In this document: positions 1 to 64,000 of the stretch, piece after piece
Layout of the letters: each line of letters opens with the position of its first letter
Numbering within the stretch: position 1 is the first letter of the stretch
Assembly: GCA_965198005.1 (NCBI GenBank)
Contig: CBDAOI010000002.1
Location: 96,001-160,000 of the forward strand
DNA: 64,000 nt
Direction of reading: 5' to 3'
Source: Spirochaetia bacterium
GTDB lineage: Bacteria > Spirochaetota > Spirochaetia > SZUA-6 > Bin103
The notes under the pieces: generated by a model
The model's database searches: none
What the model saw: the letters and a program-made list of their open reading frames with translations, nothing else
Told to the model about the DNA's origin: nothing
Position numbers and translations under genes: made by a program

Positions 1-204
1 GCGCGCTAGCATGGCCTCATCCGCGTCCACGGCCAGCAGCGAGAGCGAGGGGTAGCGGTCCAGGAAGCGCGCGGCATGGCCGCCGTCGCCCACGGTGCCG
101 TCGAGCAGCAGTCCGCCGCACGGCGGCGGCGCCAGCCATTCCAGACATTCATCGACCAGTACCGGGGTGTGGGGTGCAGCGTCCGCATCAGAACTTGATC
201 GCAC
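1..204 (-). CDS. rsmH: 16S rRNA m4C1402 methyltransferase RsmH (MraW), 5' part; runs off the window edge
   Basis: Frame not in the ORF track: GTG at 204 reads ...HTPVLVDECLEWL...LLDGTVGDGGHAARFL...LLAVDAD (HxPVL and D-T-G-GGH motifs); directly downstream of mraZ. Confidence 0.88.
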   Translation of the reverse strand, partial: MRSSSDADAAPHTPVLVDECLEWLAPPPCGGLLLDGTVGDGGHAARFLDRYPSLSLLAVDADEAMLAR

Positions 205-628
205 CGCCGAATTCCTCAGCGGCCTCCTTGAAGAGGGAATCGCTCTCCTCCAGATAGGTCGCGTAGGTGGCCTCGTCCCAGATCTCCACCCACTTGATCA
301 TTCCGAGAATGGTGCAATCCTTGCTGAGCCCCGCGTACAGGCGCAGGCTCTGTGGAATCGCGATCCGGCCGCTGCGATCGATCTCGGCCTCCTGCGCCGG
401 CGCCAGAATCCGCCGCTGAATGAGCCTGGCCTTCTCTTGGAACGGCGACAGGTTGCCGATAAGGTGTTCGGATATGTGGCGCCACTCCTCGGCGGGAAAC
501 AACCACAGACAGCGGTCGACGCCGCGCGTGAGGATCATGACGTTGCCGGTGACCACCGAACGCACCTTGGCCGGGACCATCAGGCGGCCCTTCTCGTCGA
601 GCGCGTATCGGTACTCACCGGTAATCAT
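188..628 (-). CDS. mraZ: Division/cell wall cluster repressor MraZ
   Basis: 146 aa with two SpoVT/AbrB repeats, LDEKGRLMVP and IDRSGRIAIP, plus VEIWD; upstream of rsmH. Confidence 0.96.
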   Translation of the reverse strand: MITGEYRYALDEKGRLMVPAKVRSVVTGNVMILTRGVDRCLWLFPAEEWRHISEHLIGNLSPFQEKARLIQRRILAPAQEAEIDRSGRIAIPQSLRLYAGLSKDCTILGMIKWVEIWDEATYATYLEESDSLFKEAAEEFGGAIKF

Positions 629-678
629 GTTCAGTTCGCCCTATCCGGCGGACAGGCGGTAATCCTCGGCTTTATTTA

Positions 679-729
679 CCACCATAATCCAACAAATCCC
701 ACTTTCTCCCACCTGGCCACCCTTGTCAA
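679..729 (-). promoter_or_regulatory. mraZ promoter with MraZ-binding direct repeats
   Basis: Minus-strand GTGG/TTGG boxes at exact 10-bp spacing (plus-strand ccac 679, ccaa 689, ccac 699, ccac 709) and TTGACA at 729-724. Confidence 0.8.
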
Positions 730-896
730 CAACCCTCCGGCCCCTGATTCGCGGTTTTTGGGGCGACAATTTTCAAAACACCTTGAACTTTGTAGGGGTG
801 TTGTGGGCTTCCGGGGGTGGGCAAGCGGAAAAGCGGGTGCGGGCTTGCTCTCGGCGCGTTGCCGGGTTATGGTACTGGGAGAGAGCCGATAGTCCC

Positions 897-1229
897 TTGT
901 ATCGCGTGTATTTCAAATGGAAGGGTAAGGAGGTCCAGCTCGCCGCCAGGAGCCTCGATCTCACGCATCCCTATTTCGTCTCCATCAAGGACATAGTCTT
1001 TGAGCGCCACCAGCAGTTGATCATCAACCCGTCGGAGGAGGACCTGCGCCGCACGTTCGGCAGCGCCGAGCATCTGATGATCCCGTTCCAGACGGTGTCG
1101 CTGATCGAGGAATTTCCCGACTCCGCGGTGGACCGGATCCGGCCGTTCACGCTGGTGAACGAGCTGGCGGACGATGCGGAGGCCACCGAGCCGGCGCTGG
1201 ACCGCGACGACTCCCCGCCGGTGGACTAG
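897..1229 (+). CDS. DUF1820-family protein
   Basis: LYRVYF...IINPSEEDLRRTF...MIPFQTVSLIEEF resembles DUF1820; TTG start at 897 after GGAGAG, inside ORF 723..1229. Confidence 0.7.
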   Translation: MYRVYFKWKGKEVQLAARSLDLTHPYFVSIKDIVFERHQQLIINPSEEDLRRTFGSAEHLMIPFQTVSLIEEFPDSAVDRIRPFTLVNELADDAEATEPALDRDDSPPVD

Positions 1230-1236
1230 GCGCGGA

Positions 1237-2928
1237 TCAGCCGCGCCCCCCGTGCCGGGCCAGCAGCTCGGCCGCGTGCCGCAGCGAGACCTCGGCCCGG
1301 TGGTCGCCGGACAGCATGCGGGCCAGTTCCGCGATCCGCCGGTCGCCGGTGATCGCGGCGATCTCGGTTACGGTGCGGCCGTCGCGTTCCCGCTTCATCA
1401 CCTGCAGGTGGGTGTGCGCGCGCGCCGCCAGCGTGGCGAGGTGGGTGATGCACAGGATCTGCCGCTGCCGGGCCACGTGCGCCAGCTTGTCGCCCACCGC
1501 CAGGGCCACGGTACCGCCGATGCCGGCGTCCACCTCGTCGAATACGAGCGTGCCGACCGGGTCGGCGGCGGAGAACACCGACTTCAACGCCAGCATGACG
1601 CGCGAGATTTCCCCGCCCGACGCGATGGCGCGCAACGGCTTGAGCGGCTCCCCGGCATTGGCGGTGAACCGGAAGGCCACGCTCTCGGCGCCGGTCGCGG
1701 CAATCGCCGGAGACCGGTCGCGGGTGCGCGGCTCGAGCGCCACCGCAAATCGCGCCCGCGGCATGCCCAGCGCCCGCAACTCGCGCTGCACCTCCCGGCG
1801 CAGCCGGTCGGCGACGTCCCGGCGGCCGGCGGACAGCTCTGCCGCGGCGGCCCGCAGTTCACGCTCGAGCTGTTGCTCCCGTTGCGCTGCGCGGGTGCGT
1901 TCGGCGCCGCTGTGCTCCAGCCCGGCCAGCTCGGTCCGGGCTCGTTCGGCATGGTTCAGCACCGCCGCCACCGAGGCGCCGTACTTGCGTTGCAGCGCGC
2001 GAATCAGATCGAGTCGGGCGTGCACCGCGTCCAGCCGGTCGCGGTCGAAGAACATCCGGTCCCGGTAACCGCGCACGCTGTCCGCCATGTCCTCGAGCTC
2101 GTAGAACGCGGCTTCAACCCGCTCCCGATGGGGTGCGAACACCGGGTCGAGCGCGGTCAGCCCCTCCAGGTCGGCCAGCACCGCGCGCAGCGTGGCCAGC
2201 GCGCCGCCCCCCGCCTCCGCGGTGCGCTCGTACAGGGCGTGCACCGCGGCGCTGATCCGCTCGTGGCCGGCCAGCCGGCGCTGTTCCTGCTCCAGTTCCT
2301 GCTCCTCGTCCGGCGCGAGGCCGGCGGCGTCGATCTCGCCGATCGCGTGCCGCAGCAGCTCCAGCTCGTGCGCGCGCACCGCGGCGCCGCTCTCCAGTTC
2401 GCGCCGGCGGGCGCGGGTCGCCGCCAGCTCCGCGTGCAGCGCCGCCACCCGTCCGGCCAGCGGTTCCTGCCCGGCGTAGCGGTCCAGCAACCGGCGGTGC
2501 TGCTCGGCCCGCAGCAGCGACTGATGCTCGTGCTGACCGTGCAGGTCGAACAGGGCCTGGCCGAACTGCGCGAGCTGCGCGGCCGGCACCGGCACGCCGC
2601 CGATGAAGCTGGCCGCGCGGCCGCCGCGGCGCAGCGTGCGGCGCAGGATCACGCCGTCGTCCTCGGGCGTCAGCTCGCGCTCGGCAAGCCACGCGCGCAA
2701 CAGGTCGGCGTCGTGGTCGAGCCGGACGACCGCGCTTACCTGGGCGCTGTCGGCGCCGGTGCGGATGTCCGCGGCGCCCGCGCGCGCCCCCAGGAGCAGC
2801 CCCAGGGCGCCGATGATGATCGACTTGCCGGCGCCGGTCTCGCCGGTAAGGACGTTGAGGTGGGGGCCGAACTGGATCTCGAGGTGTTCGATCAGGGCAA
2901 AGTCGCGTACCGCCAGCGACTCAAGCAC
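1237..2928 (-). CDS. recN: DNA repair protein RecN
   Basis: LTGETGAGKS Walker A, DLHGQHEHQ, ASGGEISR, FDEVDAGIGG, ITHL. Confidence 0.96.
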   Translation of the reverse strand: MLESLAVRDFALIEHLEIQFGPHLNVLTGETGAGKSIIIGALGLLLGARAGAADIRTGADSAQVSAVVRLDHDADLLRAWLAERELTPEDDGVILRRTLRRGGRAASFIGGVPVPAAQLAQFGQALFDLHGQHEHQSLLRAEQHRRLLDRYAGQEPLAGRVAALHAELAATRARRRELESGAAVRAHELELLRHAIGEIDAAGLAPDEEQELEQEQRRLAGHERISAAVHALYERTAEAGGGALATLRAVLADLEGLTALDPVFAPHRERVEAAFYELEDMADSVRGYRDRMFFDRDRLDAVHARLDLIRALQRKYGASVAAVLNHAERARTELAGLEHSGAERTRAAQREQQLERELRAAAAELSAGRRDVADRLRREVQRELRALGMPRARFAVALEPRTRDRSPAIAATGAESVAFRFTANAGEPLKPLRAIASGGEISRVMLALKSVFSAADPVGTLVFDEVDAGIGGTVALAVGDKLAHVARQRQILCITHLATLAARAHTHLQVMKRERDGRTVTEIAAITGDRRIAELARMLSGDHRAEVSLRHAAELLARHGGRG

Positions 2929-3790
2929 GCGGCTCCCCCGCCCAATCCAGCTTGGCGCGCAACACCTGGTAGAAGTTGCGCTCGCCGGAACGGATGATGT
3001 GCGTGCGGTGCACCGAGCGCGCGAACGTGACGCGGTCTCCCGGCCGGAGCTGCGCCTCCTCGACGCCGTCCACCATGAGGCTGATCCCGGTGCGCTGGGC
3101 GGTCTCGACCTCCACCTCCACCGGCCGGTCGGCGGGCACCACCAGCGGCCGGTTCGACAGCGTGAACGGGCAGATCGGCGTGATCACGAACGCGTCCATC
3201 TCCGGATGCAGGATCGGACCGCCGGCGGCCATCGCGTAGGCGGTGGAGCCGGTCGGCGTGGCAACGATCATCCCGTCGGCGCGATAGTTCGCCACCGCGG
3301 TGCCGAACATGTACACCCGCAGGCGGATGATCTTGGACCGGCCGTGGGCGGCGATCACGGTATCGTTGAGGGCGTCGACGCTGTTCTCGACCCGGTCGCC
3401 GGCGCGTGTGATGCGGGTTTCGAGCATGATGCGCGTGGAGACGCCGAGCGTCCCGGCAGCGTAGGCGGTATAGACGTCGCGCCATTCCGCCGCCGGGATT
3501 TCGGTAATGAACCCCACCGTGCCGAGGTTGACCGGAAGAATCGGGACGTCGCTTCCCGCCAGCAGGCGCGCGCAGTTCAGCAGCGTGCCGTCGCCGCCGA
3601 AGGAGATCGCCAGGTCGGTATCGTGCGGCACGGCCACCGCCGGGCGGGCGCCGTCGCCGAACTCCGCCTCGATCAGGGCAACCCGCTCGCGCCGGAAGAA
3701 GTGCCGCAGGTCGGCCACGAATTCGGCGCTCGCACGGGCCGTGTTGAGCAGCGCGAACACCTTGCGGATGGTTCGGGGCGATGGGTTCAT
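2921..3790 (-). CDS. nadK: NAD(+) kinase
   Basis: GGDGT, NLGTVGF, ALND, ATPTGSTAY, AGGP motifs; overlaps the recN start; TATAAT (minus) at 3803-3808. Confidence 0.95.
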   Translation of the reverse strand: MNPSPRTIRKVFALLNTARASAEFVADLRHFFRRERVALIEAEFGDGARPAVAVPHDTDLAISFGGDGTLLNCARLLAGSDVPILPVNLGTVGFITEIPAAEWRDVYTAYAAGTLGVSTRIMLETRITRAGDRVENSVDALNDTVIAAHGRSKIIRLRVYMFGTAVANYRADGMIVATPTGSTAYAMAAGGPILHPEMDAFVITPICPFTLSNRPLVVPADRPVEVEVETAQRTGISLMVDGVEEAQLRPGDRVTFARSVHRTHIIRSGERNFYQVLRAKLDWAGEPRA

Positions 3791-3882
3791 CGGCGCCCTG
3801 CTATTATAGCCGCTAGAGTCGGTATAACCAGGCCGCCAAGGCTGCCCAGGGCCGCCGGGACGGCCGCCGGGCGCCCGGGGCG

Positions 3883-5115
3883 CTACGGCAGGGTGGCCAG
3901 GACGCGCGCGATCTGGCCGGCGGCGGCGTCGGACAGGGTCGGGTGCATCGGGAACAGGATGCAGCGCCGGGCCAGGTCCGCGGCCGCGTGCAGGTCGAAC
4001 GGTTCCGTGGCGGCAGAGTCCGGTGCGCCGGGTTCGGGCGCGACCTGCGCTACGGCGCAGCCGTCGAACGCCAGCGCCGTTTCGACTCGGTGCCGGGAGG
4101 CGTACCGGCGCACGGCGGGCATGCCGTCCGCCACCACCACCGGGAACAGTTGGCCGGGCGCTGCCGCCGCGGCCACCCCGTCGCCGGCCGGCGCCGGGGC
4201 CAGCGTGCGATGCCGGCTGCGCGCCAAAGCGTCACGGAACAGGGTGGCCAAGTGCGCGCACCGGCGGCGATAGTCGGCCAGCTCGGGAAGCTGGGCCAGG
4301 GTGAGGGCGGCGTTCATGTCGGCCAGCTCGGTGCACCCGCGCGCAGCCGGGTAGTCCGCCAGGAACCGCTGGAGCCGGCGGCGGCGCGCCAGCACCAGCG
4401 CGCCGGCGGCGGCGGTAATTGCGCCCTCGGGCGCCAGCGCCATGACTACCACCTCACCGGCGCGGCCGGGCGCCGTGGGAAGGGCGGGCGGCGAGTCGCC
4501 GCCGGCCGCCGAACCCGTGCCGGCGCCATTGCTGCGGGCGACCTCACGCGTGCTCACGCGCCCGCCGCCGGCGTCGCTCACGGCGCCGAGCGCAGTGGAG
4601 GTGACATCCTCGACCATGGGCAGGCCAAGCTCACGCAGGACGTCGAGCGGTTCGGTCTGCCCCAATGGGTGATGCACCACCAGCGCCACCGGTTTCGGTC
4701 CCTGCTCCGGTTCGGTTGCGGCCAGCCGCCGCAACCGGTCGAGACACAGCGTGCCGGAATCGGGATCGACCTCCACCAGCACCGGAGTCAGCCCGAGCCG
4801 CCGGGCGGCGCGCACGTAGCCGTACGGCACCAGCGCGGACATCAGCACCCGGCCGGGGCCGCGGCCGTCGCCCTGCTCGTCGCCGGCGGTCACCGCCTCC
4901 AGCGCCGCCCCGAGCGCGGCGCCTTCGTCGGCCATGGCCGCGCCGCCGAGCAGGCCCAGCCGGACGGCCAGCTCGCGCACCAGCCTGCGCGCCAGAGCTC
5001 CCGGCCCGATCGCCTCCGACACCAGACATTCCAGCACTGCGTGCATCTGCCGGCGGCGGATCGTGGGGCGAAACAACGGTACCGCCTCGGGCTGTCGATT
5101 GCCGGTCTCGCGCAC
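3883..5115 (-). CDS. DegT/DnrJ/EryC1/StrS aminotransferase-like protein (start uncertain)
   Basis: VPLFRPTI, PVLVEVDP, LPMVED, DMNAAL, LFPMHPTLS; GTG 5115 chosen to avoid overlap with pcm. Confidence 0.75.
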   Translation of the reverse strand: MRETGNRQPEAVPLFRPTIRRRQMHAVLECLVSEAIGPGALARRLVRELAVRLGLLGGAAMADEGAALGAALEAVTAGDEQGDGRGPGRVLMSALVPYGYVRAARRLGLTPVLVEVDPDSGTLCLDRLRRLAATEPEQGPKPVALVVHHPLGQTEPLDVLRELGLPMVEDVTSTALGAVSDAGGGRVSTREVARSNGAGTGSAAGGDSPPALPTAPGRAGEVVVMALAPEGAITAAAGALVLARRRRLQRFLADYPAARGCTELADMNAALTLAQLPELADYRRRCAHLATLFRDALARSRHRTLAPAPAGDGVAAAAAPGQLFPVVVADGMPAVRRYASRHRVETALAFDGCAVAQVAPEPGAPDSAATEPFDLHAAADLARRCILFPMHPTLSDAAAGQIARVLATLP

Positions 5116-5198
5116 GCCCGCGCGGCGGATGCCGGCCCGCCGGACATGCGGCTGCCGGATGGCGGCGGCGGCGGCGCCGGTCTGCCGAATGCGCGCCA

Positions 5199-5882
5199 CT
5201 AAGCGGTGCTCCCGGCGGCGGCGCTGCCGCGGCTGCTTACCAACGGCACGAAGCGGCACGCCACGCCGGCGCTGACCTCGAACCGTGCTCCCCGGCGCCG
5301 CACGATCTGCAACCGCTGCCCGGCCTCGACCCCCACCGGCATCACCAGGATTCCGTCATCGGCCAACTGCTCGCGCAGCGGCGCCGGTACCGCCGGCGCC
5401 CCCGCCGTCACGAGAATGCGGTCGAACGGCCCCGCGTCGCGCCAGTCCGACACACCGTCTCCCACCCGCGCATGCACATTGAAAAAGCCCAGCTCCCGCA
5501 GTGCGGCCACCGCCTGGACCGACAGCGGCGCGATCCGTTCGATGGTGTAGAGCTCGGCCACCAGCCGCGCGAGCACCGCCGACTGATAGCCGCTGCCGCT
5601 GCCTACCTCCAGCACCCGTTCGTGACCGTGCAGCTCCAGCAGCTCGGTCATCAGTGCCACCATGTACGGCTGCGACATGGTCTGGCCGTAGCCGATCGGA
5701 ATCGGGGCGTCGTGGTAGCATGCGGCCGGGTCGCGGCCGGGAGCGAAGCGGTGGCGCGGGACGGTACGCATCGCCGCCAGCACCCGCTCGTCGCAGACGC
5801 CGCGGGCCGCGAGCTGGCACTCCACCATGCGCGCCGCCAAGCCGGAGACCGCGGCGGGCTCGGCCGGCGTAACGGCGGTCAC
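5199..5882 (-). CDS. pcm: Protein-L-isoaspartate O-methyltransferase
   Basis: VPRHRF, PIGYGQTMSQP, VLEVGSGSGYQ, GPFDRILVTA, RFVPLV. Confidence 0.95.
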   Translation of the reverse strand: MTAVTPAEPAAVSGLAARMVECQLAARGVCDERVLAAMRTVPRHRFAPGRDPAACYHDAPIPIGYGQTMSQPYMVALMTELLELHGHERVLEVGSGSGYQSAVLARLVAELYTIERIAPLSVQAVAALRELGFFNVHARVGDGVSDWRDAGPFDRILVTAGAPAVPAPLREQLADDGILVMPVGVEAGQRLQIVRRRGARFEVSAGVACRFVPLVSSRGSAAAGSTA

Positions 5883-5897
5883 GCGCGCCAGCCGCCG

Positions 5898-6104
5898 CTA
5901 GGACGAGACGACCGCGTCGGCAGCCCGGGTCGCGCCTCGCACCCGCGCGTCCTTGGCGTGCAGCCTGGATAGCTTGTAACTCTTCAACAGGATACGGATC
6001 GCGTCATTCACCGCTTCCGCTCGGTCGTGGTAGAATCCCCGCCGGATCATCTCATCCAGCCCCTCCAGCAGATACTCCGACGTCTCGACGTACGCTTTTG
6101 ACAC
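5898..6104 (-). CDS. Small ribbon-helix-helix (CopG-like) protein
   Basis: 68 aa, LLEGLDEMIRRGFYHDRAEAVNDAIRILL; GAGGAGG RBS upstream. Confidence 0.7.
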   Translation of the reverse strand: MSKAYVETSEYLLEGLDEMIRRGFYHDRAEAVNDAIRILLKSYKLSRLHAKDARVRGATRAADAVVSS

Positions 6105-6148
6105 TGGCTTCCCCTCCTCACCCGGTGTACCCGATACGATCGGTCCGT

Positions 6149-6222
6149 TGGGCCTGGCTAGAATTGAACTAGCGACCTCACGCTTATCAGGCGTGCGCTC
6201 TGACCAACTGAGCTACAGGCCC
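6149..6222 (-). tRNA. tRNA-Ile (GAT), CCA not encoded
   Basis: Reverse complement GGGCCTGTAGCTCAGTTGGTCAGAGCGCACGCCTGATAAGCGTGAGGTCGCTAGTTCAATTCTAGCCAGGCCCA folds as a cloverleaf with anticodon GAT. Confidence 0.96.
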
Positions 6223-6317
6223 GCGCTCCCGCGGTACCGACCAACGGCCGATATGACCGATGATGGCGCGGCCGGCCGCCCCTGTCAACGGCCCGCGGAT
6301 CACTTGGATCACTTCGG

Positions 6318-6662
6318 TCAATCGGAGGAATCGGCAGCCGCCGGGTCCTCGCGCGACTGCTCCAGCGCCTGCTCCTTGTCCTTGATGCGGCGCTCGAGAT
6401 CGGCCAGCTCGGCAACCAGCTCTTTCACCCCCGCCGTGTTGCGGGATACGGTGTTCTGGTTGCGCTTGCTGAGCGCGTCGTAGACCTCGGCGCCGAGGCG
6501 CGTCATCAGTTTCGCCGACTGCCGCTCAAGCTGGATCAGGTCGAACTTGAGCACGCCCTTCTCGCCCAGGTCCTTGGCGCCCCCGCGCGCCTTGTCGAGC
6601 ACACCGCGCGAGGCATCGAGCCCCTGCTCCATCACCTTCTCGATTCGGGTCCAAAGCGTCAT
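6318..6662 (-). CDS. Hypothetical coiled-coil protein
   Basis: 114 aa helical ORF with AGGAG RBS and host-like codon usage. Confidence 0.75.
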   Translation of the reverse strand: MTLWTRIEKVMEQGLDASRGVLDKARGGAKDLGEKGVLKFDLIQLERQSAKLMTRLGAEVYDALSKRNQNTVSRNTAGVKELVAELADLERRIKDKEQALEQSREDPAAADSSD

Positions 6663-6795
6663 GCGACTTCTCCTCGATCAGCCGCCGCGGCGGCTGCTGA
6701 CTCGCTGGTAAATGTACCGAGGAGGCCGGTCGCCGACTACCGGGAACTCACGGAACTCACTGCGCGGCAGAATCCCGCGAATCCCGCCGACCCCT

Positions 6796-6824
6796 TTGCA
6801 TGCACGGCGCCGGGTACTTAGAAT
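6796..6824 (+). promoter_or_regulatory. Putative sigma70 promoter of ahcY-adk
   Basis: TTGCAT (6796) - 17 bp - TAGAAT (6819), ending 22 bp before ATG 6847. Confidence 0.6.
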
Positions 6825-6846
6825 CCTCAGGATACCTGTACTGCGA

Positions 6847-8127
6847 ATGACCGAGGCCTTCAAGATAAAGGATCCCGCCCTGGCCGAGCAGGGCGCGCTC
6901 AAGCTGCGCTGGGCCGAGTCGCGGATGCCCGTGCTCGCCAGTCTGCGCAGCGAGTACGAGCAGACCAGACCGCTGGCGGGGCAGCGCATCGCGGGGTGCC
7001 TGCACGTCACCAAGGAAACCGGCGTGTTGATCCGGACGCTGCGCGCGGCCGGTGCCGAGCTGGCGTGGTGCGGCTGCAACCCGCTGTCCACCCAGGACGA
7101 CGTGGCCGCGGCGCTGGCCGCGGAAGATACCAGCATCTTCGCCTGGCACGGGCTGTCGGTGGACGAGTTCTACTGGTGCATCGACGCCACCCTGGAGCTC
7201 CAGCCGACGCTGACACTGGACGATGGCGCGGACCTGATCTTTCGCGCGCACGCCCGCTATCCCGAACTGGCCGACCGCATCCGCGGCGGCACCGAGGAGA
7301 CCACCACCGGCGTGCAGCGGCTGCAGGCGATGGCCGACGAGGGCAAGCTGCGCTACCCGGTGGTGGCGGTGAACAACGCCGAGACCAAGTGGGAATTCGA
7401 CAACGTCTACGGCACCGGCCAGTCCGCGCTGGACGGCATCCTGCGCGCCACCTCGATCCTGCTGGCGGGCAAGAACCTGGTGGTGGCCGGCTTCGGCCAT
7501 TGCGGCCGCGGCACCGCGCAGCGCGCCCGTGGGCTCGGCGCGCACGTGATCGTGACCGAGGTGGATCCGGTCTCGGCGCTCAAGGCGACCCACGAAGGGT
7601 TTCGGGTGATGCCGATGGCGCAGGCCGCCGAGGTGGGCGACATCTTCATCACCACCACCGGCATGCGCGACGTGATTACCGGCGACCACTTCGAGCGCAT
7701 GCGCGACGGCGCGGTGATCTGCAACGCCGGCCACTACGACTGCGAGGTAAACCTCGACGACCTCGGCCAGTTGGCCGCGGCCCCGGTCGAGGTGCGCGCC
7801 AACAACCAGGAGTACCGCCTGCCCGACGGCCGGCGGGTGTACCTGCTGGCGCAGGGGCGGCTGGTCAACCTGGTCGCGGCCGAGGGGCACCCGTCCGAAG
7901 TGATGGACATGTCCTTCGCGCACCAGTTCCTGAGCATGGTGGCCTTGGCGCAGGGCAGCGTCGGCGGCACCGGGAGCGCCGGCGGGCTCGAGCACAGGGT
8001 CTACCCGGTGTCGCCCGACCAGGACGCCCGGATCGCGGCGATGAAGCTGCGGACCATGGGAATCGAGATCGACCGTCTCACCCCCGCGCAGCACGCCTAC
8101 CTGCGCGACTATTCGCAGGGCACCTGA
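6847..8127 (+). CDS. ahcY: Adenosylhomocysteinase
   Basis: CLHVTKET, CNPLSTQD, LDDGADL, EETTTG, FDNVYGTGQS, GRLVNL, GHPSEVMDMSF. Confidence 0.96.
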   Translation: MTEAFKIKDPALAEQGALKLRWAESRMPVLASLRSEYEQTRPLAGQRIAGCLHVTKETGVLIRTLRAAGAELAWCGCNPLSTQDDVAAALAAEDTSIFAWHGLSVDEFYWCIDATLELQPTLTLDDGADLIFRAHARYPELADRIRGGTEETTTGVQRLQAMADEGKLRYPVVAVNNAETKWEFDNVYGTGQSALDGILRATSILLAGKNLVVAGFGHCGRGTAQRARGLGAHVIVTEVDPVSALKATHEGFRVMPMAQAAEVGDIFITTTGMRDVITGDHFERMRDGAVICNAGHYDCEVNLDDLGQLAAAPVEVRANNQEYRLPDGRRVYLLAQGRLVNLVAAEGHPSEVMDMSFAHQFLSMVALAQGSVGGTGSAGGLEHRVYPVSPDQDARIAAMKLRTMGIEIDRLTPAQHAYLRDYSQGT

Positions 8128-8876
8128 TGAGTATCGGAAAGGGCGCGGCGCCCGCTACCGAAATCGCCGCCGCCGACGGCGCCGCCGCCCGGCCCGGGCC
8201 GGACCCGAGCACGCTGCCGTGCCCCTGCAACCTGGTGTTCCTCGGGCCGCCAGGCGCCGGCAAGGGCACCGTGACCGACCTGCTGTGCGCGCAGCTCGAC
8301 ATTCCCCACATTTCGACGGGCGAGATGTTCCGCCGGGCGATCAACGCCGGCAGCGAGCTCGGCCGGCAGGTGGCGCAGATCATCCGGCAGGGCCGTCTGG
8401 TTCCGGACCAGGTGACCGTGCGGCTGGTCCGGGAGCGGTTGGCGGCGGCCGACGTGCAACGCGGCTACCTGCTGGACGGCTTTCCGCGCACGCTGGACCA
8501 GGCGCAGGCGCTGGGCGATCTGGGTCCGGTCACCGCCGCCATCGATCTGGTGGTGAGCGACGACGAGATCGTGCGGCGGCTGACGGGCCGCCGCGTATGC
8601 GCCTGGGACGGGGAAACCTACCATCTGGAGAACCGTCCGCCGCGCCTGCCGGACGTCTGCGACCGCTGCGGCCGACCGCTGATCCAGCGCGACGACGACC
8701 AGCCGGAGGCGATCCGCCACCGGCTGCAGGTCTATCAGCGGCAGACCGCGCCGCTGACCCGGTTCTACCGCGAACGCGGCCTGCTGCACGGCGTCGACGG
8801 CAGTCCCGCCCCCGAGCGGGTACGGGACAGCATCCTCGACCTGCTGCCCACCCTGCCGGCCGCCGCGCCCGCGTAG
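8127..8876 (+). CDS. adk: Adenylate kinase (Zn-LID type)
   Basis: ATG overlaps the ahcY stop; LGPPGAGKGT, HISTGEMFR, LLDGFPRT, RDDD (C-terminal part of ORF 6996..8876). Confidence 0.95.
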   Translation: MSIGKGAAPATEIAAADGAAARPGPDPSTLPCPCNLVFLGPPGAGKGTVTDLLCAQLDIPHISTGEMFRRAINAGSELGRQVAQIIRQGRLVPDQVTVRLVRERLAAADVQRGYLLDGFPRTLDQAQALGDLGPVTAAIDLVVSDDEIVRRLTGRRVCAWDGETYHLENRPPRLPDVCDRCGRPLIQRDDDQPEAIRHRLQVYQRQTAPLTRFYRERGLLHGVDGSPAPERVRDSILDLLPTLPAAAPA

Positions 8877-8901
8877 CGCCCGGCTTGGTGACCACGCCCG
8901 G

Positions 8902-10095
8902 ATGGTCCGGATGGTGACCAGAATCGCCCTGAAGAACTACAAGAGCATCGCCGCGTGCGACGTGCGACCGGCGGCGCTCTCCTTCCTGGTGGGCCCCAAT
9001 GGGTGCGGCAAGAGCAACTTCCTGGATGCGCTGCGCTTCGTCGCCGAGGCCGTCCGGTGTTCGCTGGACGACGCGCTACGCGCGCGCGGCGGCATGCAGG
9101 AGGTGCGCCGGCGCGCGGGCGGCCAGGCCAACCACTTCGGCATCCGGCTCGACCTGCGGCTGCCGCGGGCCGAGGGCTGGTACGCGTTCGAAGTGGCGGC
9201 GAAACTCGGCGGACGGTACGGCGTGCGCCAGGAGGAGTGTGCCGTGGAGGGTCCGGACGGCCGCAGCTTCTACCGCGTGGTGGACGGACAGGTGGTGGCC
9301 GGCACGATCCCCGATCCACCCGCCGCGGCCGGCGACCGCCTGTATCTGGCCGCCGCGGCGGGGCTGGACGGGTTCCGTCCGCTGTACGAGGGGCTCTGCG
9401 GCATGGCGGTCTACAACCCGAATCCCGCGGCGATCCGGGAACTCCAGGCGCCGGCCCCCGGCGCGCCGCTGCAGCGCGACGGCGGCAACCTGGCGAGCGT
9501 CCTGTCGACCCTCGAGCGCAGCCGGCGGACCGCCGTGGAGGAGTACCTCGCGGCGATCAGCCCCGGCATCAGGGGGGTGGCGGCGCGGGCCGAGGGCGGC
9601 GCGCTCACCCTCGACTTCCGGCAGGAGGTAGGCGGTGCCCGACGCGTGCGCCGGTTCCCGGCCCGCGACGTGTCCGACGGCACCCTGCACGCGCTCGGCG
9701 TCCTCGTGGCGCTGTTCCAGGGCGGCGGCGGAACCGCTCCCCGGCCCACCCTGATCGGCATCGAGGAGCCGGAGGGCACCCTGCACCCGGCCGCCGCCGG
9801 CGTGCTCATCGACAGCTTCACCGAGGCCGGCCGCTCGGCCCAGATAATCGTCACCACCCACAGCCCCGATCTGCTCGACACCGACGCCATCGCCGACCCC
9901 TCGATCCTCGCCGTGCACGTGGACCACGCCGAAACCCGCGTCGGCCCCCTCGACGAAGCGGCCCGCTCCGCCATCCACGACCACCTCTTCACCGCCGGCG
10001 AACTGCTGCGCAAGGACCAGCTCCGCCCCGACCCCGCCCAGTCCGCTCCCCCCCACCTCGACCTGTTCGAGCCGGCTCGACTGATCGCTCCTTGA
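8902..10095 (+). CDS. ABC-type/AAA_21 predicted ATPase
   Basis: LKNYKSI, GPNGCGKSN, VSDGT, IGIEEPE..LHP, TTHS. Confidence 0.85.
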   Translation: MVRMVTRIALKNYKSIAACDVRPAALSFLVGPNGCGKSNFLDALRFVAEAVRCSLDDALRARGGMQEVRRRAGGQANHFGIRLDLRLPRAEGWYAFEVAAKLGGRYGVRQEECAVEGPDGRSFYRVVDGQVVAGTIPDPPAAAGDRLYLAAAAGLDGFRPLYEGLCGMAVYNPNPAAIRELQAPAPGAPLQRDGGNLASVLSTLERSRRTAVEEYLAAISPGIRGVAARAEGGALTLDFRQEVGGARRVRRFPARDVSDGTLHALGVLVALFQGGGGTAPRPTLIGIEEPEGTLHPAAAGVLIDSFTEAGRSAQIIVTTHSPDLLDTDAIADPSILAVHVDHAETRVGPLDEAARSAIHDHLFTAGELLRKDQLRPDPAQSAPPHLDLFEPARLIAP

Positions 10096-10130
10096 CCTCG
10101 ATTCGCGGTCCGGTGGAACATCCGCTCCTG

Positions 10131-12701
10131 ATGAACGACAGCCGCCCCGACACCGGAACCAATGGCCTGCCGCCACTGACGGGCATTCGCGTCGTCGACT
10201 TCGGCCACTACCTCGCCGGACCGCTTACCGGCATGCTGCTGGCCGATCAGGGCGCCGAGGTGATCAAGATCGACCGTCCCGGCCAGGCCTCGTGCGCCAC
10301 TCCCGCGGGCGCGGTATTCAATCGCGGCAAGCAGCTTCTGGAACTGGACCTGAAGAGCGCCGCCGGCCGCGACGCCGCGCAGCAACTGGTGGCGTCGGCG
10401 GACGTGCTGATCGAGAACTTCCGCCCCGGAGTGATGGAGCGGCTCGGGCTCGGTTCCACCGCCATGGCGACCGCCAACCCGCGTCTGGTGTACCTGTCCC
10501 TGCCGGGCTTCGGCGCCGGCGAGGAACGTGCTTCACTGCGTGCCTTCGAAGGCGTGCTCAGCGCGGCCACCGGGGTGTTCACCGACCTGCATTGGATTCG
10601 CCGCGAGCTGCAGGCGCCGCCGCAGTACACGCCGATCCCGCTGGCCTCGGCCTACGGCGCGGTCCACGGCGCGCTGGCGGTGACCCTGGCGCTCTACGCG
10701 CGTGCGGAGAGCGGGCGCGGCGAGGTGATCGAGGTGCCGCTGGCCGGCGCCGCGCTGTCGGCGATGGGCGCCTTCCTGCTGCGCGTGGCGGATGCGCCGG
10801 CGCGCTACGGCAAACGTCCCAATCCCGCCAACGACGCGCTGCGCGCGCGGATGCGGCAGGCCGACGCGGCCGAGCGGCGCCGGCTGATCGATCAGCTCCG
10901 TCCGTGGCTGCCGCCGATGTTCGACAGTTACCAGGCCGGCGACGGCGGCTGGGTGTTCCTGCTCGCGGGCAACAGCCGCCGCAACTCGACGCAGTTGGTC
11001 AAGGCGCTGGGGATCTACGACGGCTTGATCGCCGACGGCATGGTCGACCTGCCGCCCTACGCCGACCTCACGCGGACCAACAACATCCAGGATGTCGACG
11101 GCCTGTCGCGGGAGTGGAAGAAAACCCTGCGCGACCGGATGGCGGCCGCCTTCCGGCAGAAACCGGCGGACGACTGGACGCCGATCATGCGCCGGTTCGG
11201 GGTGCCGTTCAGCGTCCACCGGACCACGCAGGAGTGGTTGCACGCCCCGGAAACCGATGCCGCGGCGCTCACCGTCGAGGTAGAGGATCCGGTGCACGGA
11301 GCGATCCGCCAGTTCGGCGTGCAAACCTCGCTGGGCCGCACCGCCGAGCGGTGGCACCAGCCGCAGCCGGCCCGACCGGGCGACCTGGGCGCTCTGCTGC
11401 CGGATCGCGCGGCCGCGTTCGCCGCCGACGGCGGCGGCGCCGATGGAACCGATGGAGGCGCGGCGCAGTCGGCCCCGCACCGGACGCAGATCCTCGCCGG
11501 CATCAAGGTGCTCGACCTGTCCACCGTGCTGGCCGGGCCCTGCTGCGCCCGCACGCTGGCGGAGTATGGCGCCGACGTGATCAAGATCGACGCGCCCGAC
11601 CCTTACTTTCTCCCCTCGACCGCGTGCATGCTGCACCTTGAGGTGAGCCAGGGCAAACGCAGCATGATCCTGGACCTCAAGCAGGCGGCGGGCAAGCGCC
11701 TGTTCCAGCAGTTGGCCGGCGATGCCGACGTGATCGTGCACAACTTCCGCCCCGGCGTGGCCGAGCGGCTCGGCATCGACTACGCCAGCGTGGCGCGCAT
11801 CAACCCCGGCATCGTCTATCTCAACCTGACCGCGTTCAATGGGCCGCGGCGCGGGCCGTGGACCGAACTGCCCGGCTTCGACCCGGTGCTGCAGGCGGCC
11901 ACCGGGATCCAGCTCCGCTACGGCGGCCCCGGCGAACCGCCCGAGCTGCACGGCTTCGCCTCCTGCATCGACTACCTGACCGGCTACTCCGGCGCCTTCG
12001 GCATCGCCCTGGCCCTGCTGCGCCGCACACGCGAGGGCGGCGGCGACCTGGTGCTCACCTCTCTGGCGCAGAGCGGGCAACTGGTGCAGGCGCCGTTCGT
12101 GTGGGCCACCGCAGATGCCCGGCCCGACGACCGCCCGCACGGGCAGGAGGCCCTGGGTGCGCACTCCCTGGAGCACCTCTACCGCGCCGCCGACGGCTGG
12201 CTGATGCTGACCGGCCTGCCGGCGGACCTGCCGCGGCTGCGGGATCTTCCCGAGCTGGCGGCGACGCCGGTCGAGGCGTCCGAGGAGGCGGCGCGCATCG
12301 CCGCCATGCAGGCGGCCATCGCACAGCAGCCGCTGGCCCACTGGGAGCAGGCGTTCAACGCCGCCGGCTTCGGCTGCCACCGCGTCGCCTGCATCGAAGA
12401 CCTGCGCCGCGCCGGCCTGCGCGAGCTGACCGACGCCGAGCGCGCGGCATGGCGTGACGGCCCGTCGATCTCGGTCATCCGCCTGCTCGACCACCCGGTC
12501 GGCAGCCCGGTCGACAACCCGGCCCCCACCTACGCCCGCTTCGCCACCACCTCGCTGCGCCTCACCAACCCCATGCCCAAGATCGGCAGCCACACCCGCT
12601 CCATCCTGCGCGAGCTGGGCCACGACGACGCCCGGATCGACCGCTGGATCGCCGCCGGGGTCGCCGCCGAGCAGATCCACGACGCCTACCTCCCCCACTG
12701 A
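10131..12701 (+). CDS. Tandem (two-domain) CaiB/BaiF family III CoA-transferase
   Basis: Two repeats of V(V/L)D(F/L)...AGP...G(A)(E/D)VIKID...NFRPGV.ERLG. Confidence 0.9.
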   Translation: MNDSRPDTGTNGLPPLTGIRVVDFGHYLAGPLTGMLLADQGAEVIKIDRPGQASCATPAGAVFNRGKQLLELDLKSAAGRDAAQQLVASADVLIENFRPGVMERLGLGSTAMATANPRLVYLSLPGFGAGEERASLRAFEGVLSAATGVFTDLHWIRRELQAPPQYTPIPLASAYGAVHGALAVTLALYARAESGRGEVIEVPLAGAALSAMGAFLLRVADAPARYGKRPNPANDALRARMRQADAAERRRLIDQLRPWLPPMFDSYQAGDGGWVFLLAGNSRRNSTQLVKALGIYDGLIADGMVDLPPYADLTRTNNIQDVDGLSREWKKTLRDRMAAAFRQKPADDWTPIMRRFGVPFSVHRTTQEWLHAPETDAAALTVEVEDPVHGAIRQFGVQTSLGRTAERWHQPQPARPGDLGALLPDRAAAFAADGGGADGTDGGAAQSAPHRTQILAGIKVLDLSTVLAGPCCARTLAEYGADVIKIDAPDPYFLPSTACMLHLEVSQGKRSMILDLKQAAGKRLFQQLAGDADVIVHNFRPGVAERLGIDYASVARINPGIVYLNLTAFNGPRRGPWTELPGFDPVLQAATGIQLRYGGPGEPPELHGFASCIDYLTGYSGAFGIALALLRRTREGGGDLVLTSLAQSGQLVQAPFVWATADARPDDRPHGQEALGAHSLEHLYRAADGWLMLTGLPADLPRLRDLPELAATPVEASEEAARIAAMQAAIAQQPLAHWEQAFNAAGFGCHRVACIEDLRRAGLRELTDAERAAWRDGPSISVIRLLDHPVGSPVDNPAPTYARFATTSLRLTNPMPKIGSHTRSILRELGHDDARIDRWIAAGVAAEQIHDAYLPH

Positions 12702-12715
12702 CGGATGTGGCACAA

Positions 12716-13046
12716 TGGCAAAAGGACGGTGAACGCGCGAGCCTGACCGCCCGATGATCGTCAAGGACCTGCTCACCCACACCTCCGGCCTCACCTACGG
12801 CTTCATGCGCAGCCACGCCGTGGACGCGCTGTACCGGGCCCGCATCGGGCTGCCGCCAAAGGAGTCGCTGGAGGCGGTGATCGCCACGCTCGGCGAGCTG
12901 CCGCTGCAGTTCTCGCCGGGCAGGCGCTGGCAGTACGGCATGTCCACATCGCCCAACTCACCAACTCGGACGGCGTCCCCGCCAGCCCACCCCGCGTGCT
13001 CCGCCGCCTCCTCAAACCCCTGATCTACCAGGCCCTGGTCGACTGA
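12716..13046 (+). pseudogene. Fragment of serine hydrolase (beta-lactamase/EstB-like)
   Basis: DLLTHTSGLTYGF, LPLQFSPGRRWQYGMS, then an out-of-frame C-terminus LIYQALVD*; the SxxK N-terminal part is missing. Confidence 0.75.
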
Positions 13047-13089
13047 CCCTCGGCCGCAACGCCGTCGCGGCAGTCACCGCCGCCCTCCG

Positions 13090-14616
13090 TCATTCAAGCG
13101 GAAGCTCTTGCGGCGCGACAACGTAGCGTACCGGGCTCTTCTCCTTCACCAACGTGCGTTCATCAACGAGGCGCTTCAACCATGGGCCCAAAGTCGTCGC
13201 GGATATCTCCAGCTCGTCGGCGATTGTATTGCGGTCTCTTGGTTCCACGCAAATGCTCTGCACGTAAGAACCGACCTCTCGATAGAGAAGTTCGGCGTAG
13301 GAACTACCCCGATATTGAACTGACGGAGCCGACTCCAAAATCACATCCGACTTCGCTTCGTCGTCCTGCGGTGAGATAACGTAGGTCTCTCTACCAAGCT
13401 TCTCCACGGCTCCGCCAGCGGCAAGCCGCTTCAGCCAGGTATTGGCCATGGTCTTGGGGACTCCCAACTCGGCGGCAACATGCTCGGCCTTCTGAGGTTC
13501 GGCACAGATGCGCGTGACGTACGACTCGACGTCTCGAAGGAGAAGTCGCGCGTAGTCCTGCGGCTGGGGCAATGCATCGGCCGGCGCGGAGATGGGTTCC
13601 GGGCTCGTCGCGCCAATCTCCGGTCCCACGGAGCGTTCGACCTCGCCAGTCGCCGGTTCATGCACAGAGACGACGCGACCAAGAATCTCCTCGATCCCAT
13701 CCGCGTCTTTCGGTTCTGGCCACGGGCGTGCGCCACGATCTTGCAGAGCCTCAAGGCCCGCGGAAGGATCGCCGCTCGAACGCACGAAGACGGGCACGGG
13801 GTACTTTTTCAACTGCTCGACGGCCCCGGACCACGTGCCCCCTCGGTTGAAGTCCGCGTTCACCACCAGACCCGCTTCCGCCAGTGCATAGATCACCTTG
13901 TTGCGCTGCATCGCCTGCGCGACCGTGAATCTCAGGCTCGGGTCGAATGGAGAAACCAGTACGAGCCGCTCTTCCAGCATCAGGTTGCGATGCTCGCGGT
14001 TCATGACCGTCCTCTCCAAGTCTCCGGGCAGCACTCCTACGACGCGGCCACCGGCCTCCAAAGCACCGTTCATGGCGGCCCGATCAACGCCTCTGGCACC
14101 ACCCGAGACCACGGTCAACCCGGCGCCGGCGACCAGCGCTGCAGTTTCCCGCGTGTACTCGATGAGTGGATCAGTAACGTCGCGCGATCCGACAATCGCG
14201 AAGCTCCGGGTATGCATGATCTCTTGCAGTCCACACCCGTAAAGCACGCTCGGCGCATCGTTCTTCAAACGCTGCTTGAGCAACGGTGGGTAGGCTGCAT
14301 CGGCGCGGCTCACGACCCAGATCCCTCGCGTCTGCCAACGCTCCACCGCCTGGCTCAGCAGGAATCCTCGGTTCAGCAATGCTCTCAGGCGAGTCTCGTC
14401 GATCACCTCGCCGCATTGCGCGAGGAGCCGATCAGCCCCCGACTCCAGCAGGTTGGCCGGCTCGGACTGGAGCGATGCCAGACAAGGGGCCAGCTTCCGG
14501 TACTCGCCGGCGGTAAGGATTTGCGCTCGTGGCCCGCGGTTGCCGACGACCAGGGGAGCGGTGAGCAGCAGGATCGCCATGGTGTTGGCGGACAGGCCAT
14601 CGGCCCCGTTCATCAT
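13090..14616 (-). CDS. dprA: DprA/Smf-family protein with duplicated C-terminal wHTH
   Basis: YPPLL, AIVGSR, VVSGGARGVDRAA, AMQRNKVIYALA, GGTWSGA. Confidence 0.88.
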   Translation of the reverse strand: MMNGADGLSANTMAILLLTAPLVVGNRGPRAQILTAGEYRKLAPCLASLQSEPANLLESGADRLLAQCGEVIDETRLRALLNRGFLLSQAVERWQTRGIWVVSRADAAYPPLLKQRLKNDAPSVLYGCGLQEIMHTRSFAIVGSRDVTDPLIEYTRETAALVAGAGLTVVSGGARGVDRAAMNGALEAGGRVVGVLPGDLERTVMNREHRNLMLEERLVLVSPFDPSLRFTVAQAMQRNKVIYALAEAGLVVNADFNRGGTWSGAVEQLKKYPVPVFVRSSGDPSAGLEALQDRGARPWPEPKDADGIEEILGRVVSVHEPATGEVERSVGPEIGATSPEPISAPADALPQPQDYARLLLRDVESYVTRICAEPQKAEHVAAELGVPKTMANTWLKRLAAGGAVEKLGRETYVISPQDDEAKSDVILESAPSVQYRGSSYAELLYREVGSYVQSICVEPRDRNTIADELEISATTLGPWLKRLVDERTLVKEKSPVRYVVAPQELPLE

Positions 14617-14683
14617 CTCGTGTCTCGTCCGAAAGTGCCGGCAATCGGCGATGCCTGTATCTCGACTATCATCGTCTTCCGTG

Positions 14684-16759
14684 TCATGAAGTGGCGCTGC
14701 TGCCTCCTGCATCAGCCAGGGCCAGGGGCCACACTTCCCCACTGCCGCGGCGCCGAAGCTCCCAGGCGACCACGGTGAAGGTCCAGCGCGAGTCTACCAT
14801 GTCATCTACCAACAGCACGGGCCCGGGAAGCATCTGACGCCGGTCGACCACCAGCGATCCGATAACATTGCGCGCCTGCTTGTCGCTGTTCTCCATCGTC
14901 TTCTGCTCCGGTCGCTCCTCCTTCCGCTCGAGCACCGCTTGAAACGGAAGTTCAAGCGCATGGGCCAGCCGTCTGGCAAAGTCAGGCACCAGATGCGGAC
15001 GCCGGTGCGAGGGCACGGCGGCAACCCAGGTGGGATACGGGGCAGGCTGCCACTTCCGAACCAGGGCCGCGCAGGCGTCCACGAGCTCCTCGGCGAAATG
15101 ATCGTCTCGGTACTTTCCGTCCGCTACCAGGCGGCCCCAGCCGGCATCTCCCCAGACGCACAATGCCATTCCCGGCTGCGCACGATGTTCACGCTCGATC
15201 CACTTGCCGGTTGGCCATTGCTTGCGCGGAACGATCGGCAGGTTCTCGTTGCGGAGGAAGGTGATGGCGTCCCTGACGCTGGCCGGATGCACGGTTGTCG
15301 GCAGGTGGGGCACCTCGGGCGGTCGAAAATCGCCCGGGTCGCCGTCCAGCGACCGGATGAGAAACTCCATGTGGTCGGAGGAGAGATCCACGTACTGCTG
15401 CATCTGTTGCTGCTCTGCCTGCCTGAGTTCGGTGAGCCGTTCCGTCCGCTGCCAGAACGCCTCGCTCAGTCTGGCCGCCGTGAGCTGCCACTTCGTGCCG
15501 AACGTCGCTATTGGCGCGGGTGACTCGAGCGCGAGGAGCTGGATCGTCTTCCGTATGCGCCCGTAGCCGAGGTTGACTTCGGCTGCGATCTCGCGAATCG
15601 ACAGACCCTCCGGGGCGGCCTCCAACGCGTCGAGGACGGCCGCGACCTGATCGCGATTGGGGAATGCGCTCGCTATGAAGTAGTTCGTGATGTCGGTTTC
15701 TTCGGTACCGCTCAGCAGCACGCCGTAGGCCGCATCGAGCGCGCGACCCGCGCGCCCCACCTGTTGATAGTAGGCCACGACCGAGCCTGGCGTCTGGTAG
15801 TGGATGACGAATGCGAGGTCCGGTTTGTCGAAGCCCATCCCCAATGCCGTCGTCGCGACCAGCGCTTTCACCTTGTTGTCAAGGAGAGCCTGCTCCAGTT
15901 CGGGCCGGCGCTCACCTGACTTGCCGGTGTATGCCTCGGCCTCGATGCCGCGCGTCCTGAGCCATCGGGCCACCTGCTCGGCGTCGCGGATCGTGAGGGT
16001 ATAGACGATTCCGCTTCCCGGCAGGTCCAGCAGCAGGTCGGACAGCCACGCGAGCCTTTCCGCCTGACTGGGCAGGCGCATTGTCTGCAGCGCCAGCGAA
16101 GGACGCGCCAAGTCGCCGCGGGAAACCGTCAAGTTCGGGCCAAGGATCTTCTGCAGGTCCTCCATGACCCGATTGTTGGCGGTTGCGGTGGTAGCCAGCA
16201 GACGAAGATTCGGAGGCAAAACGCGGAGGGTGCGTTCGATCCGTCGGTAGTCAGGACGGAAGTCATGCCCCCAGTCGGAGATGCAGTGCGCTTCGTCGAC
16301 GACGAGGAGCGAGACCCGACTGCCGATTTGAGACAACACCTGGTTATTGAAGCGCTCGTTGGCAAAGCGTTCCGGCGCGATGAGGACGATGTCCACCTCG
16401 CCACGGCGTATCGCCGCCTCCACATCCCGCCAGCGCTCCGCATTGTCGGAATTGATGGTCTCGGCCCGCACGCCCATCCGCTCTGCTGCCGAGATCTGGT
16501 TCCGCATCAGTGCGAGCAGTGGGCTGACGAGCAACGCCGGTCCCATGCCGGCCTCGCGCAACAGCTTGGTCGCGATGAAGTAGACGAAGCTCTTCCCCCA
16601 ACCCGTCTTCTGCACCACCAGAAGCCGCCGGCTGCCCTGGAAGACGTGGCGGATCGCTTCTTCCTGGCCTGCCCGAAACCGCGCTCGCGGATCGCCCACC
16701 CCCGCTCGCAGCAGCGCCAGGGCCCGTGCCGAAGAAAAACTCCCTGGTGTCTGTTTCAT
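14684..16759 (-). CDS. RecQ-family helicase with C-terminal ComF-like phosphoribosyltransferase domain
   Basis: QKTGWGKS, DEAHCISDWGHDFRPDY, ALGMGFDKPD, QQVGRAGR; C-terminal VLLVDDMVDSRWT. Confidence 0.9.
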   Translation of the reverse strand: MKQTPGSFSSARALALLRAGVGDPRARFRAGQEEAIRHVFQGSRRLLVVQKTGWGKSFVYFIATKLLREAGMGPALLVSPLLALMRNQISAAERMGVRAETINSDNAERWRDVEAAIRRGEVDIVLIAPERFANERFNNQVLSQIGSRVSLLVVDEAHCISDWGHDFRPDYRRIERTLRVLPPNLRLLATTATANNRVMEDLQKILGPNLTVSRGDLARPSLALQTMRLPSQAERLAWLSDLLLDLPGSGIVYTLTIRDAEQVARWLRTRGIEAEAYTGKSGERRPELEQALLDNKVKALVATTALGMGFDKPDLAFVIHYQTPGSVVAYYQQVGRAGRALDAAYGVLLSGTEETDITNYFIASAFPNRDQVAAVLDALEAAPEGLSIREIAAEVNLGYGRIRKTIQLLALESPAPIATFGTKWQLTAARLSEAFWQRTERLTELRQAEQQQMQQYVDLSSDHMEFLIRSLDGDPGDFRPPEVPHLPTTVHPASVRDAITFLRNENLPIVPRKQWPTGKWIEREHRAQPGMALCVWGDAGWGRLVADGKYRDDHFAEELVDACAALVRKWQPAPYPTWVAAVPSHRRPHLVPDFARRLAHALELPFQAVLERKEERPEQKTMENSDKQARNVIGSLVVDRRQMLPGPVLLVDDMVDSRWTFTVVAWELRRRGSGEVWPLALADAGGSSATS

Positions 16760-16966
16760 GATCCGCGCGCCACTGTTCGCTCGACGTGTCGAGTGCCCTC
16801 TCCCAAAACAAGGTGTAGATGATGCCCAGACACGGGTCAATCCCGTTGATCGCTCCACGAGCTTGTCTCCAGCGCCATCGTTACGGACTACCTTCGCACT
16901 CGCTCGCAGGGCGCGAGCCGGGAACAACAAGCCGGCACCACGGCCATGAACGAAGTCCCTCCCGGT

Positions 16967-19900
16967 TCACGATGACGCGGAGATGCTCAGTATCTCCAGC
17001 GCCTCCTTGCGGTCCAGGTGCGGGTGGGCGAACTGATTTCGATAGCTGCGCAAGCAGCCGTAGCAACTCGAATCGCATCCGCACGCGCCGCTCACACGGT
17101 CCCGAGCGTGCCGGAGCACCGCCGCGAACACCTCTTCGCGCTCCAGTTGAGCAACCAAGCCAGCGCCACCGGGGACGTTGTCGTAGAGCACTATCGACGC
17201 GGTTGTCGATGCCACCGCCGCGGTCGCGTCGACGCCTGCGATCGTGACATTCAGGTCGGTGTCCGGCACCCCCAACCGTTCGGCTGCTCCCAACAGGAGT
17301 GCGTAACCCACGGAATAGGCCATCCACTCGCCGTTCAGGTGGGGCACCTGCAGCCGCACCACGTCCGTAACCAGCTCGTGCCCAAGCGAGAAGTGCCGCA
17401 GCGTACCGGAGCACGGGGTATCCCACGGAGTTCGGTGTTCATGCTCCTGTTCGGTGAGGTGGCTCCCGCACGTGAGACAGATATAGAATCCCTGCCGGTT
17501 ATGCCCCTCGCAGAGAACGACGAGCGTACCGGGCAGCGCCTTCGTCACCTCGATGCCGAACAGTTTCCTCGTCTCCAGACGGACGTCACCGCCGAATCCC
17601 TTGAAGAACGGGCGAGTCGTATACAGCCGGCGCACCCGGCCGCGCGGCTCTTTCGGCTGCTGAAACAGCGCCGTAACGAACCCGAACTGCGGGATGAGAT
17701 ATTGCCTCATCCCCGGTGGCCGCGGTCCGCTGTCCTCGATCTGGGTGAAGTTCCGCGCCTCATTGTAATCGTAGTATGGCGTCTGTAGCGCCTTGCCGGG
17801 TACGATCTTGACTCCGACCGATTCCCACTCCCGCTTGTCCGCTATCACCTTGCCGCCGGGCGCGTACTCGGCGATCGCCTGTGACAGATCCCTCTGCAAC
17901 GCCACTCCGGTGGACTCCCGCGATTGGCCGCTCCGGGTGTCGAGCTCCACCACGTCTACCGGAAATCCATACTTCGGGATGGCCGCCTTGCGCGACAGGA
18001 AGCTCAGGGTCTGCTCTTCCGCAATGGTCCTCATACGACGCTCGATGTGGCCGACTTTAGTCGTCCAGCCTTTCGGCTGCTCCCGTATCAGGACCTCCTT
18101 CGCCTCCTGCATGGCACGATAGTCCGCGCACACCTCCAGTTCGACTTCGGCAAGGCGACTTTCCGGTCCCGCGACGTGATCGACCCACCCGCCGCTGGTC
18201 AATCCGGTGGCTGGGTGCATCGGCTCAGGCACAATGCGCTTCAATGCCGACTGCAGCGCGGCGTTGCCATGGCAGAAACGCTTCAGTTCGGAGACCGCAT
18301 CCGGGGCCTGCCAGTCGCCGACGAACTGCTGTACGTTGATGAAGCGGCCGCCCTTCCCCAGGTCCCTGAAAAACGCCGACAAAGCGGTGGCCGCCATGTG
18401 CCGTACGACGATTTTCGTATTCGTCACCTGCAGACGCGGCGGCTGCAATGGACTGTTGATTATGCGTTCGCACGGTTTCTCGTAGTGATAGAGATCGTGT
18501 GGATTGCGGCGGCAGTAAGTAACGGCGAAGCCTGGAGTCTCGCTGCGACCAGCGCGTCCAACGCGCTGCGTGTAGTTGAATGGCTCCGGCGGTACGTTGC
18601 GCACGAACACCGCCTCCAGATCGCCGATATCGACTCCCACCTCGAACGTAGTTGACGAACTGAGCAGGTGGATGTCTCCGTTTTTGAACCGCTCCTGACG
18701 CTGCCGCGCTTCATCGCTTGCGATCTGCGCCGTGTGTTCTTCGGCATGCAGCGTCGGGGGCAACGACGCGCTCTCGTAGAGGATGCGGTAGTGGTTGTTG
18801 CTTAGCCGCCGTTGGTCGGCTACACGCAACCTGCCGGGACAACGGTTTCTCGGACAAACGGCGCGAATACTGTGCAGGCTGATGCTTGCGCACGTGTCGC
18901 ACTCCCAAATCTCGTCGGATCGAGTAAGTGCGATGCGCAGCCAGCGCGAGTTGAGACGAAACGTGCCATTGGCGCTTCCCCGGGACAAGAGCTGGTCGGC
19001 GGGGCGCGAGTTGCCGTCGCGTGTTCGTAAGACGCTCCACGCCTGCCTCATGAGCCGGATGGACACCGACCGCTTGTCTTCATCGGACAACCCGCTGTCA
19101 GACAGAAGCCGATGCAGGAAATGCGCTACGACAGCCGACGCCGCGGAGCCCCACTGCCTCACGTTGCGACGTCTCCCCGGTGCCCCGATACCGTACGACG
19201 CCTGCGGCCAGGGCGAGACGTCGTTCCAGGCCGGCGCGCCGGCCTCTGCAGGCAGCGCCAACGCGCCGCGCAGACGAAGCTCGTCGAGGAGATATGCAAG
19301 AAGTCCGCGAGTGTCTTGCTCGGACAGACTCCAGGGCGGCATTCGTGCTACCTCCGGCAGCGCTACGTCATCGGGAATCTCGACGCTCCACTTGAGCAGT
19401 CCGACCCCGCTCAACGACAGCCGGCGCTCGTCGGTCAACGCTTCGCTGAGAATCGACTCCAACACCCTTCGCCGTCTACCTTCGGCGGTATCAGAAGCGC
19501 TGAACAGCCCCGCATGATCCCATTGGCTGAGCAATCGGGATCTGAGGTCGTCGATGGACAGCCCCTCGGGAGCGATCGCGCCTTGTTGCAGAGCGCGCAG
19601 CATGAGATTGCGATCGCGCAGCTTGCCGTAGGAGTCCTCGGCGTACCAGGCGAAGAATGCCGCTTCCTGACGGCTGTCCGCAAACGCCAACAGCTTGCGC
19701 CCAGTTTCCGGCAGCAACTCGTGCAGAGCGGTGGCGATGACCGCGTTCGGGCCGTCCGAGCCGTGCACGATCTCCTGCACCGGATCTCCCACGCCGCCAC
19801 GCCGATAGCCACAGGTCGCGCACTCCTTCAATTGATCGGGTTGCTCCTTGTGGGACGCACACTTCGCAACGTGGAGCGCAGCCGGAGCGCCGCAGGTACA

Positions 19901-21253
19901 CCCCGGCGTGGCACTCGCGGCGGCGGACAGGCGGCCGCAACGGCGACACAGTACGTGCGATGCACCAGCACTCGACTCCAACGGCCGATAGTACTCGACT
20001 CCGAAGCCCGGCTGGCTCGGGTCCCGCACCGCCTCCTCCAGCCTGCCGTGACGCTCACGGCCGACGTAATAGTGCTGACCGCATTCGCGACACAGCGCGA
20101 TCTCCAGCGGCACGGATCCGGTCCCGTTGGCCAACTCCCCCTTGCGGTTGAGAACCACTGCGTCCCGGCCCTCGCGGTGAACGAGGAACGCACCTTCCAA
20201 CGCGCGCAGGAACGTATGATACCGCCGCGGCGACCGCTGATCGCCCGGCCGCGACGAGCCGAAGATGACGCCGGACGGCGAAAACGATTCTCCGAACAGC
20301 TCCGCAGCGAATTTCGCCACGGCGGTCTTGTCGTCTTCTCCCTCGCCGGAGGACAGCGTTGCGCTGGTGGCGATGCACCGGAATGGCTCGCTACGCCCGC
20401 CGGTGGTCAGGCGCTGCTTCAGGCGCCGAATCAATATGCCCATCTCCATGCCCTTGGCGCCCCGGTACTGATGCGCCTCGTCCAAGACGATGAACTGCCA
20501 GCGCGTGCCGCGCCCGCCATCGAACAGCGGGCTGTCGTCGGGCCGAATCAGCAGGTACTCGAGCATCGAGTAGTTGGTCAGCAGGATATGCGGCGGCGTG
20601 ATCCGCATCTCTTCCCGGAAGATCAACTCCCCGGTGAGTCGTTCTTGCTCTCGATCCGCCGCGTTGCGCCACGTGTCGCTTCTGCTCTTGGGTGTCTGGC
20701 CGGTGTATTGTCCAAAGGTCGGACGAAAATCCGACCCGGCGATGCTCAGCGATTTCGCTATCTCACCGAGGCGTTCCCGTTGATCGTTGGCGAGCGCATT
20801 CATCGGATAGAGAATCATCGCACGCACGCCCGGTTGACCCAGCTCGCCCGCGAGATGCTGTCGGTACAGCTCGAACAGAATCGGGTAGAGAAAGCTCTCC
20901 GTCTTGCCGCTTGCGGTACCGGTCGCGACCACGACGTTCCGCCGCTCGCCGTAAGCAGCCCGAACCGCGCGCTCCTGGTGTACGTACAGCGGCCCGTGCC
21001 TCAGTCCCGGAAGCAGCCGGTCCGCCATGCCTGGAAAACACTGTCGCGCCAACTCGTGTGCCTCCGCACCGTGCTCGAATCCGCGATCGGGTTCGGGATA
21101 CGGCCCCTTCAGCAGACTCCCCTCCTTCCCAAGAGCGGACTCGAAGGAATCCCGCAGCGCGCGATCTTTGAAGAAGAATGATGTCTTCAGGTAATTCTCG
21201 TAGCGACTTCGAATGGTGTCAGTCCACCGTTCGACGTGTTCTGCTTTGGGCAC
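16967..21253 (-). CDS. SF2 DEAH-box helicase with C-terminal DUF1998/MZB domain (DruE/DrmB/DpdJ-like)
   Basis: TGTASGKTE, YPMNALANDQ, DEAH, SATL, FEVGVDIG, QRVGRAGR, LYDNVPGGAG, CGCDSSCYGCL; GTG start with AAGGGGG RBS. Confidence 0.92.
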   Translation of the reverse strand: MPKAEHVERWTDTIRSRYENYLKTSFFFKDRALRDSFESALGKEGSLLKGPYPEPDRGFEHGAEAHELARQCFPGMADRLLPGLRHGPLYVHQERAVRAAYGERRNVVVATGTASGKTESFLYPILFELYRQHLAGELGQPGVRAMILYPMNALANDQRERLGEIAKSLSIAGSDFRPTFGQYTGQTPKSRSDTWRNAADREQERLTGELIFREEMRITPPHILLTNYSMLEYLLIRPDDSPLFDGGRGTRWQFIVLDEAHQYRGAKGMEMGILIRRLKQRLTTGGRSEPFRCIATSATLSSGEGEDDKTAVAKFAAELFGESFSPSGVIFGSSRPGDQRSPRRYHTFLRALEGAFLVHREGRDAVVLNRKGELANGTGSVPLEIALCRECGQHYYVGRERHGRLEEAVRDPSQPGFGVEYYRPLESSAGASHVLCRRCGRLSAAASATPGCTCGAPAALHVAKCASHKEQPDQLKECATCGYRRGGVGDPVQEIVHGSDGPNAVIATALHELLPETGRKLLAFADSRQEAAFFAWYAEDSYGKLRDRNLMLRALQQGAIAPEGLSIDDLRSRLLSQWDHAGLFSASDTAEGRRRRVLESILSEALTDERRLSLSGVGLLKWSVEIPDDVALPEVARMPPWSLSEQDTRGLLAYLLDELRLRGALALPAEAGAPAWNDVSPWPQASYGIGAPGRRRNVRQWGSAASAVVAHFLHRLLSDSGLSDEDKRSVSIRLMRQAWSVLRTRDGNSRPADQLLSRGSANGTFRLNSRWLRIALTRSDEIWECDTCASISLHSIRAVCPRNRCPGRLRVADQRRLSNNHYRILYESASLPPTLHAEEHTAQIASDEARQRQERFKNGDIHLLSSSTTFEVGVDIGDLEAVFVRNVPPEPFNYTQRVGRAGRSETPGFAVTYCRRNPHDLYHYEKPCERIINSPLQPPRLQVTNTKIVVRHMAATALSAFFRDLGKGGRFINVQQFVGDWQAPDAVSELKRFCHGNAALQSALKRIVPEPMHPATGLTSGGWVDHVAGPESRLAEVELEVCADYRAMQEAKEVLIREQPKGWTTKVGHIERRMRTIAEEQTLSFLSRKAAIPKYGFPVDVVELDTRSGQSRESTGVALQRDLSQAIAEYAPGGKVIADKREWESVGVKIVPGKALQTPYYDYNEARNFTQIEDSGPRPPGMRQYLIPQFGFVTALFQQPKEPRGRVRRLYTTRPFFKGFGGDVRLETRKLFGIEVTKALPGTLVVLCEGHNRQGFYICLTCGSHLTEQEHEHRTPWDTPCSGTLRHFSLGHELVTDVVRLQVPHLNGEWMAYSVGYALLLGAAERLGVPDTDLNVTIAGVDATAAVASTTASIVLYDNVPGGAGLVAQLEREEVFAAVLRHARDRVSGACGCDSSCYGCLRSYRNQFAHPHLDRKEALEILSISASS

Positions 21254-23441
21254 GTCGTTGTATCCCCCTTAGTGCATCGATATTGAAACCGTACGCGGTA
21301 TGGCGCCGCCAGTCGATAGGAATATCCACCTGCTTCGCAGCGGCAGCCGTCAGCCCTGCGGCGTGGATCTCGCGCAAACTGAATCCCCTTCCGGGCCGCC
21401 TGCCGCGCCCATGCGTGTGCGTGACGTAGGCACGCAATCGACCGATCTTCAGCGGAGAAAACACGGTTACTTCTGCGTGTTGTGTCACCTTCTCGCCAGT
21501 CATCACCACATCCGGATGCGCATGGAACGAGACAATCTCTGGAACAGCATCAGCGATGACACGGACCAGTGGCACAATGGATGAGCCGCATCGAGCATGC
21601 AATAGAGCATCCTCGTGCAACCAGCTATCGATCTGCGAATCGTCCGCGAAGTCGATGAGAGGAAGCTGTACCGTGCGAATCAAGTCCTCTGTCTGTATTG
21701 AGCGATAGCTTCTGGTCAAGTCATGATCGAATCCCACGTCTACGGCATTGATCTCCCGTGGTAGACGGATCCGAACCACAGAGTCGGAGTTGGCGTGGTC
21801 ACGAAACTCACTGCGCGTCATCGCCAGCCGTGTCGCGCACCAGGGTGCTGATTCCTCTCCTTCGTGCCCAAGACACCACCAAATCCTCGGTAACCTGATC
21901 ACCACCTCGACACTGCCCGATGGAGTCTCTAGCGAGCAGGCAACCTCGTCGGCAGCCGGATACGGAGCCACCATCACGGCCGCTTCCTCTTCCACCCATC
22001 GTTGGTGGGAACCTGGTCTCAACGAGGGCCGAATGGCTGCGCCCTTCACCCCCACGAACTGCACCTTGGTCGGAGTATGGCCTTCTATCGCTGGCGCCAG
22101 CAGCGTTTCCCCGGTGTAGGGTCTACCATTTACGAGGATCTCGCGGAGGCCCTCGACGTAGCGGAATTCGCCATTGTCGCACAGCTTCGTATCGCTGTCG
22201 TACACGCGCACAAAAAAGCGTCCCTGACGTTGATCCAGCACGTCCGCCAACGGGCGTTCCGCGGGCAGGAAGCTTTCCCCGCGCCAGCCGCCATCCTTCT
22301 CTTCGCCGACGCGCGCCCAAGTGACTCCGCGCCCCGGTCTCAGTTCCGGAGGCCTGCCAATGAACAGTCCGCCTTCGGTCGAGTCGTCGTAGAGTCGCTC
22401 GCCGATCAGCGAGAAGCCCGCGCGGGTCAGCTCCAAGTCGCACTCCTCGAAGCCAACGCCGTCCGCTGACGGGTCGCCGTTGCGAAAGAAGTAGTGCGCC
22501 TGGAACGCAGGATCGGCGCTCGCCTCCGGTGCGACCGGCGCGCGCCCCCTGCGGTTCCATCCTGTCGGTGCTATCACGATGAAGTGACCGCGACTGACGG
22601 CGTCGATTCTCCGACCGACACCGCTCCACCTGTCGGCCAACTTGAAGATCATCGGCGCTCGCGCGGTGCATAACGGAAGCTCGGTTGCACTGCCGTCCGC
22701 ATGATCGACGGAGAGAACCCCCGCAAAGGATGAAAGGCGGTACTCGGCCCGTTCCGCGCGTAGGCGGGTGTCGTCGAGCCGAACGCCGGTTACATTGCAT
22801 TCGTCGGGCGCCGACAAGACTACCCCCCATTGCCATGACCCGGGCGCCTTTCGGCATATCAACTCCGGTAGGGCAGGAGGCGGGGCTGGGCGGTTCGCTG
22901 CCCTCGGGACGGCGACCGCAGCGCGCACGCCCCGCCGTGCGCCGTGCCTGCGCGGTGGCCGACGCGGTGTTGTCGCACTACCGCGAGAAGGTTCCGGACC
23001 GTGCTCCGCAGGCTGTTGGGCGATGCGTTGGCCAATTTCTAGCTTGCGGAAGTCCGGCCCGACCAATCGCCTGTCGAGAGTGAAAACGGTCGTCACACCG
23101 AGCTGAGACATCAGCGCGCGGCTGGTTCGGGGGATCAGAGCACCCAGATCGCGCTTGCCCCGGGTAAGGGCTCGGGCATGAAGCCCGGAATCGACCGTCA
23201 GAACCGTCACGCGCGGTTTCAGCTCGGCGAGGAACGCCCGCGCTTTGTCGAATCCGAGCCGTGCCTGCACGAGCGCCAGCAACTCCGCGCACACGTAGCT
23301 GGAAGTGATCAGCGGAGCCCCGGAGCGCAACAATTCGTCCCAGGCCGAACCAACCTGAGCATGCGCCTCATGGGTCGGGTCAAGCAGCGCGTAAAACGCT
23401 GTCGTGTCGATGAATATGGCGTTTCCGTCGGAGCGCTCCAT
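21219..23441 (-). CDS. Fusion protein: N-terminal PIN (VapC-like), uncharacterised middle, C-terminal ribosomal protein L13e-like domain
   Basis: N-terminus IFIDTTAFYALL...TSSYVCAEL...VFTLDR; C-terminus RPGRGFSLREIHAAGL...IPIDWRRHTAYGFNIDAL; stop overlaps the helicase start. Confidence 0.75.
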   Translation of the reverse strand: MERSDGNAIFIDTTAFYALLDPTHEAHAQVGSAWDELLRSGAPLITSSYVCAELLALVQARLGFDKARAFLAELKPRVTVLTVDSGLHARALTRGKRDLGALIPRTSRALMSQLGVTTVFTLDRRLVGPDFRKLEIGQRIAQQPAEHGPEPSRGSATTPRRPPRRHGARRGVRAAVAVPRAANRPAPPPALPELICRKAPGSWQWGVVLSAPDECNVTGVRLDDTRLRAERAEYRLSSFAGVLSVDHADGSATELPLCTARAPMIFKLADRWSGVGRRIDAVSRGHFIVIAPTGWNRRGRAPVAPEASADPAFQAHYFFRNGDPSADGVGFEECDLELTRAGFSLIGERLYDDSTEGGLFIGRPPELRPGRGVTWARVGEEKDGGWRGESFLPAERPLADVLDQRQGRFFVRVYDSDTKLCDNGEFRYVEGLREILVNGRPYTGETLLAPAIEGHTPTKVQFVGVKGAAIRPSLRPGSHQRWVEEEAAVMVAPYPAADEVACSLETPSGSVEVVIRLPRIWWCLGHEGEESAPWCATRLAMTRSEFRDHANSDSVVRIRLPREINAVDVGFDHDLTRSYRSIQTEDLIRTVQLPLIDFADDSQIDSWLHEDALLHARCGSSIVPLVRVIADAVPEIVSFHAHPDVVMTGEKVTQHAEVTVFSPLKIGRLRAYVTHTHGRGRRPGRGFSLREIHAAGLTAAAAKQVDIPIDWRRHTAYGFNIDALRGIQRRAQSRTRRTVD

Positions 23442-23612
23442 AGGAATCCGAAACTGCCGTGATAATACACGACTGGGCACACGTCTTACCATAAGCGGTG
23501 TGCCGGTTGCGGCTCGCATCCAGCGCGGTACTCGGGGCTGCGCGGCCCCGAAGGCCGGTATCTGCGCCCAGCCGGTGGCGGGCACGCAGCAGACGTTCAG
23601 AAACGGCCGGCT

Positions 23613-25697
23613 TCACCGCTGAGGCAGGCTAGGTCGCACCGCGTCCAGAACCACTTCAAGACACTGGTCCAGGTCGCGTGATAGTTCGCGGACGCTGAAG
23701 CGCGTCACCTGCCACCCCTCGGCCTCGATGGCTCGGTCCCGGTTGGAACTCGCTCCCGGTTTCCGAGGAAAGGCAGCCCCATCGCACTCGACGTCCAGTC
23801 GAACCTCCCCGTCTTCGACAGCGACGTCGAGTCGGTGCCCCGCCACCACTGCGCCCGTTCTGGCGGGAACGCCACGGCGCAGAAGCGCCTCGAACAATTC
23901 CATCGCGACCGGACTGTCGAAACCGCTCGCTTCGATCCTGGTCACGTAGCCCGCCAAGCGCCTCAGTACGGTCTCATGTGCGATCCACGCTTCGATGTCT
24001 CCAATGATGACCAGGCGACGGCGCGCACGCGTCAGAGCGACGTTGATCAGATTCCGGTCGGACACTTGCCGGACCACAGCCTCGGCCTCGGCGCGATTGA
24101 TCCGGCTCCGCCCGCGCGGACCGCGGGCGGCCTGTCCCGCAACTCGTACCCACTCGATGGCACGCAAGCCGGCGGGTGGCTTCCGGTCGCTGCACAGCTC
24201 CATGTTCCCGTCGTAGAACTCGGTATTGGCGAAGCCGATGATGGCCGGATGCGACCGGAAGTGCAGGTCGAGGAACAGGGGCGGCGCCACGATCCGCGCC
24301 ACCGCCAAGTCGAAACAGCTATGGTAGCGGTAGCTGAACGCTTCGGCGCGCTCCTCCGCCAAGCCCCATCTCCGCGCAATGAGCCGCTCACGCGCGTGGC
24401 TGAGCGTAGTGACGTGAATCAGTTGTCGCTGATCGCCAATGATCAGCGCACGCTCCGCACGCACGAGCAACGGTAGCGCGGACGCCACGTCGCACTGTGA
24501 CGCCTCGTCTATCACCACCAGATCGAACAGCCCGGGTTGCAGCGGCAGATTGGTGCGAGCGGAAAGATTCGTCACCTGCGACCTCCTCCCTGAGAGCGGC
24601 GCCCCCGGCTCGCACGACGATCCCGTGCGGGGAGGTCTCGCGCAGCCGATCGACCACGACATCCACCGCCTTGTTGTTCTTCGACGCCAGCAGCACGGTC
24701 TCGCCGCGGCATACGGCGGCGGCTACGACATTCACCAGCACCTGCGACTTTCCGGTCCCGGGCGGGCCGGTTACCACCGTGAACTGGTTCGTCATCGCAG
24801 CGTGCACCGCGTGATCCTGCGCCAGGGAGGAGGGTACGAGCGTCGGATGCGCCTCCGGGAGCGGCGGTTCCGCAACCGAACCGGTACCCAACAACACGGC
24901 GGCCGGGCCACGCCGCAGCAGCTCCGGCCGATTCGCCAGTTCGTGCAGGTCGACGACAAGGTTCCGCACGAATGGCAGGCGGCCTGACGTTGCCATCAAA
25001 CCTCCGGGCTCTCATCCACCGCTTTCACGAATGCCTCACGCTCATCCCGAGCGAAACCGAGAAGATCAAGCGCGAAGGGATTGAGCTCCACGAACTCACC
25101 GGGGCGTTGGCAACGCCATGTTCCGTGTTGGAACTGTAGTCGCACCTCGGTGAGCAGCAACGGGGATGCGGCGATGTCACCCGGTCCCGAGGACGTGCAC
25201 CCCACGATGAGCGGCCAGCCGGCTATCTGCGTCTCGCCCACAGCCCGTGCGCGCCGCTCGCACCAGTCGCGGCTGTCCGGATCATCGGATACCGAGATCG
25301 AGGCATGGAACGGGCTCTTGCGGCCGGCGAGCTCGATATGATCGCGACTGCCGGGAACCAAGCGCAGCGAGCCGGCGGCTTCCGCTTCTACGCAATCGCG
25401 AAAGAATCCGACCAGGGCGACCAACTCGTCCTCAGGTGGTTTGTTCCGGTCGACCATCGTCTGCCGCGCGTGGATTTCAGGGGCGCCGTTGAACATGCGC
25501 ACCTTGCCCTGGACGCGAACCTGATCGCCGGATTGCGGAGCCAGGCCGGCCTCCCACCACACGACCGTCAGCTCATCGTCGCCTTGCGCGCGTAGCGTCG
25601 CCTTCACCGCCGGGCCGTTCCCGGTCGCGAAAGTCCGTCGCCTGCCTACCTTGCCCACCACGTCGACCGATTGTCCCTCTGTCAGGGGGTGCTGCAT
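23613..25697 (-). pseudogene. Deleted copy of the OB-fold/SF1 helicase/DUF559-like gene
   Basis: Matches 35444..38686 but lacks three internal segments (about 231, 782 and 145 bp by manual alignment); split over three ORFs. Confidence 0.9.
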
Positions 25698-25896
25698 CAC
25701 TTCGTCTCCACGTCGGGTGGCCGGGGCCACACCATGCCACGCTACCGCGGACGTGATCGCGCGAACCGATCGGCGTGATAGTATAGAATACTTGGCATAA
25801 TGGCCCTCCCGGCGGCCGATCGCCCTGCCGTCTGCCGGGCCCGACGCAGGAGCCCGCCCGATAACTGATCTCCCGCGCGGCAAGGAGCAGGTTGAA

Positions 25897-26106
25897 ATGG
25901 AGTACACGGCTATCGTCAAACGTAGCGGAGAGTGGTGGATCGGCTGGATCGAGGAAGTGCCCGGCGTCAACTGCCAGGAACGCACTCACGAGGAGCTCCG
26001 CAAGAGCCTCGCCGAAGCCCTCTCCGAAGCCCTGGAATTCAATCGTCGCGAGGCTCGCGCCGCTGCAGGTGACAACTACCGCGAGGAAAAAGTCGCCGTG
26101 GCATGA
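25897..26106 (+). CDS. hicB: HicB-family antitoxin
   Basis: MEYTAIVKRSGEWWIGWIEEVPGVNCQERTHEEL. Confidence 0.88.
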   Translation: MEYTAIVKRSGEWWIGWIEEVPGVNCQERTHEELRKSLAEALSEALEFNRREARAAAGDNYREEKVAVA

Positions 26107-26291
26107 AGCGGATCCAATTGCTGAAGCATCTTCGGCAGAGTGGGTGCAAATTGATTCGGGAAGGAAGAAGACATTCGTGGTGGTGCAACAACCGTGGGGA
26201 CCGACGCTCCGCGATCCCCAGGCATAGAGAGATCGATGACACGCTGGCTCGGAAGATCTGCAGGGATCTCGGCGTAGAACCGGTCAAGTAG
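26103..26291 (+). CDS. hicA: HicA-family toxin
   Basis: LLKHLRQSGCKLIREGRRHS...IPRHREI...ARKICRDLG; ATGA overlap with hicB. Confidence 0.9.
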   Translation: MKRIQLLKHLRQSGCKLIREGRRHSWWCNNRGDRRSAIPRHREIDDTLARKICRDLGVEPVK

Positions 26292-26360
26292 GAGATCAAC
26301 CCCAACCGCTCGGCCTCCGGAACATCAACACCGGCACAGCGAATGAGGTAGTATGCCCGC

Positions 26361-29300
26361 GTGGAGCAGCGGTTCTTCGAACAACCGATCCTCAACTCGC
26401 CGTACGAGTACCCCGCCCGGCACTGGGAGCTGGACGCGAACCGGCAGCCCACCAACCGCATCGTGGAGCGCCGCCGCACGGTGTCGTTCATCACGCCGAT
26501 CCCCGCCGCCCGCAAGCGGCGTGCGAAGCAGCAGGAGATGGTGTTCGACCAGGCTGCCAGGGCGCTGGCGACCGACGGCCAGCAATACGACCTGACCGCC
26601 ATCATCGAGAGCGTGCGCCACAGCGTCGGCGAATGGCGCAGGCTGCCCCGCGCCCAGTGGCGGGTCACCCCCGAGACCGCGCGCCTGCTGGAACACTGGC
26701 GGCACCACCAGTTCAGCGACATCCGTCCGTTCTTCTGTCAGGTCGAAGCGGTCGAGACCGTGATCTGGCTGACCGAGGTGGCCCCCGGCCCCGGACGCGA
26801 GGGGCGGCAGTTCGTGCAGCGCCTGGAGGCGGCCAACGAGGAGGCCAATCCCGGCCTCGCCCGGCTGGCGCTCAAGCTCGCCACCGGCGCCGGCAAGACC
26901 ACCGTAATGGCGATGCTGATCGCGTGGCAGACCATCAACGCCGTGCGCCATCCGGGCAGCCGCCGCTTCACGCGCGGCTTCCTGGTGGTGACCCCCGGCC
27001 TCACCATCCGCGACCGGCTGCGGGTGCTGCAGCCCAACGACCCGGACAGCTACTACCAGAGCCGCGAGCTGGTGCCGCGCGACCTGCTCGGCGACCTGAA
27101 CCGGGCCAAGATCGTCATCACCAACTACCACGCCTTCATGCCGCGGGAGACGCAGGAGATCTCGCGCGGCGGGCGCGCCCTGCTGCAGGGCCGCGGCCCC
27201 GAGCTGCGCACGCTGGAGTCCGAGGGTCAGATGCTGCAGCGCGTCATGCCCGGCCTGATGGGCATGAAGCAGATCATGGCGTTCAACGACGAGGCCCACC
27301 ACTGCTACCGCGAGCAGCCGGACAAGGAGAGCGACGAGGCCAAGCTCACGGGCGACGACCGCGAGGAGGCCAAGAAGAACAGCGAAGCCGCGCGGGTATG
27401 GATCTCCGGCCTGGAGGTGGTACAGCGCAAGCTGGGGCTGAGCCGGGCGATCGATCTCTCGGCCACGCCGTTCTTTCTGCGCGGCTCCGGCTACGCGGAG
27501 GGCACCCTGTTCCCCTGGACGATGAGCGACTTCTCGCTGATGGACGCGATCGAGTGCGGCATCGTCAAACTGCCGCGCGTGCCGGTGGCCGACAACATCC
27601 CCGGCGCCGACATGCCCAAGTTCCGCAACCTGTGGGAGCACATCGGCAAGCGCATGCCCCGCAAGGGGCGCGCCAAGTCCGTGGCGCTCGACCCGCTGAG
27701 CATTCCCGTCGAGCTGCAGACCGCCCTCGAAGCCCTCTACGGCCACTACGTGAAGATCTTCGACCAGTGGCGCGAAGCCGGCATCGAGGTGCCGCCCTGC
27801 TTCATCGTGGTGTGCAACAACACGTCAACCTCGAAACTGGTCTACGACTACATTTCCGGGTTCCAGCGCCAGCATGAGGACGGCTCCTCGTCGCTGGAGA
27901 ACGGACGGCTGGAACTGTTCCGCAACTTCGACGACTACGGCAACCCGCTCGCCAGACCGCACACCCTGCTGATCGACAGCGAACAGCTCGACTCCGGGGA
28001 AGCGCTCGGCAGGGACTTCCGGGTGGCCGCGACCGATGAGATCGAGCGCTTTCGCCGGGAGATCATCGAACGCACCGGCGACCGCCGCCAAGCCGAGAGC
28101 CTTTCCGACCACGACCTGCTGCGCGAAGTGATGAACACCGTCGGCGTCGCGGGCCGGCTCGGGGGCGCCACCCGCTGCGTGGTATCGGTGTCGATGCTCA
28201 CCGAGGGCTGGGACGCGCGCACCGTCACCCACATCCTCGGCGTGCGCGCCTTCGGCACGCAGCTTCTGTGCGAGCAGGTCGTCGGCCGCGCCCTGCGCCG
28301 CCAGTCCTACGATCTGAATGAAGAGGATCTGTTCGACGTCGAGTATGCCGACGTGCTCGGCATCCCGTTCGACTTCACCGCCGAGCCGGTGGTGGCCAAA
28401 CAGCCGAAGCCACGCGAGACCGTACCGGTCAGGGCGATCACCCCGGATCGGGATGCGTGCGAGATTCGGTTCCCGCGCGTCCAGGGCTACCGCGTCGAAC
28501 TGCCCGAAGAGCACGTGGACGCAACGTTCGACGACGACTCGACCCTCGTGCTCACCCCGGAGATCGTCGGTCCTTCCATCACCCACAACGCCGGGATCAT
28601 CGGCCAGGGCGTCGACCTGAACCTGATCCACCGCCGGGATCTGCGCCTTTCCACGCTGGTCTACCATCTCACCAAGACCCTGCTGGAGAAACACTGGCGC
28701 GACCCGGAACAGAACCCGAAGCTGCACCTGTTCGGCCAGCTCAAGCGGGTCACGCGCCGCTGGCTGGACGATCACCTGGTCTGCAAGGGCGGCACCTACC
28801 CCGCGCAGCTCATGTACCAGGAGCTGGCGGATCAAGCCTGCACCCGCATCACGCGCGCCATCGTGGCGCGGCATCTCGGCGACCGCGCAGTCACGGCCGT
28901 GCTCGACCCCTACAACCCGACCGGCTCCACCATCCACGTCAACTTCACCACCTCGAAGCGGACCCGCTGGCAAACCGACGCGCGCCGCTGCCACGTCAAC
29001 TGGGTAGTCTGCGACAGCGACTGGGAGGCCGAATTCTGCCGCTTCGTCGAGTCGCAGCCGTCGGTACGCGCCTACGTCAAGAACCACGGTTTGGGGCTGG
29101 AGGTCCCCTACCGGTACGGCTCCGAGGCGCGCACCTACCTCCCCGACTTCATCGTGCTCGTCGATGACGGCCACGACGACGACGACCTGCTCCACCTCGT
29201 GGTCGAGATCAAGGGCTACCGCCGCGAGGACGCCAAGGAGAAAAAAGCGACCATGGAGACCTACTGGGTACCAGGCGTGAACCGCTCCGGCGCCTACGGC

Positions 29301-29378
29301 CGCTGGGCCTTCGCCGAGTTCACCGACGTGTATACGATCCAGGAAGATTTCCTGCGTGCGGTCGGGAAGAGCCAGTGA
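26361..29378 (+). CDS. res: Type III restriction endonuclease Res subunit (BPTD_3080-like)
   Basis: PILNSPY, KLATGAGKT, NDEAHHCY, LSATP, MLTEGWD, QVVGRALRR, YLPDF...VEIKG. Confidence 0.92.
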   Translation: MEQRFFEQPILNSPYEYPARHWELDANRQPTNRIVERRRTVSFITPIPAARKRRAKQQEMVFDQAARALATDGQQYDLTAIIESVRHSVGEWRRLPRAQWRVTPETARLLEHWRHHQFSDIRPFFCQVEAVETVIWLTEVAPGPGREGRQFVQRLEAANEEANPGLARLALKLATGAGKTTVMAMLIAWQTINAVRHPGSRRFTRGFLVVTPGLTIRDRLRVLQPNDPDSYYQSRELVPRDLLGDLNRAKIVITNYHAFMPRETQEISRGGRALLQGRGPELRTLESEGQMLQRVMPGLMGMKQIMAFNDEAHHCYREQPDKESDEAKLTGDDREEAKKNSEAARVWISGLEVVQRKLGLSRAIDLSATPFFLRGSGYAEGTLFPWTMSDFSLMDAIECGIVKLPRVPVADNIPGADMPKFRNLWEHIGKRMPRKGRAKSVALDPLSIPVELQTALEALYGHYVKIFDQWREAGIEVPPCFIVVCNNTSTSKLVYDYISGFQRQHEDGSSSLENGRLELFRNFDDYGNPLARPHTLLIDSEQLDSGEALGRDFRVAATDEIERFRREIIERTGDRRQAESLSDHDLLREVMNTVGVAGRLGGATRCVVSVSMLTEGWDARTVTHILGVRAFGTQLLCEQVVGRALRRQSYDLNEEDLFDVEYADVLGIPFDFTAEPVVAKQPKPRETVPVRAITPDRDACEIRFPRVQGYRVELPEEHVDATFDDDSTLVLTPEIVGPSITHNAGIIGQGVDLNLIHRRDLRLSTLVYHLTKTLLEKHWRDPEQNPKLHLFGQLKRVTRRWLDDHLVCKGGTYPAQLMYQELADQACTRITRAIVARHLGDRAVTAVLDPYNPTGSTIHVNFTTSKRTRWQTDARRCHVNWVVCDSDWEAEFCRFVESQPSVRAYVKNHGLGLEVPYRYGSEARTYLPDFIVLVDDGHDDDDLLHLVVEIKGYRREDAKEKKATMETYWVPGVNRSGAYGRWAFAEFTDVYTIQEDFLRAVGKSQ

Positions 29379-29408
29379 GTGGATTGATTACACTTATCGG
29401 AGGTGAGC

Positions 29409-29639
29409 ATGTCCAGTTGTACGATCTGCGGCTCGGACGAAAGGCAAGGAAAGCTTGTAGAAGAGGTGTTCCGAATCGATGGACAGTATGTGCTGGTTGA
29501 CCATATCCCGGCGAACGTGTGCAACCGTTGCGGCGAAGAGACGTTGAGCCGAGAAACCGCAGACAGGATCCGTCTGCTGGTCCGCGGAGAGGCAAGGCCA
29601 ACCCGGTCCATTGCGGTTAAGGTTTTCGAGTTTGCTTAG
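29409..29639 (+). CDS. YgiT-type zinc-finger protein
   Basis: CTICG...IPANVCNRCGE; only the last codons of a DUF4258 partner remain upstream. Confidence 0.85.
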   Translation: MSSCTICGSDERQGKLVEEVFRIDGQYVLVDHIPANVCNRCGEETLSRETADRIRLLVRGEARPTRSIAVKVFEFA

Positions 29640-29787
29640 GATTACCGGCTGGGGAGTTCTCGGTTGCCGCAAAAAGGTCGGAGACTGAAGGTGGGGCTCA
29701 GTGCAGCAAGCGCAGCAACTGATCCACGGTCAACGCCAGGACGCCGTACATCAGGTGGCATAGCACCTTCCCGTGCCCGCGCACATC
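29640..29787 (-). mobile_element. IS remnant: DDE transposase C-terminus and element end
   Basis: Minus frame VRGHGKVLCHLMYGVLALTVDQLLRLLH* resembles IS4/IS5-type transposase tails. Confidence 0.6.
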
Positions 29788-29855
29788 ACCGACCATGCCG
29801 ATGAAGAAGCCCGGGCAAACCGGTTATCTTACGACGAGATATTCAACAGAGTCTC
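29785..29855 (+). pseudogene. DUF4258 N-terminal remnant
   Basis: Reads ITDHADEEARANRLSYDEIF. Confidence 0.5.
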
Positions 29856-30092
29856 CAGGTTCGAACCGTTGGGGCAATCATTTCAGGTAAGGTGATTTGG
29901 TCGGGTCAATCATCTTGAAGGCTATTTGGAGACGACACGCAGGCGGCAAGCAGGACGACGGTGCCGTAACAAGCGGCGATCAGACGCTGGTCGATCTCGG
30001 TTTGGAGGCTGCGGGCAAGACGGTCCCAGCGGTCGAGGGAACCGGCCATAGTAAGACCACCTCGCGACCTTCATTTCTTATGCTCATCCATG

Positions 30093-33000
30093 TCAATGGA
30101 TCCCCTCTACAGCCTCGGCCGTCTCTCGGACAGTCGCCTCTTGTTCTCGCATGCTCGTGTATTCGATGCCCGCGCGCCCGACTACCGCTATCCCCTCATT
30201 TGCGTCGTTCAGCAGCGCCTCGAACCCGCGTCGCTCTCCCGCCCACATCTCGCTCGCCGGCCCCACCCAAGACCTGATTCGACCAAGGGTTGCGTGCAGG
30301 ACGTCCTGCACTGAGTAACCTCGATCCAGAGCCATCAGAACTATTTCCCGCCACGTGGCGTCCAGGCTACCCTCCAGCGGATCGAGGTGATGTTCCTTCA
30401 ATGGCTCCGAGTCGACCAACTGGCGGTAGAGATCGAAGTCGCCGCCAACGAGCAGCTTGATCACCTCGGGCAATGCGATAACCGCATCAGCGGTGCCAAG
30501 GCGTGCCAGAACGTTTTGCCGCTGTTCGTGTCCCAACGACTTGGCCGCCGTCTTGGCCAGATCGTGCGTCATCCAGCGAGACGGGGATTCCACTGTCAGG
30601 TTCGACACCAGCCAGTCGGCGGCAAGATCTCTGTCTTGGGACAATATCTCCCCGATCCAATAGTCGTTGGATCGTCCGCTGGCTCCTCCCCGTGCCGAGC
30701 GAAGAATCGCTTGGCGCCACGCGGCACAAAGCCACTCAGGGACTTGACGCTCTCGATCCAGCCAATAGCCGACCGCCGTGGCCACCGCGATCCGCGTGAC
30801 GTTCGAATGCAGCATCGCATTGGTCACTACCTCCGGAATCTCATTGCGCGAGAACCTAATGAAATTCTCCAGGTGCGGCATATCGGCCGCACGACAGAGC
30901 GCCGCAGCGAATAGATCGCTCGGTGCCTCGCGTTGCGTCAACACCGTCTCGACGGCGATCCAGCGATACTCGTCCGCGTCGAGGCACCGGCGCGCGATAC
31001 ACGCCCACCCGGAGTGGCGGTTGGCTGCAGCTTTGCGGAAGAATGGCGTAACCAGCGCACTCGGGAGCGCATGATTGACGAGAACTTCGGCCGCTGTCAC
31101 GGGATCCGACACCCGTTCAGCCAAGTGTGCACAGAACGCGGGCGACAGTCGCGGATGATCGATTCCTACCAGATCGGCCTCATACTCGCACCACTTCAGA
31201 AACGACGCGACATCCTCCAGGGAACGGCTTCTCCAGTTGTCCGCGAGTTCGGCGATCGCATCATACCGTAGACGGTGTTGGCGTTCCCAATCCTGCGAGT
31301 CAAATGATTCCGGCGGACACAACACTTCGAACTCTGGGTGGAGGGTAGATTCTATTTCTATCTCGAAATGGCGAGCTATCTCACCAATCCGATGCTGTAC
31401 ACCGGGATGTCGCCGAGAAACGGCGGCCATCCCTTCGAGCATCGTACTCGCGGAGTTGCGCAGAATCCTGTCAGTGGTATCGCCGAACTTGACGGGCGGG
31501 AAGAACGACGCCTGAGGGATTAGCCATGCACGTACTAACTCGAACAGCTCGCGCCACGGCACGTGCTCCGATTCGCGCACCACGTTCAGGACCGCCGGCC
31601 AAAGTTCGACTATCGCCCGAAGATCGGAATCGCCAAGCATCTCGCTCCAGTAGGAAACGGTCTTCCCGATGCCTGGGTCCAGAACGGAATAGTCGAACCC
31701 CGGCATAAGAGCTACGCACAGCGCTCGCACGGCAGGCAAGCCGTTCCGGGTCCTCATCCACCATGCAACCGTCTCCCTCACGAGCGCTAGACGTCGCTCG
31801 ATGACGTGTTCTCCGTCGGATGAAGTACCCTTTACCCACTCTTTCAGATGATCTATAGCGCCTTCTGTCGTTGACTCGCCGGAACGGCCACGGTCGTCGA
31901 CCATCCTGGCGAGAAGCAAGGGTATCGCCGTCTCCGGCGCATTGAGCAGGGCCGGCTGTGCAATCTCGTGAATGAACGCGGGATGCCTTTCGAGGGTGTA
32001 TCGCGCCTCCGCCGCCCCGAGCCACGCATACATCGCCCACAGTCTCGGCGAATCCGTTTCCTCCAGCCGGCGCTCCAGTTCGAATATCGCGGCTCCGCGC
32101 GATCGGGCACCGATCAGCGTGTGGAGTGCGTCCTGCCGCTCCTCGACGACTTCCAGAAACGGCACGACGTCAAGCGCCGCGGGCCCGTCGTAGAAGACTC
32201 GCTTTACGATTGTCCATCGCATCGGATCCGGTTCGACCGATATTGCGCCATTCGCCCGTTCGCGGATGACGCCCGCCGCGCTAAGTTTCGCGAGGTCGCT
32301 GCTGACGTCGAACAATGCCCTGCCCAGCAGTTGGGAGACTGCGGTCTGCCGGACTCCGGCAGCGCCGCCAAGCGCGAACGGCGCCAGCAATCTCAGAGTG
32401 CCTATGTCCATGATCTGGCCCAGCCCCCGGGCAAGTTCGTCGACCAACGACGCTCCGCTGAAGACGTCCTGGACGTTGCCCGTAAGACTCAGGTGAGCGA
32501 GGGTGGCTGCGAGACCCGGACGACCGGCGGCCTGCTTGCGAATCGTCCAAAGCAACCGGTCCGGTCCGCGAACGCCGATCGACTTGATGATCTCCACCAT
32601 CGTGTCGGCATCGATACGCTCGAGGCGCAGCTCCGCCGTCCGCCCCACGTTGAGCGCGCTGCGGACAGCAACGGCCGCCCCCGGCCAGCTCGTCGCGATG
32701 ATTCGAAACTCGGCTCCCACCTCCCTTCTGATCTGATTGAGTTCCGCAATCTGTGCGGGTCTGACGTGCGCGTCGTCCACGATCACTGCTGCCGGACGCA
32801 GACTGCGCAGGTCGTTTGCGATCTGCGTGCGGTCCTGATCGACCAGGAAGCGCGCATCTCCCTGCAGCGCCAGCGACCGCAACAGAAACGTCTTTCCTGA
32901 CCCTGGCTCGCCGACAAGCAGGCAATCACGCTCTTGCTCCAACAGCCAGCGCATCTCGCGTTCACGGCCGAGCACCGCATCGCCCAGCAGCGGCCGCTGG

Positions 33001-33677
33001 GTGACGGGAAACAGGCTCAGCGCTGCGGGGCGTCCCGTAACTCCCAAGAGGCGCCGGCACCATTCAGGCTCCCGGTAGAGACGCTGTGCGAACCAATCCT
33101 GGTCGTAGGTCTGCCGGAGCGTCACGCCTCGCGCACGAGCCGTTTCGAAGAGCTTGCGCCGAATCGCAGGCGTGATTCGTCTTGAGGTGGCAAACAACAC
33201 GCTCGCGGAGTTCCACGTCGTGTGCTCAATCCGCTTGATACTGCGCGACAGGTTGTCGTCGAGCTTTTCGCCGGTGGTGGCAACCAGCGGAAACGGCTCG
33301 CCTGCCCGGTCGGCAACGGCACCGTCAAAGCCATCGTCGGCGCCGCCACGAACCGGGACCAGCGTCGGCCACTGCTGACGGAGCAAAGCGACCGCGCACG
33401 CTTCAAATACATCAGGGTCCAGTCGTCGGTTGAGAGAGTCCAGAATCGCCTGATGGTGTGGGTCGAGCGTGACGGCGGAGGACCTCGTGACCGCTGACCC
33501 CGAACGATGCGAGCTGGCGACCCTTTCAATACGATCCATCATTGGCGCCGAAATGGTGAGTTCTCCCCGTTCCCAACGTGCGACCGTGTTGGGCTGAACC
33601 TCGACAGCATCAGCCAGCTCCTTCTGCGTGAGGCCGATACGCTGGCGAAGCGCCTTGATGTCAGTGATCCGGTCCAT
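30093..33677 (-). CDS. XRE-HTH + restriction-endonuclease-like + STAND-type NTPase + helical C-terminus (Avs/NLR-like)
   Basis: GLTQKELA...VARWERG; FEACAVALL...GGADDGFDG; GEPGSGKT; VIVDDAH; IIATSW; long helical tail. Confidence 0.75.
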   Translation of the reverse strand: MDRITDIKALRQRIGLTQKELADAVEVQPNTVARWERGELTISAPMMDRIERVASSHRSGSAVTRSSAVTLDPHHQAILDSLNRRLDPDVFEACAVALLRQQWPTLVPVRGGADDGFDGAVADRAGEPFPLVATTGEKLDDNLSRSIKRIEHTTWNSASVLFATSRRITPAIRRKLFETARARGVTLRQTYDQDWFAQRLYREPEWCRRLLGVTGRPAALSLFPVTQRPLLGDAVLGREREMRWLLEQERDCLLVGEPGSGKTFLLRSLALQGDARFLVDQDRTQIANDLRSLRPAAVIVDDAHVRPAQIAELNQIRREVGAEFRIIATSWPGAAVAVRSALNVGRTAELRLERIDADTMVEIIKSIGVRGPDRLLWTIRKQAAGRPGLAATLAHLSLTGNVQDVFSGASLVDELARGLGQIMDIGTLRLLAPFALGGAAGVRQTAVSQLLGRALFDVSSDLAKLSAAGVIRERANGAISVEPDPMRWTIVKRVFYDGPAALDVVPFLEVVEERQDALHTLIGARSRGAAIFELERRLEETDSPRLWAMYAWLGAAEARYTLERHPAFIHEIAQPALLNAPETAIPLLLARMVDDRGRSGESTTEGAIDHLKEWVKGTSSDGEHVIERRLALVRETVAWWMRTRNGLPAVRALCVALMPGFDYSVLDPGIGKTVSYWSEMLGDSDLRAIVELWPAVLNVVRESEHVPWRELFELVRAWLIPQASFFPPVKFGDTTDRILRNSASTMLEGMAAVSRRHPGVQHRIGEIARHFEIEIESTLHPEFEVLCPPESFDSQDWERQHRLRYDAIAELADNWRSRSLEDVASFLKWCEYEADLVGIDHPRLSPAFCAHLAERVSDPVTAAEVLVNHALPSALVTPFFRKAAANRHSGWACIARRCLDADEYRWIAVETVLTQREAPSDLFAAALCRAADMPHLENFIRFSRNEIPEVVTNAMLHSNVTRIAVATAVGYWLDRERQVPEWLCAAWRQAILRSARGGASGRSNDYWIGEILSQDRDLAADWLVSNLTVESPSRWMTHDLAKTAAKSLGHEQRQNVLARLGTADAVIALPEVIKLLVGGDFDLYRQLVDSEPLKEHHLDPLEGSLDATWREIVLMALDRGYSVQDVLHATLGRIRSWVGPASEMWAGERRGFEALLNDANEGIAVVGRAGIEYTSMREQEATVRETAEAVEGIH

Positions 33678-33701
33678 GCCAACAAACTACAATCTCTATT
33701 G

Positions 33702-33730
33702 TGTATACGTCAAGTATACCATACTGTCAA
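33702..33730 (-). promoter_or_regulatory. sigma70 promoter with GTATAC-N5-GTATAC operator-like palindrome
   Basis: TTGACA (33730-33725) - 17 bp - TATACA (33707-33702); GTATAC at 33703 and 33714. Confidence 0.72.
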
Positions 33731-33837
33731 ACGCTGTCGGCGACGGGGTCGATCACCCGGCCTTGCCTGCGCTACAATCATCGTTGTAGTCGACGATGGT
33801 CACCGGCACTACCATGGACGGCAATATGGAGGGCACC

Positions 33838-34026
33838 ATGAGCGCAGAGCTTGTCGCCATTATCGCCGCCGCCGTAAGCCTCGGCGGTCTGGTACTCGCC
33901 CGTACCACGACCATTGACGCGCGCTTGCGATCCGTCGAATCGGACCTTTCGTTCCTCAACGGTCTGATTCAGGGCGCCGGATTGCCGGCGCACCGTGACC
34001 CCGACCAAAATGGGCACGCTGCGTAG
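33838..34026 (+). CDS. Small protein: one TM helix plus coiled coil
   Basis: MSAELVAIIAAAVSLGGLVL...IDARLRSVESDLSFLNG; GGAGG RBS. Confidence 0.6.
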   Translation: MSAELVAIIAAAVSLGGLVLARTTTIDARLRSVESDLSFLNGLIQGAGLPAHRDPDQNGHAA

Positions 34027-34267
34027 TGGCGGCGCTTTCCGTCCCGCTCCGGCACCACCACGGCACCAGCCTGGCTCACCGAAGCACTGCCGGTCGAATC
34101 GAGCGCAACGGGAGGGATGCGGCGCTGCTGTTACCCGCGAGGTGTCTGCGGTGCTGCGCGTCGCTTCCGCGGCGTTTTCGCGAACGCGTGACGTTGAAGG
34201 TGATTGAGACCGCTGTCGGGGCGCAGGCGCGGTTCGACGAGCCGATTGAAAGAGCCCTGCGGGAGAT

Positions 34268-34874
34268 ATGAAAGGAGACACCGACCCGCGGCTGGTAACC
34301 AGGATCGCCCTGCGGAACTACAAGAGCATCGCCGCGTGTGACGTACTGTTGGCGCCGCTGTCCTTTCTCGTTGGCCCGAACGGGTGCGGCAAGAGCAACT
34401 TCCTTGATGCCTTGCGCTTCGTGGCCGAGGCACTGCGCTTCTCGCTCGACCACGCGCTCCGCGACCGCGGCGGCATTCAGGAGGTGCGGAGACGTTCCGG
34501 CGGCCACCCCAACCACTTCGGCATTCGCCTTGATCTTCAGCTCCCCCGCGCGGTGGGCTGGTATGCATTTCGGGTTGCGGCCAAACCCGGTGGTCGTTAC
34601 AGCGTCCAGCGTGAGGAGTGCTCCGTGCTCGGCGCGGAGAGCCACGGCTCCTACAAAGTCGCAGACGGCAAGGTGATTGACAGCACGATACCCAATCCCC
34701 CGGCCTGCGCCAGCGACCGCCTCTATCTCGTCAACATGTCAGGACTGGACGTGTTCCGTCCGCTCTATGACGCGCTCTCGGGAATGGGATTCTACAATCT
34801 GAATCCCGAAGCGATTCGCGACATCCAGTCCCCGGACCCCGGGGAGCTCCTTAAGTCTTAAGCGGGACGGGAGC
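34268..34874 (+). pseudogene. 5' half of AAA_21 ATPase (paralog of 8902..10095)
   Basis: LRNYKSI, GPNGCGKSN; stop created by a CTTAAG-T-CTTAAG duplication at 34850-34862. Confidence 0.85.
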
Positions 34875-35165
34875 AGAGCTTACCCAAACGGTGAGCTCAG
34901 ACAGCCCCGTTGGCGGCGACATCCGACAGGGATTCGTGTACCAGCGTGTGCCTCACATCACCATCAAGTCGATCGCCCACAACGCGGAGATCGACGTGAT
35001 CTGGGAGCGGTGGCAGGAAACGCTGGACCCGCTGCGGGCGGAACTGAACAGAGCACATGGCCGCGCGTGGTTGGAATGGGAAATCCCACGGGAAGCCGGC
35101 GACCCGTGACCTGACCCGGCCACGGCAGCATGGAAGCGCATGCAGGCGGCCCAGCTCGGAGCAGA
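34873..35165 (+). pseudogene. Internal fragment of a type III Mod paralog
   Basis: AELTQTV..DSPVGGDIRQGFVYQRVPHITIKSIAHN matches mod at about 46050-46330; TGG changed to TGA at 35107. Confidence 0.85.
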
Positions 35166-35443
35166 GAGAGCGACTGCGCCGGCAGAACCGTCACGTGCGG
35201 CTTCAGCTCGGCGAGGAACGCCCGCAGTTTGTCGAACCCGAGCCGTGCCTGCACGAGCGCCAGCAACTCCACGCATACGTACTTCCGTAGTAATACACGA
35301 ATGGGCACACGTCGTACCATAAGCGGTGTGCCGGTTGCGGCTCGCATCCAGCGCGCGGTACTCGGAACTGCGCGGCCTCCGGAGGCCGGCATCTGCGCGC
35401 AGCCGGTGGCGGTCCCGCGGCAGACCTTCAGAAACGGCCGGCT

Positions 35444-38400
35444 TCACCGCCCGGGCAGGCCAAGTCGCACCGCCTCCAGGGTCATTTCAAGACATCGATC
35501 CAGGTCGCGTGAGAGTTCGCGGGCGCTGAAGCGCGTCACCTGCCACCCTTCGGCCTCGACGGCTCGGTCGCGGTTGGAACTCGCTCCCGATTTCCGAGGA
35601 AAGGCAGGTCCATCGCACTCGACGTCCAGTCGAACCTCCCCGTCTTCGACAGCGATGTCGAGTCGGTGCCCCGCCACCACTGCGCCCGTTCTGGCGGGAA
35701 CCCCACGGCGCAGAAGCGCCTCGAACAATTCCATCACGATCGGACTGTCGAAACCGCTCGCTTCGATTCTGGTCACGTAGCCCGCCAGACGCCTCAGTAC
35801 GGTCTCATGTGCGCTGCACGCTTCGATATCTCCAATGATGACCAAGCGACGACGCGCACGCGTCAAAGCGACGTTGATCAGATTCGGGTCGGCCGCGAAT
35901 CTGAGTTGCCCGCTTGTCGTCGACTGATCGACGACGGGCGAGAAATACAAGACGTCGCACTCGTCGCCCTGGAATCGGTGCACGGTGGCAATAGTCATCG
36001 GCTCGACGCCGTTGCGCCCGATCTCCGCGGCCAGCAGCTCCCCGACCAGCTCTGCCTGCGCGCTGTACGGCGTGACAACGCCGATAGAAAGATCAGGTGA
36101 TCGGGAGTTCGCAAGCTCCCCGGACACTTGCCGGACGACAGCCTCGGCCTCGGCGCGATTGATCCGGCTTCGCCCGCGCGGACCGCGGGCGGCCTGTCCC
36201 GAAACTCGTATCCACTCGATGGCACGCAAGCCGGCGGGTGGCTTCCGGTCGCTGCACAGCTCCATGTTCCCGTCGTAGAACTCGGTGTTGGCGAAGCCGA
36301 TGATGGCCGGATGCGACCGGAAGTGCAGGTCGAGGAACAGGGGCGGCGCCCCGATCCGCGCCACCGCCAAGTCGAAACAGCTATGGTCGCGGTAGCTGAA
36401 CGCTTCGGCGCGCTCCTCCGCCAAGCCCCATCTCCGCGCAATGAGCCGCTCACGCGCATGGCTGAGCGTAGTGACGTGGATCAGTTGCCGCTGATCGCCA
36501 ATGATGAGCGCACGCTTCGCACGCACCAGCAACGGTAGCGTAGACGCCACGTCGCACTGTGACGCCTCGTCTATCACCACCAGATCGAACAGCCCTGGTT
36601 GCAGCGGCAGATTGGTGCGAGCGGAAAGATTCGTCACCGCCCACACCGGCAGCGCGGGCAGTGCGCCGGGAATGAGACCGAGCGCACGGCCAGCCCCCGA
36701 TCCTGCCTGCGCTGCCCGTTTGAGGTGCTGGGCGTACTGGCCGGCGGCGACGCGAGCCGACGGGACGGCGCCACGAAGCTGCTCCCACCGCGCGTCCAGC
36801 AACGCGCGCCCAGCCTGTACCCGGTCGGGGGAGAGCGCCACCAACCGGTCGTCGAGGTCGTGCTTCGGCGGCAGTCCGCCGAGACGAACCCGAGCTTCGC
36901 TGATGTTTTGCCGGCACGCCAGTACGTCGAGCAGCGTCCGGACTCTCTCCTCGACCGGCCCGAAATCGCGGCGCGGGCTGAACGATCGGCGCGGGCGATC
37001 GGCGACCGATGCCAGACATTCCTCGACCTCCGATTCGGCAAGATCGAGCAGAGCGCCAAGACGCCGCAGCATCTCGCGCGCCTGTTCAAGCCGTTCGCTG
37101 TGTCGCACCCATCGCTTGAACAGGCCCAACCGGCGTCCGAAAGCATCCAGCGCGACACGCACATCGGCAAGCGTACGATCCAGCAGTTCGCCGGCATCCA
37201 GTTCCGACTCCTCGGCGGCTTCGACCAGGATATCGGGAGGAAGCAGATCCAGCCCCTGCAGGCGGGCGTCTAGCTGCGCTATCTCGGCCTCGATCCGGTC
37301 CCGCTCGTGCATCTCCTGAAGCACGGATCGCACACGTTCGGCGATCGGTGTCCAACGCGTGCGTGATACGGTCGGATCGACTTGACGCGGGGGACTCGCA
37401 ATTGCGCCGGCTACGTAGTCTGCGACCTCCTCCCTGAGAGCAGCGCCTCCGGCTCGCACGACGATCCCGTGCGGAGAGGTCTCGCGCAGCCGATCGACCA
37501 CGACATCCACCGCCTTGTTGTTCTTCGACGCCAGCAGCACGGTCTCGCCGCGGCATACGGCGGCGGCTACGACGTTCACCAGCACCTGCGACTTTCCGGT
37601 CCCGGGCGGGCCGGTTACCACCGTGAACTCGTTCGTCATCGCGGCGTGCACCGCGTGATCCTGCGCCAGGGAGGAGGGTACGAGCGTCGGATGCGCCTCC
37701 GGGAGCGGCGGGTCCGCAACCGAACCGGTACCCAACAACACGGCGGCCGGGCCACGCCGCAGCAGCTCCGGCCGATTCGCCAGTTCGTGCAGGTCGACGA
37801 CAAGGTTCCGCACGAATGGTAAGCGGCCTGACGTTGCCATCAACACACCGGTGTTGCGGATGGTGCCGTGTCCATCCGACAGCGGAGTAAGCGCGCCGGG
37901 CCGGAGATCGCTCAGCCCGGCGACACCGCAGTCGCCGAGCACTCGGAGAATCGCTTCCGCACGGGCACCCGAGCTGGACGCTTCCTCCACCTCCGGGCTC
38001 TCATCCACCGCTTTCACGAATGCCTCACGCTCATCCCGAGCGAAACCGAGAAGATCGAGCGCAAAGGGATTGAGCTCTACGAACTCACCGGGGCGTTGGC
38101 AACGCCATATTCCGTGTTGGAAGTGTAGTCGCACTTCGGTGAGCAGCAACGGGGATGCGGCCATGCCACCCGGTCCCGAGAACGTGCGCCCCACGATGAG
38201 CGGCCAGCCGGCAATCTGCGTCTCACCCACAGCCCGTGCGCGGCGCTCGCACCAATCGCGGCTCTCCGGATCATCCGCTACCGAGATCGAGGCATGGAAC
38301 GGACTCTTTCGGCCGGCGATCTCGATATGATCGCGACTGCCGGGAACCAGACGCAACGAGCCGGCGGCTTCCGCTTCTACGCAATCGCGAAAGAATCCGA

Positions 38401-38686
38401 CCAGGGCGACCAACTCGTCCTCAGGTGGTTTGTTCCGGTCGACCATCGTCTGCCGCGCGTGGATTTCAGGGGCGCCGTTGAACATGCGCACCTTGCCCTG
38501 GACGCGGACCTGATCGCCGGATTGCGGAGCCAGGCCGGCCTCCCACCACACGACCGTCAACTCATCGTCGCCTTGCGCGTGCAGCGTCGCCTTCACCGCC
38601 GGGCCGTTCCTGGTCGCGAAAGTCCTTCGCCTGCCTACCTTGCCCACGACGTCGACCGATTGTCCGTCTGTCAGGGGGTGCTGCAT
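35444..38686 (-). CDS. OB-fold + Upf1/DNA2-like SF1 helicase + DUF559/Vsr-like endonuclease
   Basis: N-terminal VDVVGKV...VVWW...GDQVRVQGKV; GPPGTGKS, DEASQ, GDQRQL, HFRS, VTPYSAQ, TVHRFQGDE, NVALTRAR; RLDIAV...DVECDG...GWQVTRF. Confidence 0.88.
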   Translation of the reverse strand: MQHPLTDGQSVDVVGKVGRRRTFATRNGPAVKATLHAQGDDELTVVWWEAGLAPQSGDQVRVQGKVRMFNGAPEIHARQTMVDRNKPPEDELVALVGFFRDCVEAEAAGSLRLVPGSRDHIEIAGRKSPFHASISVADDPESRDWCERRARAVGETQIAGWPLIVGRTFSGPGGMAASPLLLTEVRLHFQHGIWRCQRPGEFVELNPFALDLLGFARDEREAFVKAVDESPEVEEASSSGARAEAILRVLGDCGVAGLSDLRPGALTPLSDGHGTIRNTGVLMATSGRLPFVRNLVVDLHELANRPELLRRGPAAVLLGTGSVADPPLPEAHPTLVPSSLAQDHAVHAAMTNEFTVVTGPPGTGKSQVLVNVVAAAVCRGETVLLASKNNKAVDVVVDRLRETSPHGIVVRAGGAALREEVADYVAGAIASPPRQVDPTVSRTRWTPIAERVRSVLQEMHERDRIEAEIAQLDARLQGLDLLPPDILVEAAEESELDAGELLDRTLADVRVALDAFGRRLGLFKRWVRHSERLEQAREMLRRLGALLDLAESEVEECLASVADRPRRSFSPRRDFGPVEERVRTLLDVLACRQNISEARVRLGGLPPKHDLDDRLVALSPDRVQAGRALLDARWEQLRGAVPSARVAAGQYAQHLKRAAQAGSGAGRALGLIPGALPALPVWAVTNLSARTNLPLQPGLFDLVVIDEASQCDVASTLPLLVRAKRALIIGDQRQLIHVTTLSHARERLIARRWGLAEERAEAFSYRDHSCFDLAVARIGAPPLFLDLHFRSHPAIIGFANTEFYDGNMELCSDRKPPAGLRAIEWIRVSGQAARGPRGRSRINRAEAEAVVRQVSGELANSRSPDLSIGVVTPYSAQAELVGELLAAEIGRNGVEPMTIATVHRFQGDECDVLYFSPVVDQSTTSGQLRFAADPNLINVALTRARRRLVIIGDIEACSAHETVLRRLAGYVTRIEASGFDSPIVMELFEALLRRGVPARTGAVVAGHRLDIAVEDGEVRLDVECDGPAFPRKSGASSNRDRAVEAEGWQVTRFSARELSRDLDRCLEMTLEAVRLGLPGR

Positions 38687-38885
38687 CACTTCGTCTCCAC
38701 GTCGGGTGGCTGGGACCACACCATGCCGCGCTACCGCGGACGTGATCGCGCGAACCGATCGGCGTGATAGTATAGAATACTTGGCATAATGGCCCTCCCG
38801 GCGGCCGATCGCCCTGCCGTCTGCCGGGCCCGACGCAGGAGCCCGCCCGATAACTGATCTCCCGCGCGGCAAGGAGCAGGTTGAA

Positions 38886-39095
38886 ATGGAGTACACGGCT
38901 ATCGTCAAACGTAGCGGAGAGTGGTGGATCGGCTGGATCGAGGAAGTGCCCGGCGTCAACTGCCAGGAACGCACTCACGAGGAGCTCCGCAAGAGCCTCG
39001 CCGAAGCCCTCTCCGAAGCCCTGGAATTCAATCGTCGCGAGGCTCGCGCCGCTGCAGGTGACAACTACCGCGAGGAAAAAGTCGCCGTGGCATGA
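38886..39095 (+). CDS. hicB: HicB antitoxin, second copy (hicA deleted after about 5 codons)
   Basis: Same translation as 25897..26106; ATGAAGCGGATCCAA is joined directly to the sequence upstream of res. Confidence 0.88.
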   Translation: MEYTAIVKRSGEWWIGWIEEVPGVNCQERTHEELRKSLAEALSEALEFNRREARAAAGDNYREEKVAVA

Positions 39096-39146
39096 AGCGG
39101 ATCCAACACATCAACACCGGCACAGCGAATGAGGTAGTATGCCCGC

Positions 39147-39905
39147 GTGGAGCAGCGGTTCTTCGAACAACCGATCCTCAACTCGCCGTACGAGTACCCC
39201 GCCCGGCACTGGGAGCTGGACGCGAACCGGCAGCCCACCAACCGCATCGTGGAGCGCCGCCGCACGGTGTCGTTCATCACGCCGATCCCCGCCGCCCGCA
39301 AGCAGCGTGCGAAGCAGCGGGAGATGGTGTTCGACGAAGCTTGCCTCTCGGACCAGGATCTGCTGCGCGAAGTGATGAACACCGTCGGCGTAGCGGGCCG
39401 CCTCGGCGGCTCCACCCGCTGCGTGGTGTCGGTCTCGATGCTCACCGAGGGCTGGGACGCGCGCACCGTCACCCACATCCTCGGGGTGCGCGCGTTCGGC
39501 ACGCAGCTTCTCTGCGAGCAGGTGGTCGGCCGCGCCCTGCGCCGCCAGTCCTACGATCTGAACGAAGAGGATCTGTTCAACGTCGAGTATGCCGACGTGC
39601 TCGGCATCCCGTTCGACTTCATCGCCGAGCCAGTCGTCGCCAAGCAGCAGAAACCACGCGCGACGGTAACGGTCAGGGCGATCACCCCGGATCGGGATGA
39701 CTGCGAAATCCGGTTCCCGCGCGTCCAGGGCTACCGCGTCGAGTTGCCCGAAGAGCACGTGGACGCAAGGTTCGACGAGGACTCGACGCTCGTGCTCACC
39801 CCGGAGATCGTCGGTCCTTCCATCACCCACGACGCCGGGATCATCGGCCAGGGCGTCGACCTGAACCTGATCCACCGCCGGGATCTGCGCCCTTCGACGC
39901 TGGTC
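39147..39905 (+). pseudogene. res: Res copy 2: about 1.5 kb internal deletion, 3' truncated
   Basis: Res N-terminus joined to the DLLREVMNTVG segment; similarity ends after DLRPSTLV. Confidence 0.9.
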
Positions 39906-40018
39906 CGACGTGTACACGCTGCGGGAGGATTCTCCTTAAGCGCTTCGAGCGTGGGCCGAACCAAGTCACGACGACTTCGTTTTCGATGGTTGTAGTGATC
40001 GGACGTAGCGAGGAACCG

Positions 40019-40492
40019 GTGCGGCAGAGCGTATATCTCGAGACGACTGTGATCAGCTACTTGACTGCTTGGAGAAGTCCGCAACTCATGATGGCAGCCC
40101 ACCAGCAAGTCACACGAATGTGGTGGGACGAACAGCGAAACAAGTACGACCTGTTCGTCTCGCAAGCCGTCGTTGAAGAAGCATCGTCAGGTGATCCCGG
40201 CGCAGCGCAACGACGGCTCTCGGCAATCGAGGATATTCCTGTACTCGCCATCAGTGACGACGTACGCGACCTGTCCAAATCGTTGCTTGCCGATTCTCCC
40301 CTGCCCGATAAAGCTGGAATCGACGCGCTGCACATCGCGGTAGCTACCGTCAATGGGATTGACTACCTGTTGACTTGGAATTGTCGGCACATCGCCAACG
40401 CGGCACTGCGCCACCAAATTGACGCCATCTGCGCGTTCTCCGGTTACCAGGCACCGGTGCTCTGTACACCACTCGAATTGATGGAGGAATGA
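40019..40492 (+). CDS. PIN-domain (VapC-like) protein
   Basis: VYLETTVISYL, DALHIAVA, YLLTWNCRHIAN, CTPLEL. Confidence 0.88.
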   Translation: MRQSVYLETTVISYLTAWRSPQLMMAAHQQVTRMWWDEQRNKYDLFVSQAVVEEASSGDPGAAQRRLSAIEDIPVLAISDDVRDLSKSLLADSPLPDKAGIDALHIAVATVNGIDYLLTWNCRHIANAALRHQIDAICAFSGYQAPVLCTPLELMEE

Positions 40493-40674
40493 GGGCTATG
40501 CTGGAGGATCCCATAGTCAAGGAGATCCGGGAGATACGCAACGCATACGCCAGGAAGTTCGATCATGACCTGGACGCGATCTGTCGGGATCTGCAAGAGA
40601 AGCAGCGGCTAGGCGAACGACGAGTCGTCTCGCGGCCGCCGAAACGCCCGCGGGGCACGCGCGTCGGCCAGTAG
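40489..40674 (+). CDS. Small putative antitoxin partner
   Basis: DPIVKEIREIR...FDHDLDAI; overlaps the PIN stop; paralog at 47968. Confidence 0.75.
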   Translation: MRAMLEDPIVKEIREIRNAYARKFDHDLDAICRDLQEKQRLGERRVVSRPPKRPRGTRVGQ

Positions 40675-41087
40675 GCGGTCACTGAGTGCTCCATATGTTA
40701 AATGGTAGTCTGGACTAGGTAACGGATATCCTCAATCGAGTCTCAGAAATATGGGTTCGTGTTCAGACTTCTTGTCGACGTAGTACGTCACCGAACCGTG
40801 GATCTTAGTTCGTCGTAAACAAGTGAGCATGTCGTATTCTCGCACTCTGAAAGAGACGTCGAAGTAACGGAGCGATGATTGCTACCGCCCGATCACGATC
40901 GAATCTTTCACAACGCTCACGGAAACCTGATATCATTTCTTGGGTACACACGGATACGTGTACCAAAAGGTGAATCACCACATTCGTATCCGGGAACGAG
41001 CCTTGCGTCGAAGAGGTCCGAAACGGAGACAGATACCGAGTCGATGAGCATGAGGTGACTCGGATAAGGGGAGGAGTTATGTAGCGC

Positions 41088-41561
41088 TTACGAGGGCGCT
41101 CCGGCCTCGAGCCCGGCAATCGTGACCGTCGCGATCTCATCGAACCCCGTGAAGTCGTCCCCGTTTTCAGTAACCAGAGTGCGGATGCCGTGGACCGCCA
41201 TCGTCGCCACGATGTTGGCGTCATGGAACCGCTTGCCGCGCAGGCCCTGCCTGAGGCCGAGGTCGCGCAAGCGCTGGGCCACCGCTTCGGTTTCATCGTA
41301 CGTGTGAAGGTGACGAAGGAACTGGTGCAGGTTCGCGGTCGCGTCCGCAACCGCCAGACCGAGACCGTTAACCTCCGCGGGCCGCGTCGCCACCACCAGA
41401 TACTCGCGCAGAATCTGCCCGCTCGCTGCCAGGTAAACTCCCCGCGCGCCGGACTCGGCGATCAGCCGGCACGCCTCCCGGTGGTGCGAGCGCGATTCGT
41501 CGGTGGCCGACAGCAGCACGTTGGTATCGACGAACACGACCTCACCGACCATCGGCGCCAT
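41088..41561 (-). CDS. PIN-domain toxin (FitB/VapC-like)
   Basis: VFVDTNVL, QILREY, HDANIVATM, LVTEN..DF. Confidence 0.88.
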   Translation of the reverse strand: MAPMVGEVVFVDTNVLLSATDESRSHHREACRLIAESGARGVYLAASGQILREYLVVATRPAEVNGLGLAVADATANLHQFLRHLHTYDETEAVAQRLRDLGLRQGLRGKRFHDANIVATMAVHGIRTLVTENGDDFTGFDEIATVTIAGLEAGAPS

Positions 41562-41772
41562 AGATCTCTTCGCGGCTCCACGACCCCGTGTAGCCGGTCC
41601 TGACCGTCACCAGCTTGAGCTCGGCCGTGGCGCCCTCGGGTGGCGCCATCCTGGCCGCCCGCTCCAGAATGACGCGCAGTTCGCCCTGCAGCGACCTATG
41701 GTGGCTGCGCGCCAGCCGCTTCAAGGCGTTGATCGTCTCCGGCGGAACCCGAGTAATGTGTACTGCATTCAT
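41542..41772 (-). CDS. FitA/Arc-like RHH antitoxin
   Basis: MNAVHITRVPPETINALKRLARSHHRSLQGELRVILE...WSREEIY. Confidence 0.85.
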   Translation of the reverse strand: MNAVHITRVPPETINALKRLARSHHRSLQGELRVILERAARMAPPEGATAELKLVTVRTGYTGSWSREEIYGADGR

Positions 41773-41822
41773 ATCTGTATCGTAATCATACAATCCGTGC
41801 GAGCGCAACCTGGGTGCGGGGG

Positions 41823-41973
41823 CTGCGGAGGTATGTCTGCACTGCGCAGAGCGACTGTACTCGAAGGACACGGTAGAGTACTTGGACAAGTGCGCGCCAA
41901 GCTGAGTAGCCAGGATGTCTGCCGATTCACACCGATAGGGCAATCTCTCCAGGTAGTCACTCCTCGCGGCTGA
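41823..41973 (+). pseudogene. Remnant of another YgiT-type zinc-finger gene
   Basis: AEVCLHCAERLYSKDTVEYL, then frameshifted VRAKLSSQD...PIGQSLQV. Confidence 0.55.
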
Positions 41974-42061
41974 TCTGCCGCGGCCCCCGATAGTCCGCTG
42001 AGCACCCCGGACAAGCCGGACAAGCCTTACGGGTGTCTCCGTTTTCATTTAGGATAGCGCC

Positions 42062-42656
42062 GTGGAGCAGCGGTTCTTCGACCAACCGATCCTCAACTCA
42101 CCCTACGAGTACCCCGCCCAGCCCACGAACCGCATCGTCGACCCCCGGCGGAGCGTGTCGTTCATCACGCCGATCCCGGCCGCCCGCAAGCAGTGCGCGA
42201 AGCAGCAGGAGATGGTGTTCGACCAAGCTCCCAGGGCGCTGGCGACCGACGGCCAGCAGTACGACCTGACCGCCATCATCGAGAGCGTGCGCCACGGCGT
42301 CGGCGAGTGGCGCAGGCTGCCCCGCGCCAAATGGCGGGTCACCCCCGAGACCGCGCGCCTGCTCGACCACTGGCGGCCTGGGGCGGGAGGTCCCCTTCCG
42401 GTACGGCTCCGCGGCGCGCCCCTACCTCCCCCGACTTCATCGTGCTCGTCGATGACGGCCAGGGCGACCACGACCTGCTCCACCTCGTGGTCGAAATCAA
42501 GGGCTACCGCCGCGAGGACGCCAAGGAAAAGAAGGCCACCATGGAATCCTACTGGGTCCCGGGCGTCAACCGTTCCGGCGCCTACGACCGCTGGGCCTTC
42601 GCCGAGCTCACCGACGTCTACACGCTGCAAGATGGTTTCTTGCGTGCGGTCGGGAC
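42062..42656 (+). pseudogene. res: Res copy 3: N-terminus joined to C-terminus
   Basis: MEQRFFDQPILNSPY...RLLDHWR, then PDFIVLVDDG...VEIKGYRRE...LRAVG; about 2.4 kb missing. Confidence 0.9.
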
Positions 42657-42945
42657 CGTTACACACGCCGATAGAGAGTGCTCTTCTGTGATCGTCATGC
42701 GTTTTAGGCGTATCGTTGAACGGAACATCAGCGCACAGGAGATTCAACAGGCTGGAAGTCGAGCGAACATCATTGAAGAGTACCCCCACGACAAGTACTC
42801 TCCAAGCTGTTTGCTCTTGGGTTTCACGTCTGAGGGGAGACCGCTGCACATACAGGTGTCCCTTGCGGAAACGGATCTTGTGAAGATAATAACGCTGTAT
42901 CAACCACATGCCAGTGAGTGGATTGATTACACCTATCGGAGGTGA
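42657..42945 (+). pseudogene. DUF4258-domain gene (5' end damaged or fused to the res remnant)
   Basis: RRIVERNISAQEI...IIEEYPHDKYSPSCLLLG...GRPLHI...IITLYQP..SEW. Confidence 0.75.
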
Positions 42946-42947
42946 GC

Positions 42948-43178
42948 ATGTCCAGTTGTACGATCTGCGGCTCGGACGAACGGCAAGAAAAGCTCGCAGA
43001 AGAGGTTTTCCGAATCGATGGGCAGTATGTGCTGGTTGACCAGATCCCGGCGAACGTATGCAACCGTTGCGGCGAGGAGACATTCGGCCGAGAAACCGCA
43101 GACAGGATTCGTCTGCTGGTTCGCGGAAAGGCAAAGCCGAGCAGGTCCATCGCGGTCAAGGTTTTCGAGTTTGTTTAG
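42948..43178 (+). CDS. YgiT-type zinc-finger protein (paralog of 29409)
   Basis: CTICG...VCNRCGE. Confidence 0.85.
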   Translation: MSSCTICGSDERQEKLAEEVFRIDGQYVLVDQIPANVCNRCGEETFGRETADRIRLLVRGKAKPSRSIAVKVFEFV

Positions 43179-43187
43179 GTTTAGCAC

Positions 43188-43451
43188 CCTCATCGACAGC
43201 CTCACCGACGCCGCCCAGTCGGCGCAGGTCATCGTGACGACCCACAGCGCGGATCTGCTCGACAACGATACTGTACCCAACACCTCGATCCTCGCCGTAC
43301 TGTCTGAACACAGGGAAACCAGGATCGGGCGGTCCGTGGACGAAGCGGGTCGATTTTCACTACGTCTCTTTACCGCCGGCGAGTTGCTGGGGACCGATCA
43401 GTTGCGCCCAGACCCGGCCCATTCAGCTCCGCACCAGCTTGAGCTGTTCGA
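43188..43451 (+). pseudogene. 3' fragment of AAA_21 ATPase
   Basis: LIDSLTDAAQSAQVIVTTHSADLLD...LFTAGELL..DQLRPDP matches the C-terminus of 8902..10095. Confidence 0.82.
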
Positions 43452-43537
43452 ACACACGGGCGAAGGCTCCAGCCCAATTCGGCAACGCTGTTGGGACGAG
43501 AAGTCAACCCGAAATATTGGAGTAATCCATCCAGTCA

Positions 43538-44410
43538 ATGTCTAACTCTGATAGCTACTCGGAAGTGCGACTCCCACCATACTCTGACCTGCTTTGGCCT
43601 ACGCTGCTTGTTCTGAAGGCTCGCGGAGGCTCCGCATCCATTCGCGAACTGGAAGAGAACGTCGTTTCATTGTTGCGCCTGTCCGACGAGGTCGTGGAAA
43701 TGCCACATGGCGCCGGACCTCAGTCGGAAGTCAATTATCGCGCTGCGTGGGCTCGCACGCATCTGAGATTGATTGGAGCAATCAACAATACGTCGAGAGG
43801 CGTTTGGGCAATCACGGAGCACGGACGTTCGATTGATACGGAGGACAAACTGCGCAAACTGGACAAGCCGCCACGCGTACAACGAAAACCCGGGCGGCGC
43901 CCCACCTCGCGTAAGACAACCACCGACACAGATGACAACGCGACGGAGACCCGTATATGGCAGGACGATCTGCTCGGTGTCCTAAAGTCCATGGGACCAG
44001 ACGCCTTTGAACGTCTTTGCCAAAGAATTCTGCGCGAATCAGGGTTCATAAAAGTAGAAGTAAGCGGACGTTCCGGCGACGGAGGGATCGACGGAGCTGG
44101 GGTTCTACGCGTCAACCTTCTTTCGTTTCACGTACGATTTCAGTGCAAGAGGTACTCAGGATCTGTTGGTGCACCCGAAGTACGTGACTTCAGAGGTGCG
44201 ATGGTAGGAAGGGCCGACAAGGGATTGTTCATCACGACAGGACGCTTCACGGCTGACGCCGAACGGGAGGCGGTGCGAGATGGCGCCCCTGCCATTGACT
44301 TGATTGACGGTATGGACCTTTGCGATCTGCTGAAGGATCTTCGACTCGGCATGACCACCGAGACAGTCGAGGTACCGAAAGTCAATGCCAGTTTCTTTGC
44401 TGGTGTGTAG
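43538..44410 (+). CDS. mrr: Mrr-family type IV restriction endonuclease
   Basis: Mrr_N (LWPTL...RAAWARTHL...RGVWAIT) and catalytic domain (FERLC, SGDGGIDG, FQCKRY, LIDG). Confidence 0.92.
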   Translation: MSNSDSYSEVRLPPYSDLLWPTLLVLKARGGSASIRELEENVVSLLRLSDEVVEMPHGAGPQSEVNYRAAWARTHLRLIGAINNTSRGVWAITEHGRSIDTEDKLRKLDKPPRVQRKPGRRPTSRKTTTDTDDNATETRIWQDDLLGVLKSMGPDAFERLCQRILRESGFIKVEVSGRSGDGGIDGAGVLRVNLLSFHVRFQCKRYSGSVGAPEVRDFRGAMVGRADKGLFITTGRFTADAEREAVRDGAPAIDLIDGMDLCDLLKDLRLGMTTETVEVPKVNASFFAGV

Positions 44411-44542
44411 TTGACATGTATGGTTGCGCGATGCGACAGACTGACACAATCACACATGAAGATCTTCATCCGTGGCGGCATGCGTCCTCGATTGCCGTCG
44501 TTGCGCAGCGTGGTGGCGATAGCCGACAAGGACAACCAATAG

Positions 44543-47479
44543 ATGGCAAAGAGAAAGTCACCCAAATCGGTTGAGACCATTACTCACGACAAGGCGTCGC
44601 GCAGGAACATTCCCACGGCGGAATACCAGTCGGTACTTGAAAAAGCGGATCAGAGTCCCATCCAGGTCGCCTACCAGCGCCGCAACCGCGACCTCGATCC
44701 GCAGCTCGTGTGGCGTGGCAAGGACGAGCAGGACTGGTCCGACCTCGTGGTGCAGGCGCCGCCACTGTTCATCCAGGAGAAGGTCCACCCAAAGCTGCTG
44801 ATCGACGACCTGCAACGGCGCTCTCAGGAGCGAGAGCAGGCGGCAGACGAGCAACTCGATCTGTTCGCCGACTTCAACGGCCTGCCGGACGACAACGCCC
44901 GCACCGAGTTCTACCGCCACGACGCGAACTGGTCCAACCGCATGATCCTCGGCGACAGCCTGCAGGTGATGGCCTCACTGGCAGAGCGCGAAGGGCTCCG
45001 TGGCAAGGTACAGTGCATCTACCTCGACCCGCCCTACGGCATCAAGTTCAACTCCAACTTCCAGTGGTCCACCACCAGCCGCGACGTGCGGGACGGCAAA
45101 CCCGAACACATCACCCGCGAGCCTGAGCAGGTGAAGGCCTTCCGCGACACGTGGCGCGACGGGATTCATTCCTACCTGACCTATCTGCGAGACCGGCTGG
45201 CCGTAGCACGGGATCTGCTTACGGAGAGCGGCAGTATCTTCGTACAGATCGGCGACGAGAATGTACATCGCGTACGCGCGTTGATGGACGAGGTATTCGG
45301 AGCAGACAATCTTTGCTCCCAAATGGCTGTTCAAAAGACAGCTGGGCAGTCTGCCGAACTAATCGCTGGAACGGCTGACTATCTTCTTTGGTATGCACGG
45401 AAATCCAGTGCCGTGAAGTTTCGTACGCCCTTGATTGAGAAATCGCTTGACACAGATCGAGCAGGTGTATATCGATGGATTCGTCGATCCGACGGTTCTG
45501 TGCGACATCTCTCGAATCAAGAACGGGTTGATGGGAAGACAGAGAATGTACTCAGGTTCGATAACCTTACTTCGCAACGCCCCCCGGGAAGTTTCCCGGT
45601 TAAGGTTAGCGGAAAGGTGTACGGATCCGGAAGAGGATACTGGAAAACTGGCGAGATGGGCATGTCTCGACTGTTGAGAGCCGACCGCGTAGGTCAAGCC
45701 AAAAATAGCCTGACTTATGTTCGACACTTTGACGACTTTAGAGCCCAGACTTTGGGTAACGTCTGGAGCGACACCGGAACGGGAAGCTTCACCGACGAAA
45801 AAATATACGTAGTCCAAAGCGGTACCAAGGTCATCCAGCGCTGCATTCTTATGACCACTGATCCCGGCGACCTCGTACTGGATCCCACTTGCGGCTCCGG
45901 TACGACCGCTTATGTTGCCGAACAGTGGGGGCGCCGCTGGATTACCATCGACACTTCCCGCGTGGCCCTGGCACTGGCCCGTTCCCGCGTCATGGGAGCG
46001 CGCTATCCCTACTACCTGCTTGGGGACAGCCCGGCAGGCCGGGAAAAGGAAGCGGAACTTACGCAGACTGTGCCCTCTGACAGTCCCACGGGCGGCGATA
46101 TCAGGCAGGGCTTCGTGTACGAGCGCGTGCCGCACATCACCCTCAAATCGATTGCCAACAACGCGGAGATCGACGTGATCTGGGAACGTTGGCAGGAGAC
46201 GCTGGAGCCGCTACGGGCGGAACTGAACGGCGCGCTTGGCCTCACCTGGGAGGAATGGGAGATCCCGCGGGAGGCCGGCGACCCGTGGCCTGACACGGCC
46301 GCGGCAGCGTGGAAGCGGCTGCAGTCGGCCCAGTCCGACGCACAGAAAGCCGACGCACTGTTGGCGCTGAACACCGCGCTGGGCCACGAATACACCCTTG
46401 AGGAGGTCCCCGCCCAGCCTCGCGACCGATGGGACGCCGGCCCGACCGACCTGCACCGCCGCTGGTGGGAGGCGCGCATTGTGCGGCAGAAGGAGATCGA
46501 CGCCTCCATTGCCGCCAAGGCGGACTTCGAGTACCTGTACGACAAACCATACGAGGATCGGGGGATCGTCCGCGTCGCCGGCCCGTTCACGGTGGAGAGT
46601 CTGGCGCCGCACCGTACGCTCGGTGTGGATGAGAATGACGAATTGATCGATCATCTCGCCGAGAGTAAGACCGGCTACGACGGACAGCAGGACTTCGCGA
46701 CCATGATCCTGGAACACCTGAACACCTCCGGCGTGCAGCAGGCGCACCGCGAAGACCGGATCTCCTTCACCGCGCTCACCCCCTGGCCGGGCCACTTTAT
46801 CTGCGCCGAAGGGCGGTACATCGAAGGTGACGCGGACACCGGCACCGAACGGCGCGCGGGCATCTTCATGGGCCCCGAGTTCGGCACCGTCACCCGCCCC
46901 GATCTGGTCGCCGCCGCCCGCGAAGCCGCCGACGCCGACTACGACGTGCTTATCGCCTGCGCGTTCAACTACGAAGCGCACGCCTCCGAGTTCAGCAAGC
47001 TCGGCCGCATACCCGTCCTCAAGGCGCGCATGAACGCCGACCTGTACATGGCCGGCGATCTCAAGAACACCGGCAAGGGCAACCTGTTCGTGATCTTCGG
47101 CGAGCCCGACATCGAGATCATCCCGGTCGAGGACACCGGCGCCCAGGCGAGCCAGATCCAGGTCAAGGTCAACGGGGTGGACGTGTTCCATCCCAACACC
47201 GGCGAAATCCGCAGCGACGGTCCCGACGGCATCGCCTGCTGGTTTATCGACACCGACTACAACGAGGAGAGCTTCTTCGTCCGCCACGCCTACTTCCTCG
47301 GCGCCAGCGACCCCTACAAGGCGCTCAAGACCACCCTCAAGGCCGAGATCGACCGCGACGCCTGGGAGACCCTCCACAGCGACACGTCCCGCCCCTTCGA
47401 CCGCCCGCCCTCCGGCCGCATCGCCGTCAAGGTCATCAACCACCTCGGCGACGAGGTAATGAAGGTCTTCCGCGTGTGA
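44543..47479 (+). CDS. mod: Type III Mod DNA methyltransferase (N6/N4, beta class)
   Basis: ILGDSL, IYLDPPYG, VLDPTCGSGTT, C-terminal IAVKVINHLGDEV. Confidence 0.93.
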   Translation: MAKRKSPKSVETITHDKASRRNIPTAEYQSVLEKADQSPIQVAYQRRNRDLDPQLVWRGKDEQDWSDLVVQAPPLFIQEKVHPKLLIDDLQRRSQEREQAADEQLDLFADFNGLPDDNARTEFYRHDANWSNRMILGDSLQVMASLAEREGLRGKVQCIYLDPPYGIKFNSNFQWSTTSRDVRDGKPEHITREPEQVKAFRDTWRDGIHSYLTYLRDRLAVARDLLTESGSIFVQIGDENVHRVRALMDEVFGADNLCSQMAVQKTAGQSAELIAGTADYLLWYARKSSAVKFRTPLIEKSLDTDRAGVYRWIRRSDGSVRHLSNQERVDGKTENVLRFDNLTSQRPPGSFPVKVSGKVYGSGRGYWKTGEMGMSRLLRADRVGQAKNSLTYVRHFDDFRAQTLGNVWSDTGTGSFTDEKIYVVQSGTKVIQRCILMTTDPGDLVLDPTCGSGTTAYVAEQWGRRWITIDTSRVALALARSRVMGARYPYYLLGDSPAGREKEAELTQTVPSDSPTGGDIRQGFVYERVPHITLKSIANNAEIDVIWERWQETLEPLRAELNGALGLTWEEWEIPREAGDPWPDTAAAAWKRLQSAQSDAQKADALLALNTALGHEYTLEEVPAQPRDRWDAGPTDLHRRWWEARIVRQKEIDASIAAKADFEYLYDKPYEDRGIVRVAGPFTVESLAPHRTLGVDENDELIDHLAESKTGYDGQQDFATMILEHLNTSGVQQAHREDRISFTALTPWPGHFICAEGRYIEGDADTGTERRAGIFMGPEFGTVTRPDLVAAAREAADADYDVLIACAFNYEAHASEFSKLGRIPVLKARMNADLYMAGDLKNTGKGNLFVIFGEPDIEIIPVEDTGAQASQIQVKVNGVDVFHPNTGEIRSDGPDGIACWFIDTDYNEESFFVRHAYFLGASDPYKALKTTLKAEIDRDAWETLHSDTSRPFDRPPSGRIAVKVINHLGDEVMKVFRV

Positions 47480-47489
47480 GAATGGATCG

Positions 47490-47978
47490 ATGAAACCACG
47501 CGTATACGTCGAAACCACGGTCATCAGCTACCTGACCGCACGTCCGGCGCGCGACGTGGTTGTTGCGGGACATCAACAGAGCACTCGCGACTGGTGGACG
47601 ACTGCGGCGCACAGGTATGAGTTGGTCGTCTCCGAGTTGGTACGCCAAGAGGCGGGATTGGGAGACCCGGACCCGGTACGAGCCAGGCTCTCCGTGCTCG
47701 CTTCACTTGCGACCCTCGACGCAACAGCAGAAGCCGAGGCATTGGCCGAAGTGCTCGTCCGCACCGCCGCGGTACCCCAGGCCGCGATTCGAGATGCCGC
47801 GCATATCGCTGTCGCCGCAGCAAATGGTGTCGAGTACCTTGTAACGTGGAATTTCCGCCATATCGCCAACGCAGTGACAAGGCCGCTCATCGAGTCTGCC
47901 TGTCGGCGAGCCGGTTTCCAACCTCCTGTAATCTGCACTCCCGAGGAATTGATGGAGGACACCAACGATGAAGAATGA
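47490..47978 (+). CDS. PIN-domain (VapC-like) protein
   Basis: VYVETTVISYL, DAAHIAVA, LVTWNFRHIAN, ICTPEEL. Confidence 0.88.
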   Translation: MKPRVYVETTVISYLTARPARDVVVAGHQQSTRDWWTTAAHRYELVVSELVRQEAGLGDPDPVRARLSVLASLATLDATAEAEALAEVLVRTAAVPQAAIRDAAHIAVAAANGVEYLVTWNFRHIANAVTRPLIESACRRAGFQPPVICTPEELMEDTNDEE

Positions 47979-48177
47979 CCCAATCGTAGCTGAGGTTCGC
48001 GCGATACGTGACGAGCTTGCCGGCCAGTGCGGCTATGACATCAAGAAGATGTTCCAGCAATTGCGGCAACAGCAGGCCGACTCGGCACGGAAGTACGTTC
48101 GCTATCCGGCGCGTCGCATTGCCCCGACCGAAGACCTTCCACCCTCCACAACCGATGCACTCACCGGATGTTGCTGA
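47968..48177 (+). CDS. Small putative antitoxin partner
   Basis: NDPIVAEVRAIRDELA...YDI. Confidence 0.72.
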   Translation: MKNDPIVAEVRAIRDELAGQCGYDIKKMFQQLRQQQADSARKYVRYPARRIAPTEDLPPSTTDALTGCC

Positions 48178-48189
48178 CCTCCTTCAAGG

Positions 48190-48620
48190 CCGCTGGCCGG
48201 GCCATTTCATCTACGCCGAGGGCGCTCTGCCAAGGGGGACGCCGACACCGGCACCGACCGCCGTGCAGGCGTCTTCCTCGGCCCGAGTTCGGCACCGTCA
48301 CCCGCCCCGGTCTGGTCGCCGCCGCCCGCGAGGCCGCCGACGCCGACTACGACGTGCTGGTCGCCTACGCGTCCAGCTACGTGGCGCACGCGTCGGAGTT
48401 CAGCAAGCTCGGGCGCATCCCCGTGCTCAAGGCGCGCACGAACGCCGACCTGCGCATTGCCGGAGACTTGAAGAACACCTGCGAGGGCAACCTGTTCGTC
48501 ATCTTCGGCGAGCCGGACATCGAGATCATCCCGGTCCAGGAAAACGGCGACAAAGCGGGCCAGATCCAGGTCAAGGTCAACGGCGTGGACGTGTTCCATC
48601 GCAACACCGGCGAGAACTTC
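48190..48620 (+). pseudogene. Frameshifted fragment of the Mod C-terminal region
   Basis: PEFGTVTRP..VAAAREAADA...NLFVIFGEPDI...GVDVFH matches about 46780-47205. Confidence 0.88.
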
Positions 48621-48699
48621 CGCGTATGAGCCGCGCCGTCCGGGGACATGCTGGGCCGACTCGGAGTCTTATGTCATGAGAATGAACGGTCCAGGACCT

Positions 48700-49842
48700 A
48701 TGCGCGTAGTCGACTTCATTACTGTGGAAGGATTCAAAAGTATCAAGCGAGTAGAGGAATTGCCGCTGAATCCAATCAACATTCTGATTGGGCCAAACGG
48801 TGCAGGCAAAACCAATCTGATAGAGGCTTTCTCGCTCCTGGATAGAATTCACAACGGCAACCTTCAAGAGTATGTCATACGTGCCGGAGGAGCGAATCGG
48901 ATTCTGCACTTCGGATCCGCAATCACCCAAGAGGTAACAGTCGGCATTTCATGCCACGAGTACATGTACCGCTACGAAATCACGCTCGCATCGACCGAGT
49001 CTGACGGCCTATCTCCGTTGTCGGAATACGGATACATCGACCATCCGGAGTTCTCCGGTCCTATGGAGGTGAACTTCACGCCGCGTGGAACAGAGGCCGC
49101 GTTAAGCCGTTCGACTCCCGTCGCAGATGACTCGTCCGATACGTGGGATACGCTTGTCCAACTTCAGGACAACTGGCCCGGACCGTATTTTCTGGACACA
49201 AGCGCTACCGCGCCGATCAAGAGAACTGCAAATATCAATGACAATCGTCGCCTCCGCAGCGATGGATCGAATCTGGCCCCGTTTCTGTACTACCTGAGGC
49301 GGAAGGAGCACAGCGCTTACGAAATGATCCGCCGTACGGTTAGGCTCGTAGCCCCCTTCTTCGACGACTTCATCCTGGAGCCGCAGGCACTGGACGAGGA
49401 CAAGATCCGGCTGGAGTGGCGCCACCGGGGATCGGACGCCTACTTCGATGCTTCGTCCCTGTCGGACGGCTCGCTCCGGTTCATCGCCTTGGCGACGCTG
49501 CTGCTGCAGCCCACCCGGCTTCTCCCCTCGCTCATCATTCTGGATGAGCCGGAGTTGGGCTTGCATCCATACGCCATCACCATGCTCTCCTCACTCGTCA
49601 AGCAGGCTGCGACGAAGGCGCAGGTGATACTTGCCACTCAGTCGCCTTTGCTGCTGGATCATTTCGAGCCCGACGACGTATTGGTGACCGAGCGTGTGAA
49701 CGGTCGGTCGGAGTTCAACAGACTGGACCGCGGCGAGCTGGAGGAGTGGCTCAAGGACTACAGCCTCGGACAACTGTGGGAGAAGAACGAGATCGGCGGA
49801 CGTCCTGCCCGTGAGGAGGGCATGAGAGATTCGGCGAGGTGA
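48700..49842 (+). CDS. AAA_21/ABC-type ATPase
   Basis: EGFKSI, GPNGAGKTN, LSDGSLRF, ILDEPELGLHP, ATQS. Confidence 0.9.
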   Translation: MRVVDFITVEGFKSIKRVEELPLNPINILIGPNGAGKTNLIEAFSLLDRIHNGNLQEYVIRAGGANRILHFGSAITQEVTVGISCHEYMYRYEITLASTESDGLSPLSEYGYIDHPEFSGPMEVNFTPRGTEAALSRSTPVADDSSDTWDTLVQLQDNWPGPYFLDTSATAPIKRTANINDNRRLRSDGSNLAPFLYYLRRKEHSAYEMIRRTVRLVAPFFDDFILEPQALDEDKIRLEWRHRGSDAYFDASSLSDGSLRFIALATLLLQPTRLLPSLIILDEPELGLHPYAITMLSSLVKQAATKAQVILATQSPLLLDHFEPDDVLVTERVNGRSEFNRLDRGELEEWLKDYSLGQLWEKNEIGGRPAREEGMRDSAR

Positions 49843-50543
49843 TGCGACTGCTCGTGCATGTGGAAGGAGAAACCGAAGAGACGTTCATCAACGAGGTCCT
49901 TGGACCGCACCTCTTGAGCAAGGGATACTCGATGGTCAGCGCACGCTTGATCGGCAATGCTCGACAGCGCAGTCAGCGGGGCGGAATCAAGGCCTGGCAA
50001 ACGGTGCGCAAAGAGATCATGAACCACTCGCGGGCGGACCGGCAGTCCATCGCCACCACGATGGTCGACTACTACGGACTGCCGCAACACGGCCCGGGAG
50101 CATGGCCTGGGCGAGCAACCGCCGGAGCACGTCCGTTTCCGCAGAATGCGGAAGCGGTCGAAGCCGCCCTCTCTGCCGATATCACCGCTCACATGGGCCG
50201 CGGATTCAACCCCAGCCGATTCGTGCCACATGTAGTGCTGCATGAGTTCGAAGCGCTGCTGTTCAGCGACTGCACCGGGTTCGCTCGCGGTATGGAACGC
50301 CCGGATCTTGTCCCACGTCTGCAGACGATACGCGACGGATTCTCCTGCCCGGAAGAAATCGACGACTCTCCCGTGACCGCACCGTCAAAACGTGTTACGG
50401 CGTTGATGCCTGAATACCAGAAGCCCCTGATGGGTACCCTCGCCGCCCTCGAGATCGGCTTGGCAACGATCCGCGCCGACTGCCCGCACTTCCGGAAGTG
50501 GTTGGAGCGGCTGGAGAGACTGCCACTTCAACGCGAAAGCTGA
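49839..50543 (+). CDS. DUF4276-family (TOPRIM-like) protein
   Basis: VHVEGETEE, TMVDYYGL, HEFEALLFSD, PEEIDD, APSKR, CPHF..WL. Confidence 0.85.
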   Translation: MMRLLVHVEGETEETFINEVLGPHLLSKGYSMVSARLIGNARQRSQRGGIKAWQTVRKEIMNHSRADRQSIATTMVDYYGLPQHGPGAWPGRATAGARPFPQNAEAVEAALSADITAHMGRGFNPSRFVPHVVLHEFEALLFSDCTGFARGMERPDLVPRLQTIRDGFSCPEEIDDSPVTAPSKRVTALMPEYQKPLMGTLAALEIGLATIRADCPHFRKWLERLERLPLQRES

Positions 50544-50547
50544 ACGC

Positions 50548-52621
50548 ATGCAATTCCGCATAGCCGATACCTTTACCGAGAGCCTCGCAAAGCTGAACGG
50601 CGAGGAGCAACGGGCCGCGAAGACGACGGCGTTCGATCTGCGACTCAATCCGGCGCAACCGGGACTGCAGTTCCATCGGGTGGAGCGAGCCAGGGACAAG
50701 AATTTCTGGTCGGTTCGGGTCAACAAGGGCGTGCGCATGATTGTGCACAGGACGGCGGCCAATCTCCTGCTCTGCTATGTCGGGGAGCACGACGATGCGT
50801 ATCGCTGGGCCGAGCGCCGGCTCCTCGAACAGCATCCGCACACCGGAGCGGCGCAACTCGTCGAGATCCGCGAGGTCGTGCGCGAGATCGAGATCCCGCG
50901 CTACGTCGCCGCCGAGCGCGCCGTGTTCGCCGGTGTGCCGGACAGCCAGTTGTTGAACTACGGCGTGCCCGCTGAGTGGCTGGATGACATCAAGCAGGTA
51001 GCTGACGAGGACGCGCTTCTGGCCCTGGCGGATCATCTTCCCGCGGAGGCGGCCGAGGCGCTGCTGGAACTGGCTACCGGCAACTCGCCGGAACGCCCGC
51101 TCCGCGGAGCCACGGACGGGGATCCGTTTGCCCATCCCGATGCGCAACGCCGCTTCCGAGTCATGTCCAACCAGGAGGAGCTGCGCCGGGCGCTCGAGTA
51201 TCCGTGGGAGAAGTGGACGGTCTTTCTGCACCCGGCTCAACGGCAGGTGGTGGAACGGAGCTACCGCGGCCCGGCGCGTGTGTTAGGTTCTGCCGGAACC
51301 GGCAAGACCATCGTGGCGCTGCATCGCGCCGTGCATCTTGCCCGCACCCACTCGGACGCACGCGTGCTGCTGACCACGTTTTCGACGGCGCTTGCGGACG
51401 CGTTGCGCGCACGAGTGGTGCGACTCGTAGCCAATGAGCCGAAGATCGCCGAACGGCTGGAGGTGCACGCGATGGCCGACATCGGGCGGCGGCTCTACCA
51501 GGCGCACTTCGGCCGCCCCGATTTGGCGCCCCCCGACCGGGTGCGCGAGCTGTTGCGCCAGGCCGCCGCCGAGGTCGAAGACCTCCGGTTCAGCTTGCGC
51601 TTCCTGTGGACCGAGTGGAGCCGCGTGGTCGACGCCTGGCAGCTTGCGAGCTGGGAACAGTATCGGGACGTGCCGCGGCTCGGTCGGAGGACTCGCCTGC
51701 GCGAACGGCAGCGGGAGCTCCTCTGGTCGGTCTTCTCCAAGGTGGCCGCCGCTCTGGACGAGCGCGGGCTCCTGACCGAACCGCGCCTGTTCGGTCGCCT
51801 GGAGCGCCAGCTCGCGAAGATGGCGCGCCCGCCATTCGAGTTCTGCGTGGTGGACGAGGCGCAGGACATCGGCGTGGCCGAGTTGCGCTTTCTGGCCGCC
51901 CTCGGCGCCGGACGCCCTGTTCTTCGCCGGTGACCTCGGTCAAAGGATCTTCCGGACGCCGTTCTCCTGGCGCGCCTTGGGGGTCGACATCCGCTGCCGC
52001 TCGCACACCTTGCGGGTCAACTACCGCACCTCCCATCAGATCCGGCGGCAGGCGGACCGGCTGCTGCCGCCGGAGACCTCGGACGTGGACGGCAACACCG
52101 ACCGGCGAACCGGCACCGTCTCCGTATTCAATGGCGCGGAACCGGTGATTCAGGTCCTCCCCTCGCATGACACGGAGACTGCAGCAATCGCGGAGTGGCT
52201 GAAGTCCCGCGGGCAGGAAGAGTATGCACCGCACGAGATGGGCGTGTTCGTCCGATCGAAGGCCGAACTGGACAGAGCCATCGCGGCGGTTGAAGGGTCA
52301 GGCTATTCGGCCGTCGATCTGGCGCAGCACGCGGGCGGCGTCACGGGCAACGTCGCAGTCGGCACGATGCACCTCGCCAAGGGTCTGGAGTTTCGCGCCG
52401 TGGTCGTCGCCGCCTGCGATGACGAGGCGCTGCCGTCGCAAGCAAGAATCGAGAGAGTCGGCGATCAAGCCGAACTCCACGAGGTCTACACCACCGAGCG
52501 CCACCTGCTCTACGTCGCGTGCACCCGTGCTCGCGATCATCTCCTGGTGACCGGCGTCGAACCAGCCTCCGAGTTCCTCGACGACCTGCTCGCCCAGCAT
52601 CGACACCCGCCGCACCGGTAG
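50548..52621 (+). pseudogene. RelE/ParE-like + UvrD-family helicase, single frameshift near 51911
   Basis: N-terminal FWSVRV...HDDAY; GSAGTGKT, DEAQD, NYRTS, KGLEF, YVACTRAR; 8 bp shorter than the paralog at 58071-58095. Confidence 0.85.
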
Positions 52622-52699
52622 CGCTATACACGGCTACCGCGGACGCGCTCTTCGCGGCCGCTTCTCCTTTCCGTAGCGGATCGCCGCGGTGCAGAACAG

Positions 52700-53010
52700 C
52701 GACCTCACTGGCGTGCCGGACGGTAGATGAATCAGGTCGGCGATCAAGCCGTAGCGGAACAGTGCCACTGCGCGGTGCAGTTTCTCTTCGGCGTCATTCA
52801 TGGTGGGTTTCTCCTCGGTGTGCGGGTCATGCGACCCGGTGTTGTGGGCCAGCTACGGAGCGGTCGCCGGAGGATCAGACCCCAGGTTGTGTTGGACGCG
52901 CTTGGTGGGATTGTCACCGGCGCTGCCGTGGGGGCGAAAACCGAGCGGAGCGGCCAGGTTTGGTAGCCACGGCTCGGACAGCGAGCGCAACGACAGCAAC
53001 ACTGCATCGG
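52700..53010 (-). mobile_element. Remnant of a DDE-integrase-type IS (accessory gene tail and transposase start)
   Basis: GAGGAG RBS and ATG 52801: MNDAEEKLHRAVALFRYGLIADLIHLP; upstream ORF ends LAAPLGF...DPP. Confidence 0.55.
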
Positions 53011-53401
53011 TGACGGGGCGCTGACGGCAGGAAATGATCTCTGCGTGGCAGCCATGCTGGCGATGGCCTTCGGGCGCATCCGGGCCGGCCAGCCGGAACA
53101 CCTGTGGAGTCTGGTCAAACCCGCCTGAGCCGCGACCGCTCGCCGGTCACCACCAGAAACCCAATCCCACCGGCTACGCAGAGAGACCGGCTTTCCTGAG
53201 CTTCCGTCGAGCCACGGATGAGCCTTGATTCAAGATCGCCGACCTCCTCCAGTCACACTCGATATGGCAGCTGCTCCGCGCCCGGCGTACGCAAGCGAAG
53301 CCGTCCACGACCTGACCGCACACTGTCCTGCCTCGACCCGTCGTTCAAATCGCCCCAAACCCCGATAGAGCGCAATTGCCTCAAGTTCAGACTTCCTGAC
53401 C

Positions 53402-55325
53402 TCAGCCGGAATCAGATGACACGTCGAGCGGCGAATCTCCAGCTAACGCCAACTCGTAGACGAGCCTGAGTTCGGTGCCGGGATAGATCGTGCGGCTGGC
53501 GTTGAGTTCCGCAACCAGGGGAGCGAGCATGCGGTCGCAAGAGTCGCTGCCGAGGCCCAGAAGCTGTATTCGGAGAATTCCCTCGGCAGGCTCCGGGATG
53601 ATGTTGGCGTCGGAGGTCAGCAACGAGCGCAGCAGCCTGCGGGCATTCGGTTTCTTGCCCTGGGTGGTGATGACAGGCGCCATCATCCGGGTCTCGGCGC
53701 GATAGGCGATCATGCGCACCACGTCCAGAAACAGCCGCCCACCCACCGGCAGGGCGTCCAGTTTGTCCTGCTCCGGCAGGTCGCCGGCGCGCACATGGGT
53801 AGGCGTGTCGGCGCGCTCCTGCTTGAGTTCGTCGAGTTCAGCGGCAACGGCGTTGGCGTCAGCCTCAAGGCGGGTGGCGGTGTCCCGGTGGTGTTCCTGC
53901 AGTGCCACGGCGAGGCGATTGCGGGCCGCTGACAAGCGGCTGCGTACCTGCCTGATGGTCTTTTCGAGGACGCGGCGCACGGGGTTCACGACTTGCGCGT
54001 CGGGGTCAAACGGAGCCAGGTCATGGGTGGGCAGGGAGTCGAGGTTGAACTGCTCGCGCAGGTACTTGAAGAAGTTCTCCTGCGACCAGCGCGAGAACAT
54101 GGAGCCGGCAACCTGTTGCACGGGCATCTGCGGATGGGTGGTGATCACTGGCACTTGGCGACCGGTGGCGAGCCGGCGCCGGATCTGGCGGACGGTGAGC
54201 CCGTTGCGCAGTACCATCGGTTGCTCGGCGAGGTCAACGGTGGTGGCACTGGTTCCAGCGGGCCCATGGATCAGTACCTCAAGCGTGTGGAAGTCCTCCT
54301 CCGGCCAGTCCTCGCCCGTGAAGTTCTTGTGCCAGGTGATGCAGGCGATGCCGCGCCGGGCCAGCCGCTTGAACAGCTCCGGGCTCCAGCCCTTGCGGTC
54401 GAACACCAGGGTGAGCGCCGGCGCACCGGCCTGTGGTCTGGTCAGGTCGGGGGCCGCTTCCGGTACCACCCCCAGTTGCTGCAACTGCGGCACCACGTCC
54501 TGCTCGATGGCCTTGATCAGCTTCGGGTGGAGCGCCTTGTGCAGACACAGCAGGGGGGCGCCACCCAAGGCGTTGATCCAGTAGCTCACGGACGCCGGCA
54601 AACACAGCTTCTGGCGCGCGACGAAGTGGTGTGCTCGGCGCTGGTGAGCAGCTTGAGCTTGCGGCGGAAGGTCTTGGTCTCGGGGCCGCGGTCGAGGCCG
54701 AGGATCGCACCCCACTCGCCAGGCGCCTGGTAGCGGAGGCTCTCGGGGGTGCGTACTCGGGCCAGGGTCATGCAGGCGACGAACAGCAGGATGGTGGTCA
54801 GGCCATAGAATCCGGCGGGCAGGCGGAACAGGCGGTTGGCGGCGCCGAGCAGGCCCTCGCGGAGCAGCATCGCAGTGCCGCGAGGACGCCGCCGTAGGCG
54901 ACGGCGTTGGCTGGCTCGGCGAACACCGGCGTGGCCTCGGTCAGCAAGCCGGCGCTGGCGAGCGTGCGGCCCTCGACGTCGCGCGCCGCGCGGCCCATGG
55001 GCGCGTGCTTGTCGCGGGCGTCGCGGGTGGCGCGATCGGTGGCCGCCGCCGAGTCGGTCTGCGGAGCGCCGGCGTTGGCGGGGTGATCGGTGGCCGCCGC
55101 CTGCGGAGTGTCTGCGGCGGCGGCGAGCGCCCCGGCGGGGGCGGCGATGACGCCGGCGCGACGGTTCTCGTTGAACGTGCTCGCCGGGATGCCGAGTTGC
55201 CGTGCGCAGGCGCTGCCGCTCATCCCGGAGGCGAGCAGGTTGGTCGCCTTGTCCGCCAGCTCGGCGTCGACGACGGTGCGCCCGCGCCTCCGTAGCGGCT
55301 CGTAAAACGGATCTTTTTTGCCAAG
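53402..55325 (-). mobile_element. Frameshifted large transposase (ISNCY-like)
   Basis: Three frames: HTH ARQLGIPAST; GEWGAILGLDR.PE.KT.RRK; YWINA...LVFDRKG...RWSQENFFKY...IAYRAET...YPGT.L.L.Y. Confidence 0.78.
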
Positions 55326-55499
55326 CACAGCGTTGCGCGGGTCACCTAAACGACATGCAGACTTACATGGATATAGAGCGACCGGGCTGGCACATCGACG
55401 CCCTCGACAACGGGTTCCGCAACCTGCAACCGCGGGGGCCGATGCTGCAGTTGAAAATCGGCGACTTTCTGTCCGACATGACGCAACCCGAATAGGATG

Positions 55500-55718
55500 C
55501 TCACCGTCAACAGCCACCTCGGCGACAAGGTGCATCACGGTCGAGGGATTAAAGAGCATCGAGCGAGTAGAGGAATTGCCGCTGAATCCAATCAAACACT
55601 CTGATTGGGCCAAACGGCGCGGGTAACACCAACCTCACCTTCAGGAGAATAGGCCCGGACCTTCTCCCGTGATCATTCTGGAAGAGCCCGAGTTGGGCTT
55701 GCATCCATACGCCATCAC
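55500..55718 (+). pseudogene. Skeleton of mod 3' end and AAA ATPase (four joined pieces)
   Basis: Pieces match about 47420-47457, 48717-48820, 49163-49185 and 49520-49580. Confidence 0.78.
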
Positions 55719-55789
55719 TTGCGCCTGCTCTGCTACTGCTCTGCTCGCCTTTCCTTGACAACCCGCCCATTCTCATTACTCTGCCGCCC

Positions 55790-57103
55790 GTGATAGACGA
55801 AGGCCCCCGCCGCCCGGCGACCACCTTGGAGTTCTTCACTTCCGGCGTCGCGCAACGGGACCCGATGATCGCCGAAGCGCTGGCCAGCGAAGGGCGGCGC
55901 CAGCAGCAGCAGATCGAGCTCATCGCTTCCGAGAACATCGTCAGCCGCGCCGTCCTCGAGGCGCTCGGCCATGAAGTGGTGAACAAGACGCTCGAAGGAT
56001 ACCCAGGCGCCCGCTACCACGCCGGCGGGCGCTTCGTGGACGTGATCGAGCAGGCCGCCGTGGACCGCGCGTGCGAGCTGTTCGGGTGCGCCTACGCGAA
56101 CGTACAGCCGCACTCCGGCAGCCAAGCCAACCTCGCCGTGTTCTTCGCGTTGGTGCGGCCTGGCGACCGCGTGCTGAGCCTGGACTTGGCCGCGGGCGGT
56201 CACTTGAGCCACGGGCTCCGCGCGAACCTGTCAGGCCGCTGGTTCGAGGCCCACCACTACGGGGTCTCCCGCGAGACTGGAATGATCGACTACGGCGAGG
56301 CGGAGGCGAGGATTTTGGAAGTGCGGCCGCGACTGCTGATCGCTGGCGGGTCCTCCTACCCGCGAACCCTGGACTTCGAGAGGCTGGCCGACGCTGCCCG
56401 GACGGTCGGTGCGTACTTCGTAGTGGATATGGCGCATATCGCCGGCCTCGTGGCTGGCGGCGCCCACCCGTCGCCGATACCGCACGCCGATATTGTCACC
56501 TGCACCACCACAAAGACCCTGCGCGGGCCGCGCGGCGGAATGATCCTCGCGCGGGATGAGAGCTGGAGAAGGAAATTGCAATCCGCCGTCTTTCCGGGCG
56601 TCCAGGGCAGCATCCACACTCAGGTCATAGCCGCGAAGGCGGTCTGCCTGGGCGAGGCGCTGCAACCGGAGTTCAGAGTCTACGCCCACCAAGTCAAGAA
56701 GAACGCCGCGCGCTTGGCCGCGGTCCTGGCCGATGGCGGACTGGCGGTCGTTACCGGCGGCACGGACACCCACATCGTCCTGCTGGACCTATCCGACATC
56801 GGAATGACCGGTCAGGCTGCCGAGCGCGTTCTCGAGCGGTACGGCATCACGACCAACAAGAATCCGATCCCGTTCGACGTCAGCAATCCGGCCGAGTGGA
56901 GCGGGCTGCGGATAGGAGTCGCGGCCGCCACCACGCGCGGGTTCCGGGAGGCGGAAATGGAACAGCTCGGACAGGTGATTTCCTCCCTGCTGACGGCACC
57001 CGGTGCCGGCGACGAGGCGCAACGGATCGTGGCGAGGCTCTGCCGATCGTTCCCGCTCGGCATGCGGACGCATGACGGTGTTGCTCTTCTTCGGCCTGGG
57101 TGA
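55790..57103 (+). CDS. SHMT-family enzyme, alpha-methylserine hydroxymethyltransferase-like
   Basis: IELIASEN, NVQPHSG, GGHLSHG, DMAHIAG; non-canonical NKTLEGYP.RYH and TCTTTKTLRGPRGG; TTGACA at 55755. Confidence 0.85.
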   Translation: MIDEGPRRPATTLEFFTSGVAQRDPMIAEALASEGRRQQQQIELIASENIVSRAVLEALGHEVVNKTLEGYPGARYHAGGRFVDVIEQAAVDRACELFGCAYANVQPHSGSQANLAVFFALVRPGDRVLSLDLAAGGHLSHGLRANLSGRWFEAHHYGVSRETGMIDYGEAEARILEVRPRLLIAGGSSYPRTLDFERLADAARTVGAYFVVDMAHIAGLVAGGAHPSPIPHADIVTCTTTKTLRGPRGGMILARDESWRRKLQSAVFPGVQGSIHTQVIAAKAVCLGEALQPEFRVYAHQVKKNAARLAAVLADGGLAVVTGGTDTHIVLLDLSDIGMTGQAAERVLERYGITTNKNPIPFDVSNPAEWSGLRIGVAAATTRGFREAEMEQLGQVISSLLTAPGAGDEAQRIVARLCRSFPLGMRTHDGVALLRPG

Positions 57104-57873
57104 TCCTTGGTAGTATTGGCGACAACATGAGCGGGCCGAACGAAACTGTTTCCATGACGGTGGTGAACTGGAATGTCGAGTGGGCCACCCCCGGATCCTG
57201 GAGTCGTCGCGACGAGATCCTGAGCCGTATCGACCGGGAAGCTCCGGACATTGTGTGTCTCACGGAGTCGGACATCAGGCTGTTGGCCGGCATGCCGGGC
57301 CACACGATCCACTCTCAGCCGGACGGCGTAAAGGGGATCGACAACCTACGGATGGTGCTCCTTTGGTCGAGAGAGCCATGGGAGCAGGTCGATGACTTCG
57401 GAGTAGACTCGATGCCTCCAGGCAGCTTCGTGTCCGGCGTCACCCGTACGCCCTTGGGCGACGTGATGGTCCTGGGCGTTTGCATACCGTACCAGCATTC
57501 GCGGACGAAGTGGACGGACGACGGCGTCACGCGCAAATCCTGGGAGGATCACCGACAGTATCTGGCAGACCTCCCGAAGGTGTTCGAACGGGCCTCATCG
57601 AAGCGATTGATCGTCCTGGGGGACTTCAACCAGCAGGTTGGGCAGAGCGGTTATGCACCGCCGGAGATTCGGGATGCCCTGCGGGACGCCATCCCGCCAG
57701 GTATCACGATTGCCACCGCCGCGCTCGGTTTCGGCGGCCGAAGGGTGATCGACCACGTTGCGCTGAGCGAGGATCTGTCAGCGCGGTCTCTGCGGCTGAT
57801 CAGCCGATTCCACCAGGAGAGGAAACTGTCAGACCACCCAGGGGTGGTTGCCGATCTGTCATCGCTGGTGTAG
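57100..57873 (+). CDS. Endonuclease/exonuclease/phosphatase (EEP) family protein (start may be 57128)
   Basis: VNWNV, DIVCLTE, LGDFN, IDHV, LSDH. Confidence 0.88.
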   Translation: MILGSIGDNMSGPNETVSMTVVNWNVEWATPGSWSRRDEILSRIDREAPDIVCLTESDIRLLAGMPGHTIHSQPDGVKGIDNLRMVLLWSREPWEQVDDFGVDSMPPGSFVSGVTRTPLGDVMVLGVCIPYQHSRTKWTDDGVTRKSWEDHRQYLADLPKVFERASSKRLIVLGDFNQQVGQSGYAPPEIRDALRDAIPPGITIATAALGFGGRRVIDHVALSEDLSARSLRLISRFHQERKLSDHPGVVADLSSLV

Positions 57874-57891
57874 CCGACCGATTCCAGTCGG

Positions 57892-58773
57892 TCTGGTCGG
57901 TCTTCTCCAAGGTGGCCGCCGCTGTGGACGAGCACCGGCTCCTGACCGAACCGCGCCTGTTCGGTCGCGTCAAGCGCCGGCTCGCGCAGATGGAGCGCCC
58001 GCCGTTCGAGTTCTGCGTGGTGGACGAGGCGCAGGACATCGGCGTGGCCGAGTTGCGCTTTCTGGCCGCCCTCGGGGCCGGCCGCCCGGACGCCCTGTTC
58101 TTCGCCGGTTACCTTGGTCAAAGGATCTTCCAGACGCCGTTCTCCTGGCGCGCCTTGGGGGTCGACATCCGCGGGCACCTTGCGGGTCAACTACCGCACC
58201 TCCCATCAGATCCGGCGGCAGGCGGACCGGCTGCTGCCACCCGAGACCTCGGACGTGGACGGCAACACCGACCGGCGAACCGGCACCGTCTCCGTATTCA
58301 ATGGCGCCGAGTCAGTGATTCATATCCTCCCCTCGCATGACGCGGAGACTGCAGCAATCGCGGAGTGGCTGAAATCCCGCGGGCAGGAAGGGTATGCACC
58401 GCACGAGATGGGCGTGTTCGTCCGATCGAAGGCCGAACTGGACAGAGCCATCGCAGCGGTTGGAATGGCCGGGTATGCGGCGGTCGATCTGGCGCAGCAC
58501 GCGGGCGGCGTCTCGGGCAACGTCGCCGTCGGTACGATGCACCTCGCGAAGGGCCTCGAGTTTCGCGCCGTGGTCGTCGCCGCCTGCGATGCCGAGGCGC
58601 TGCCGTCGCAGGCAAGAATCGAGCGAGTCGGCGATCAAGCCGAACTCGACGAGGTCTACACCACCGAGCGCCACCTGCTCTACGTCGCGTGCACCCATGC
58701 CCGCGATCATCTCCTGGTGACTGGCGTCGAACCGGCCTCCGAGTTCCTCGACGACCTGTTCAGCGAGCACTGA
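57892..58773 (+). pseudogene. 3' part of a second UvrD-like helicase copy, frameshifted near 58175
   Basis: Near-identical to 51722..52590. Confidence 0.88.
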
Positions 58774-59281
58774 CAACTGGACTACCAGCCTGAACAACAG
58801 CGAGAATCCGGCAGCGGCATACACCGCTGCCGCGGACGCGCTCTCCGCCAACACCGCGTAATTCAGGCCACCCGCTCCGAGGAGTGACCCGCCTACGCAG
58901 TCCTTGTCGGTGTCGACGCACCGCAATATGATAAACACTGTGTCGGCAACAAGTGAGACCTCGCGTCCGTCGACGAGACCAAACGTATTGTGTCCATCGC
59001 ACAGCCGTTTCGACACCTATTGATGGTACGACGCCGATATCGCGCGGGCTCCCCTCAGGGGTGGTACCACGGCTCCGGCGCCTCAAATAGAAAACGACCA
59101 CATGCGCGAGTGCAGCGTCAGACGCTCTTCCTTACCATCGTGATTCCCACCGGTTCGGAACGCATTCCAAAGTGTTGCTGATGACCCGACCACGCATCCT
59201 GGCTATCTTCAGGTTGCTGTCTTCCAGGCACCCACTGATGCAAATCAGTCCTTCGAAGATCGAAGCTATTGGTGGCCGCCC

Positions 59282-60280
59282 ATGTCTGTATCAAACCAAC
59301 GCACAACAGAGGTTCCAAGATTGATATCCGTCAACAAGCAACAGTGCCAGATCTGGCCGAACAGCGACGCAATCTATTCCGATCCTGAGCAAGGAATCAT
59401 ACGGCTTGTGTCACCCCGAGCGGGTGGCACATATCGGCTTCGCGAACAGCCGTGGCTTGAGATGCCCAAGCTCAGCAATCCTGAACGAGCACGGTTAACA
59501 ACATTGCTTGTAGACCAGAGAACCCACGGCGATGAGGAGCCGTCAGTCACGATCGCTTTGATCGATACGGCCCGCAACAGGCGTCCTCGTACCATACCGG
59601 AGAGGGCGGAACGGCTTCTCAGATACATAGCCGAGTGCTTGGTGTCAGTCGGGGACTCTGTCAATCTGAATTGGGAGCCCGCCTCGACCTCAGGAATAGA
59701 CGAGGGGGCGATGGCGTGGTCGGAGTCCCTATCGTTGGAAGAGATCCAGTATTTTCTAAATTATCTCCTACAACAGAACTGGATATCTAGTGTTGGTCAG
59801 AACCGCTATAACGTCACCGTGGATGGTTATAGCTACATTACGGAACTCAAAGCAAATTATAGTTCGGCGCAAGCGTTTGTAGCGATGTGGTTCAATGGTG
59901 AAATGCGCGAAATCTACGACAACGGTTTCAAACCTGCAATTGAACGAGCCGGATATATTCCCATGAGAATAGACACGAAGGACGATGTCGTCAAGATTGA
60001 TGACGCGATAATCGCAGAAATCAGGCGTTCGCGATTCTTGGTAGCAGATTCTACGCACGGAAAAGAAGGTGCACGCGGAGGCGTTTACTATGAGGCTGGA
60101 TTCGCATTCGGCCTCGGACTTCCCGTCATCTATACATGCCGAGAAGACATGGTGGATAAGATTCACTTCGACACACGCCAGTATCACCATACGGTGTGGA
60201 AGACCGCTGAGGGCCTGCGAGAGAGCCTGAAGAATCGGATCGTCGCGCTCATCGGAGAGGGTCCAAACAGGACTAGCTGA
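59282..60280 (+). CDS. wHTH + nucleoside 2-deoxyribosyltransferase (NDT)/TIR-like domain protein
   Basis: AFVAMWF, RID, IAEIRRSRFLVAD.T, GVYYEAGFA.GLG.PVI, HFD; visibly AT-richer than its flanks. Confidence 0.78.
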   Translation: MSVSNQRTTEVPRLISVNKQQCQIWPNSDAIYSDPEQGIIRLVSPRAGGTYRLREQPWLEMPKLSNPERARLTTLLVDQRTHGDEEPSVTIALIDTARNRRPRTIPERAERLLRYIAECLVSVGDSVNLNWEPASTSGIDEGAMAWSESLSLEEIQYFLNYLLQQNWISSVGQNRYNVTVDGYSYITELKANYSSAQAFVAMWFNGEMREIYDNGFKPAIERAGYIPMRIDTKDDVVKIDDAIIAEIRRSRFLVADSTHGKEGARGGVYYEAGFAFGLGLPVIYTCREDMVDKIHFDTRQYHHTVWKTAEGLRESLKNRIVALIGEGPNRTS

Positions 60281-60380
60281 GCGTCCATTTTGGGACGACG
60301 GTCCAGTGCAATCTTGCAGGGGAGGTCACGTGGAAACACTCATAGAGAGGGATGCACGTCGGACATCACGAGATCCTCCT

Positions 60381-62445
60381 GTGTCAGCGCCGCTATCGAC
60401 TGGTAGTAGTCCAGCAAAGGCTGGCGCGTTCAGCGGGGGACAGACCCGCCGGGGTAAGAGCCAGAGCCCCGTAGTTTGGATGGCAGGGAGGAGGGAAACC
60501 GATGATCTGAAGCCCATTGACACGGCCATCGTAAGGGTGGTCGACGAGTCACCGGGCCGTAACGAGAGTGAACGCACAGGTAGCCCCGAAAGTCGCAAGG
60601 TCCGGAGGCCGAGTCCGTATTCGTAGGACGAAGGCAGCATGGCGTAGCGCAGACTGGCTGAAGCGCTACGACACTCTGGCGGGGTGGTAGCGACGGCACG
60701 GTGACGAGGACGCGCTAAGCAACTGGAGAAGCCCTCCTCGCCCCGTTGAGAAATCGGCGGAGCAAGGTAGGCCGTATAACCGGCAGCACCGGGAAATCGG
60801 CCGACAGGCGAGAGGGTGGCGGAGGGGTTGGTAGTACCGGGGAAGTCGGGTAACGCCGGTGGAGGGAAGCGGCCCTGCTGTTTTGTAACGACTTTGGCAA
60901 CAGGGGAGGCAGAGGCGAGATGATAAAGGCGCCGATCAAACTGCGGGACCTGAGACGAAGGATATACGTGAAGGCGAAGGCTGAACCTGAATGGCGATTC
61001 TGGGGCCTGTTCGTGCACGTCCGCAAGTTGGAAACACTACGCGAAGCATATGCACTGGCCGAGCGGAACGACGGGAGCCCCGGGATTGACGGGGTGACAT
61101 TCGAGGCCATCGAGGCCGGTGGAGTGGAGAGTTTCCTTGAGCGGATACGTGAGGAACTGGTAACGGGCGAATACCTGCCGCAGCGGAACCGGAGACAGGA
61201 GATACCGAAGGGCGGGGGCAAGGTCCGCGTGCTGGGGATTCCCACGATCCGGGACCGGGTGGTGCAGGGAGCGCTCAAGCTGATATTGGAGCCGATCTTC
61301 GAGGCTGATTTTCAAGCGGGGTCGTATGGCTACCGGCCGCAGCGGAGCGCGCACGATGCAGTGGCGCGAGTCGCAGGGGCTATCGTGAGCAACAAGACGC
61401 GCGTGATAGACGTTGACCTGAGCAGCTACTTTGACAACGTAAGGCATCATCTGTTGTTGGAGAAAGTGGCGCAGAGGGTGAGCGACGGGGACGTGATGGC
61501 GTTACTCAAGAAGATACTGAAGGCGAACGGGAAGAAAGGGGTACCGCAGGGCGGGGTGATTTCACCCTTGCTGAGCAACGTGTACCTGAACGAGGTGGAC
61601 CGGATGCTGGAGCGGGCCAAGGAAACGACCCGTAAAGGCCGGTACGCGTATGTGGAATACGTGCGCTGGGCGGATGACCTGGTAATTCTTGTGGACGCCT
61701 ACCAGCGCCATGACTGGCTGCTGGCAGCGGTAGACAAACGACTGCGGGAGGAATTGGAGCGCCTCCAGGTGGAAGTGAACGAGGACAAGAGCCGGACGGT
61801 GGACCTGGCGAAGGGCGAGAGCTTTGGATTCCTGGGGTTTGACTTTCGGCGCGTGCGCAGTCTGCGGGGAGTGTGGCGACCCCAGTACACCCCGCAGACC
61901 AAGAAGCGGAGCGCGCTGTTGCGCAAGCTCAAGGAGATATTCCGACGCTATCGATCACAGCCGGTAGGACGGGTGGTGGAGATCATCAATCCGATCCTGC
62001 GCGGGTGGGTGAACTACTTTGCGATCGGGCATTCGAGCAGGTGTTTTGGCTATGTTCGCGACTGGGTGGAGAAGAAGATACGGCGGCATATGATGCGCGC
62101 CAAGAAACGCCAGGGATTTGGTTGGAAGAGGTGGAGTAGGAGCTGGCTGTATGAGCGGCTGGGACTGTACGGTGATTACCGGGTCCGGTGGCCGCGGTCC
62201 GCTTCGAAAGCGCTCCCGACACGATAGGCCACATAACCCTTGACGTGAAGCAGACAGGAAAGCCCGGTGCCGGAAATCGGCACGCCGGGTTTGATGAGGC
62301 GGGGGCTGGAAACGTGACCATGGGAGCCGGACTGCGGACCAACGCGAAAGTGGTTGGAATTGCCACCGGACCCTACCGTCGGCGCGCCAGTCCTCGACCC
62401 CACCTGCGCGGGGGGCGCCGGGCAACCGGCGTTCCTACCGCGAAC
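60381..62445 (+). mobile_element. Group II intron (5' end 60381 GTGTC or 60424 GCGCG; 3' end 62403 or 62445)
   Basis: Structured 5' leader, RT ORF, domain V AAAGCCCGGTGCCGGAAATCGGCACGCCGGGTTT (62259-62292), domain VI ending AC. Confidence 0.88.
60920..62227 (+). CDS. ltrA: Group II intron reverse transcriptase/maturase, no En domain
   Basis: PGIDG, LGIPTIRDRVVQ, SYGYRP, YFDNV, GVPQGGVISPLL.N, RWADD, FLGFDF, RGWVNYF. Confidence 0.95.
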   Translation: MIKAPIKLRDLRRRIYVKAKAEPEWRFWGLFVHVRKLETLREAYALAERNDGSPGIDGVTFEAIEAGGVESFLERIREELVTGEYLPQRNRRQEIPKGGGKVRVLGIPTIRDRVVQGALKLILEPIFEADFQAGSYGYRPQRSAHDAVARVAGAIVSNKTRVIDVDLSSYFDNVRHHLLLEKVAQRVSDGDVMALLKKILKANGKKGVPQGGVISPLLSNVYLNEVDRMLERAKETTRKGRYAYVEYVRWADDLVILVDAYQRHDWLLAAVDKRLREELERLQVEVNEDKSRTVDLAKGESFGFLGFDFRRVRSLRGVWRPQYTPQTKKRSALLRKLKEIFRRYRSQPVGRVVEIINPILRGWVNYFAIGHSSRCFGYVRDWVEKKIRRHMMRAKKRQGFGWKRWSRSWLYERLGLYGDYRVRWPRSASKALPTR

Positions 62446-62513
62446 ACCCCTGGGTATGGAAGGCCCTTAGCGGGCCGCTCTGAGGCCGACTCGGACGGCG
62501 AGCGGCCCGCAGA

Positions 62514-62828
62514 TTGCGACTGCTCGGCTTGGAGACGATCTACCGCAAGCCGCGGCTCAGCGTCGCGAACCCGGAGCATCGGGTATATCCCTATCTGCTG
62601 CGGGGGCTTACGATCGACCGACCGAATCAGGTGTGGTGTGCAGACATCACCTATATCCCGGTGCAGGACGGGTTCCTGTACTTGGTGGCGATCATGGACT
62701 GGGCCAGCCGGCGGGTGCTGGCGTGGCAGTTGTCCAACACGTTGGACGCCCGGTTCTGCGTCGAGGCACTGGAGGAAGCGCTGGAGATGTACGGCAACCC
62801 GGAGATCTTCAACACCGATCAGGGGAGC
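62514..62828 (+). mobile_element. IS3-family OrfB fragment
   Basis: YPYLLR, PNQVWCADITYIP, YLVAIMDWASR, FNTDQGS. Confidence 0.88.
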
Positions 62829-62851
62829 TCCTGCACTACCTCCCGTCCGAT

Positions 62852-63250
62852 CTACATCAGGCACTCATCCACCAGTAGTTCCAACCCCAGCATCCCAGCG
62901 GCGCTGCTTGCATCGCACTCGACACCGTGGTGGGCAGCACCGCCAGCGCGTAGATGCCGGCCAGGATGCGCGGGTCGCCGCCGCGCCACAGCAGCGTCGC
63001 GCTGGCGGCGAAATATACTGGCGTGACGATGAAGATGAACGCCTGCAGGACCAGGTGCAGGCGCATGTCGCGCAGCCCGGAACGGATCGCCTCGGTGGGC
63101 AGGTTCAGGCCGGAGAGGAAAGAAAAGGACCACCACCAGCACGGTCGCGGTCAGGCCGCCGGCCACCGCGGCGAGCAGCCCGACGAAGAACCAGTTCTTG
63201 CGCAGCCAGGCGCCGGTGCGGGCTGGTGCAGCCATATCGCGGCGCATCAT
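62852..63250 (-). pseudogene. Bile acid:sodium symporter-like fragment
   Basis: KNWFFVGL; frameshift; LSGLNLPTEAI...LHL...LAVLPTTVSS; truncated. Confidence 0.7.
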
Positions 63251-63337
63251 AGCCTGCGTGGACGGCGGAGCGAACAGCCGACCGACAACCCTCCGCGTGG
63301 CTTACGCGCGCGGCCTGAGCGCGGCCTGCGGCATTGC

Positions 63338-63379
63338 TTGACATCTCTCGATCCATACGTAAGCATGCTTACGTATGGA
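63338..63379 (+). promoter_or_regulatory. TA promoter with a 28-bp perfect palindromic operator
   Basis: TTGACA at 63338; TCCATACGTAAGCA|TGCTTACGTATGGA at 63352-63379 covers the ATG. Confidence 0.8.
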
Positions 63380-63626
63380 CAAGGTTCTCTCAACCAGAAT
63401 CGACGAAGACACCGCTCAGACTCTGGATGGTCTCGCCGTCACTCTGCGAACGTCCAAGAAACGCATCGTCGAGGACGCTATCCGGCTCTATAGCAAGACG
63501 GTCGAGCAGAAGCCAGACCCGCTCGATCAATCGTTCGGCGCCTGGCGGCGGACGGAGGCACCGGATGAGTTGCACCGCCGGATTCGTGCTGCTTTTGAAG
63601 ACTCCATGCACCGGAATCAGAGGTGA
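63375..63626 (+). CDS. RHH antitoxin (VapB-like)
   Basis: VLSTRIDE...LDGLA...SKKRIVEDAIRLY...SFGAW. Confidence 0.82.
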   Translation: MDKVLSTRIDEDTAQTLDGLAVTLRTSKKRIVEDAIRLYSKTVEQKPDPLDQSFGAWRRTEAPDELHRRIRAAFEDSMHRNQR

Positions 63627-64000
63627 GGACATACGTCGATGCCGACGTCTTGATCTGGCATCTCCGGGGATTGGCGACCGCACAGGGATTCATCGCGGGT
63701 CTTCGTGCAAACCCGGCGTACGAACTCTGGGTTGGCGCAATGCAGAGGGCGGAGATCCTCTTCTTCATGCGGCCGGATGAAGAGGCGGCAACCTTCGGGT
63801 TGTTCTCTCAATTCAAGACCGCATCCGTCGGGCAGGCGATCATTGATGCGGCCGGCGAACTCTACCGCCGTTGGAACCCCTCACACGGAATAGGTGTCAA
63901 CGATGCCATCCTGGCAGCCACCGTCCAAGCTACCGGCGGCAAGCTCTACTGCCTGAACACCCGTCACTTTCCCATGGATGACATCCTGGTGGAACGAGCG
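63623..64000 (+). CDS. vapC: VapC-like PIN toxin (runs off the window edge)
   Basis: GTGA overlap; YVDADVLIWHLRG...RAEI...VNDAILAAT...LNTRHFP. Confidence 0.88.
   Translation, partial: MRTYVDADVLIWHLRGLATAQGFIAGLRANPAYELWVGAMQRAEILFFMRPDEEAATFGLFSQFKTASVGQAIIDAAGELYRRWNPSHGIGVNDAILAATVQATGGKLYCLNTRHFPMDDILVERA

Follow-up and report, generated by a model that had tools for sequence, protein, structure and literature searches.

A defence island of a Spirochaetia bacterium that very probably combines PsyrTA, a separate Druantia III-B-like gene pair and a dead helicase gene

Five neighbouring genes of a Spirochaetia bacterium very probably represent two independent systems and one dead gene, all within a rearranged and partly decayed defence island. 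One system is PsyrTA. The other pairs a compact DruE-like helicase with an upstream partner, called X here. The dead gene encoded an SF1 helicase. All of them lie in the window, which is the whole stretch of 64,000 nucleotides that was analysed. An earlier note had taken the five genes for a single undescribed, three-helicase defence system. Its view of the region as a defence locus holds, and so do the co-directional minus-strand reading frames, although the SF1 gene consists of three fragments rather than one gene. Its central claim of one undescribed system fails. The genes do not recur together elsewhere, PsyrTA already has a name, and the clade of the helicase has been catalogued as "Druantia Type III-B-like". 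The features, by position in the window, are these:

13090-14742, minus strand: psyrA, open reading frame of 550 aa
14684-16930, minus strand: psyrT, open reading frame of 748 aa
16967-21253, minus strand: compact DruE-like helicase, open reading frame of 1428 aa
21219-23585, minus strand: partner X, longest open reading frame (788 aa)
21219-23441, minus strand: partner X from its most likely start, with VapC-like PIN domain, disordered linker, Ig/Fn3-like β-sandwich array and eL13-like C-terminal domain
23613-25985, minus strand: SF1 region, a pseudogene (OB-SF1 helicase-DUF559/MTES_1575) in three open reading frame fragments with three deletions
35179-35443, minus strand: dead 5' remnant of a second X copy, downstream of the intact SF1 gene, from the duplicate alignment
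35444-38974, minus strand: intact SF1 helicase-nuclease paralogue (1176 aa) with Pfam AAA_11, AAA_12, MTES_1575 and DUF559

The first system was established by a PADLOC profile search, a check that the earlier note had proposed. Genes 4 and 5 in the direction of transcription match PsyrT and PsyrA near full length. The psyrT product scores 884.6 bits (PDLC03928), its residues 67-742 aligning to positions 5-685 of a profile 689 positions long, and the psyrA product scores 422.8 bits (PDLC03927) over positions 1-395 of 398. Pfam finds DEAD and Helicase_C in PsyrT, which also matches NCBIfam recQ_fam (233 bits), and DNA_processg_A (126 bits) plus a TrmB-type wHTH in PsyrA, in keeping with the RecQ-like and DprA calls made before. 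Judged by sequence, 13090-16930 is the known toxin-antitoxin-type defence pair PsyrTA/RqlHI, for which toxin neutralisation and phage protection are predicted. Millman et al. (2022, bioRxiv 10.1101/2022.05.11.491447), in the text consulted, present PsyrTA/RqlHI as a two-gene phage-resistance system in which a PRTase toxin is paired with an antitoxin resembling DprA. PsyrT is a RecQ-like helicase that carries an effector region at its C-terminus, and it would be restrained by the DprA-like, ssDNA-binding PsyrA. As in the described pairs (Sberro, 2013; Russell and Mulvey, 2015; Millman, 2022), the two genes are neighbours on the same strand and the toxin gene comes first. Nothing notable differs, although the host here is a high-GC environmental bacterium and not a proteobacterium, and PsyrA has extra C-terminal wHTH-like matches.

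Two other assignments were considered for these genes and rejected. The first is ShosTA, the type to which the pair had been likened. ShosA reaches 85 bits against 423 for PsyrA, and ShosT is absent from the best 25 of 39 PADLOC families for the toxin, which PsyrT tops at 885. The second is Dpd. Its cross-matches involve helicase domains only, with DpdF at 297 bits on PsyrT (885 for the PsyrT model) and DpdJ at 70 on the DruE-like helicase, and PADLOC found no further Dpd component among the 18 window reading frames scanned.

Gene 3 is predicted to be a compact YprA/DruE-like (DUF1998/MZB) 3'-5' helicase without a nuclease domain of its own. Pfam places DEAD at residues 92-301, Helicase_C at 835-904 and MZB at 1316-1401 of 1428, as called earlier, and this is the domain set (DEAD, Helicase_C, DUF1998/MZB) by which DruE was recognised. 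Helicase motif I (GTASGKT), DEAH (at 258) and the cysteines of MZB have all been preserved. Pfam gives no PLD match, and the protein ends 27 residues past MZB. The suspected relationship with Druantia is borne out by PADLOC, with DruE3 at 511 bits and DruE1 at 505, in several stretches. However, 511 bits is about a quarter of the score of a bona fide DruE (E. coli DruE reaches 2180 bits, and the type I DruE of the same genome 2017). Among PDB sequences the best match is 9tu7, a 2108-aa helicase (275 bits), and the 751-aa YprA (6znp) gives 73 bits. The series 9tu7-9tuc adjoins 9tud, an entry named DruH.

The placement within Druantia is by proxy. Table S1 of Bell et al. (2025), in the form available, labels the 65%-identical homologue MCY4421422.1 (the helicase of locus L021) "Druantia Type III-B-like" and does not include the window protein itself. 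A quick 13-row tree unites the X-linked helicases, including both of these proteins, in one tight clade (SH-aLRT 100) on the Druantia side, apart from the ARMADA-like helicases. The III-B-like clade is large, with more than 120 clusters at 64% identity or above listed. Close relatives of the window helicase are 81-88% identical to it, the nearest (88%) showing no truncation relative to it, and mean column identity across phyla is 73%. Druantia types I, II and IV (the last as defined in the consulted part of PMC8565338) were rejected, as neither X nor the other reading frames of the region have a PADLOC match to DruA-D, DruM/F/G or DruF/DruL. The III-A systems of E. coli and P. aeruginosa also differ. 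Their DruE, about 2100 aa long, has a pair of PLD domains. The helicase in the window stops at MZB and is 28-35% identical to E. coli DruE over partial stretches, and the partner families are unrelated by sequence.

What is X? Its most likely start is M49 (nt 23441), giving 740 aa. This start is shared by the database call and 21 close homologues, while the frame stays open to 23585. X has a VapC-like PIN fold with four conserved acidic residues, and these are kept in PIN-bearing homologues (D60, E101 and D171 in 21/21, D132 in 19/21). However, PIN is not universal in the family. It is present in 11 of the 41 members scanned, or in 21 of 73 by alignment, and the N-terminal regions of most members match no Pfam model. 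The C-terminal domain is eL13-like in most members and S17-like in a few. The family is sizeable. Clustering at 50% identity leaves at least 150 representatives of full length, each of the 150 listed scoring above 620 bits, and there are 1443 matches at E≤1e-30. It is an undescribed family, unrecognised by the defence catalogues queried.

X is not DruH (the YjiT/STY4851 family) by sequence. None of 41 members matches any PADLOC DruH model at E≤1, nor any other PADLOC Druantia-partner model, and E. coli DruH, the control, matches 10 DruH3 models. PF27205 and PF27201 are absent from all 73 X homologues (in a precomputed column), whereas 30 of 31 DruH homologues have at least one of the two. Alignment of X with DruH by hhalign gives probabilities of 0.16% and 3.5%. 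Sequence searches did cover 9tud_A, the solved chain of DruH, but it is absent from every fold list, and the structure library, which ends on 2026-04-08, may not include 9tud. The Ig/Fn3-like array of X recalls the architecture described for DruH, and in layout X resembles DruH, with an N-terminal nuclease, an Ig-like array and a small helical C-terminal domain.

The X-helicase pair recurs well beyond this genome. X homologues were collected from 27 loci of many phyla, with near-identical architecture in scattered hosts, and a helicase 57-70% identical to the one here is directly downstream of X in 24 of them. Among these 24, one helicase is split into two reading frames, one is cut by a contig end and one is shortened. 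As for the other three loci, one has a helicase remnant (L029), one a GmrSD gene in its place (L012) and in one the contig ends too soon to tell (L018). In 10 loci the helicase gene begins before X has ended, the overlap being exactly 8 nt. In the window the longest reading frames overlap by 35 nt (21219-21253), as reported before, and the database likewise annotates the helicase at 1428 aa. Genes 2 and 3 (16967-23441) make up a module of the Druantia III-B-like kind, consisting of two genes coupled in translation. Nothing else travels with them. Within 10 kb, PsyrT, PsyrA, SF1, BPTD and STAND have no match of at least 60 bits in any of the 27 loci, and clustering of the 1690 reading frames of these loci yields no third conserved gene; the remaining clusters, judged by example members, are other frames or strands inside X or the helicase. 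Half of the 16 loci whose flanks were scanned have restriction-modification, DruA, PglZ, SIR2, GmrSD, integrase or transposase genes, and the other eight have housekeeping genes as neighbours. Full-length X occurs in one of 401 genomes sampled from the phylum, the window's own (G000). A literature search returned no paper dealing with the X-helicase clade.

One of the closest described systems is Druantia III-B, in which a compact DruE without PLD domains is paired with DruH (Bell et al., 2025; Himpich et al., 2026). Going by the parts of these descriptions consulted, the likeness covers an operon of two genes, in which the partner gene comes first and overlaps that of the helicase, a helicase with DEAD, Helicase_C, MZB, a large insert between DEAD and Helicase_C and no C-terminal nuclease, and a multi-Ig-domain partner that diverges faster than the helicase. 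The last point is a parallel with DruH and DruE, since X is 34-47% identical across loci whereas the helicase is 57-70% identical, and DruH has been reported to diverge faster than DruE in the available text of Wu et al. (2026). There are differences too. From the descriptions, the partner is 740-790 aa here against about 1100 aa, X has no detectable DruH/YjiT sequence similarity, and its PIN nuclease and eL13-like domain do not figure in the DruH descriptions consulted. The helicase differs in its much lower DruE scores, given above. VapC-type PIN toxins such as M. tuberculosis VapC20 are also unlike X as a whole. The PIN of X is only one part of a chain whose other 600 residues are not of toxin type, no gene for a VapB antitoxin lies next to it, and its gene is coupled to that of a helicase.

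The remaining gene does not belong to the conserved module. It is a pseudogene, a copy of a helicase-nuclease that stands apart from the pair as a single gene. Its fragments (24996-25985, 24388-24999 and 23613-24662) retain the OB, AAA_11/AAA_12 and MTES_1575/DUF559 domains called previously, but alignment with the intact paralogue reveals gaps of about 228, 781 and 145 bp. The duplicate near 35 kb on which the earlier note drew is real. It relates 23195-28661 to 35179-39905 at 91-98% identity in seven blocks and includes the 5' part of the PIN gene. At the junction, 35179-35281 equals 23195-23297 at 92% and 35281-35892 equals 23453-24061 at 91.5%. The second X copy is missing the 155 bp holding the X start codon. 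Past 35179 lies a methylase fragment (34869-35174 matches 46048-46354). More generally, the island contains deletions, truncated duplicates and a transposase. The linkage of SF1 to the PIN gene is present twice, as had been noted, both times in this genome. In the closest outside relative found (L038), with an X 62% and a restriction enzyme 88% identical, the restriction gene abuts X with no SF1 between, and the same holds for L039. Because the junction was repeated by duplication inside this one genome, its second occurrence is not independent evidence.

The intact SF1 paralogue shares with Hhe, Mokosh MkoA-MkoC, PDC-S37 and ProA an Upf1-like SF1 core (AAA_11/AAA_12) followed by a C-terminal DUF559/MTES_1575 endonuclease-like domain. 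However, the matches are confined to the helicase core, and its N-terminus is an OB fold, not DUF4011. PADLOC gives partial matches only (MkoC 190 bits, MkoA 174, PDC-S37 157, Hhe 70). Hhe and ProA were rejected, at 96 bits against a cut-off of 2000 for Hhe_antiphage and 175 against 1500 for ProA (NCBIfam).

The 2026 work on Druantia III offers an analogy for what the X-helicase pair might do. The analysis directly shows to which families the proteins belong, how their genes are linked, what folds their domains have and which active-site residues are conserved, whereas the role in phage defence is inferred. While phage DNA replicates or recombines, the helicase would load at ssDNA, 3' tails or forks and unwind it. 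By the same analogy, the sensing of ssDNA or forks proposed earlier is plausible. X would use its Ig-like array and eL13-like domain to recognise infection or a DNA structure, and might bind the helicase. It would bring the nuclease that the compact helicase lacks, the presumed substrate of the PIN domain being exposed single strands or flaps. Four 2026 preprints on Druantia III, in the portions consulted, disagree on what the partner contributes, namely whether DruH is an ssDNA binder, an exonuclease, a sensor or a scaffold.

One aspect that complicates matters is the state of the module in this genome. The window's X has an in-frame deletion of about 51 aa in its last Ig-like domain, a segment kept in 61 of 67 homologues, and this copy may be impaired by the loss. 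Taken with an island so full of deletions and truncated duplicates, beside its transposase, this could mean that the module here is a non-functional relic, whatever the family does. That is conceivable but on the whole unlikely. Both reading frames are open at full length and the deletion is in frame, the helicase motifs and the PIN acidic residues are all intact, and the 88% identity of the helicase to its nearest relative comes without truncation.

What if X is instead a second, unrecognised family of Druantia partners, a modular adaptor whose PIN clade perhaps cleaves ribosomal or transfer RNA abortively and not phage DNA? Its Ig-like array may then sense phage, with the C-terminal (ribosomal-protein-derived) and N-terminal effector domains being swappable. 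The RNA cleavage would come in reply to phage DNA that the helicase senses. The RNA target is suggested because the PIN of X most resembles rRNA-cleaving VapC20 and shares one chain with an rRNA-binding fold. This idea has only a small chance of being right.

Another possibility is that the pair, rather than serving in defence, is a DNA-repair module like MrfA/MrfB (YprA/YprB), acting on damaged or stalled host forks. MrfAB too combines a helicase with a nuclease partner. The helicase here belongs to the YprA/MrfA family, having MZB and its 73-bit match to YprA, and its 57-70% identity across phyla and 73% mean column identity, the latter unusual for a defence gene, would fit a repair role too, as would the eight loci with housekeeping neighbours only. 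However, this helicase is twice the size of MrfA and X is not an MrfB-type exonuclease. The distribution is patchy (one of 401 genomes of the phylum) and yet extends, with near-identical architecture, to scattered hosts of many phyla, and the context is a defence island or mobile DNA here and in 8 of 16 loci. Furthermore, Bell et al. (2025), in the table consulted, put the helicase in the defence branch as III-B-like, and X has diverged far more rapidly than the helicase, a trait that the consulted text also reports for the sensor DruH. A repair function is therefore improbable.

Could the SF1 gene at least belong with the pair in this lineage? SF1 is directly upstream of X in both copies and the duplicated block spans the junction, as expected of a three-gene system of SF1 helicase-nuclease, X and helicase in which one SF1 copy was recently inactivated. 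This is very unlikely. X directly adjoins the restriction gene in L038 and L039, SF1 is found in none of the 27 loci, and the window has an intact SF1 beside a dead X and an intact X beside a dead SF1 but no intact trio. Least credible of all is one integrated system of all five genes acting together, for although these are co-directional, tightly packed and all of defence type, with the SF1-X junction occurring twice, the co-occurrence sought was found in 0 of 27 loci (PsyrT, PsyrA or SF1 within 10 kb of the pair), no third gene is conserved, L038 and L039 lack SF1 at the junction, PsyrTA matches a validated stand-alone pair, the X-adjacent SF1 copy is a pseudogene and the junction repeat is a duplication.

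The reading of two independent systems and a dead gene carries a lesson for annotation. That the defence genes of an island are tightly packed and face the same way does not show that they form one system, and here neighbourhood data split the block cleanly. Part of the compact III-B-like helicase clade is paired with the X family. Since no defence catalogue queried recognises this family, PADLOC-type rules would miss such loci as Druantia. If the X family is an analogue of DruH with exchangeable nuclease heads, it would offer a natural experiment on what the partner contributes.

Five co-directional genes on the minus strand of the window had been proposed in an earlier note to make up one undescribed defence system. 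All of the listed ORFs are present at 13.1-26.0 kb, and Pfam recovers every domain that was named for them:

13090-14742, minus strand: DprA-like ORF, 550 aa, with a Pfam DprA domain
14684-16930, minus strand: RecQ-like ORF, 748 aa, with Pfam DEAD and Helicase_C
16967-21253, minus strand: DUF1998 helicase ORF, 1428 aa, with Pfam DEAD, Helicase_C and MZB (DUF1998)
21219-23585, minus strand: ORF of the PIN-bearing partner protein, here called X, 788 aa, with Pfam PIN (24.6 bits, cut-off 23.6) and Ribosomal_L13e (30 bits, cut-off 24.9)
23613-24662, 24388-24999 and 24996-25985, minus strand: three ORFs, fragments of an SF1 helicase gene, with OB fold, AAA_11, AAA_12 and MTES_1575/DUF559 distributed across them

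When the longest ORFs are taken, the fourth and third do overlap by 35 nt. Translation of X almost certainly begins at M49 (nt 23441), the start of the database call (740 aa) and of 21 close homologues. The duplicate reported near 35 kb is also real (23195-28661 against 35179-39905, seven blocks, 91-98% identity). A promoter and terminator scan of 12800-26400 returned counts at or below shuffled expectation and is uninformative on operon breaks.

What recurs in other genomes is a pair. X has 73 homologues in a collection of 5.8 billion proteins, nearly all of them metagenomic. A profile search of 50%-identity representatives gave 1443 matches at E<=1e-30, the best 150 all above 620 bits, a count that may take in proteins matching only in their Ig-like or PIN portions. 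Scanning one genome per species yielded 27 X loci, all in MAGs, with hosts among the Acidobacteriota, Latescibacterota, Binatia, Dehalococcoidia, Gemmatimonadota, Rhodothermales, Verrucomicrobiota, Thermodesulfobacteriota and Alpha-/Gammaproteobacteria. In the window's own phylum, full-length X was found in one of 401 sampled genomes, that of the window itself. Immediately after X, 24 of the 27 loci carry a helicase with 57-70% identity to that of the window; the count includes one split into two ORFs (L009), one cut by a contig end (L016) and one shortened (L020). As for the exceptions, L029 keeps only a helicase remnant, L012 has a GmrSD gene instead, and the contig of L018 ends too early. 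The X stop and helicase start overlap by exactly 8 nt in 10 loci. The linkage is strict and translationally coupled.

Clustering all 1690 ORFs of at least 90 aa from the 27 loci gave no third conserved gene; the other recurrent clusters, judged from example members, lie inside X or the helicase in a different frame or strand. Searched with PsyrT, PsyrA and the window's SF1 helicase, BPTD restriction enzyme and STAND-like protein, these loci gave no match of at least 60 bits. The five genes are not a recurrent set. In L012 (9545-15269) an X homologue with the same 8-nt overlap is followed by a GmrSD_N (DUF262) protein and an AAA_15/DUF3696 ATPase, with no helicase, so this X may have an alternative partner. 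A candidate sigma-70 fusion to X in L032 and L033 was set aside, the likelier explanation being that the longest-ORF call overran into the upstream gene.

Where, then, do the other genes belong? In PADLOC the RecQ-like protein gives a full-length match to PsyrT (884.6 bits, 5-685 of the 689 profile positions), and its DprA-like neighbour gives one to PsyrA (422.8 bits, 1-395 of 398). PsyrTA, or RqlHI, is described among two-gene toxin-antitoxin systems implicated in phage resistance, its components being a PRTase toxin and a DprA-like antitoxin (Millman et al., 2022, bioRxiv 10.1101/2022.05.11.491447). Together, the matches and this description assign the two genes to an already known system. 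The analogy with ShosTA drawn previously was near the mark but named the wrong family, since ShosA scores just 85 bits with the DprA-like protein. PsyrTA would be a toxin-antitoxin-type defence of its own, separate from the X-helicase pair.

The SF1 gene does not belong to the pair either. Against an intact 1176-aa paralogue (35444-38974), the copy adjoining X has gaps of ~228, 781 and 145 bp and is a pseudogene. Its recurrence beside the PIN gene in the 35-kb duplicate had been taken as a sign of older linkage. The junction is indeed seen twice, but it is a single event copied by internal duplication: the intact SF1 gene sits beside a dead remnant of X, and the SF1 copy next to the intact X is dead. 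In the closest outside relative examined (L038/L039, X 62% identical to the window's), a restriction gene of the BPTD_3080 family, 88% identical to the window's, lies divergently ~145 bp upstream of X, contiguous with a methylase and an AAA ATPase beyond it, and no SF1 gene separates the restriction gene from X. In the window the same two genes are 2.9 kb apart with the SF1 pseudogene in the gap. The SF1 gene is thus outside the X-helicase pair. Its intact paralogue (35444-38974, minus strand) encodes an OB-SF1 helicase-DUF559/MTES_1575 protein, which may be an unclassified single-gene helicase-nuclease defence because the Mokosh, PDC-S37, Hhe and ProA models match it only partially.

The earlier note had named DUF1998 helicases as core to Druantia, DISARM and Dpd, and for this helicase the relation to Druantia holds. 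The protein scores 511 bits with DruE3 and 505 bits with DruE1 in PADLOC, where E. coli DruE scores 2180, the type I DruE of the same genome 2017 and ARMADA-like helicases ~290. Motif I, the DEAH box and the cysteines of the MZB domain are all preserved, and we count these conserved motifs and the family assignments as established. The helicase ends just past the MZB domain and therefore lacks a PLD or Vsr domain. Its best solved sequence relative is the 2108-aa helicase of 9tu7 (275 bits), and the 9tu7-9tuc series of entries adjoins 9tud, named DruH. In a quick 13-row tree, which has long branches and contains no canonical III-B sequence, all X-linked helicases fall into one clade (SH-aLRT 100) on the Druantia side, apart from the ARMADA-like helicases. 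The clade is already catalogued: the helicase of L021 (MCY4421422.1), 65% identical to the window's, is listed in Table S1 of Bell et al. (2025), where the clade is labelled "Druantia Type III-B-like".

Could X simply be DruH? Type III-B is described as a compact DruE without PLDs plus DruH (Himpich et al., 2026). The layout of X parallels that of DruH as given by Loeff et al., and the pair shows a similar asymmetry: DruH is reported to diverge faster than DruE (Wu et al., 2026), and X is 34-47% identical across loci where the helicase is 57-70%. The sequence comparisons point the other way. DruH models are matched at E<=1 by none of 41 X members, while E. coli DruH, as a positive comparison, matches ten DruH3 models. 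PF27205 and PF27201 occur in none of 73 X homologues, whereas 30 of 31 DruH homologues carry at least one of the two. Aligning X with hhalign gave a probability of 0.16% for E. coli DruH and 3.5% for a 20-sequence DruH alignment, and both weak alignments map to the same Ig-like stretch. There was also no match of X to DruA-D, F, G, L or M. Fold searches with the whole X model and a core model against pdb and pdb_via_wide did not return 9tud among the matches, from a structure library that may predate that entry. The PADLOC DruH model PDLC00039 was uninformative because nothing matched anywhere, neither in 401 genomes of the phylum nor in 14 controls. Every sequence test run on X sets it apart from DruH, the canonical III-B partner being known here by description only. 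A plasmid search for a canonical III-B locus gave no DruH-linked compact DruE; its Streptomyces candidate proved ARMADA-like (helicase plus DpdE/BrxHII-like helicase).

Other Druantia-related genes lie near an X-helicase pair of another locus or elsewhere in the window's genome. In L019 a DruA homologue (4165-5331, minus strand; Pfam DruA 258 bits), with DUF4143 ATPase, Fic and type I HsdR genes as neighbours, stands ~4 kb upstream of an X-helicase pair. This may be chance island clustering or a hint of exchange between Druantia types. Contig C3 of the window's genome holds two further YprA-family systems, at ~37-48 kb (L042) and ~577-585 kb (L043). They comprise a canonical Druantia type I (DruA 651, DruD 434, DruE1 2017 bits) and an ARMADA-like pair of a 1783-aa helicase and a DpdE/BrxHII-like helicase (573 bits).

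The anatomy of X was modelled with AlphaFold2, both whole (73 sequences, mean pLDDT 82) and as the core alone (136 sequences, pLDDT 93.6, pTM 0.87):

residues 56-184: PIN domain
residues 186-228: linker, predicted disordered
residues 229-712: core, conserved across the family
residues 713-788: eL13-like domain, whose family profile matches eL13 chains by sequence (E 7e-7)

In all 21 homologues that have the PIN domain, its acidic residues D60, E101 and D171 are kept, and 19 of the 21 keep D132; the folds and this conserved site we regard as secure. The ends vary. Among 41 members scanned, 30 have the eL13-like domain and 11 the PIN. Pfam scans, one of them of 48 chosen proteins from the 136 in alignment A3, leave most N-terminal regions unmatched. 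At least two, L022 (9143-12115) and P0035, carry a ribosomal S17-like OB domain (Pfam 95 bits) in place of the eL13-like one, both C-terminal variants matching ribosomal-protein families. The window's X lacks ~51 residues of the last Ig-like domain, a site with at least 40 extra residues in 61 of 67 homologues spanning it. Searching the ESM Atlas with the core gave no lead (top score 0.76, an unnamed cluster).

In the window, housekeeping genes enclose a defence island, with recN, NAD kinase, PCMT, tRNA-Ile and AdoHcy hydrolase below 8.1 kb on the left and SHMT at 55.8 kb on the right. The island contains a HEC-01A-type ATPase, PsyrTA, the X-helicase pair, the restriction enzyme of the BPTD_3080 family together with a type III-like methylase, and an HTH-NTPase, along with many truncated duplicates. 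The HTH-NTPase ORF (30093-33677, minus strand; 1194 aa) has an N-terminal HTH_3 and weak P-loop NTPase matches (AAA_16/AAA_22), matches no PADLOC system and may be a STAND-type defence gene. The island is heavily rearranged. In L038 the restriction enzyme (NCBIfam 1334 bits), the methylase (PADLOC MTase_III 1401 bits) and the HEC-01A-type AAA ATPase are adjacent genes; their counterparts in the window are scattered, duplicated and partly deleted (26361-29378, 44543-47479 and 8902-10095, all plus strand), with fragments at 34268-34861, 39147-39995 and ~42.0-43.5 kb. Further right come a fragment resembling UvrD, a Transposase_29 gene and a group II intron reverse transcriptase that includes a maturase domain (right-part features at 50548-51933, 53402-54715 and 60920-62227), and a 93%-identical 0.87-kb repeat flanks SHMT on both sides (51722-52588 and 57892-58758). 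The tRNA-Ile (GAT; 6149-6222, minus strand), which stands ~2 kb from the island's left boundary, may mark a site of integration. Of 16 related-locus flanks scanned, eight have restriction-modification, DruA, PglZ, SIR2, GmrSD, integrase or transposase genes and eight have metabolic neighbours. The window's X-helicase pair sits inside an ordinary composite island.

No description of the X family or of a PIN-DUF1998 pair was found in the Druantia or DUF1998-PIN defence literature searched, to which extended data and supplements of the 2026 bioRxiv preprints might add on III-B partners. If the analogy with Druantia III holds, the helicase would engage replicating phage DNA at ssDNA, 3' tails or forks and unwind it 3'-5'. 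X would sense infection or DNA structure. In the PIN-bearing clade, X would also supply the nuclease that the compact helicase lacks, acting on a substrate that could be DNA flaps or ssDNA, or RNA.

Follow-up and report, generated by a model that had tools for sequence, protein, structure and literature searches.

A bacterial protein family with an eL13-like C-terminal module beside a DruE-type helicase: a candidate Druantia-III-like defence pair

Introduction

Why should a large protein in a bacterial defence island end in a domain resembling a ribosomal protein of archaea and eukaryotes, and what might such a domain do there? The question is raised by a gene, here called A, in a 64,000-nucleotide stretch of DNA from a Spirochaetia bacterium (contig CBDAOI010000002.1 of assembly GCA_965198005.1, positions 96,001 to 160,000), the whole of which is referred to as the window. 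An initial annotation, made from the sequence alone, had read the C-terminus of A as an eL13-like module, co-opted for RNA binding, that may target either an N-terminal PIN domain or a coupled DUF1998 helicase to rRNA or another structured RNA. Here the module, the rest of the protein, its gene neighbourhood and its family were analyzed, and the possible functions were compared.

Results

Layout of gene A

The features of gene A are as follows.

21219..23441, minus strand: gene A, 740 aa counted from the ATG at 23441; frame open up to 23585
23064..23417, minus strand: PIN domain, ORF residues 57-174 (Pfam PF01850)
21498..22994, minus strand: conserved family core, 499 aa (alignment A4, AF2 model, Foldseek, VIA-align)
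21456..21524, minus strand: Ig-like domain remnant, with a 44-residue in-frame gap relative to the relative P0004
21261..21440, minus strand: eL13-like module of about 60 aa, of which Pfam aligns 21300-21422 (Pfam, phmmer, profile, AF2/Foldseek, NCBIfam)

Translation of the window gives a 788-codon open frame on the minus strand (21219-23585), which ends in ...RRPGRGFSLREIHAAGLTAAAAKQVDIPIDWRRHTAYGFNIDALRG, 14 further residues and a stop; the C-terminal peptide and the place of the module are as first annotated. The start of A is likely to be at 23441, because its 740-aa database twin, P0003, begins at Met49 of the window frame. P0003 is listed as 100% identical, yet at least 2 residues differ from the window translation. 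In order, A contains the PIN domain, a Pro/Arg-rich linker, a beta-sandwich core, the Ig-like domain remnant and the eL13 module. In relatives an Ig-like domain precedes the module, and the window copy, which is short of 44 residues of this domain, may be impaired.

Homology of the C-terminal module to eL13

The whole of A matched the Pfam family Ribosomal_L13e (PF01294) with 30 bits (E 5.9e-7), residues 722-762 aligning with positions 55-95 of the 180 in the model, and its last 113 aa alone with 34.2 bits (E 3e-8), the gathering score of the family being 24.9 bits; the genome scan gave 32.3 bits at the same gene. The archaeal model NF008914 of NCBIfam ('50S ribosomal protein L13e') matched the tail with 50.7 bits (E 9.9e-14) over model positions 24-79 of 83 (56/83), a score below the equivalog cut-off of 96, so that the tail is not assigned as an equivalog. 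When the last 83 aa were compared with PDB sequences by phmmer, 71 distinct matches were obtained at E<=10 (best E 9.4e-7), and the 60 of them that were listed were all eL13. In addition, a profile built from 26 tails matched the 157-residue eL13 chain 9e6q_AH with E 5e-15 and 58 bits, in alignments to eL13 that span 49-57 residues and include D.RR...N..L. All 26 aligned tails share G-F-S, E, D, RR and N, and these align with the same residues of 9e6q_AH; the eL13 core signature G-R/K-G-F-S..E...A-G......D.RR....N is thereby present in the tails. A profile of the bacterial modules also retrieved archaeal proteins named L13e, 63-117 aa long (E 1e-14 to 1e-17), from Bathyarchaeia, Desulfurococcales, Acidianus, Staphylothermus, Korarchaeota and Odinarchaeota.

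The predicted fold agrees with these matches. The AlphaFold2 model of the tail has a pLDDT of 83.8, and Foldseek returned 80 matches to it at E<=0.001, the best with E 1.6e-5 and TM 0.64 over 75 columns; the best 50 of the 80 are all ribosome or pre-ribosome entries (TM 0.51-0.65 over 63-77 columns). No structural match to the module was found in the viral structure library BFVD at E<=0.001. The modules are very basic, with a median pI of 11.3 and a median net charge of +7.5 (26 sequences). We take CATH 1.10.10 to be the topology common to winged-helix DNA-binding domains. A table in one review files eL13 under this topology (PMC11354259).

A chance or convergent motif of the form GFSxxELxxAG(L/F)T, repeat-like as in the decapeptide repeats of DotG/IcmE, would account for part of the signal: on DotG repeats the tail profile reaches a summed 51 bits, but no single stretch passes, and the Pfam 'Decapeptide' model gave 12.3 bits (E 0.16) on A. 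The length of the eL13 alignments with their D.RR...N..L part, the coverage of the archaeal model and the match of the predicted fold over 63-77 columns all speak against this reading, which is disfavoured and to which we give almost no probability. In signature, size, predicted fold and basic charge the module resembles eL13 as defined by PF01294 and NF008914; it differs in being fused to the C-terminus of a bacterial protein of about 750 aa and in scoring below the equivalog cut-off. Sequence comparison and the predicted model thus identify the tail of A as a true homologue of eL13, which is a ribosomal protein of archaea and eukaryotes, and, by its sequence, as a complete eL13 of archaeal size (about 60 residues). 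The eL13 identity first proposed has thus been borne out by Pfam, NF008914, phmmer and the tail profile alike, and by both the HMMER and the Foldseek check that the initial annotation had suggested.

eL13-like proteins in bacteria and origin of the module

PF01294 matched none of 14 control genomes and matched once in the genome of the window, at gene A. Across the phylum it was found in 4 of 401 genomes, the fused form solely in that of the window; as free-standing proteins of 66-72 aa, eL13-like sequences are encoded in three bacterial genomes of that phylum. A free-standing copy scored 60.8 bits against NF008914, also below 96, and a word-based search with it returned just 4 proteins. The general statement that bacteria have no eL13 has to be qualified for these three genomes. 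eL15 was not found in the genome of the window and was matched in 4/4 archaeal controls, which indicates that the host is a bacterium. A ribosomal role of the module in A seems unlikely. In a tree of modules, which has 66 columns only, a branch supported at 81/71 has 43 of the 45 fused modules on the same side, a pattern compatible with a single capture of the module in the family. Proteins of the eL13 kind are thus not wholly missing from bacteria, which bears on the reuse of ribosomal-protein folds.

Helicase B and the defence island

Gene A overlaps a second gene, B, with the following features.

21219..21253, minus strand: 35 nt shared by the 3' end of A and the 5' end of B
16967..21253, minus strand: gene B, a 1428-aa YprA/DruE-type SF2 helicase (Pfam, PADLOC)
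20351..20980, minus strand: DEAD domain (RecA1) of B, residues 92-301 (Pfam, 65.8 bits)
18542..18751, minus strand: Helicase_C domain (RecA2) of B, residues 835-904 (Pfam, 40.7 bits)
17051..17308, minus strand: MZB (DUF1998) zinc-binding domain of B, residues 1316-1401 (Pfam, 47.5 bits)

The 35-nt overlap suggests that A and B form one operon with coupled translation. B ends with the MZB domain and carries no C-terminal nuclease domain. Its PADLOC matches are strong (DruE3, E 2.3e-153; DruE1, E 2.6e-151), and the coupled DUF1998 helicase that had been postulated is therefore confirmed. Of 36 related loci from more than 10 phyla, 33 have a B-like sequence directly downstream of A in the same orientation, matched from residues 1-12 of the B N-terminus, so the adjacency expected at the outset extends beyond the window. 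A and B alone are common to the loci, a third conserved gene being absent from them, and at several of these loci the copies are degraded or interrupted. Directly downstream of the pair in the window are PsyrT (884.6 bits) and PsyrA (422.8 bits), with Mokosh-type helicase genes nearby; this agrees with the defence-island setting first described.

The pair is similar to Druantia type III in consisting of two genes, with a partner upstream of a DruE/YprA helicase, in a defence island. Published descriptions include a compact form, Druantia III-B, and a branch called 'Type III-like', most helicases of which have no nuclease (PMC12458937; bioRxiv 10.64898/2026.05.13.724758); helicase B, having no PLD domains, resembles these.

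The beta-sandwich core and DruH

Foldseek (E<=0.001) matched the AF2 model of the core (pLDDT 86.7, pTM 0.77) to multi-Ig proteins, with 191 matches, and VIA-align gave Z 5-6 for residues 190-282, 282-372 and 385-480. In the predicted model the core is thus likely an all-beta series of tandem Ig/FnIII-like sandwiches; no internal repeats were detected by hhalign of five blocks. Among PDB sequences the core profile gave eL14 (E 0.007, 18 bits) and eL33 (E 2.1), which are too weak for use.

Reports on DruH describe binding to ssDNA and a structure with three Ig-like domains (bioRxiv 10.64898/2026.05.12.724681, 10.64898/2026.05.12.722862), and a partner rich in Ig-like domains may, by the predicted model of A, be a further likeness to Druantia type III. 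A differs in having no detectable sequence relation to DruH. A matched no PADLOC model at E<=1, E. coli DruH as positive control matched 10 DruH models with 72-2457 bits, and hhalign of the core against DruH gave a probability of 0.2%; homology of A to DruH was accordingly rejected. A 1069-aa protein upstream of a DruE-like helicase of Clostridium butyricum was likewise found by hhalign to have no sequence relation to A. The DruH entry 9tud is not among the core matches listed, from a fold library that ends at 2026-04-08 and may not contain it. A second difference lies in the eL13, uS5 and uS17 tails of the A family and the PIN domain of one clade, none of which is reported for DruH in the available text of the Druantia sources.

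Family size and exchangeable ends

Clustered at 50% identity, the A family falls into more than 150 groups; its members come from MAGs of over 10 bacterial phyla, and it is known from uncultivated genomes only. It had no match in collections of plasmids, phages or viral contigs, and a protein atlas search gave no usable match. No description of the family was found in the literature searched, and the supplementary neighbourhood tables of PMC12458937 may already include it; within that literature, A and its helicase are a large, undescribed two-gene family. With its own HMM, the eL13 module was found in 145 of the 187 members of the family, and among the 163 with at least 600 aa, 131 have it, at the extreme C-terminus (median of 0 residues after it); Pfam applied to members singly found it in 25/42 and 22/37.

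Other modules take the same position in some members. uS5 tails replace eL13 in L036 and P0121, and a uS17 tail does so in P0029. The L036 genome has a canonical uS5 gene elsewhere (103.8 bits), beside which the tail is a second, diverged copy (41.9 bits); the tail is of bacterial type (TIGR01021, 84.2 bits; archaeal models, 46.6 and 39). A metagenome scan for the context of P0029 returned 80 loci, all of them ordinary S17 genes up to 72% identical (residues ~670-751), none with the A core or the helicase. The uS17 fusion therefore stands as a single protein record, and may be a chimeric assembly. P0187 has a weak HhH match (17.3 bits), and further tails are zinc-ribbon-like. In the tails of P0144, P0079, P0090, P0122, P0094, P0134, P0102 and P0162 no domain was identified. 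HARE-HTH was considered for the tails of L008, L020, P0037 and P0042 and was dropped, with no Pfam or PDB hit for them and PF05066 missing at E<=1 from two genomes scanned.

The N-terminus varies among PIN, sigma-70 and a plain helix. In L034, a sigma-70 region 2-4 module reads in frame into the A core. The long N-termini of nine members gave no detectable domain.

The PIN domain

PF01850 scored 24.6 bits on A against a gathering score of 23.6, and D12, E53, D84 and D123 (P0003 numbering) are kept in 21/21 PIN-bearing relatives, in agreement with the N-terminal PIN of the initial annotation; by conservation, these four are probably its catalytic positions. The domain occurs in 19 of 42 close relatives. 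In alignment A2 it occurs in 1 of 37 rows, that of the window's twin P0003, and in none of the 36 distant loci, and so is, by sequence, confined to the window's clade. Members without PIN, which are the majority, have no predicted nuclease in either protein. The eL13 module, present throughout the family, is accordingly not tied to PIN, and this part of the first proposal finds no support in the form given. VapC-type PIN toxins cleave tRNA or 23S rRNA. The PIN of A resembles them in retaining the four acidic residues and differs from them in sitting on a large scaffold, in having no adjacent antitoxin and in being restricted to one clade.

Discussion

We favour, with a probability of about 0.5, the reading that A and B are a candidate two-gene defence system of Druantia-III-like kind in which the eL13 module is a basic nucleic-acid-binding anchor. 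A would be the variable partner of helicase B, an Ig/FnIII-like scaffold with exchangeable end modules, and eL13 would have been recruited as a compact, highly basic domain that binds nucleic acid. B would engage and unwind invader nucleic acid, presumably that of phages, and the module might hold A on this substrate or on nucleic acid exposed by B, with or without contact between the two proteins. In the window's clade, the N-terminal PIN could supply the nuclease that is missing from helicase B.

It is unlikely, and still worth weighing, that the eL13-like, uS5 and uS17 modules instead bring A, together with PIN or the helicase, to ribosomes or to free rRNA, coupling the sensing of invader DNA to a shut-down of translation in the manner of abortive infection. 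Three different ribosomal-protein domains at the same C-terminal position, the diverged bacterial-type uS5 copy in L036, invariant module residues that are those common to eL13, and the RNA targets of VapC-type toxins would fit such docking. We know of no eL13 site on bacterial ribosomes, however, and eL13 belongs to the large subunit, uS5 and uS17 to the small one, so that no single docking site is implied. Non-ribosomal tails (the weak HhH of P0187, zinc-ribbon-like and others) also occupy this position, and in the characterised Druantia III systems the helicase family is described as acting on DNA (bioRxiv 10.64898/2026.05.12.722862, 10.64898/2026.05.13.724758, 10.64898/2026.05.12.724681). 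Against the anchor reading, the swap partners uS5 and uS17 fit ribosome or rRNA docking at least equally well; A is no DruH by sequence, most members have no predicted nuclease, the window copy is short of part of its Ig-like domain, and the family had no match in the plasmid, phage and viral-contig collections, all of which also tell against it. An internal role, in which the module binds helicase B or folds back on A for auto-inhibition or assembly, is improbable; it would suit the strict gene pair, the overlapping reading frames and a report that Druantia III defence depends on a DruH-DruE interaction (PMC13316683), but it predicts neither the very high positive charge of the module nor its replacement by unrelated RNA-binding folds, and another study describes no direct DruH-DruE contact (bioRxiv 10.64898/2026.05.12.722862).

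There is little probability that the pair works in DNA repair or housekeeping, as a helicase and its accessory protein, like MrfA/MrfB. B does have the MrfA/YprA core (DEAD, Helicase_C, MZB), but its best matches are DruE models (E of the order of 1e-153), its partner's module is patchy (the phylum distribution of PF01294 and of the fused form given above), and the surroundings are a defence island, with degraded or interrupted copies at several loci. Slighter still is the chance that A is an integrated decoy whose end modules mimic host expression machinery (ribosomal proteins, sigma factor) as bait for phage take-over proteins. The uS5 and uS17 tails, the in-frame sigma-70 module of L034 and the proposal that DruH is a protein-recognising sensor (bioRxiv 10.64898/2026.05.12.724681) are in line with it; against it, eL13, the commonest module, is no host component, the window's genome having no other PF01294 match, no phage partner is known, and the BFVD search gave no match to the module.

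A broader form of these ideas, which we put forward tentatively and consider unlikely, is that A is a modular sentinel whose eL13, uS5, uS17 and sigma-70 ends are captured pieces of the gene-expression machinery, by which it either docks on ribosomes, rRNA or RNA polymerase or mimics components of these to serve as bait. If this were true, a DNA-sensing helicase of DruE type would be physically linked to the translation and transcription apparatus of the host; no such form of immune surveillance has been described for helicase-based systems.

Under the preferred anchor reading as well, an archaeo-eukaryotic ribosomal domain is the standard C-terminus of a large bacterial family that appears to be an obligate neighbour of a DruE-type helicase, and the Druantia/YprA group of systems gains a new partner family. 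The natural swap series (eL13, uS5, uS17 and other tails; PIN, sigma-70 and plain helix) offers a direct way to test what the partner does, a point still disputed for DruH. Related conflict systems, some of them YprA-linked, such as TALON/TOTE and CoCoNuT, recruit TBP, cold-shock or SmpB-like domains (PMC12458937, PMC10542128). They use other domains and other partner genes, and eL13, uS5 and uS17 are unmentioned in the searched text of these sources; the recruitment of nucleic-acid-binding domains of transcription and translation into helicase-based defence cassettes is common to them and to the A-B pair.

C-terminal module of protein A

Translation of the window gave the following features for gene A:

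23585 to the stop codon at 21219-21221, minus strand, open frame of gene A
about 21261-21440, minus strand, eL13-like module

The C-terminal peptide quoted in the initial annotation is identical to the end of this frame. The likely start is 23441, because the database protein P0003 (740 aa), the twin of protein A, begins at that internal Met. P0003 is listed as 100% identical, yet at least 2 residues differ from the window's translation. The end of gene A overlaps gene B (21253-16967), which codes for the helicase, by 35 nt. In the relative P0004 (71% identical), the module is preceded by a further Ig-like domain, of which 44 residues are missing in the window's copy; this gap, at about 21483 on the minus strand, keeps the reading frame and leaves the eL13 module intact.

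The tail of protein A is a homolog of eL13. The Pfam model Ribosomal_L13e (PF01294) matched residues 722-762 of the whole protein with 30 bits (gathering score 24.9) and the isolated tail with 34.2 bits (E 3e-8), and the NCBI archaeal L13e model NF008914 matched the tail over positions 24-79 of 83 with 50.7 bits (E 9.9e-14), short of the equivalog cut-off (96). When the last 83 aa were compared with all PDB sequences by phmmer, 71 distinct sequences were retrieved, and all 60 listed were eL13. A profile built from the window's tail and those of 25 related loci matched the 157-residue eL13 chain 9e6q_AH (E 5e-15) and some 57 eukaryotic eL13 chains (1e-10 to 1e-7). Its sole other match was the DotG/IcmE decapeptide repeat, which resembles the GFSxxELxxAG part of the module and in which no single stretch passes. 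Modelled with AlphaFold2, the tail (84 aa) reached pLDDT 83.8 and pTM 0.70, and Foldseek returned 80 matches to this model at E<=0.001. All 50 entries listed were ribosomes or pre-ribosomes, many of their chains carrying the name eL13 in the PDB sequence searches, and the best reached E 1.6e-5 and TM 0.64 over 75 columns with 39% identity. PF01294 was found in 0/14 control genomes and once in the window's genome, in gene A. Taken together, these searches make the homology secure, as the initial annotation had proposed, and a chance match is highly improbable.

The protein A family and its alternative tails

A word-based search found 42 relatives of protein A. A HMMER family-profile search of 1.84 billion representatives found 1242 proteins at E<=1e-30, a count that Ig-repeat proteins inflate; each of the best 150 exceeded 600 bits, so that the family comprises over 150 clusters at 50% identity. 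By its own HMM, the module was present in 145/187 collected members (131/163 of those of at least 600 aa) and held a fixed terminal position, with a median of zero residues after it; Pfam on single sequences recognized it in 25/42 and 22/37. The module is very basic, with a median pI of 11.3 and a median net charge of +7.5 (n=26). In some members other domains occupy its C-terminal position:

L036:7233-9779, residues 715-847, uS5 tail with both domains (36.5 and 41.8 bits)
P0121, residues 692-812, uS5 tail with both domains (30.9 and 68.4 bits)
P0029, residues 678-744, near-canonical uS17 tail (104.9 bits)
P0187, HhH tail, weak match (17.3 bits)

No domain was recognized in several further tails. 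The fused uS5 domains of L036 and P0121 are diverged and of bacterial type, and the L036 genome carries a separate canonical uS5 gene (103.8 bits versus 41.9 for the fused copy). The uS17 fusion was seen in one protein record and may be a chimeric assembly.

N-termini and core

The initial annotation had suggested that the module might target the N-terminal PIN domain, or the coupled DUF1998 helicase, to rRNA or another structured RNA. The tie to PIN did not hold across the family, as PIN occurs in 19/42 close relatives and in 0/36 distant loci; in the 37-row family alignment the single row with PIN is P0003. Four acidic residues are kept in 21/21 members of the PIN clade. Distant members instead have a short amphipathic helix at the N-terminus, followed by a low-complexity linker. 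In L034:5388-9458 (Thermoanaerobaculia), sigma-70 regions 2-4 run in frame into the core with no stop over 904 codons, and the eL13 tail is degenerate (34.8 bits with the module HMM).

The core model (499 aa, pLDDT 86.7, pTM 0.77) is an all-beta chain with 191 Foldseek matches at E<=0.001 to multi-Ig proteins (S-layer Sap, titin, contactins); the low global TM scores are expected of a beads-on-a-string build. VIA-align placed Ig/FnIII-like domains at residues 190-282, 282-372, and 385-480 (Z 5-6). This fold is common and carries little information on function. Positions 393-464 of the core profile (window 21498-22994, minus strand) matched eL14 weakly (9bh5_CM, E 0.007, 18 bits), and eL33 was matched at E 2.1. 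Both are probably chance matches, though curious next to an eL13 tail.

Pairing with the helicase and genomic surroundings

Gene B codes for DEAD, Helicase_C, and, as its last domain, MZB (DUF1998), and its best PADLOC matches were DruE3 (E 1e-153) and DruE1 (E 1e-151). The 36 related loci were taken from MAGs of Latescibacterota, Acidobacteriota, Dehalococcoidia/SAR202, Binatia, Poribacteria, Rhodothermales, Gamma- and Alphaproteobacteria, Spirochaetia, Gemmatimonadota, and Limisphaerales. The pairing of A and B is strict, a positive outcome for the test of adjacency to DUF1998 helicases proposed in the initial annotation: B-like sequence lies directly downstream of A on the same strand in 33/36 loci, a number that includes B fragments (L025, L033), a truncated B (L015), a B cut by the contig end (L009), and an interrupted B (L032). 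In the last (L032:11028-12286, Salinispira), about 1.2 kb interrupts the helicase gene between query residues 462 and 459-727. Among the other three loci, the contig ends at A in two, and in L003 the 4.9 kb that follow A do not contain B. ORF clustering over the related loci found A and B as the only common genes.

The A-B pair lies in a defence island, with Mokosh-type helicase genes in the vicinity. Other features of the window are:

6149-6222, minus strand, tRNA-Ile, the sole tRNA gene in the window
13090-14742, minus strand, PsyrA (422.8 bits)
14684-16930, minus strand, PsyrT (884.6 bits); the PsyrTA pair lies directly downstream of helicase B
23613-24999, minus strand, two overlapping ORFs (349 and 203 aa) matching Mokosh/PDC-S37-type helicase-nuclease models
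35444-38974, minus strand, MkoC/MkoA-like gene (1176 aa)

The 349- and 203-aa ORFs match separate parts of those models and resemble the two pieces of a single broken gene. At about 12 kb the G+C content drops from about 0.72 and lies at 0.60-0.66 thereafter (composition over 12-50 kb), which, with the tRNA-Ile at 6.1 kb, fits an acquired island.

Relation to Druantia and possible role of the module

Druantia type III pairs DruH with DruE; besides a compact III-B form, a 'Type III-like' branch is described (PMC12458937, sections 5 and 8). Passages of that article and of bioRxiv 10.64898/2026.05.13.724758 describe III-B and 'Type III-like' helicases without nuclease domains. DruH is presented in parts of two reports as an ssDNA-binding protein without nuclease (10.64898/2026.05.12.722862) and as a likely protein-recognizing sensor with three Ig-like domains (10.64898/2026.05.12.724681). 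Protein A is similar to Druantia III in its size class, its order of genes, and a build rich in Ig-like domains, but it is not DruH by sequence. The PADLOC models gave no match to protein A at E<=1, whereas the E. coli DruH control, identified via its match to PDB chain 9tud_A, matched ten DruH models; hhalign gave a probability of 0.2%. The texts searched, supplementary tables aside, did not mention L13, S17, or ribosomal proteins in a Druantia/YprA-type setting, and full-text searches returned nothing relevant on L13e/eL13 in bacteria, conflict systems, or anti-phage and PIN-helicase-defence contexts. The protein A family is a large partner family of the Druantia/YprA kind, undescribed in the literature searched, which has taken over a ribosomal protein of archaeal type as a domain of its own.

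We favor, at a probability of about 0.5, a reading in which protein A would act as a sensor or scaffold partner of the DNA helicase B, the eL13 module would anchor it on nucleic acid, and PIN might be the nuclease in the window's clade. The main rival, that the ribosomal modules dock protein A on ribosomes or rRNA, draws on the uS5 and uS17 swaps at the module position. It is unlikely, as bacterial ribosomes have no known eL13 site, the swapped modules mix small- and large-subunit proteins, and some tails are non-ribosomal. Compared with the nucleic-acid anchor, a module serving as a protein contact or as a decoy is in either case very improbable, and there is equally little to be expected of a repair role for the A-B pair.

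Origin of the module

Searching with a profile built from both fused and free-standing copies in bacteria yielded 142 small proteins. The named proteins among them were archaeal L13e of 63-117 aa (E 1e-14 to 1e-17) from Bathyarchaeia, Desulfurococcales, Acidianus, Staphylothermus, Korarchaeota, and Odinarchaeota, consistent with the eL13 distribution in Table 1 of PMC9932298. The module thus corresponds to a complete eL13 of archaeal size rather than to a fragment of the eukaryotic form of 200 aa. A tree (130 modules, 66 columns) placed 43/45 fused modules on one side of a branch (support 81/71), together with eight short, fragment-like records of the protein A family. These data are compatible with what may have been a single capture of the module by the family.

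Any PF01294 match occurs in 4/401 genomes of the window's phylum. Free-standing eL13-like proteins of 66-72 aa were seen in three bacterial genomes of the phylum:

L040:1465-1665, plus strand, free-standing eL13-like gene (PF01294, 42.8 bits)
L041:1477-1686, minus strand, free-standing eL13-like gene (PF01294, 39.5 bits)
L042:1438-1656, plus strand, free-standing eL13-like gene (PF01294, 34.6 bits)

These genomes are bacterial, because eL15 is absent from them and present in 4/4 archaeal controls, and no defence context was found around the three genes. In four other small proteins (P0254, P0274, P0230, and P0207; 127-142 aa), an N-terminal eL13 module is followed by a helix-hairpin-helix domain, and they cluster in the tree with P0224, a Bathyarchaeia protein named L13e.
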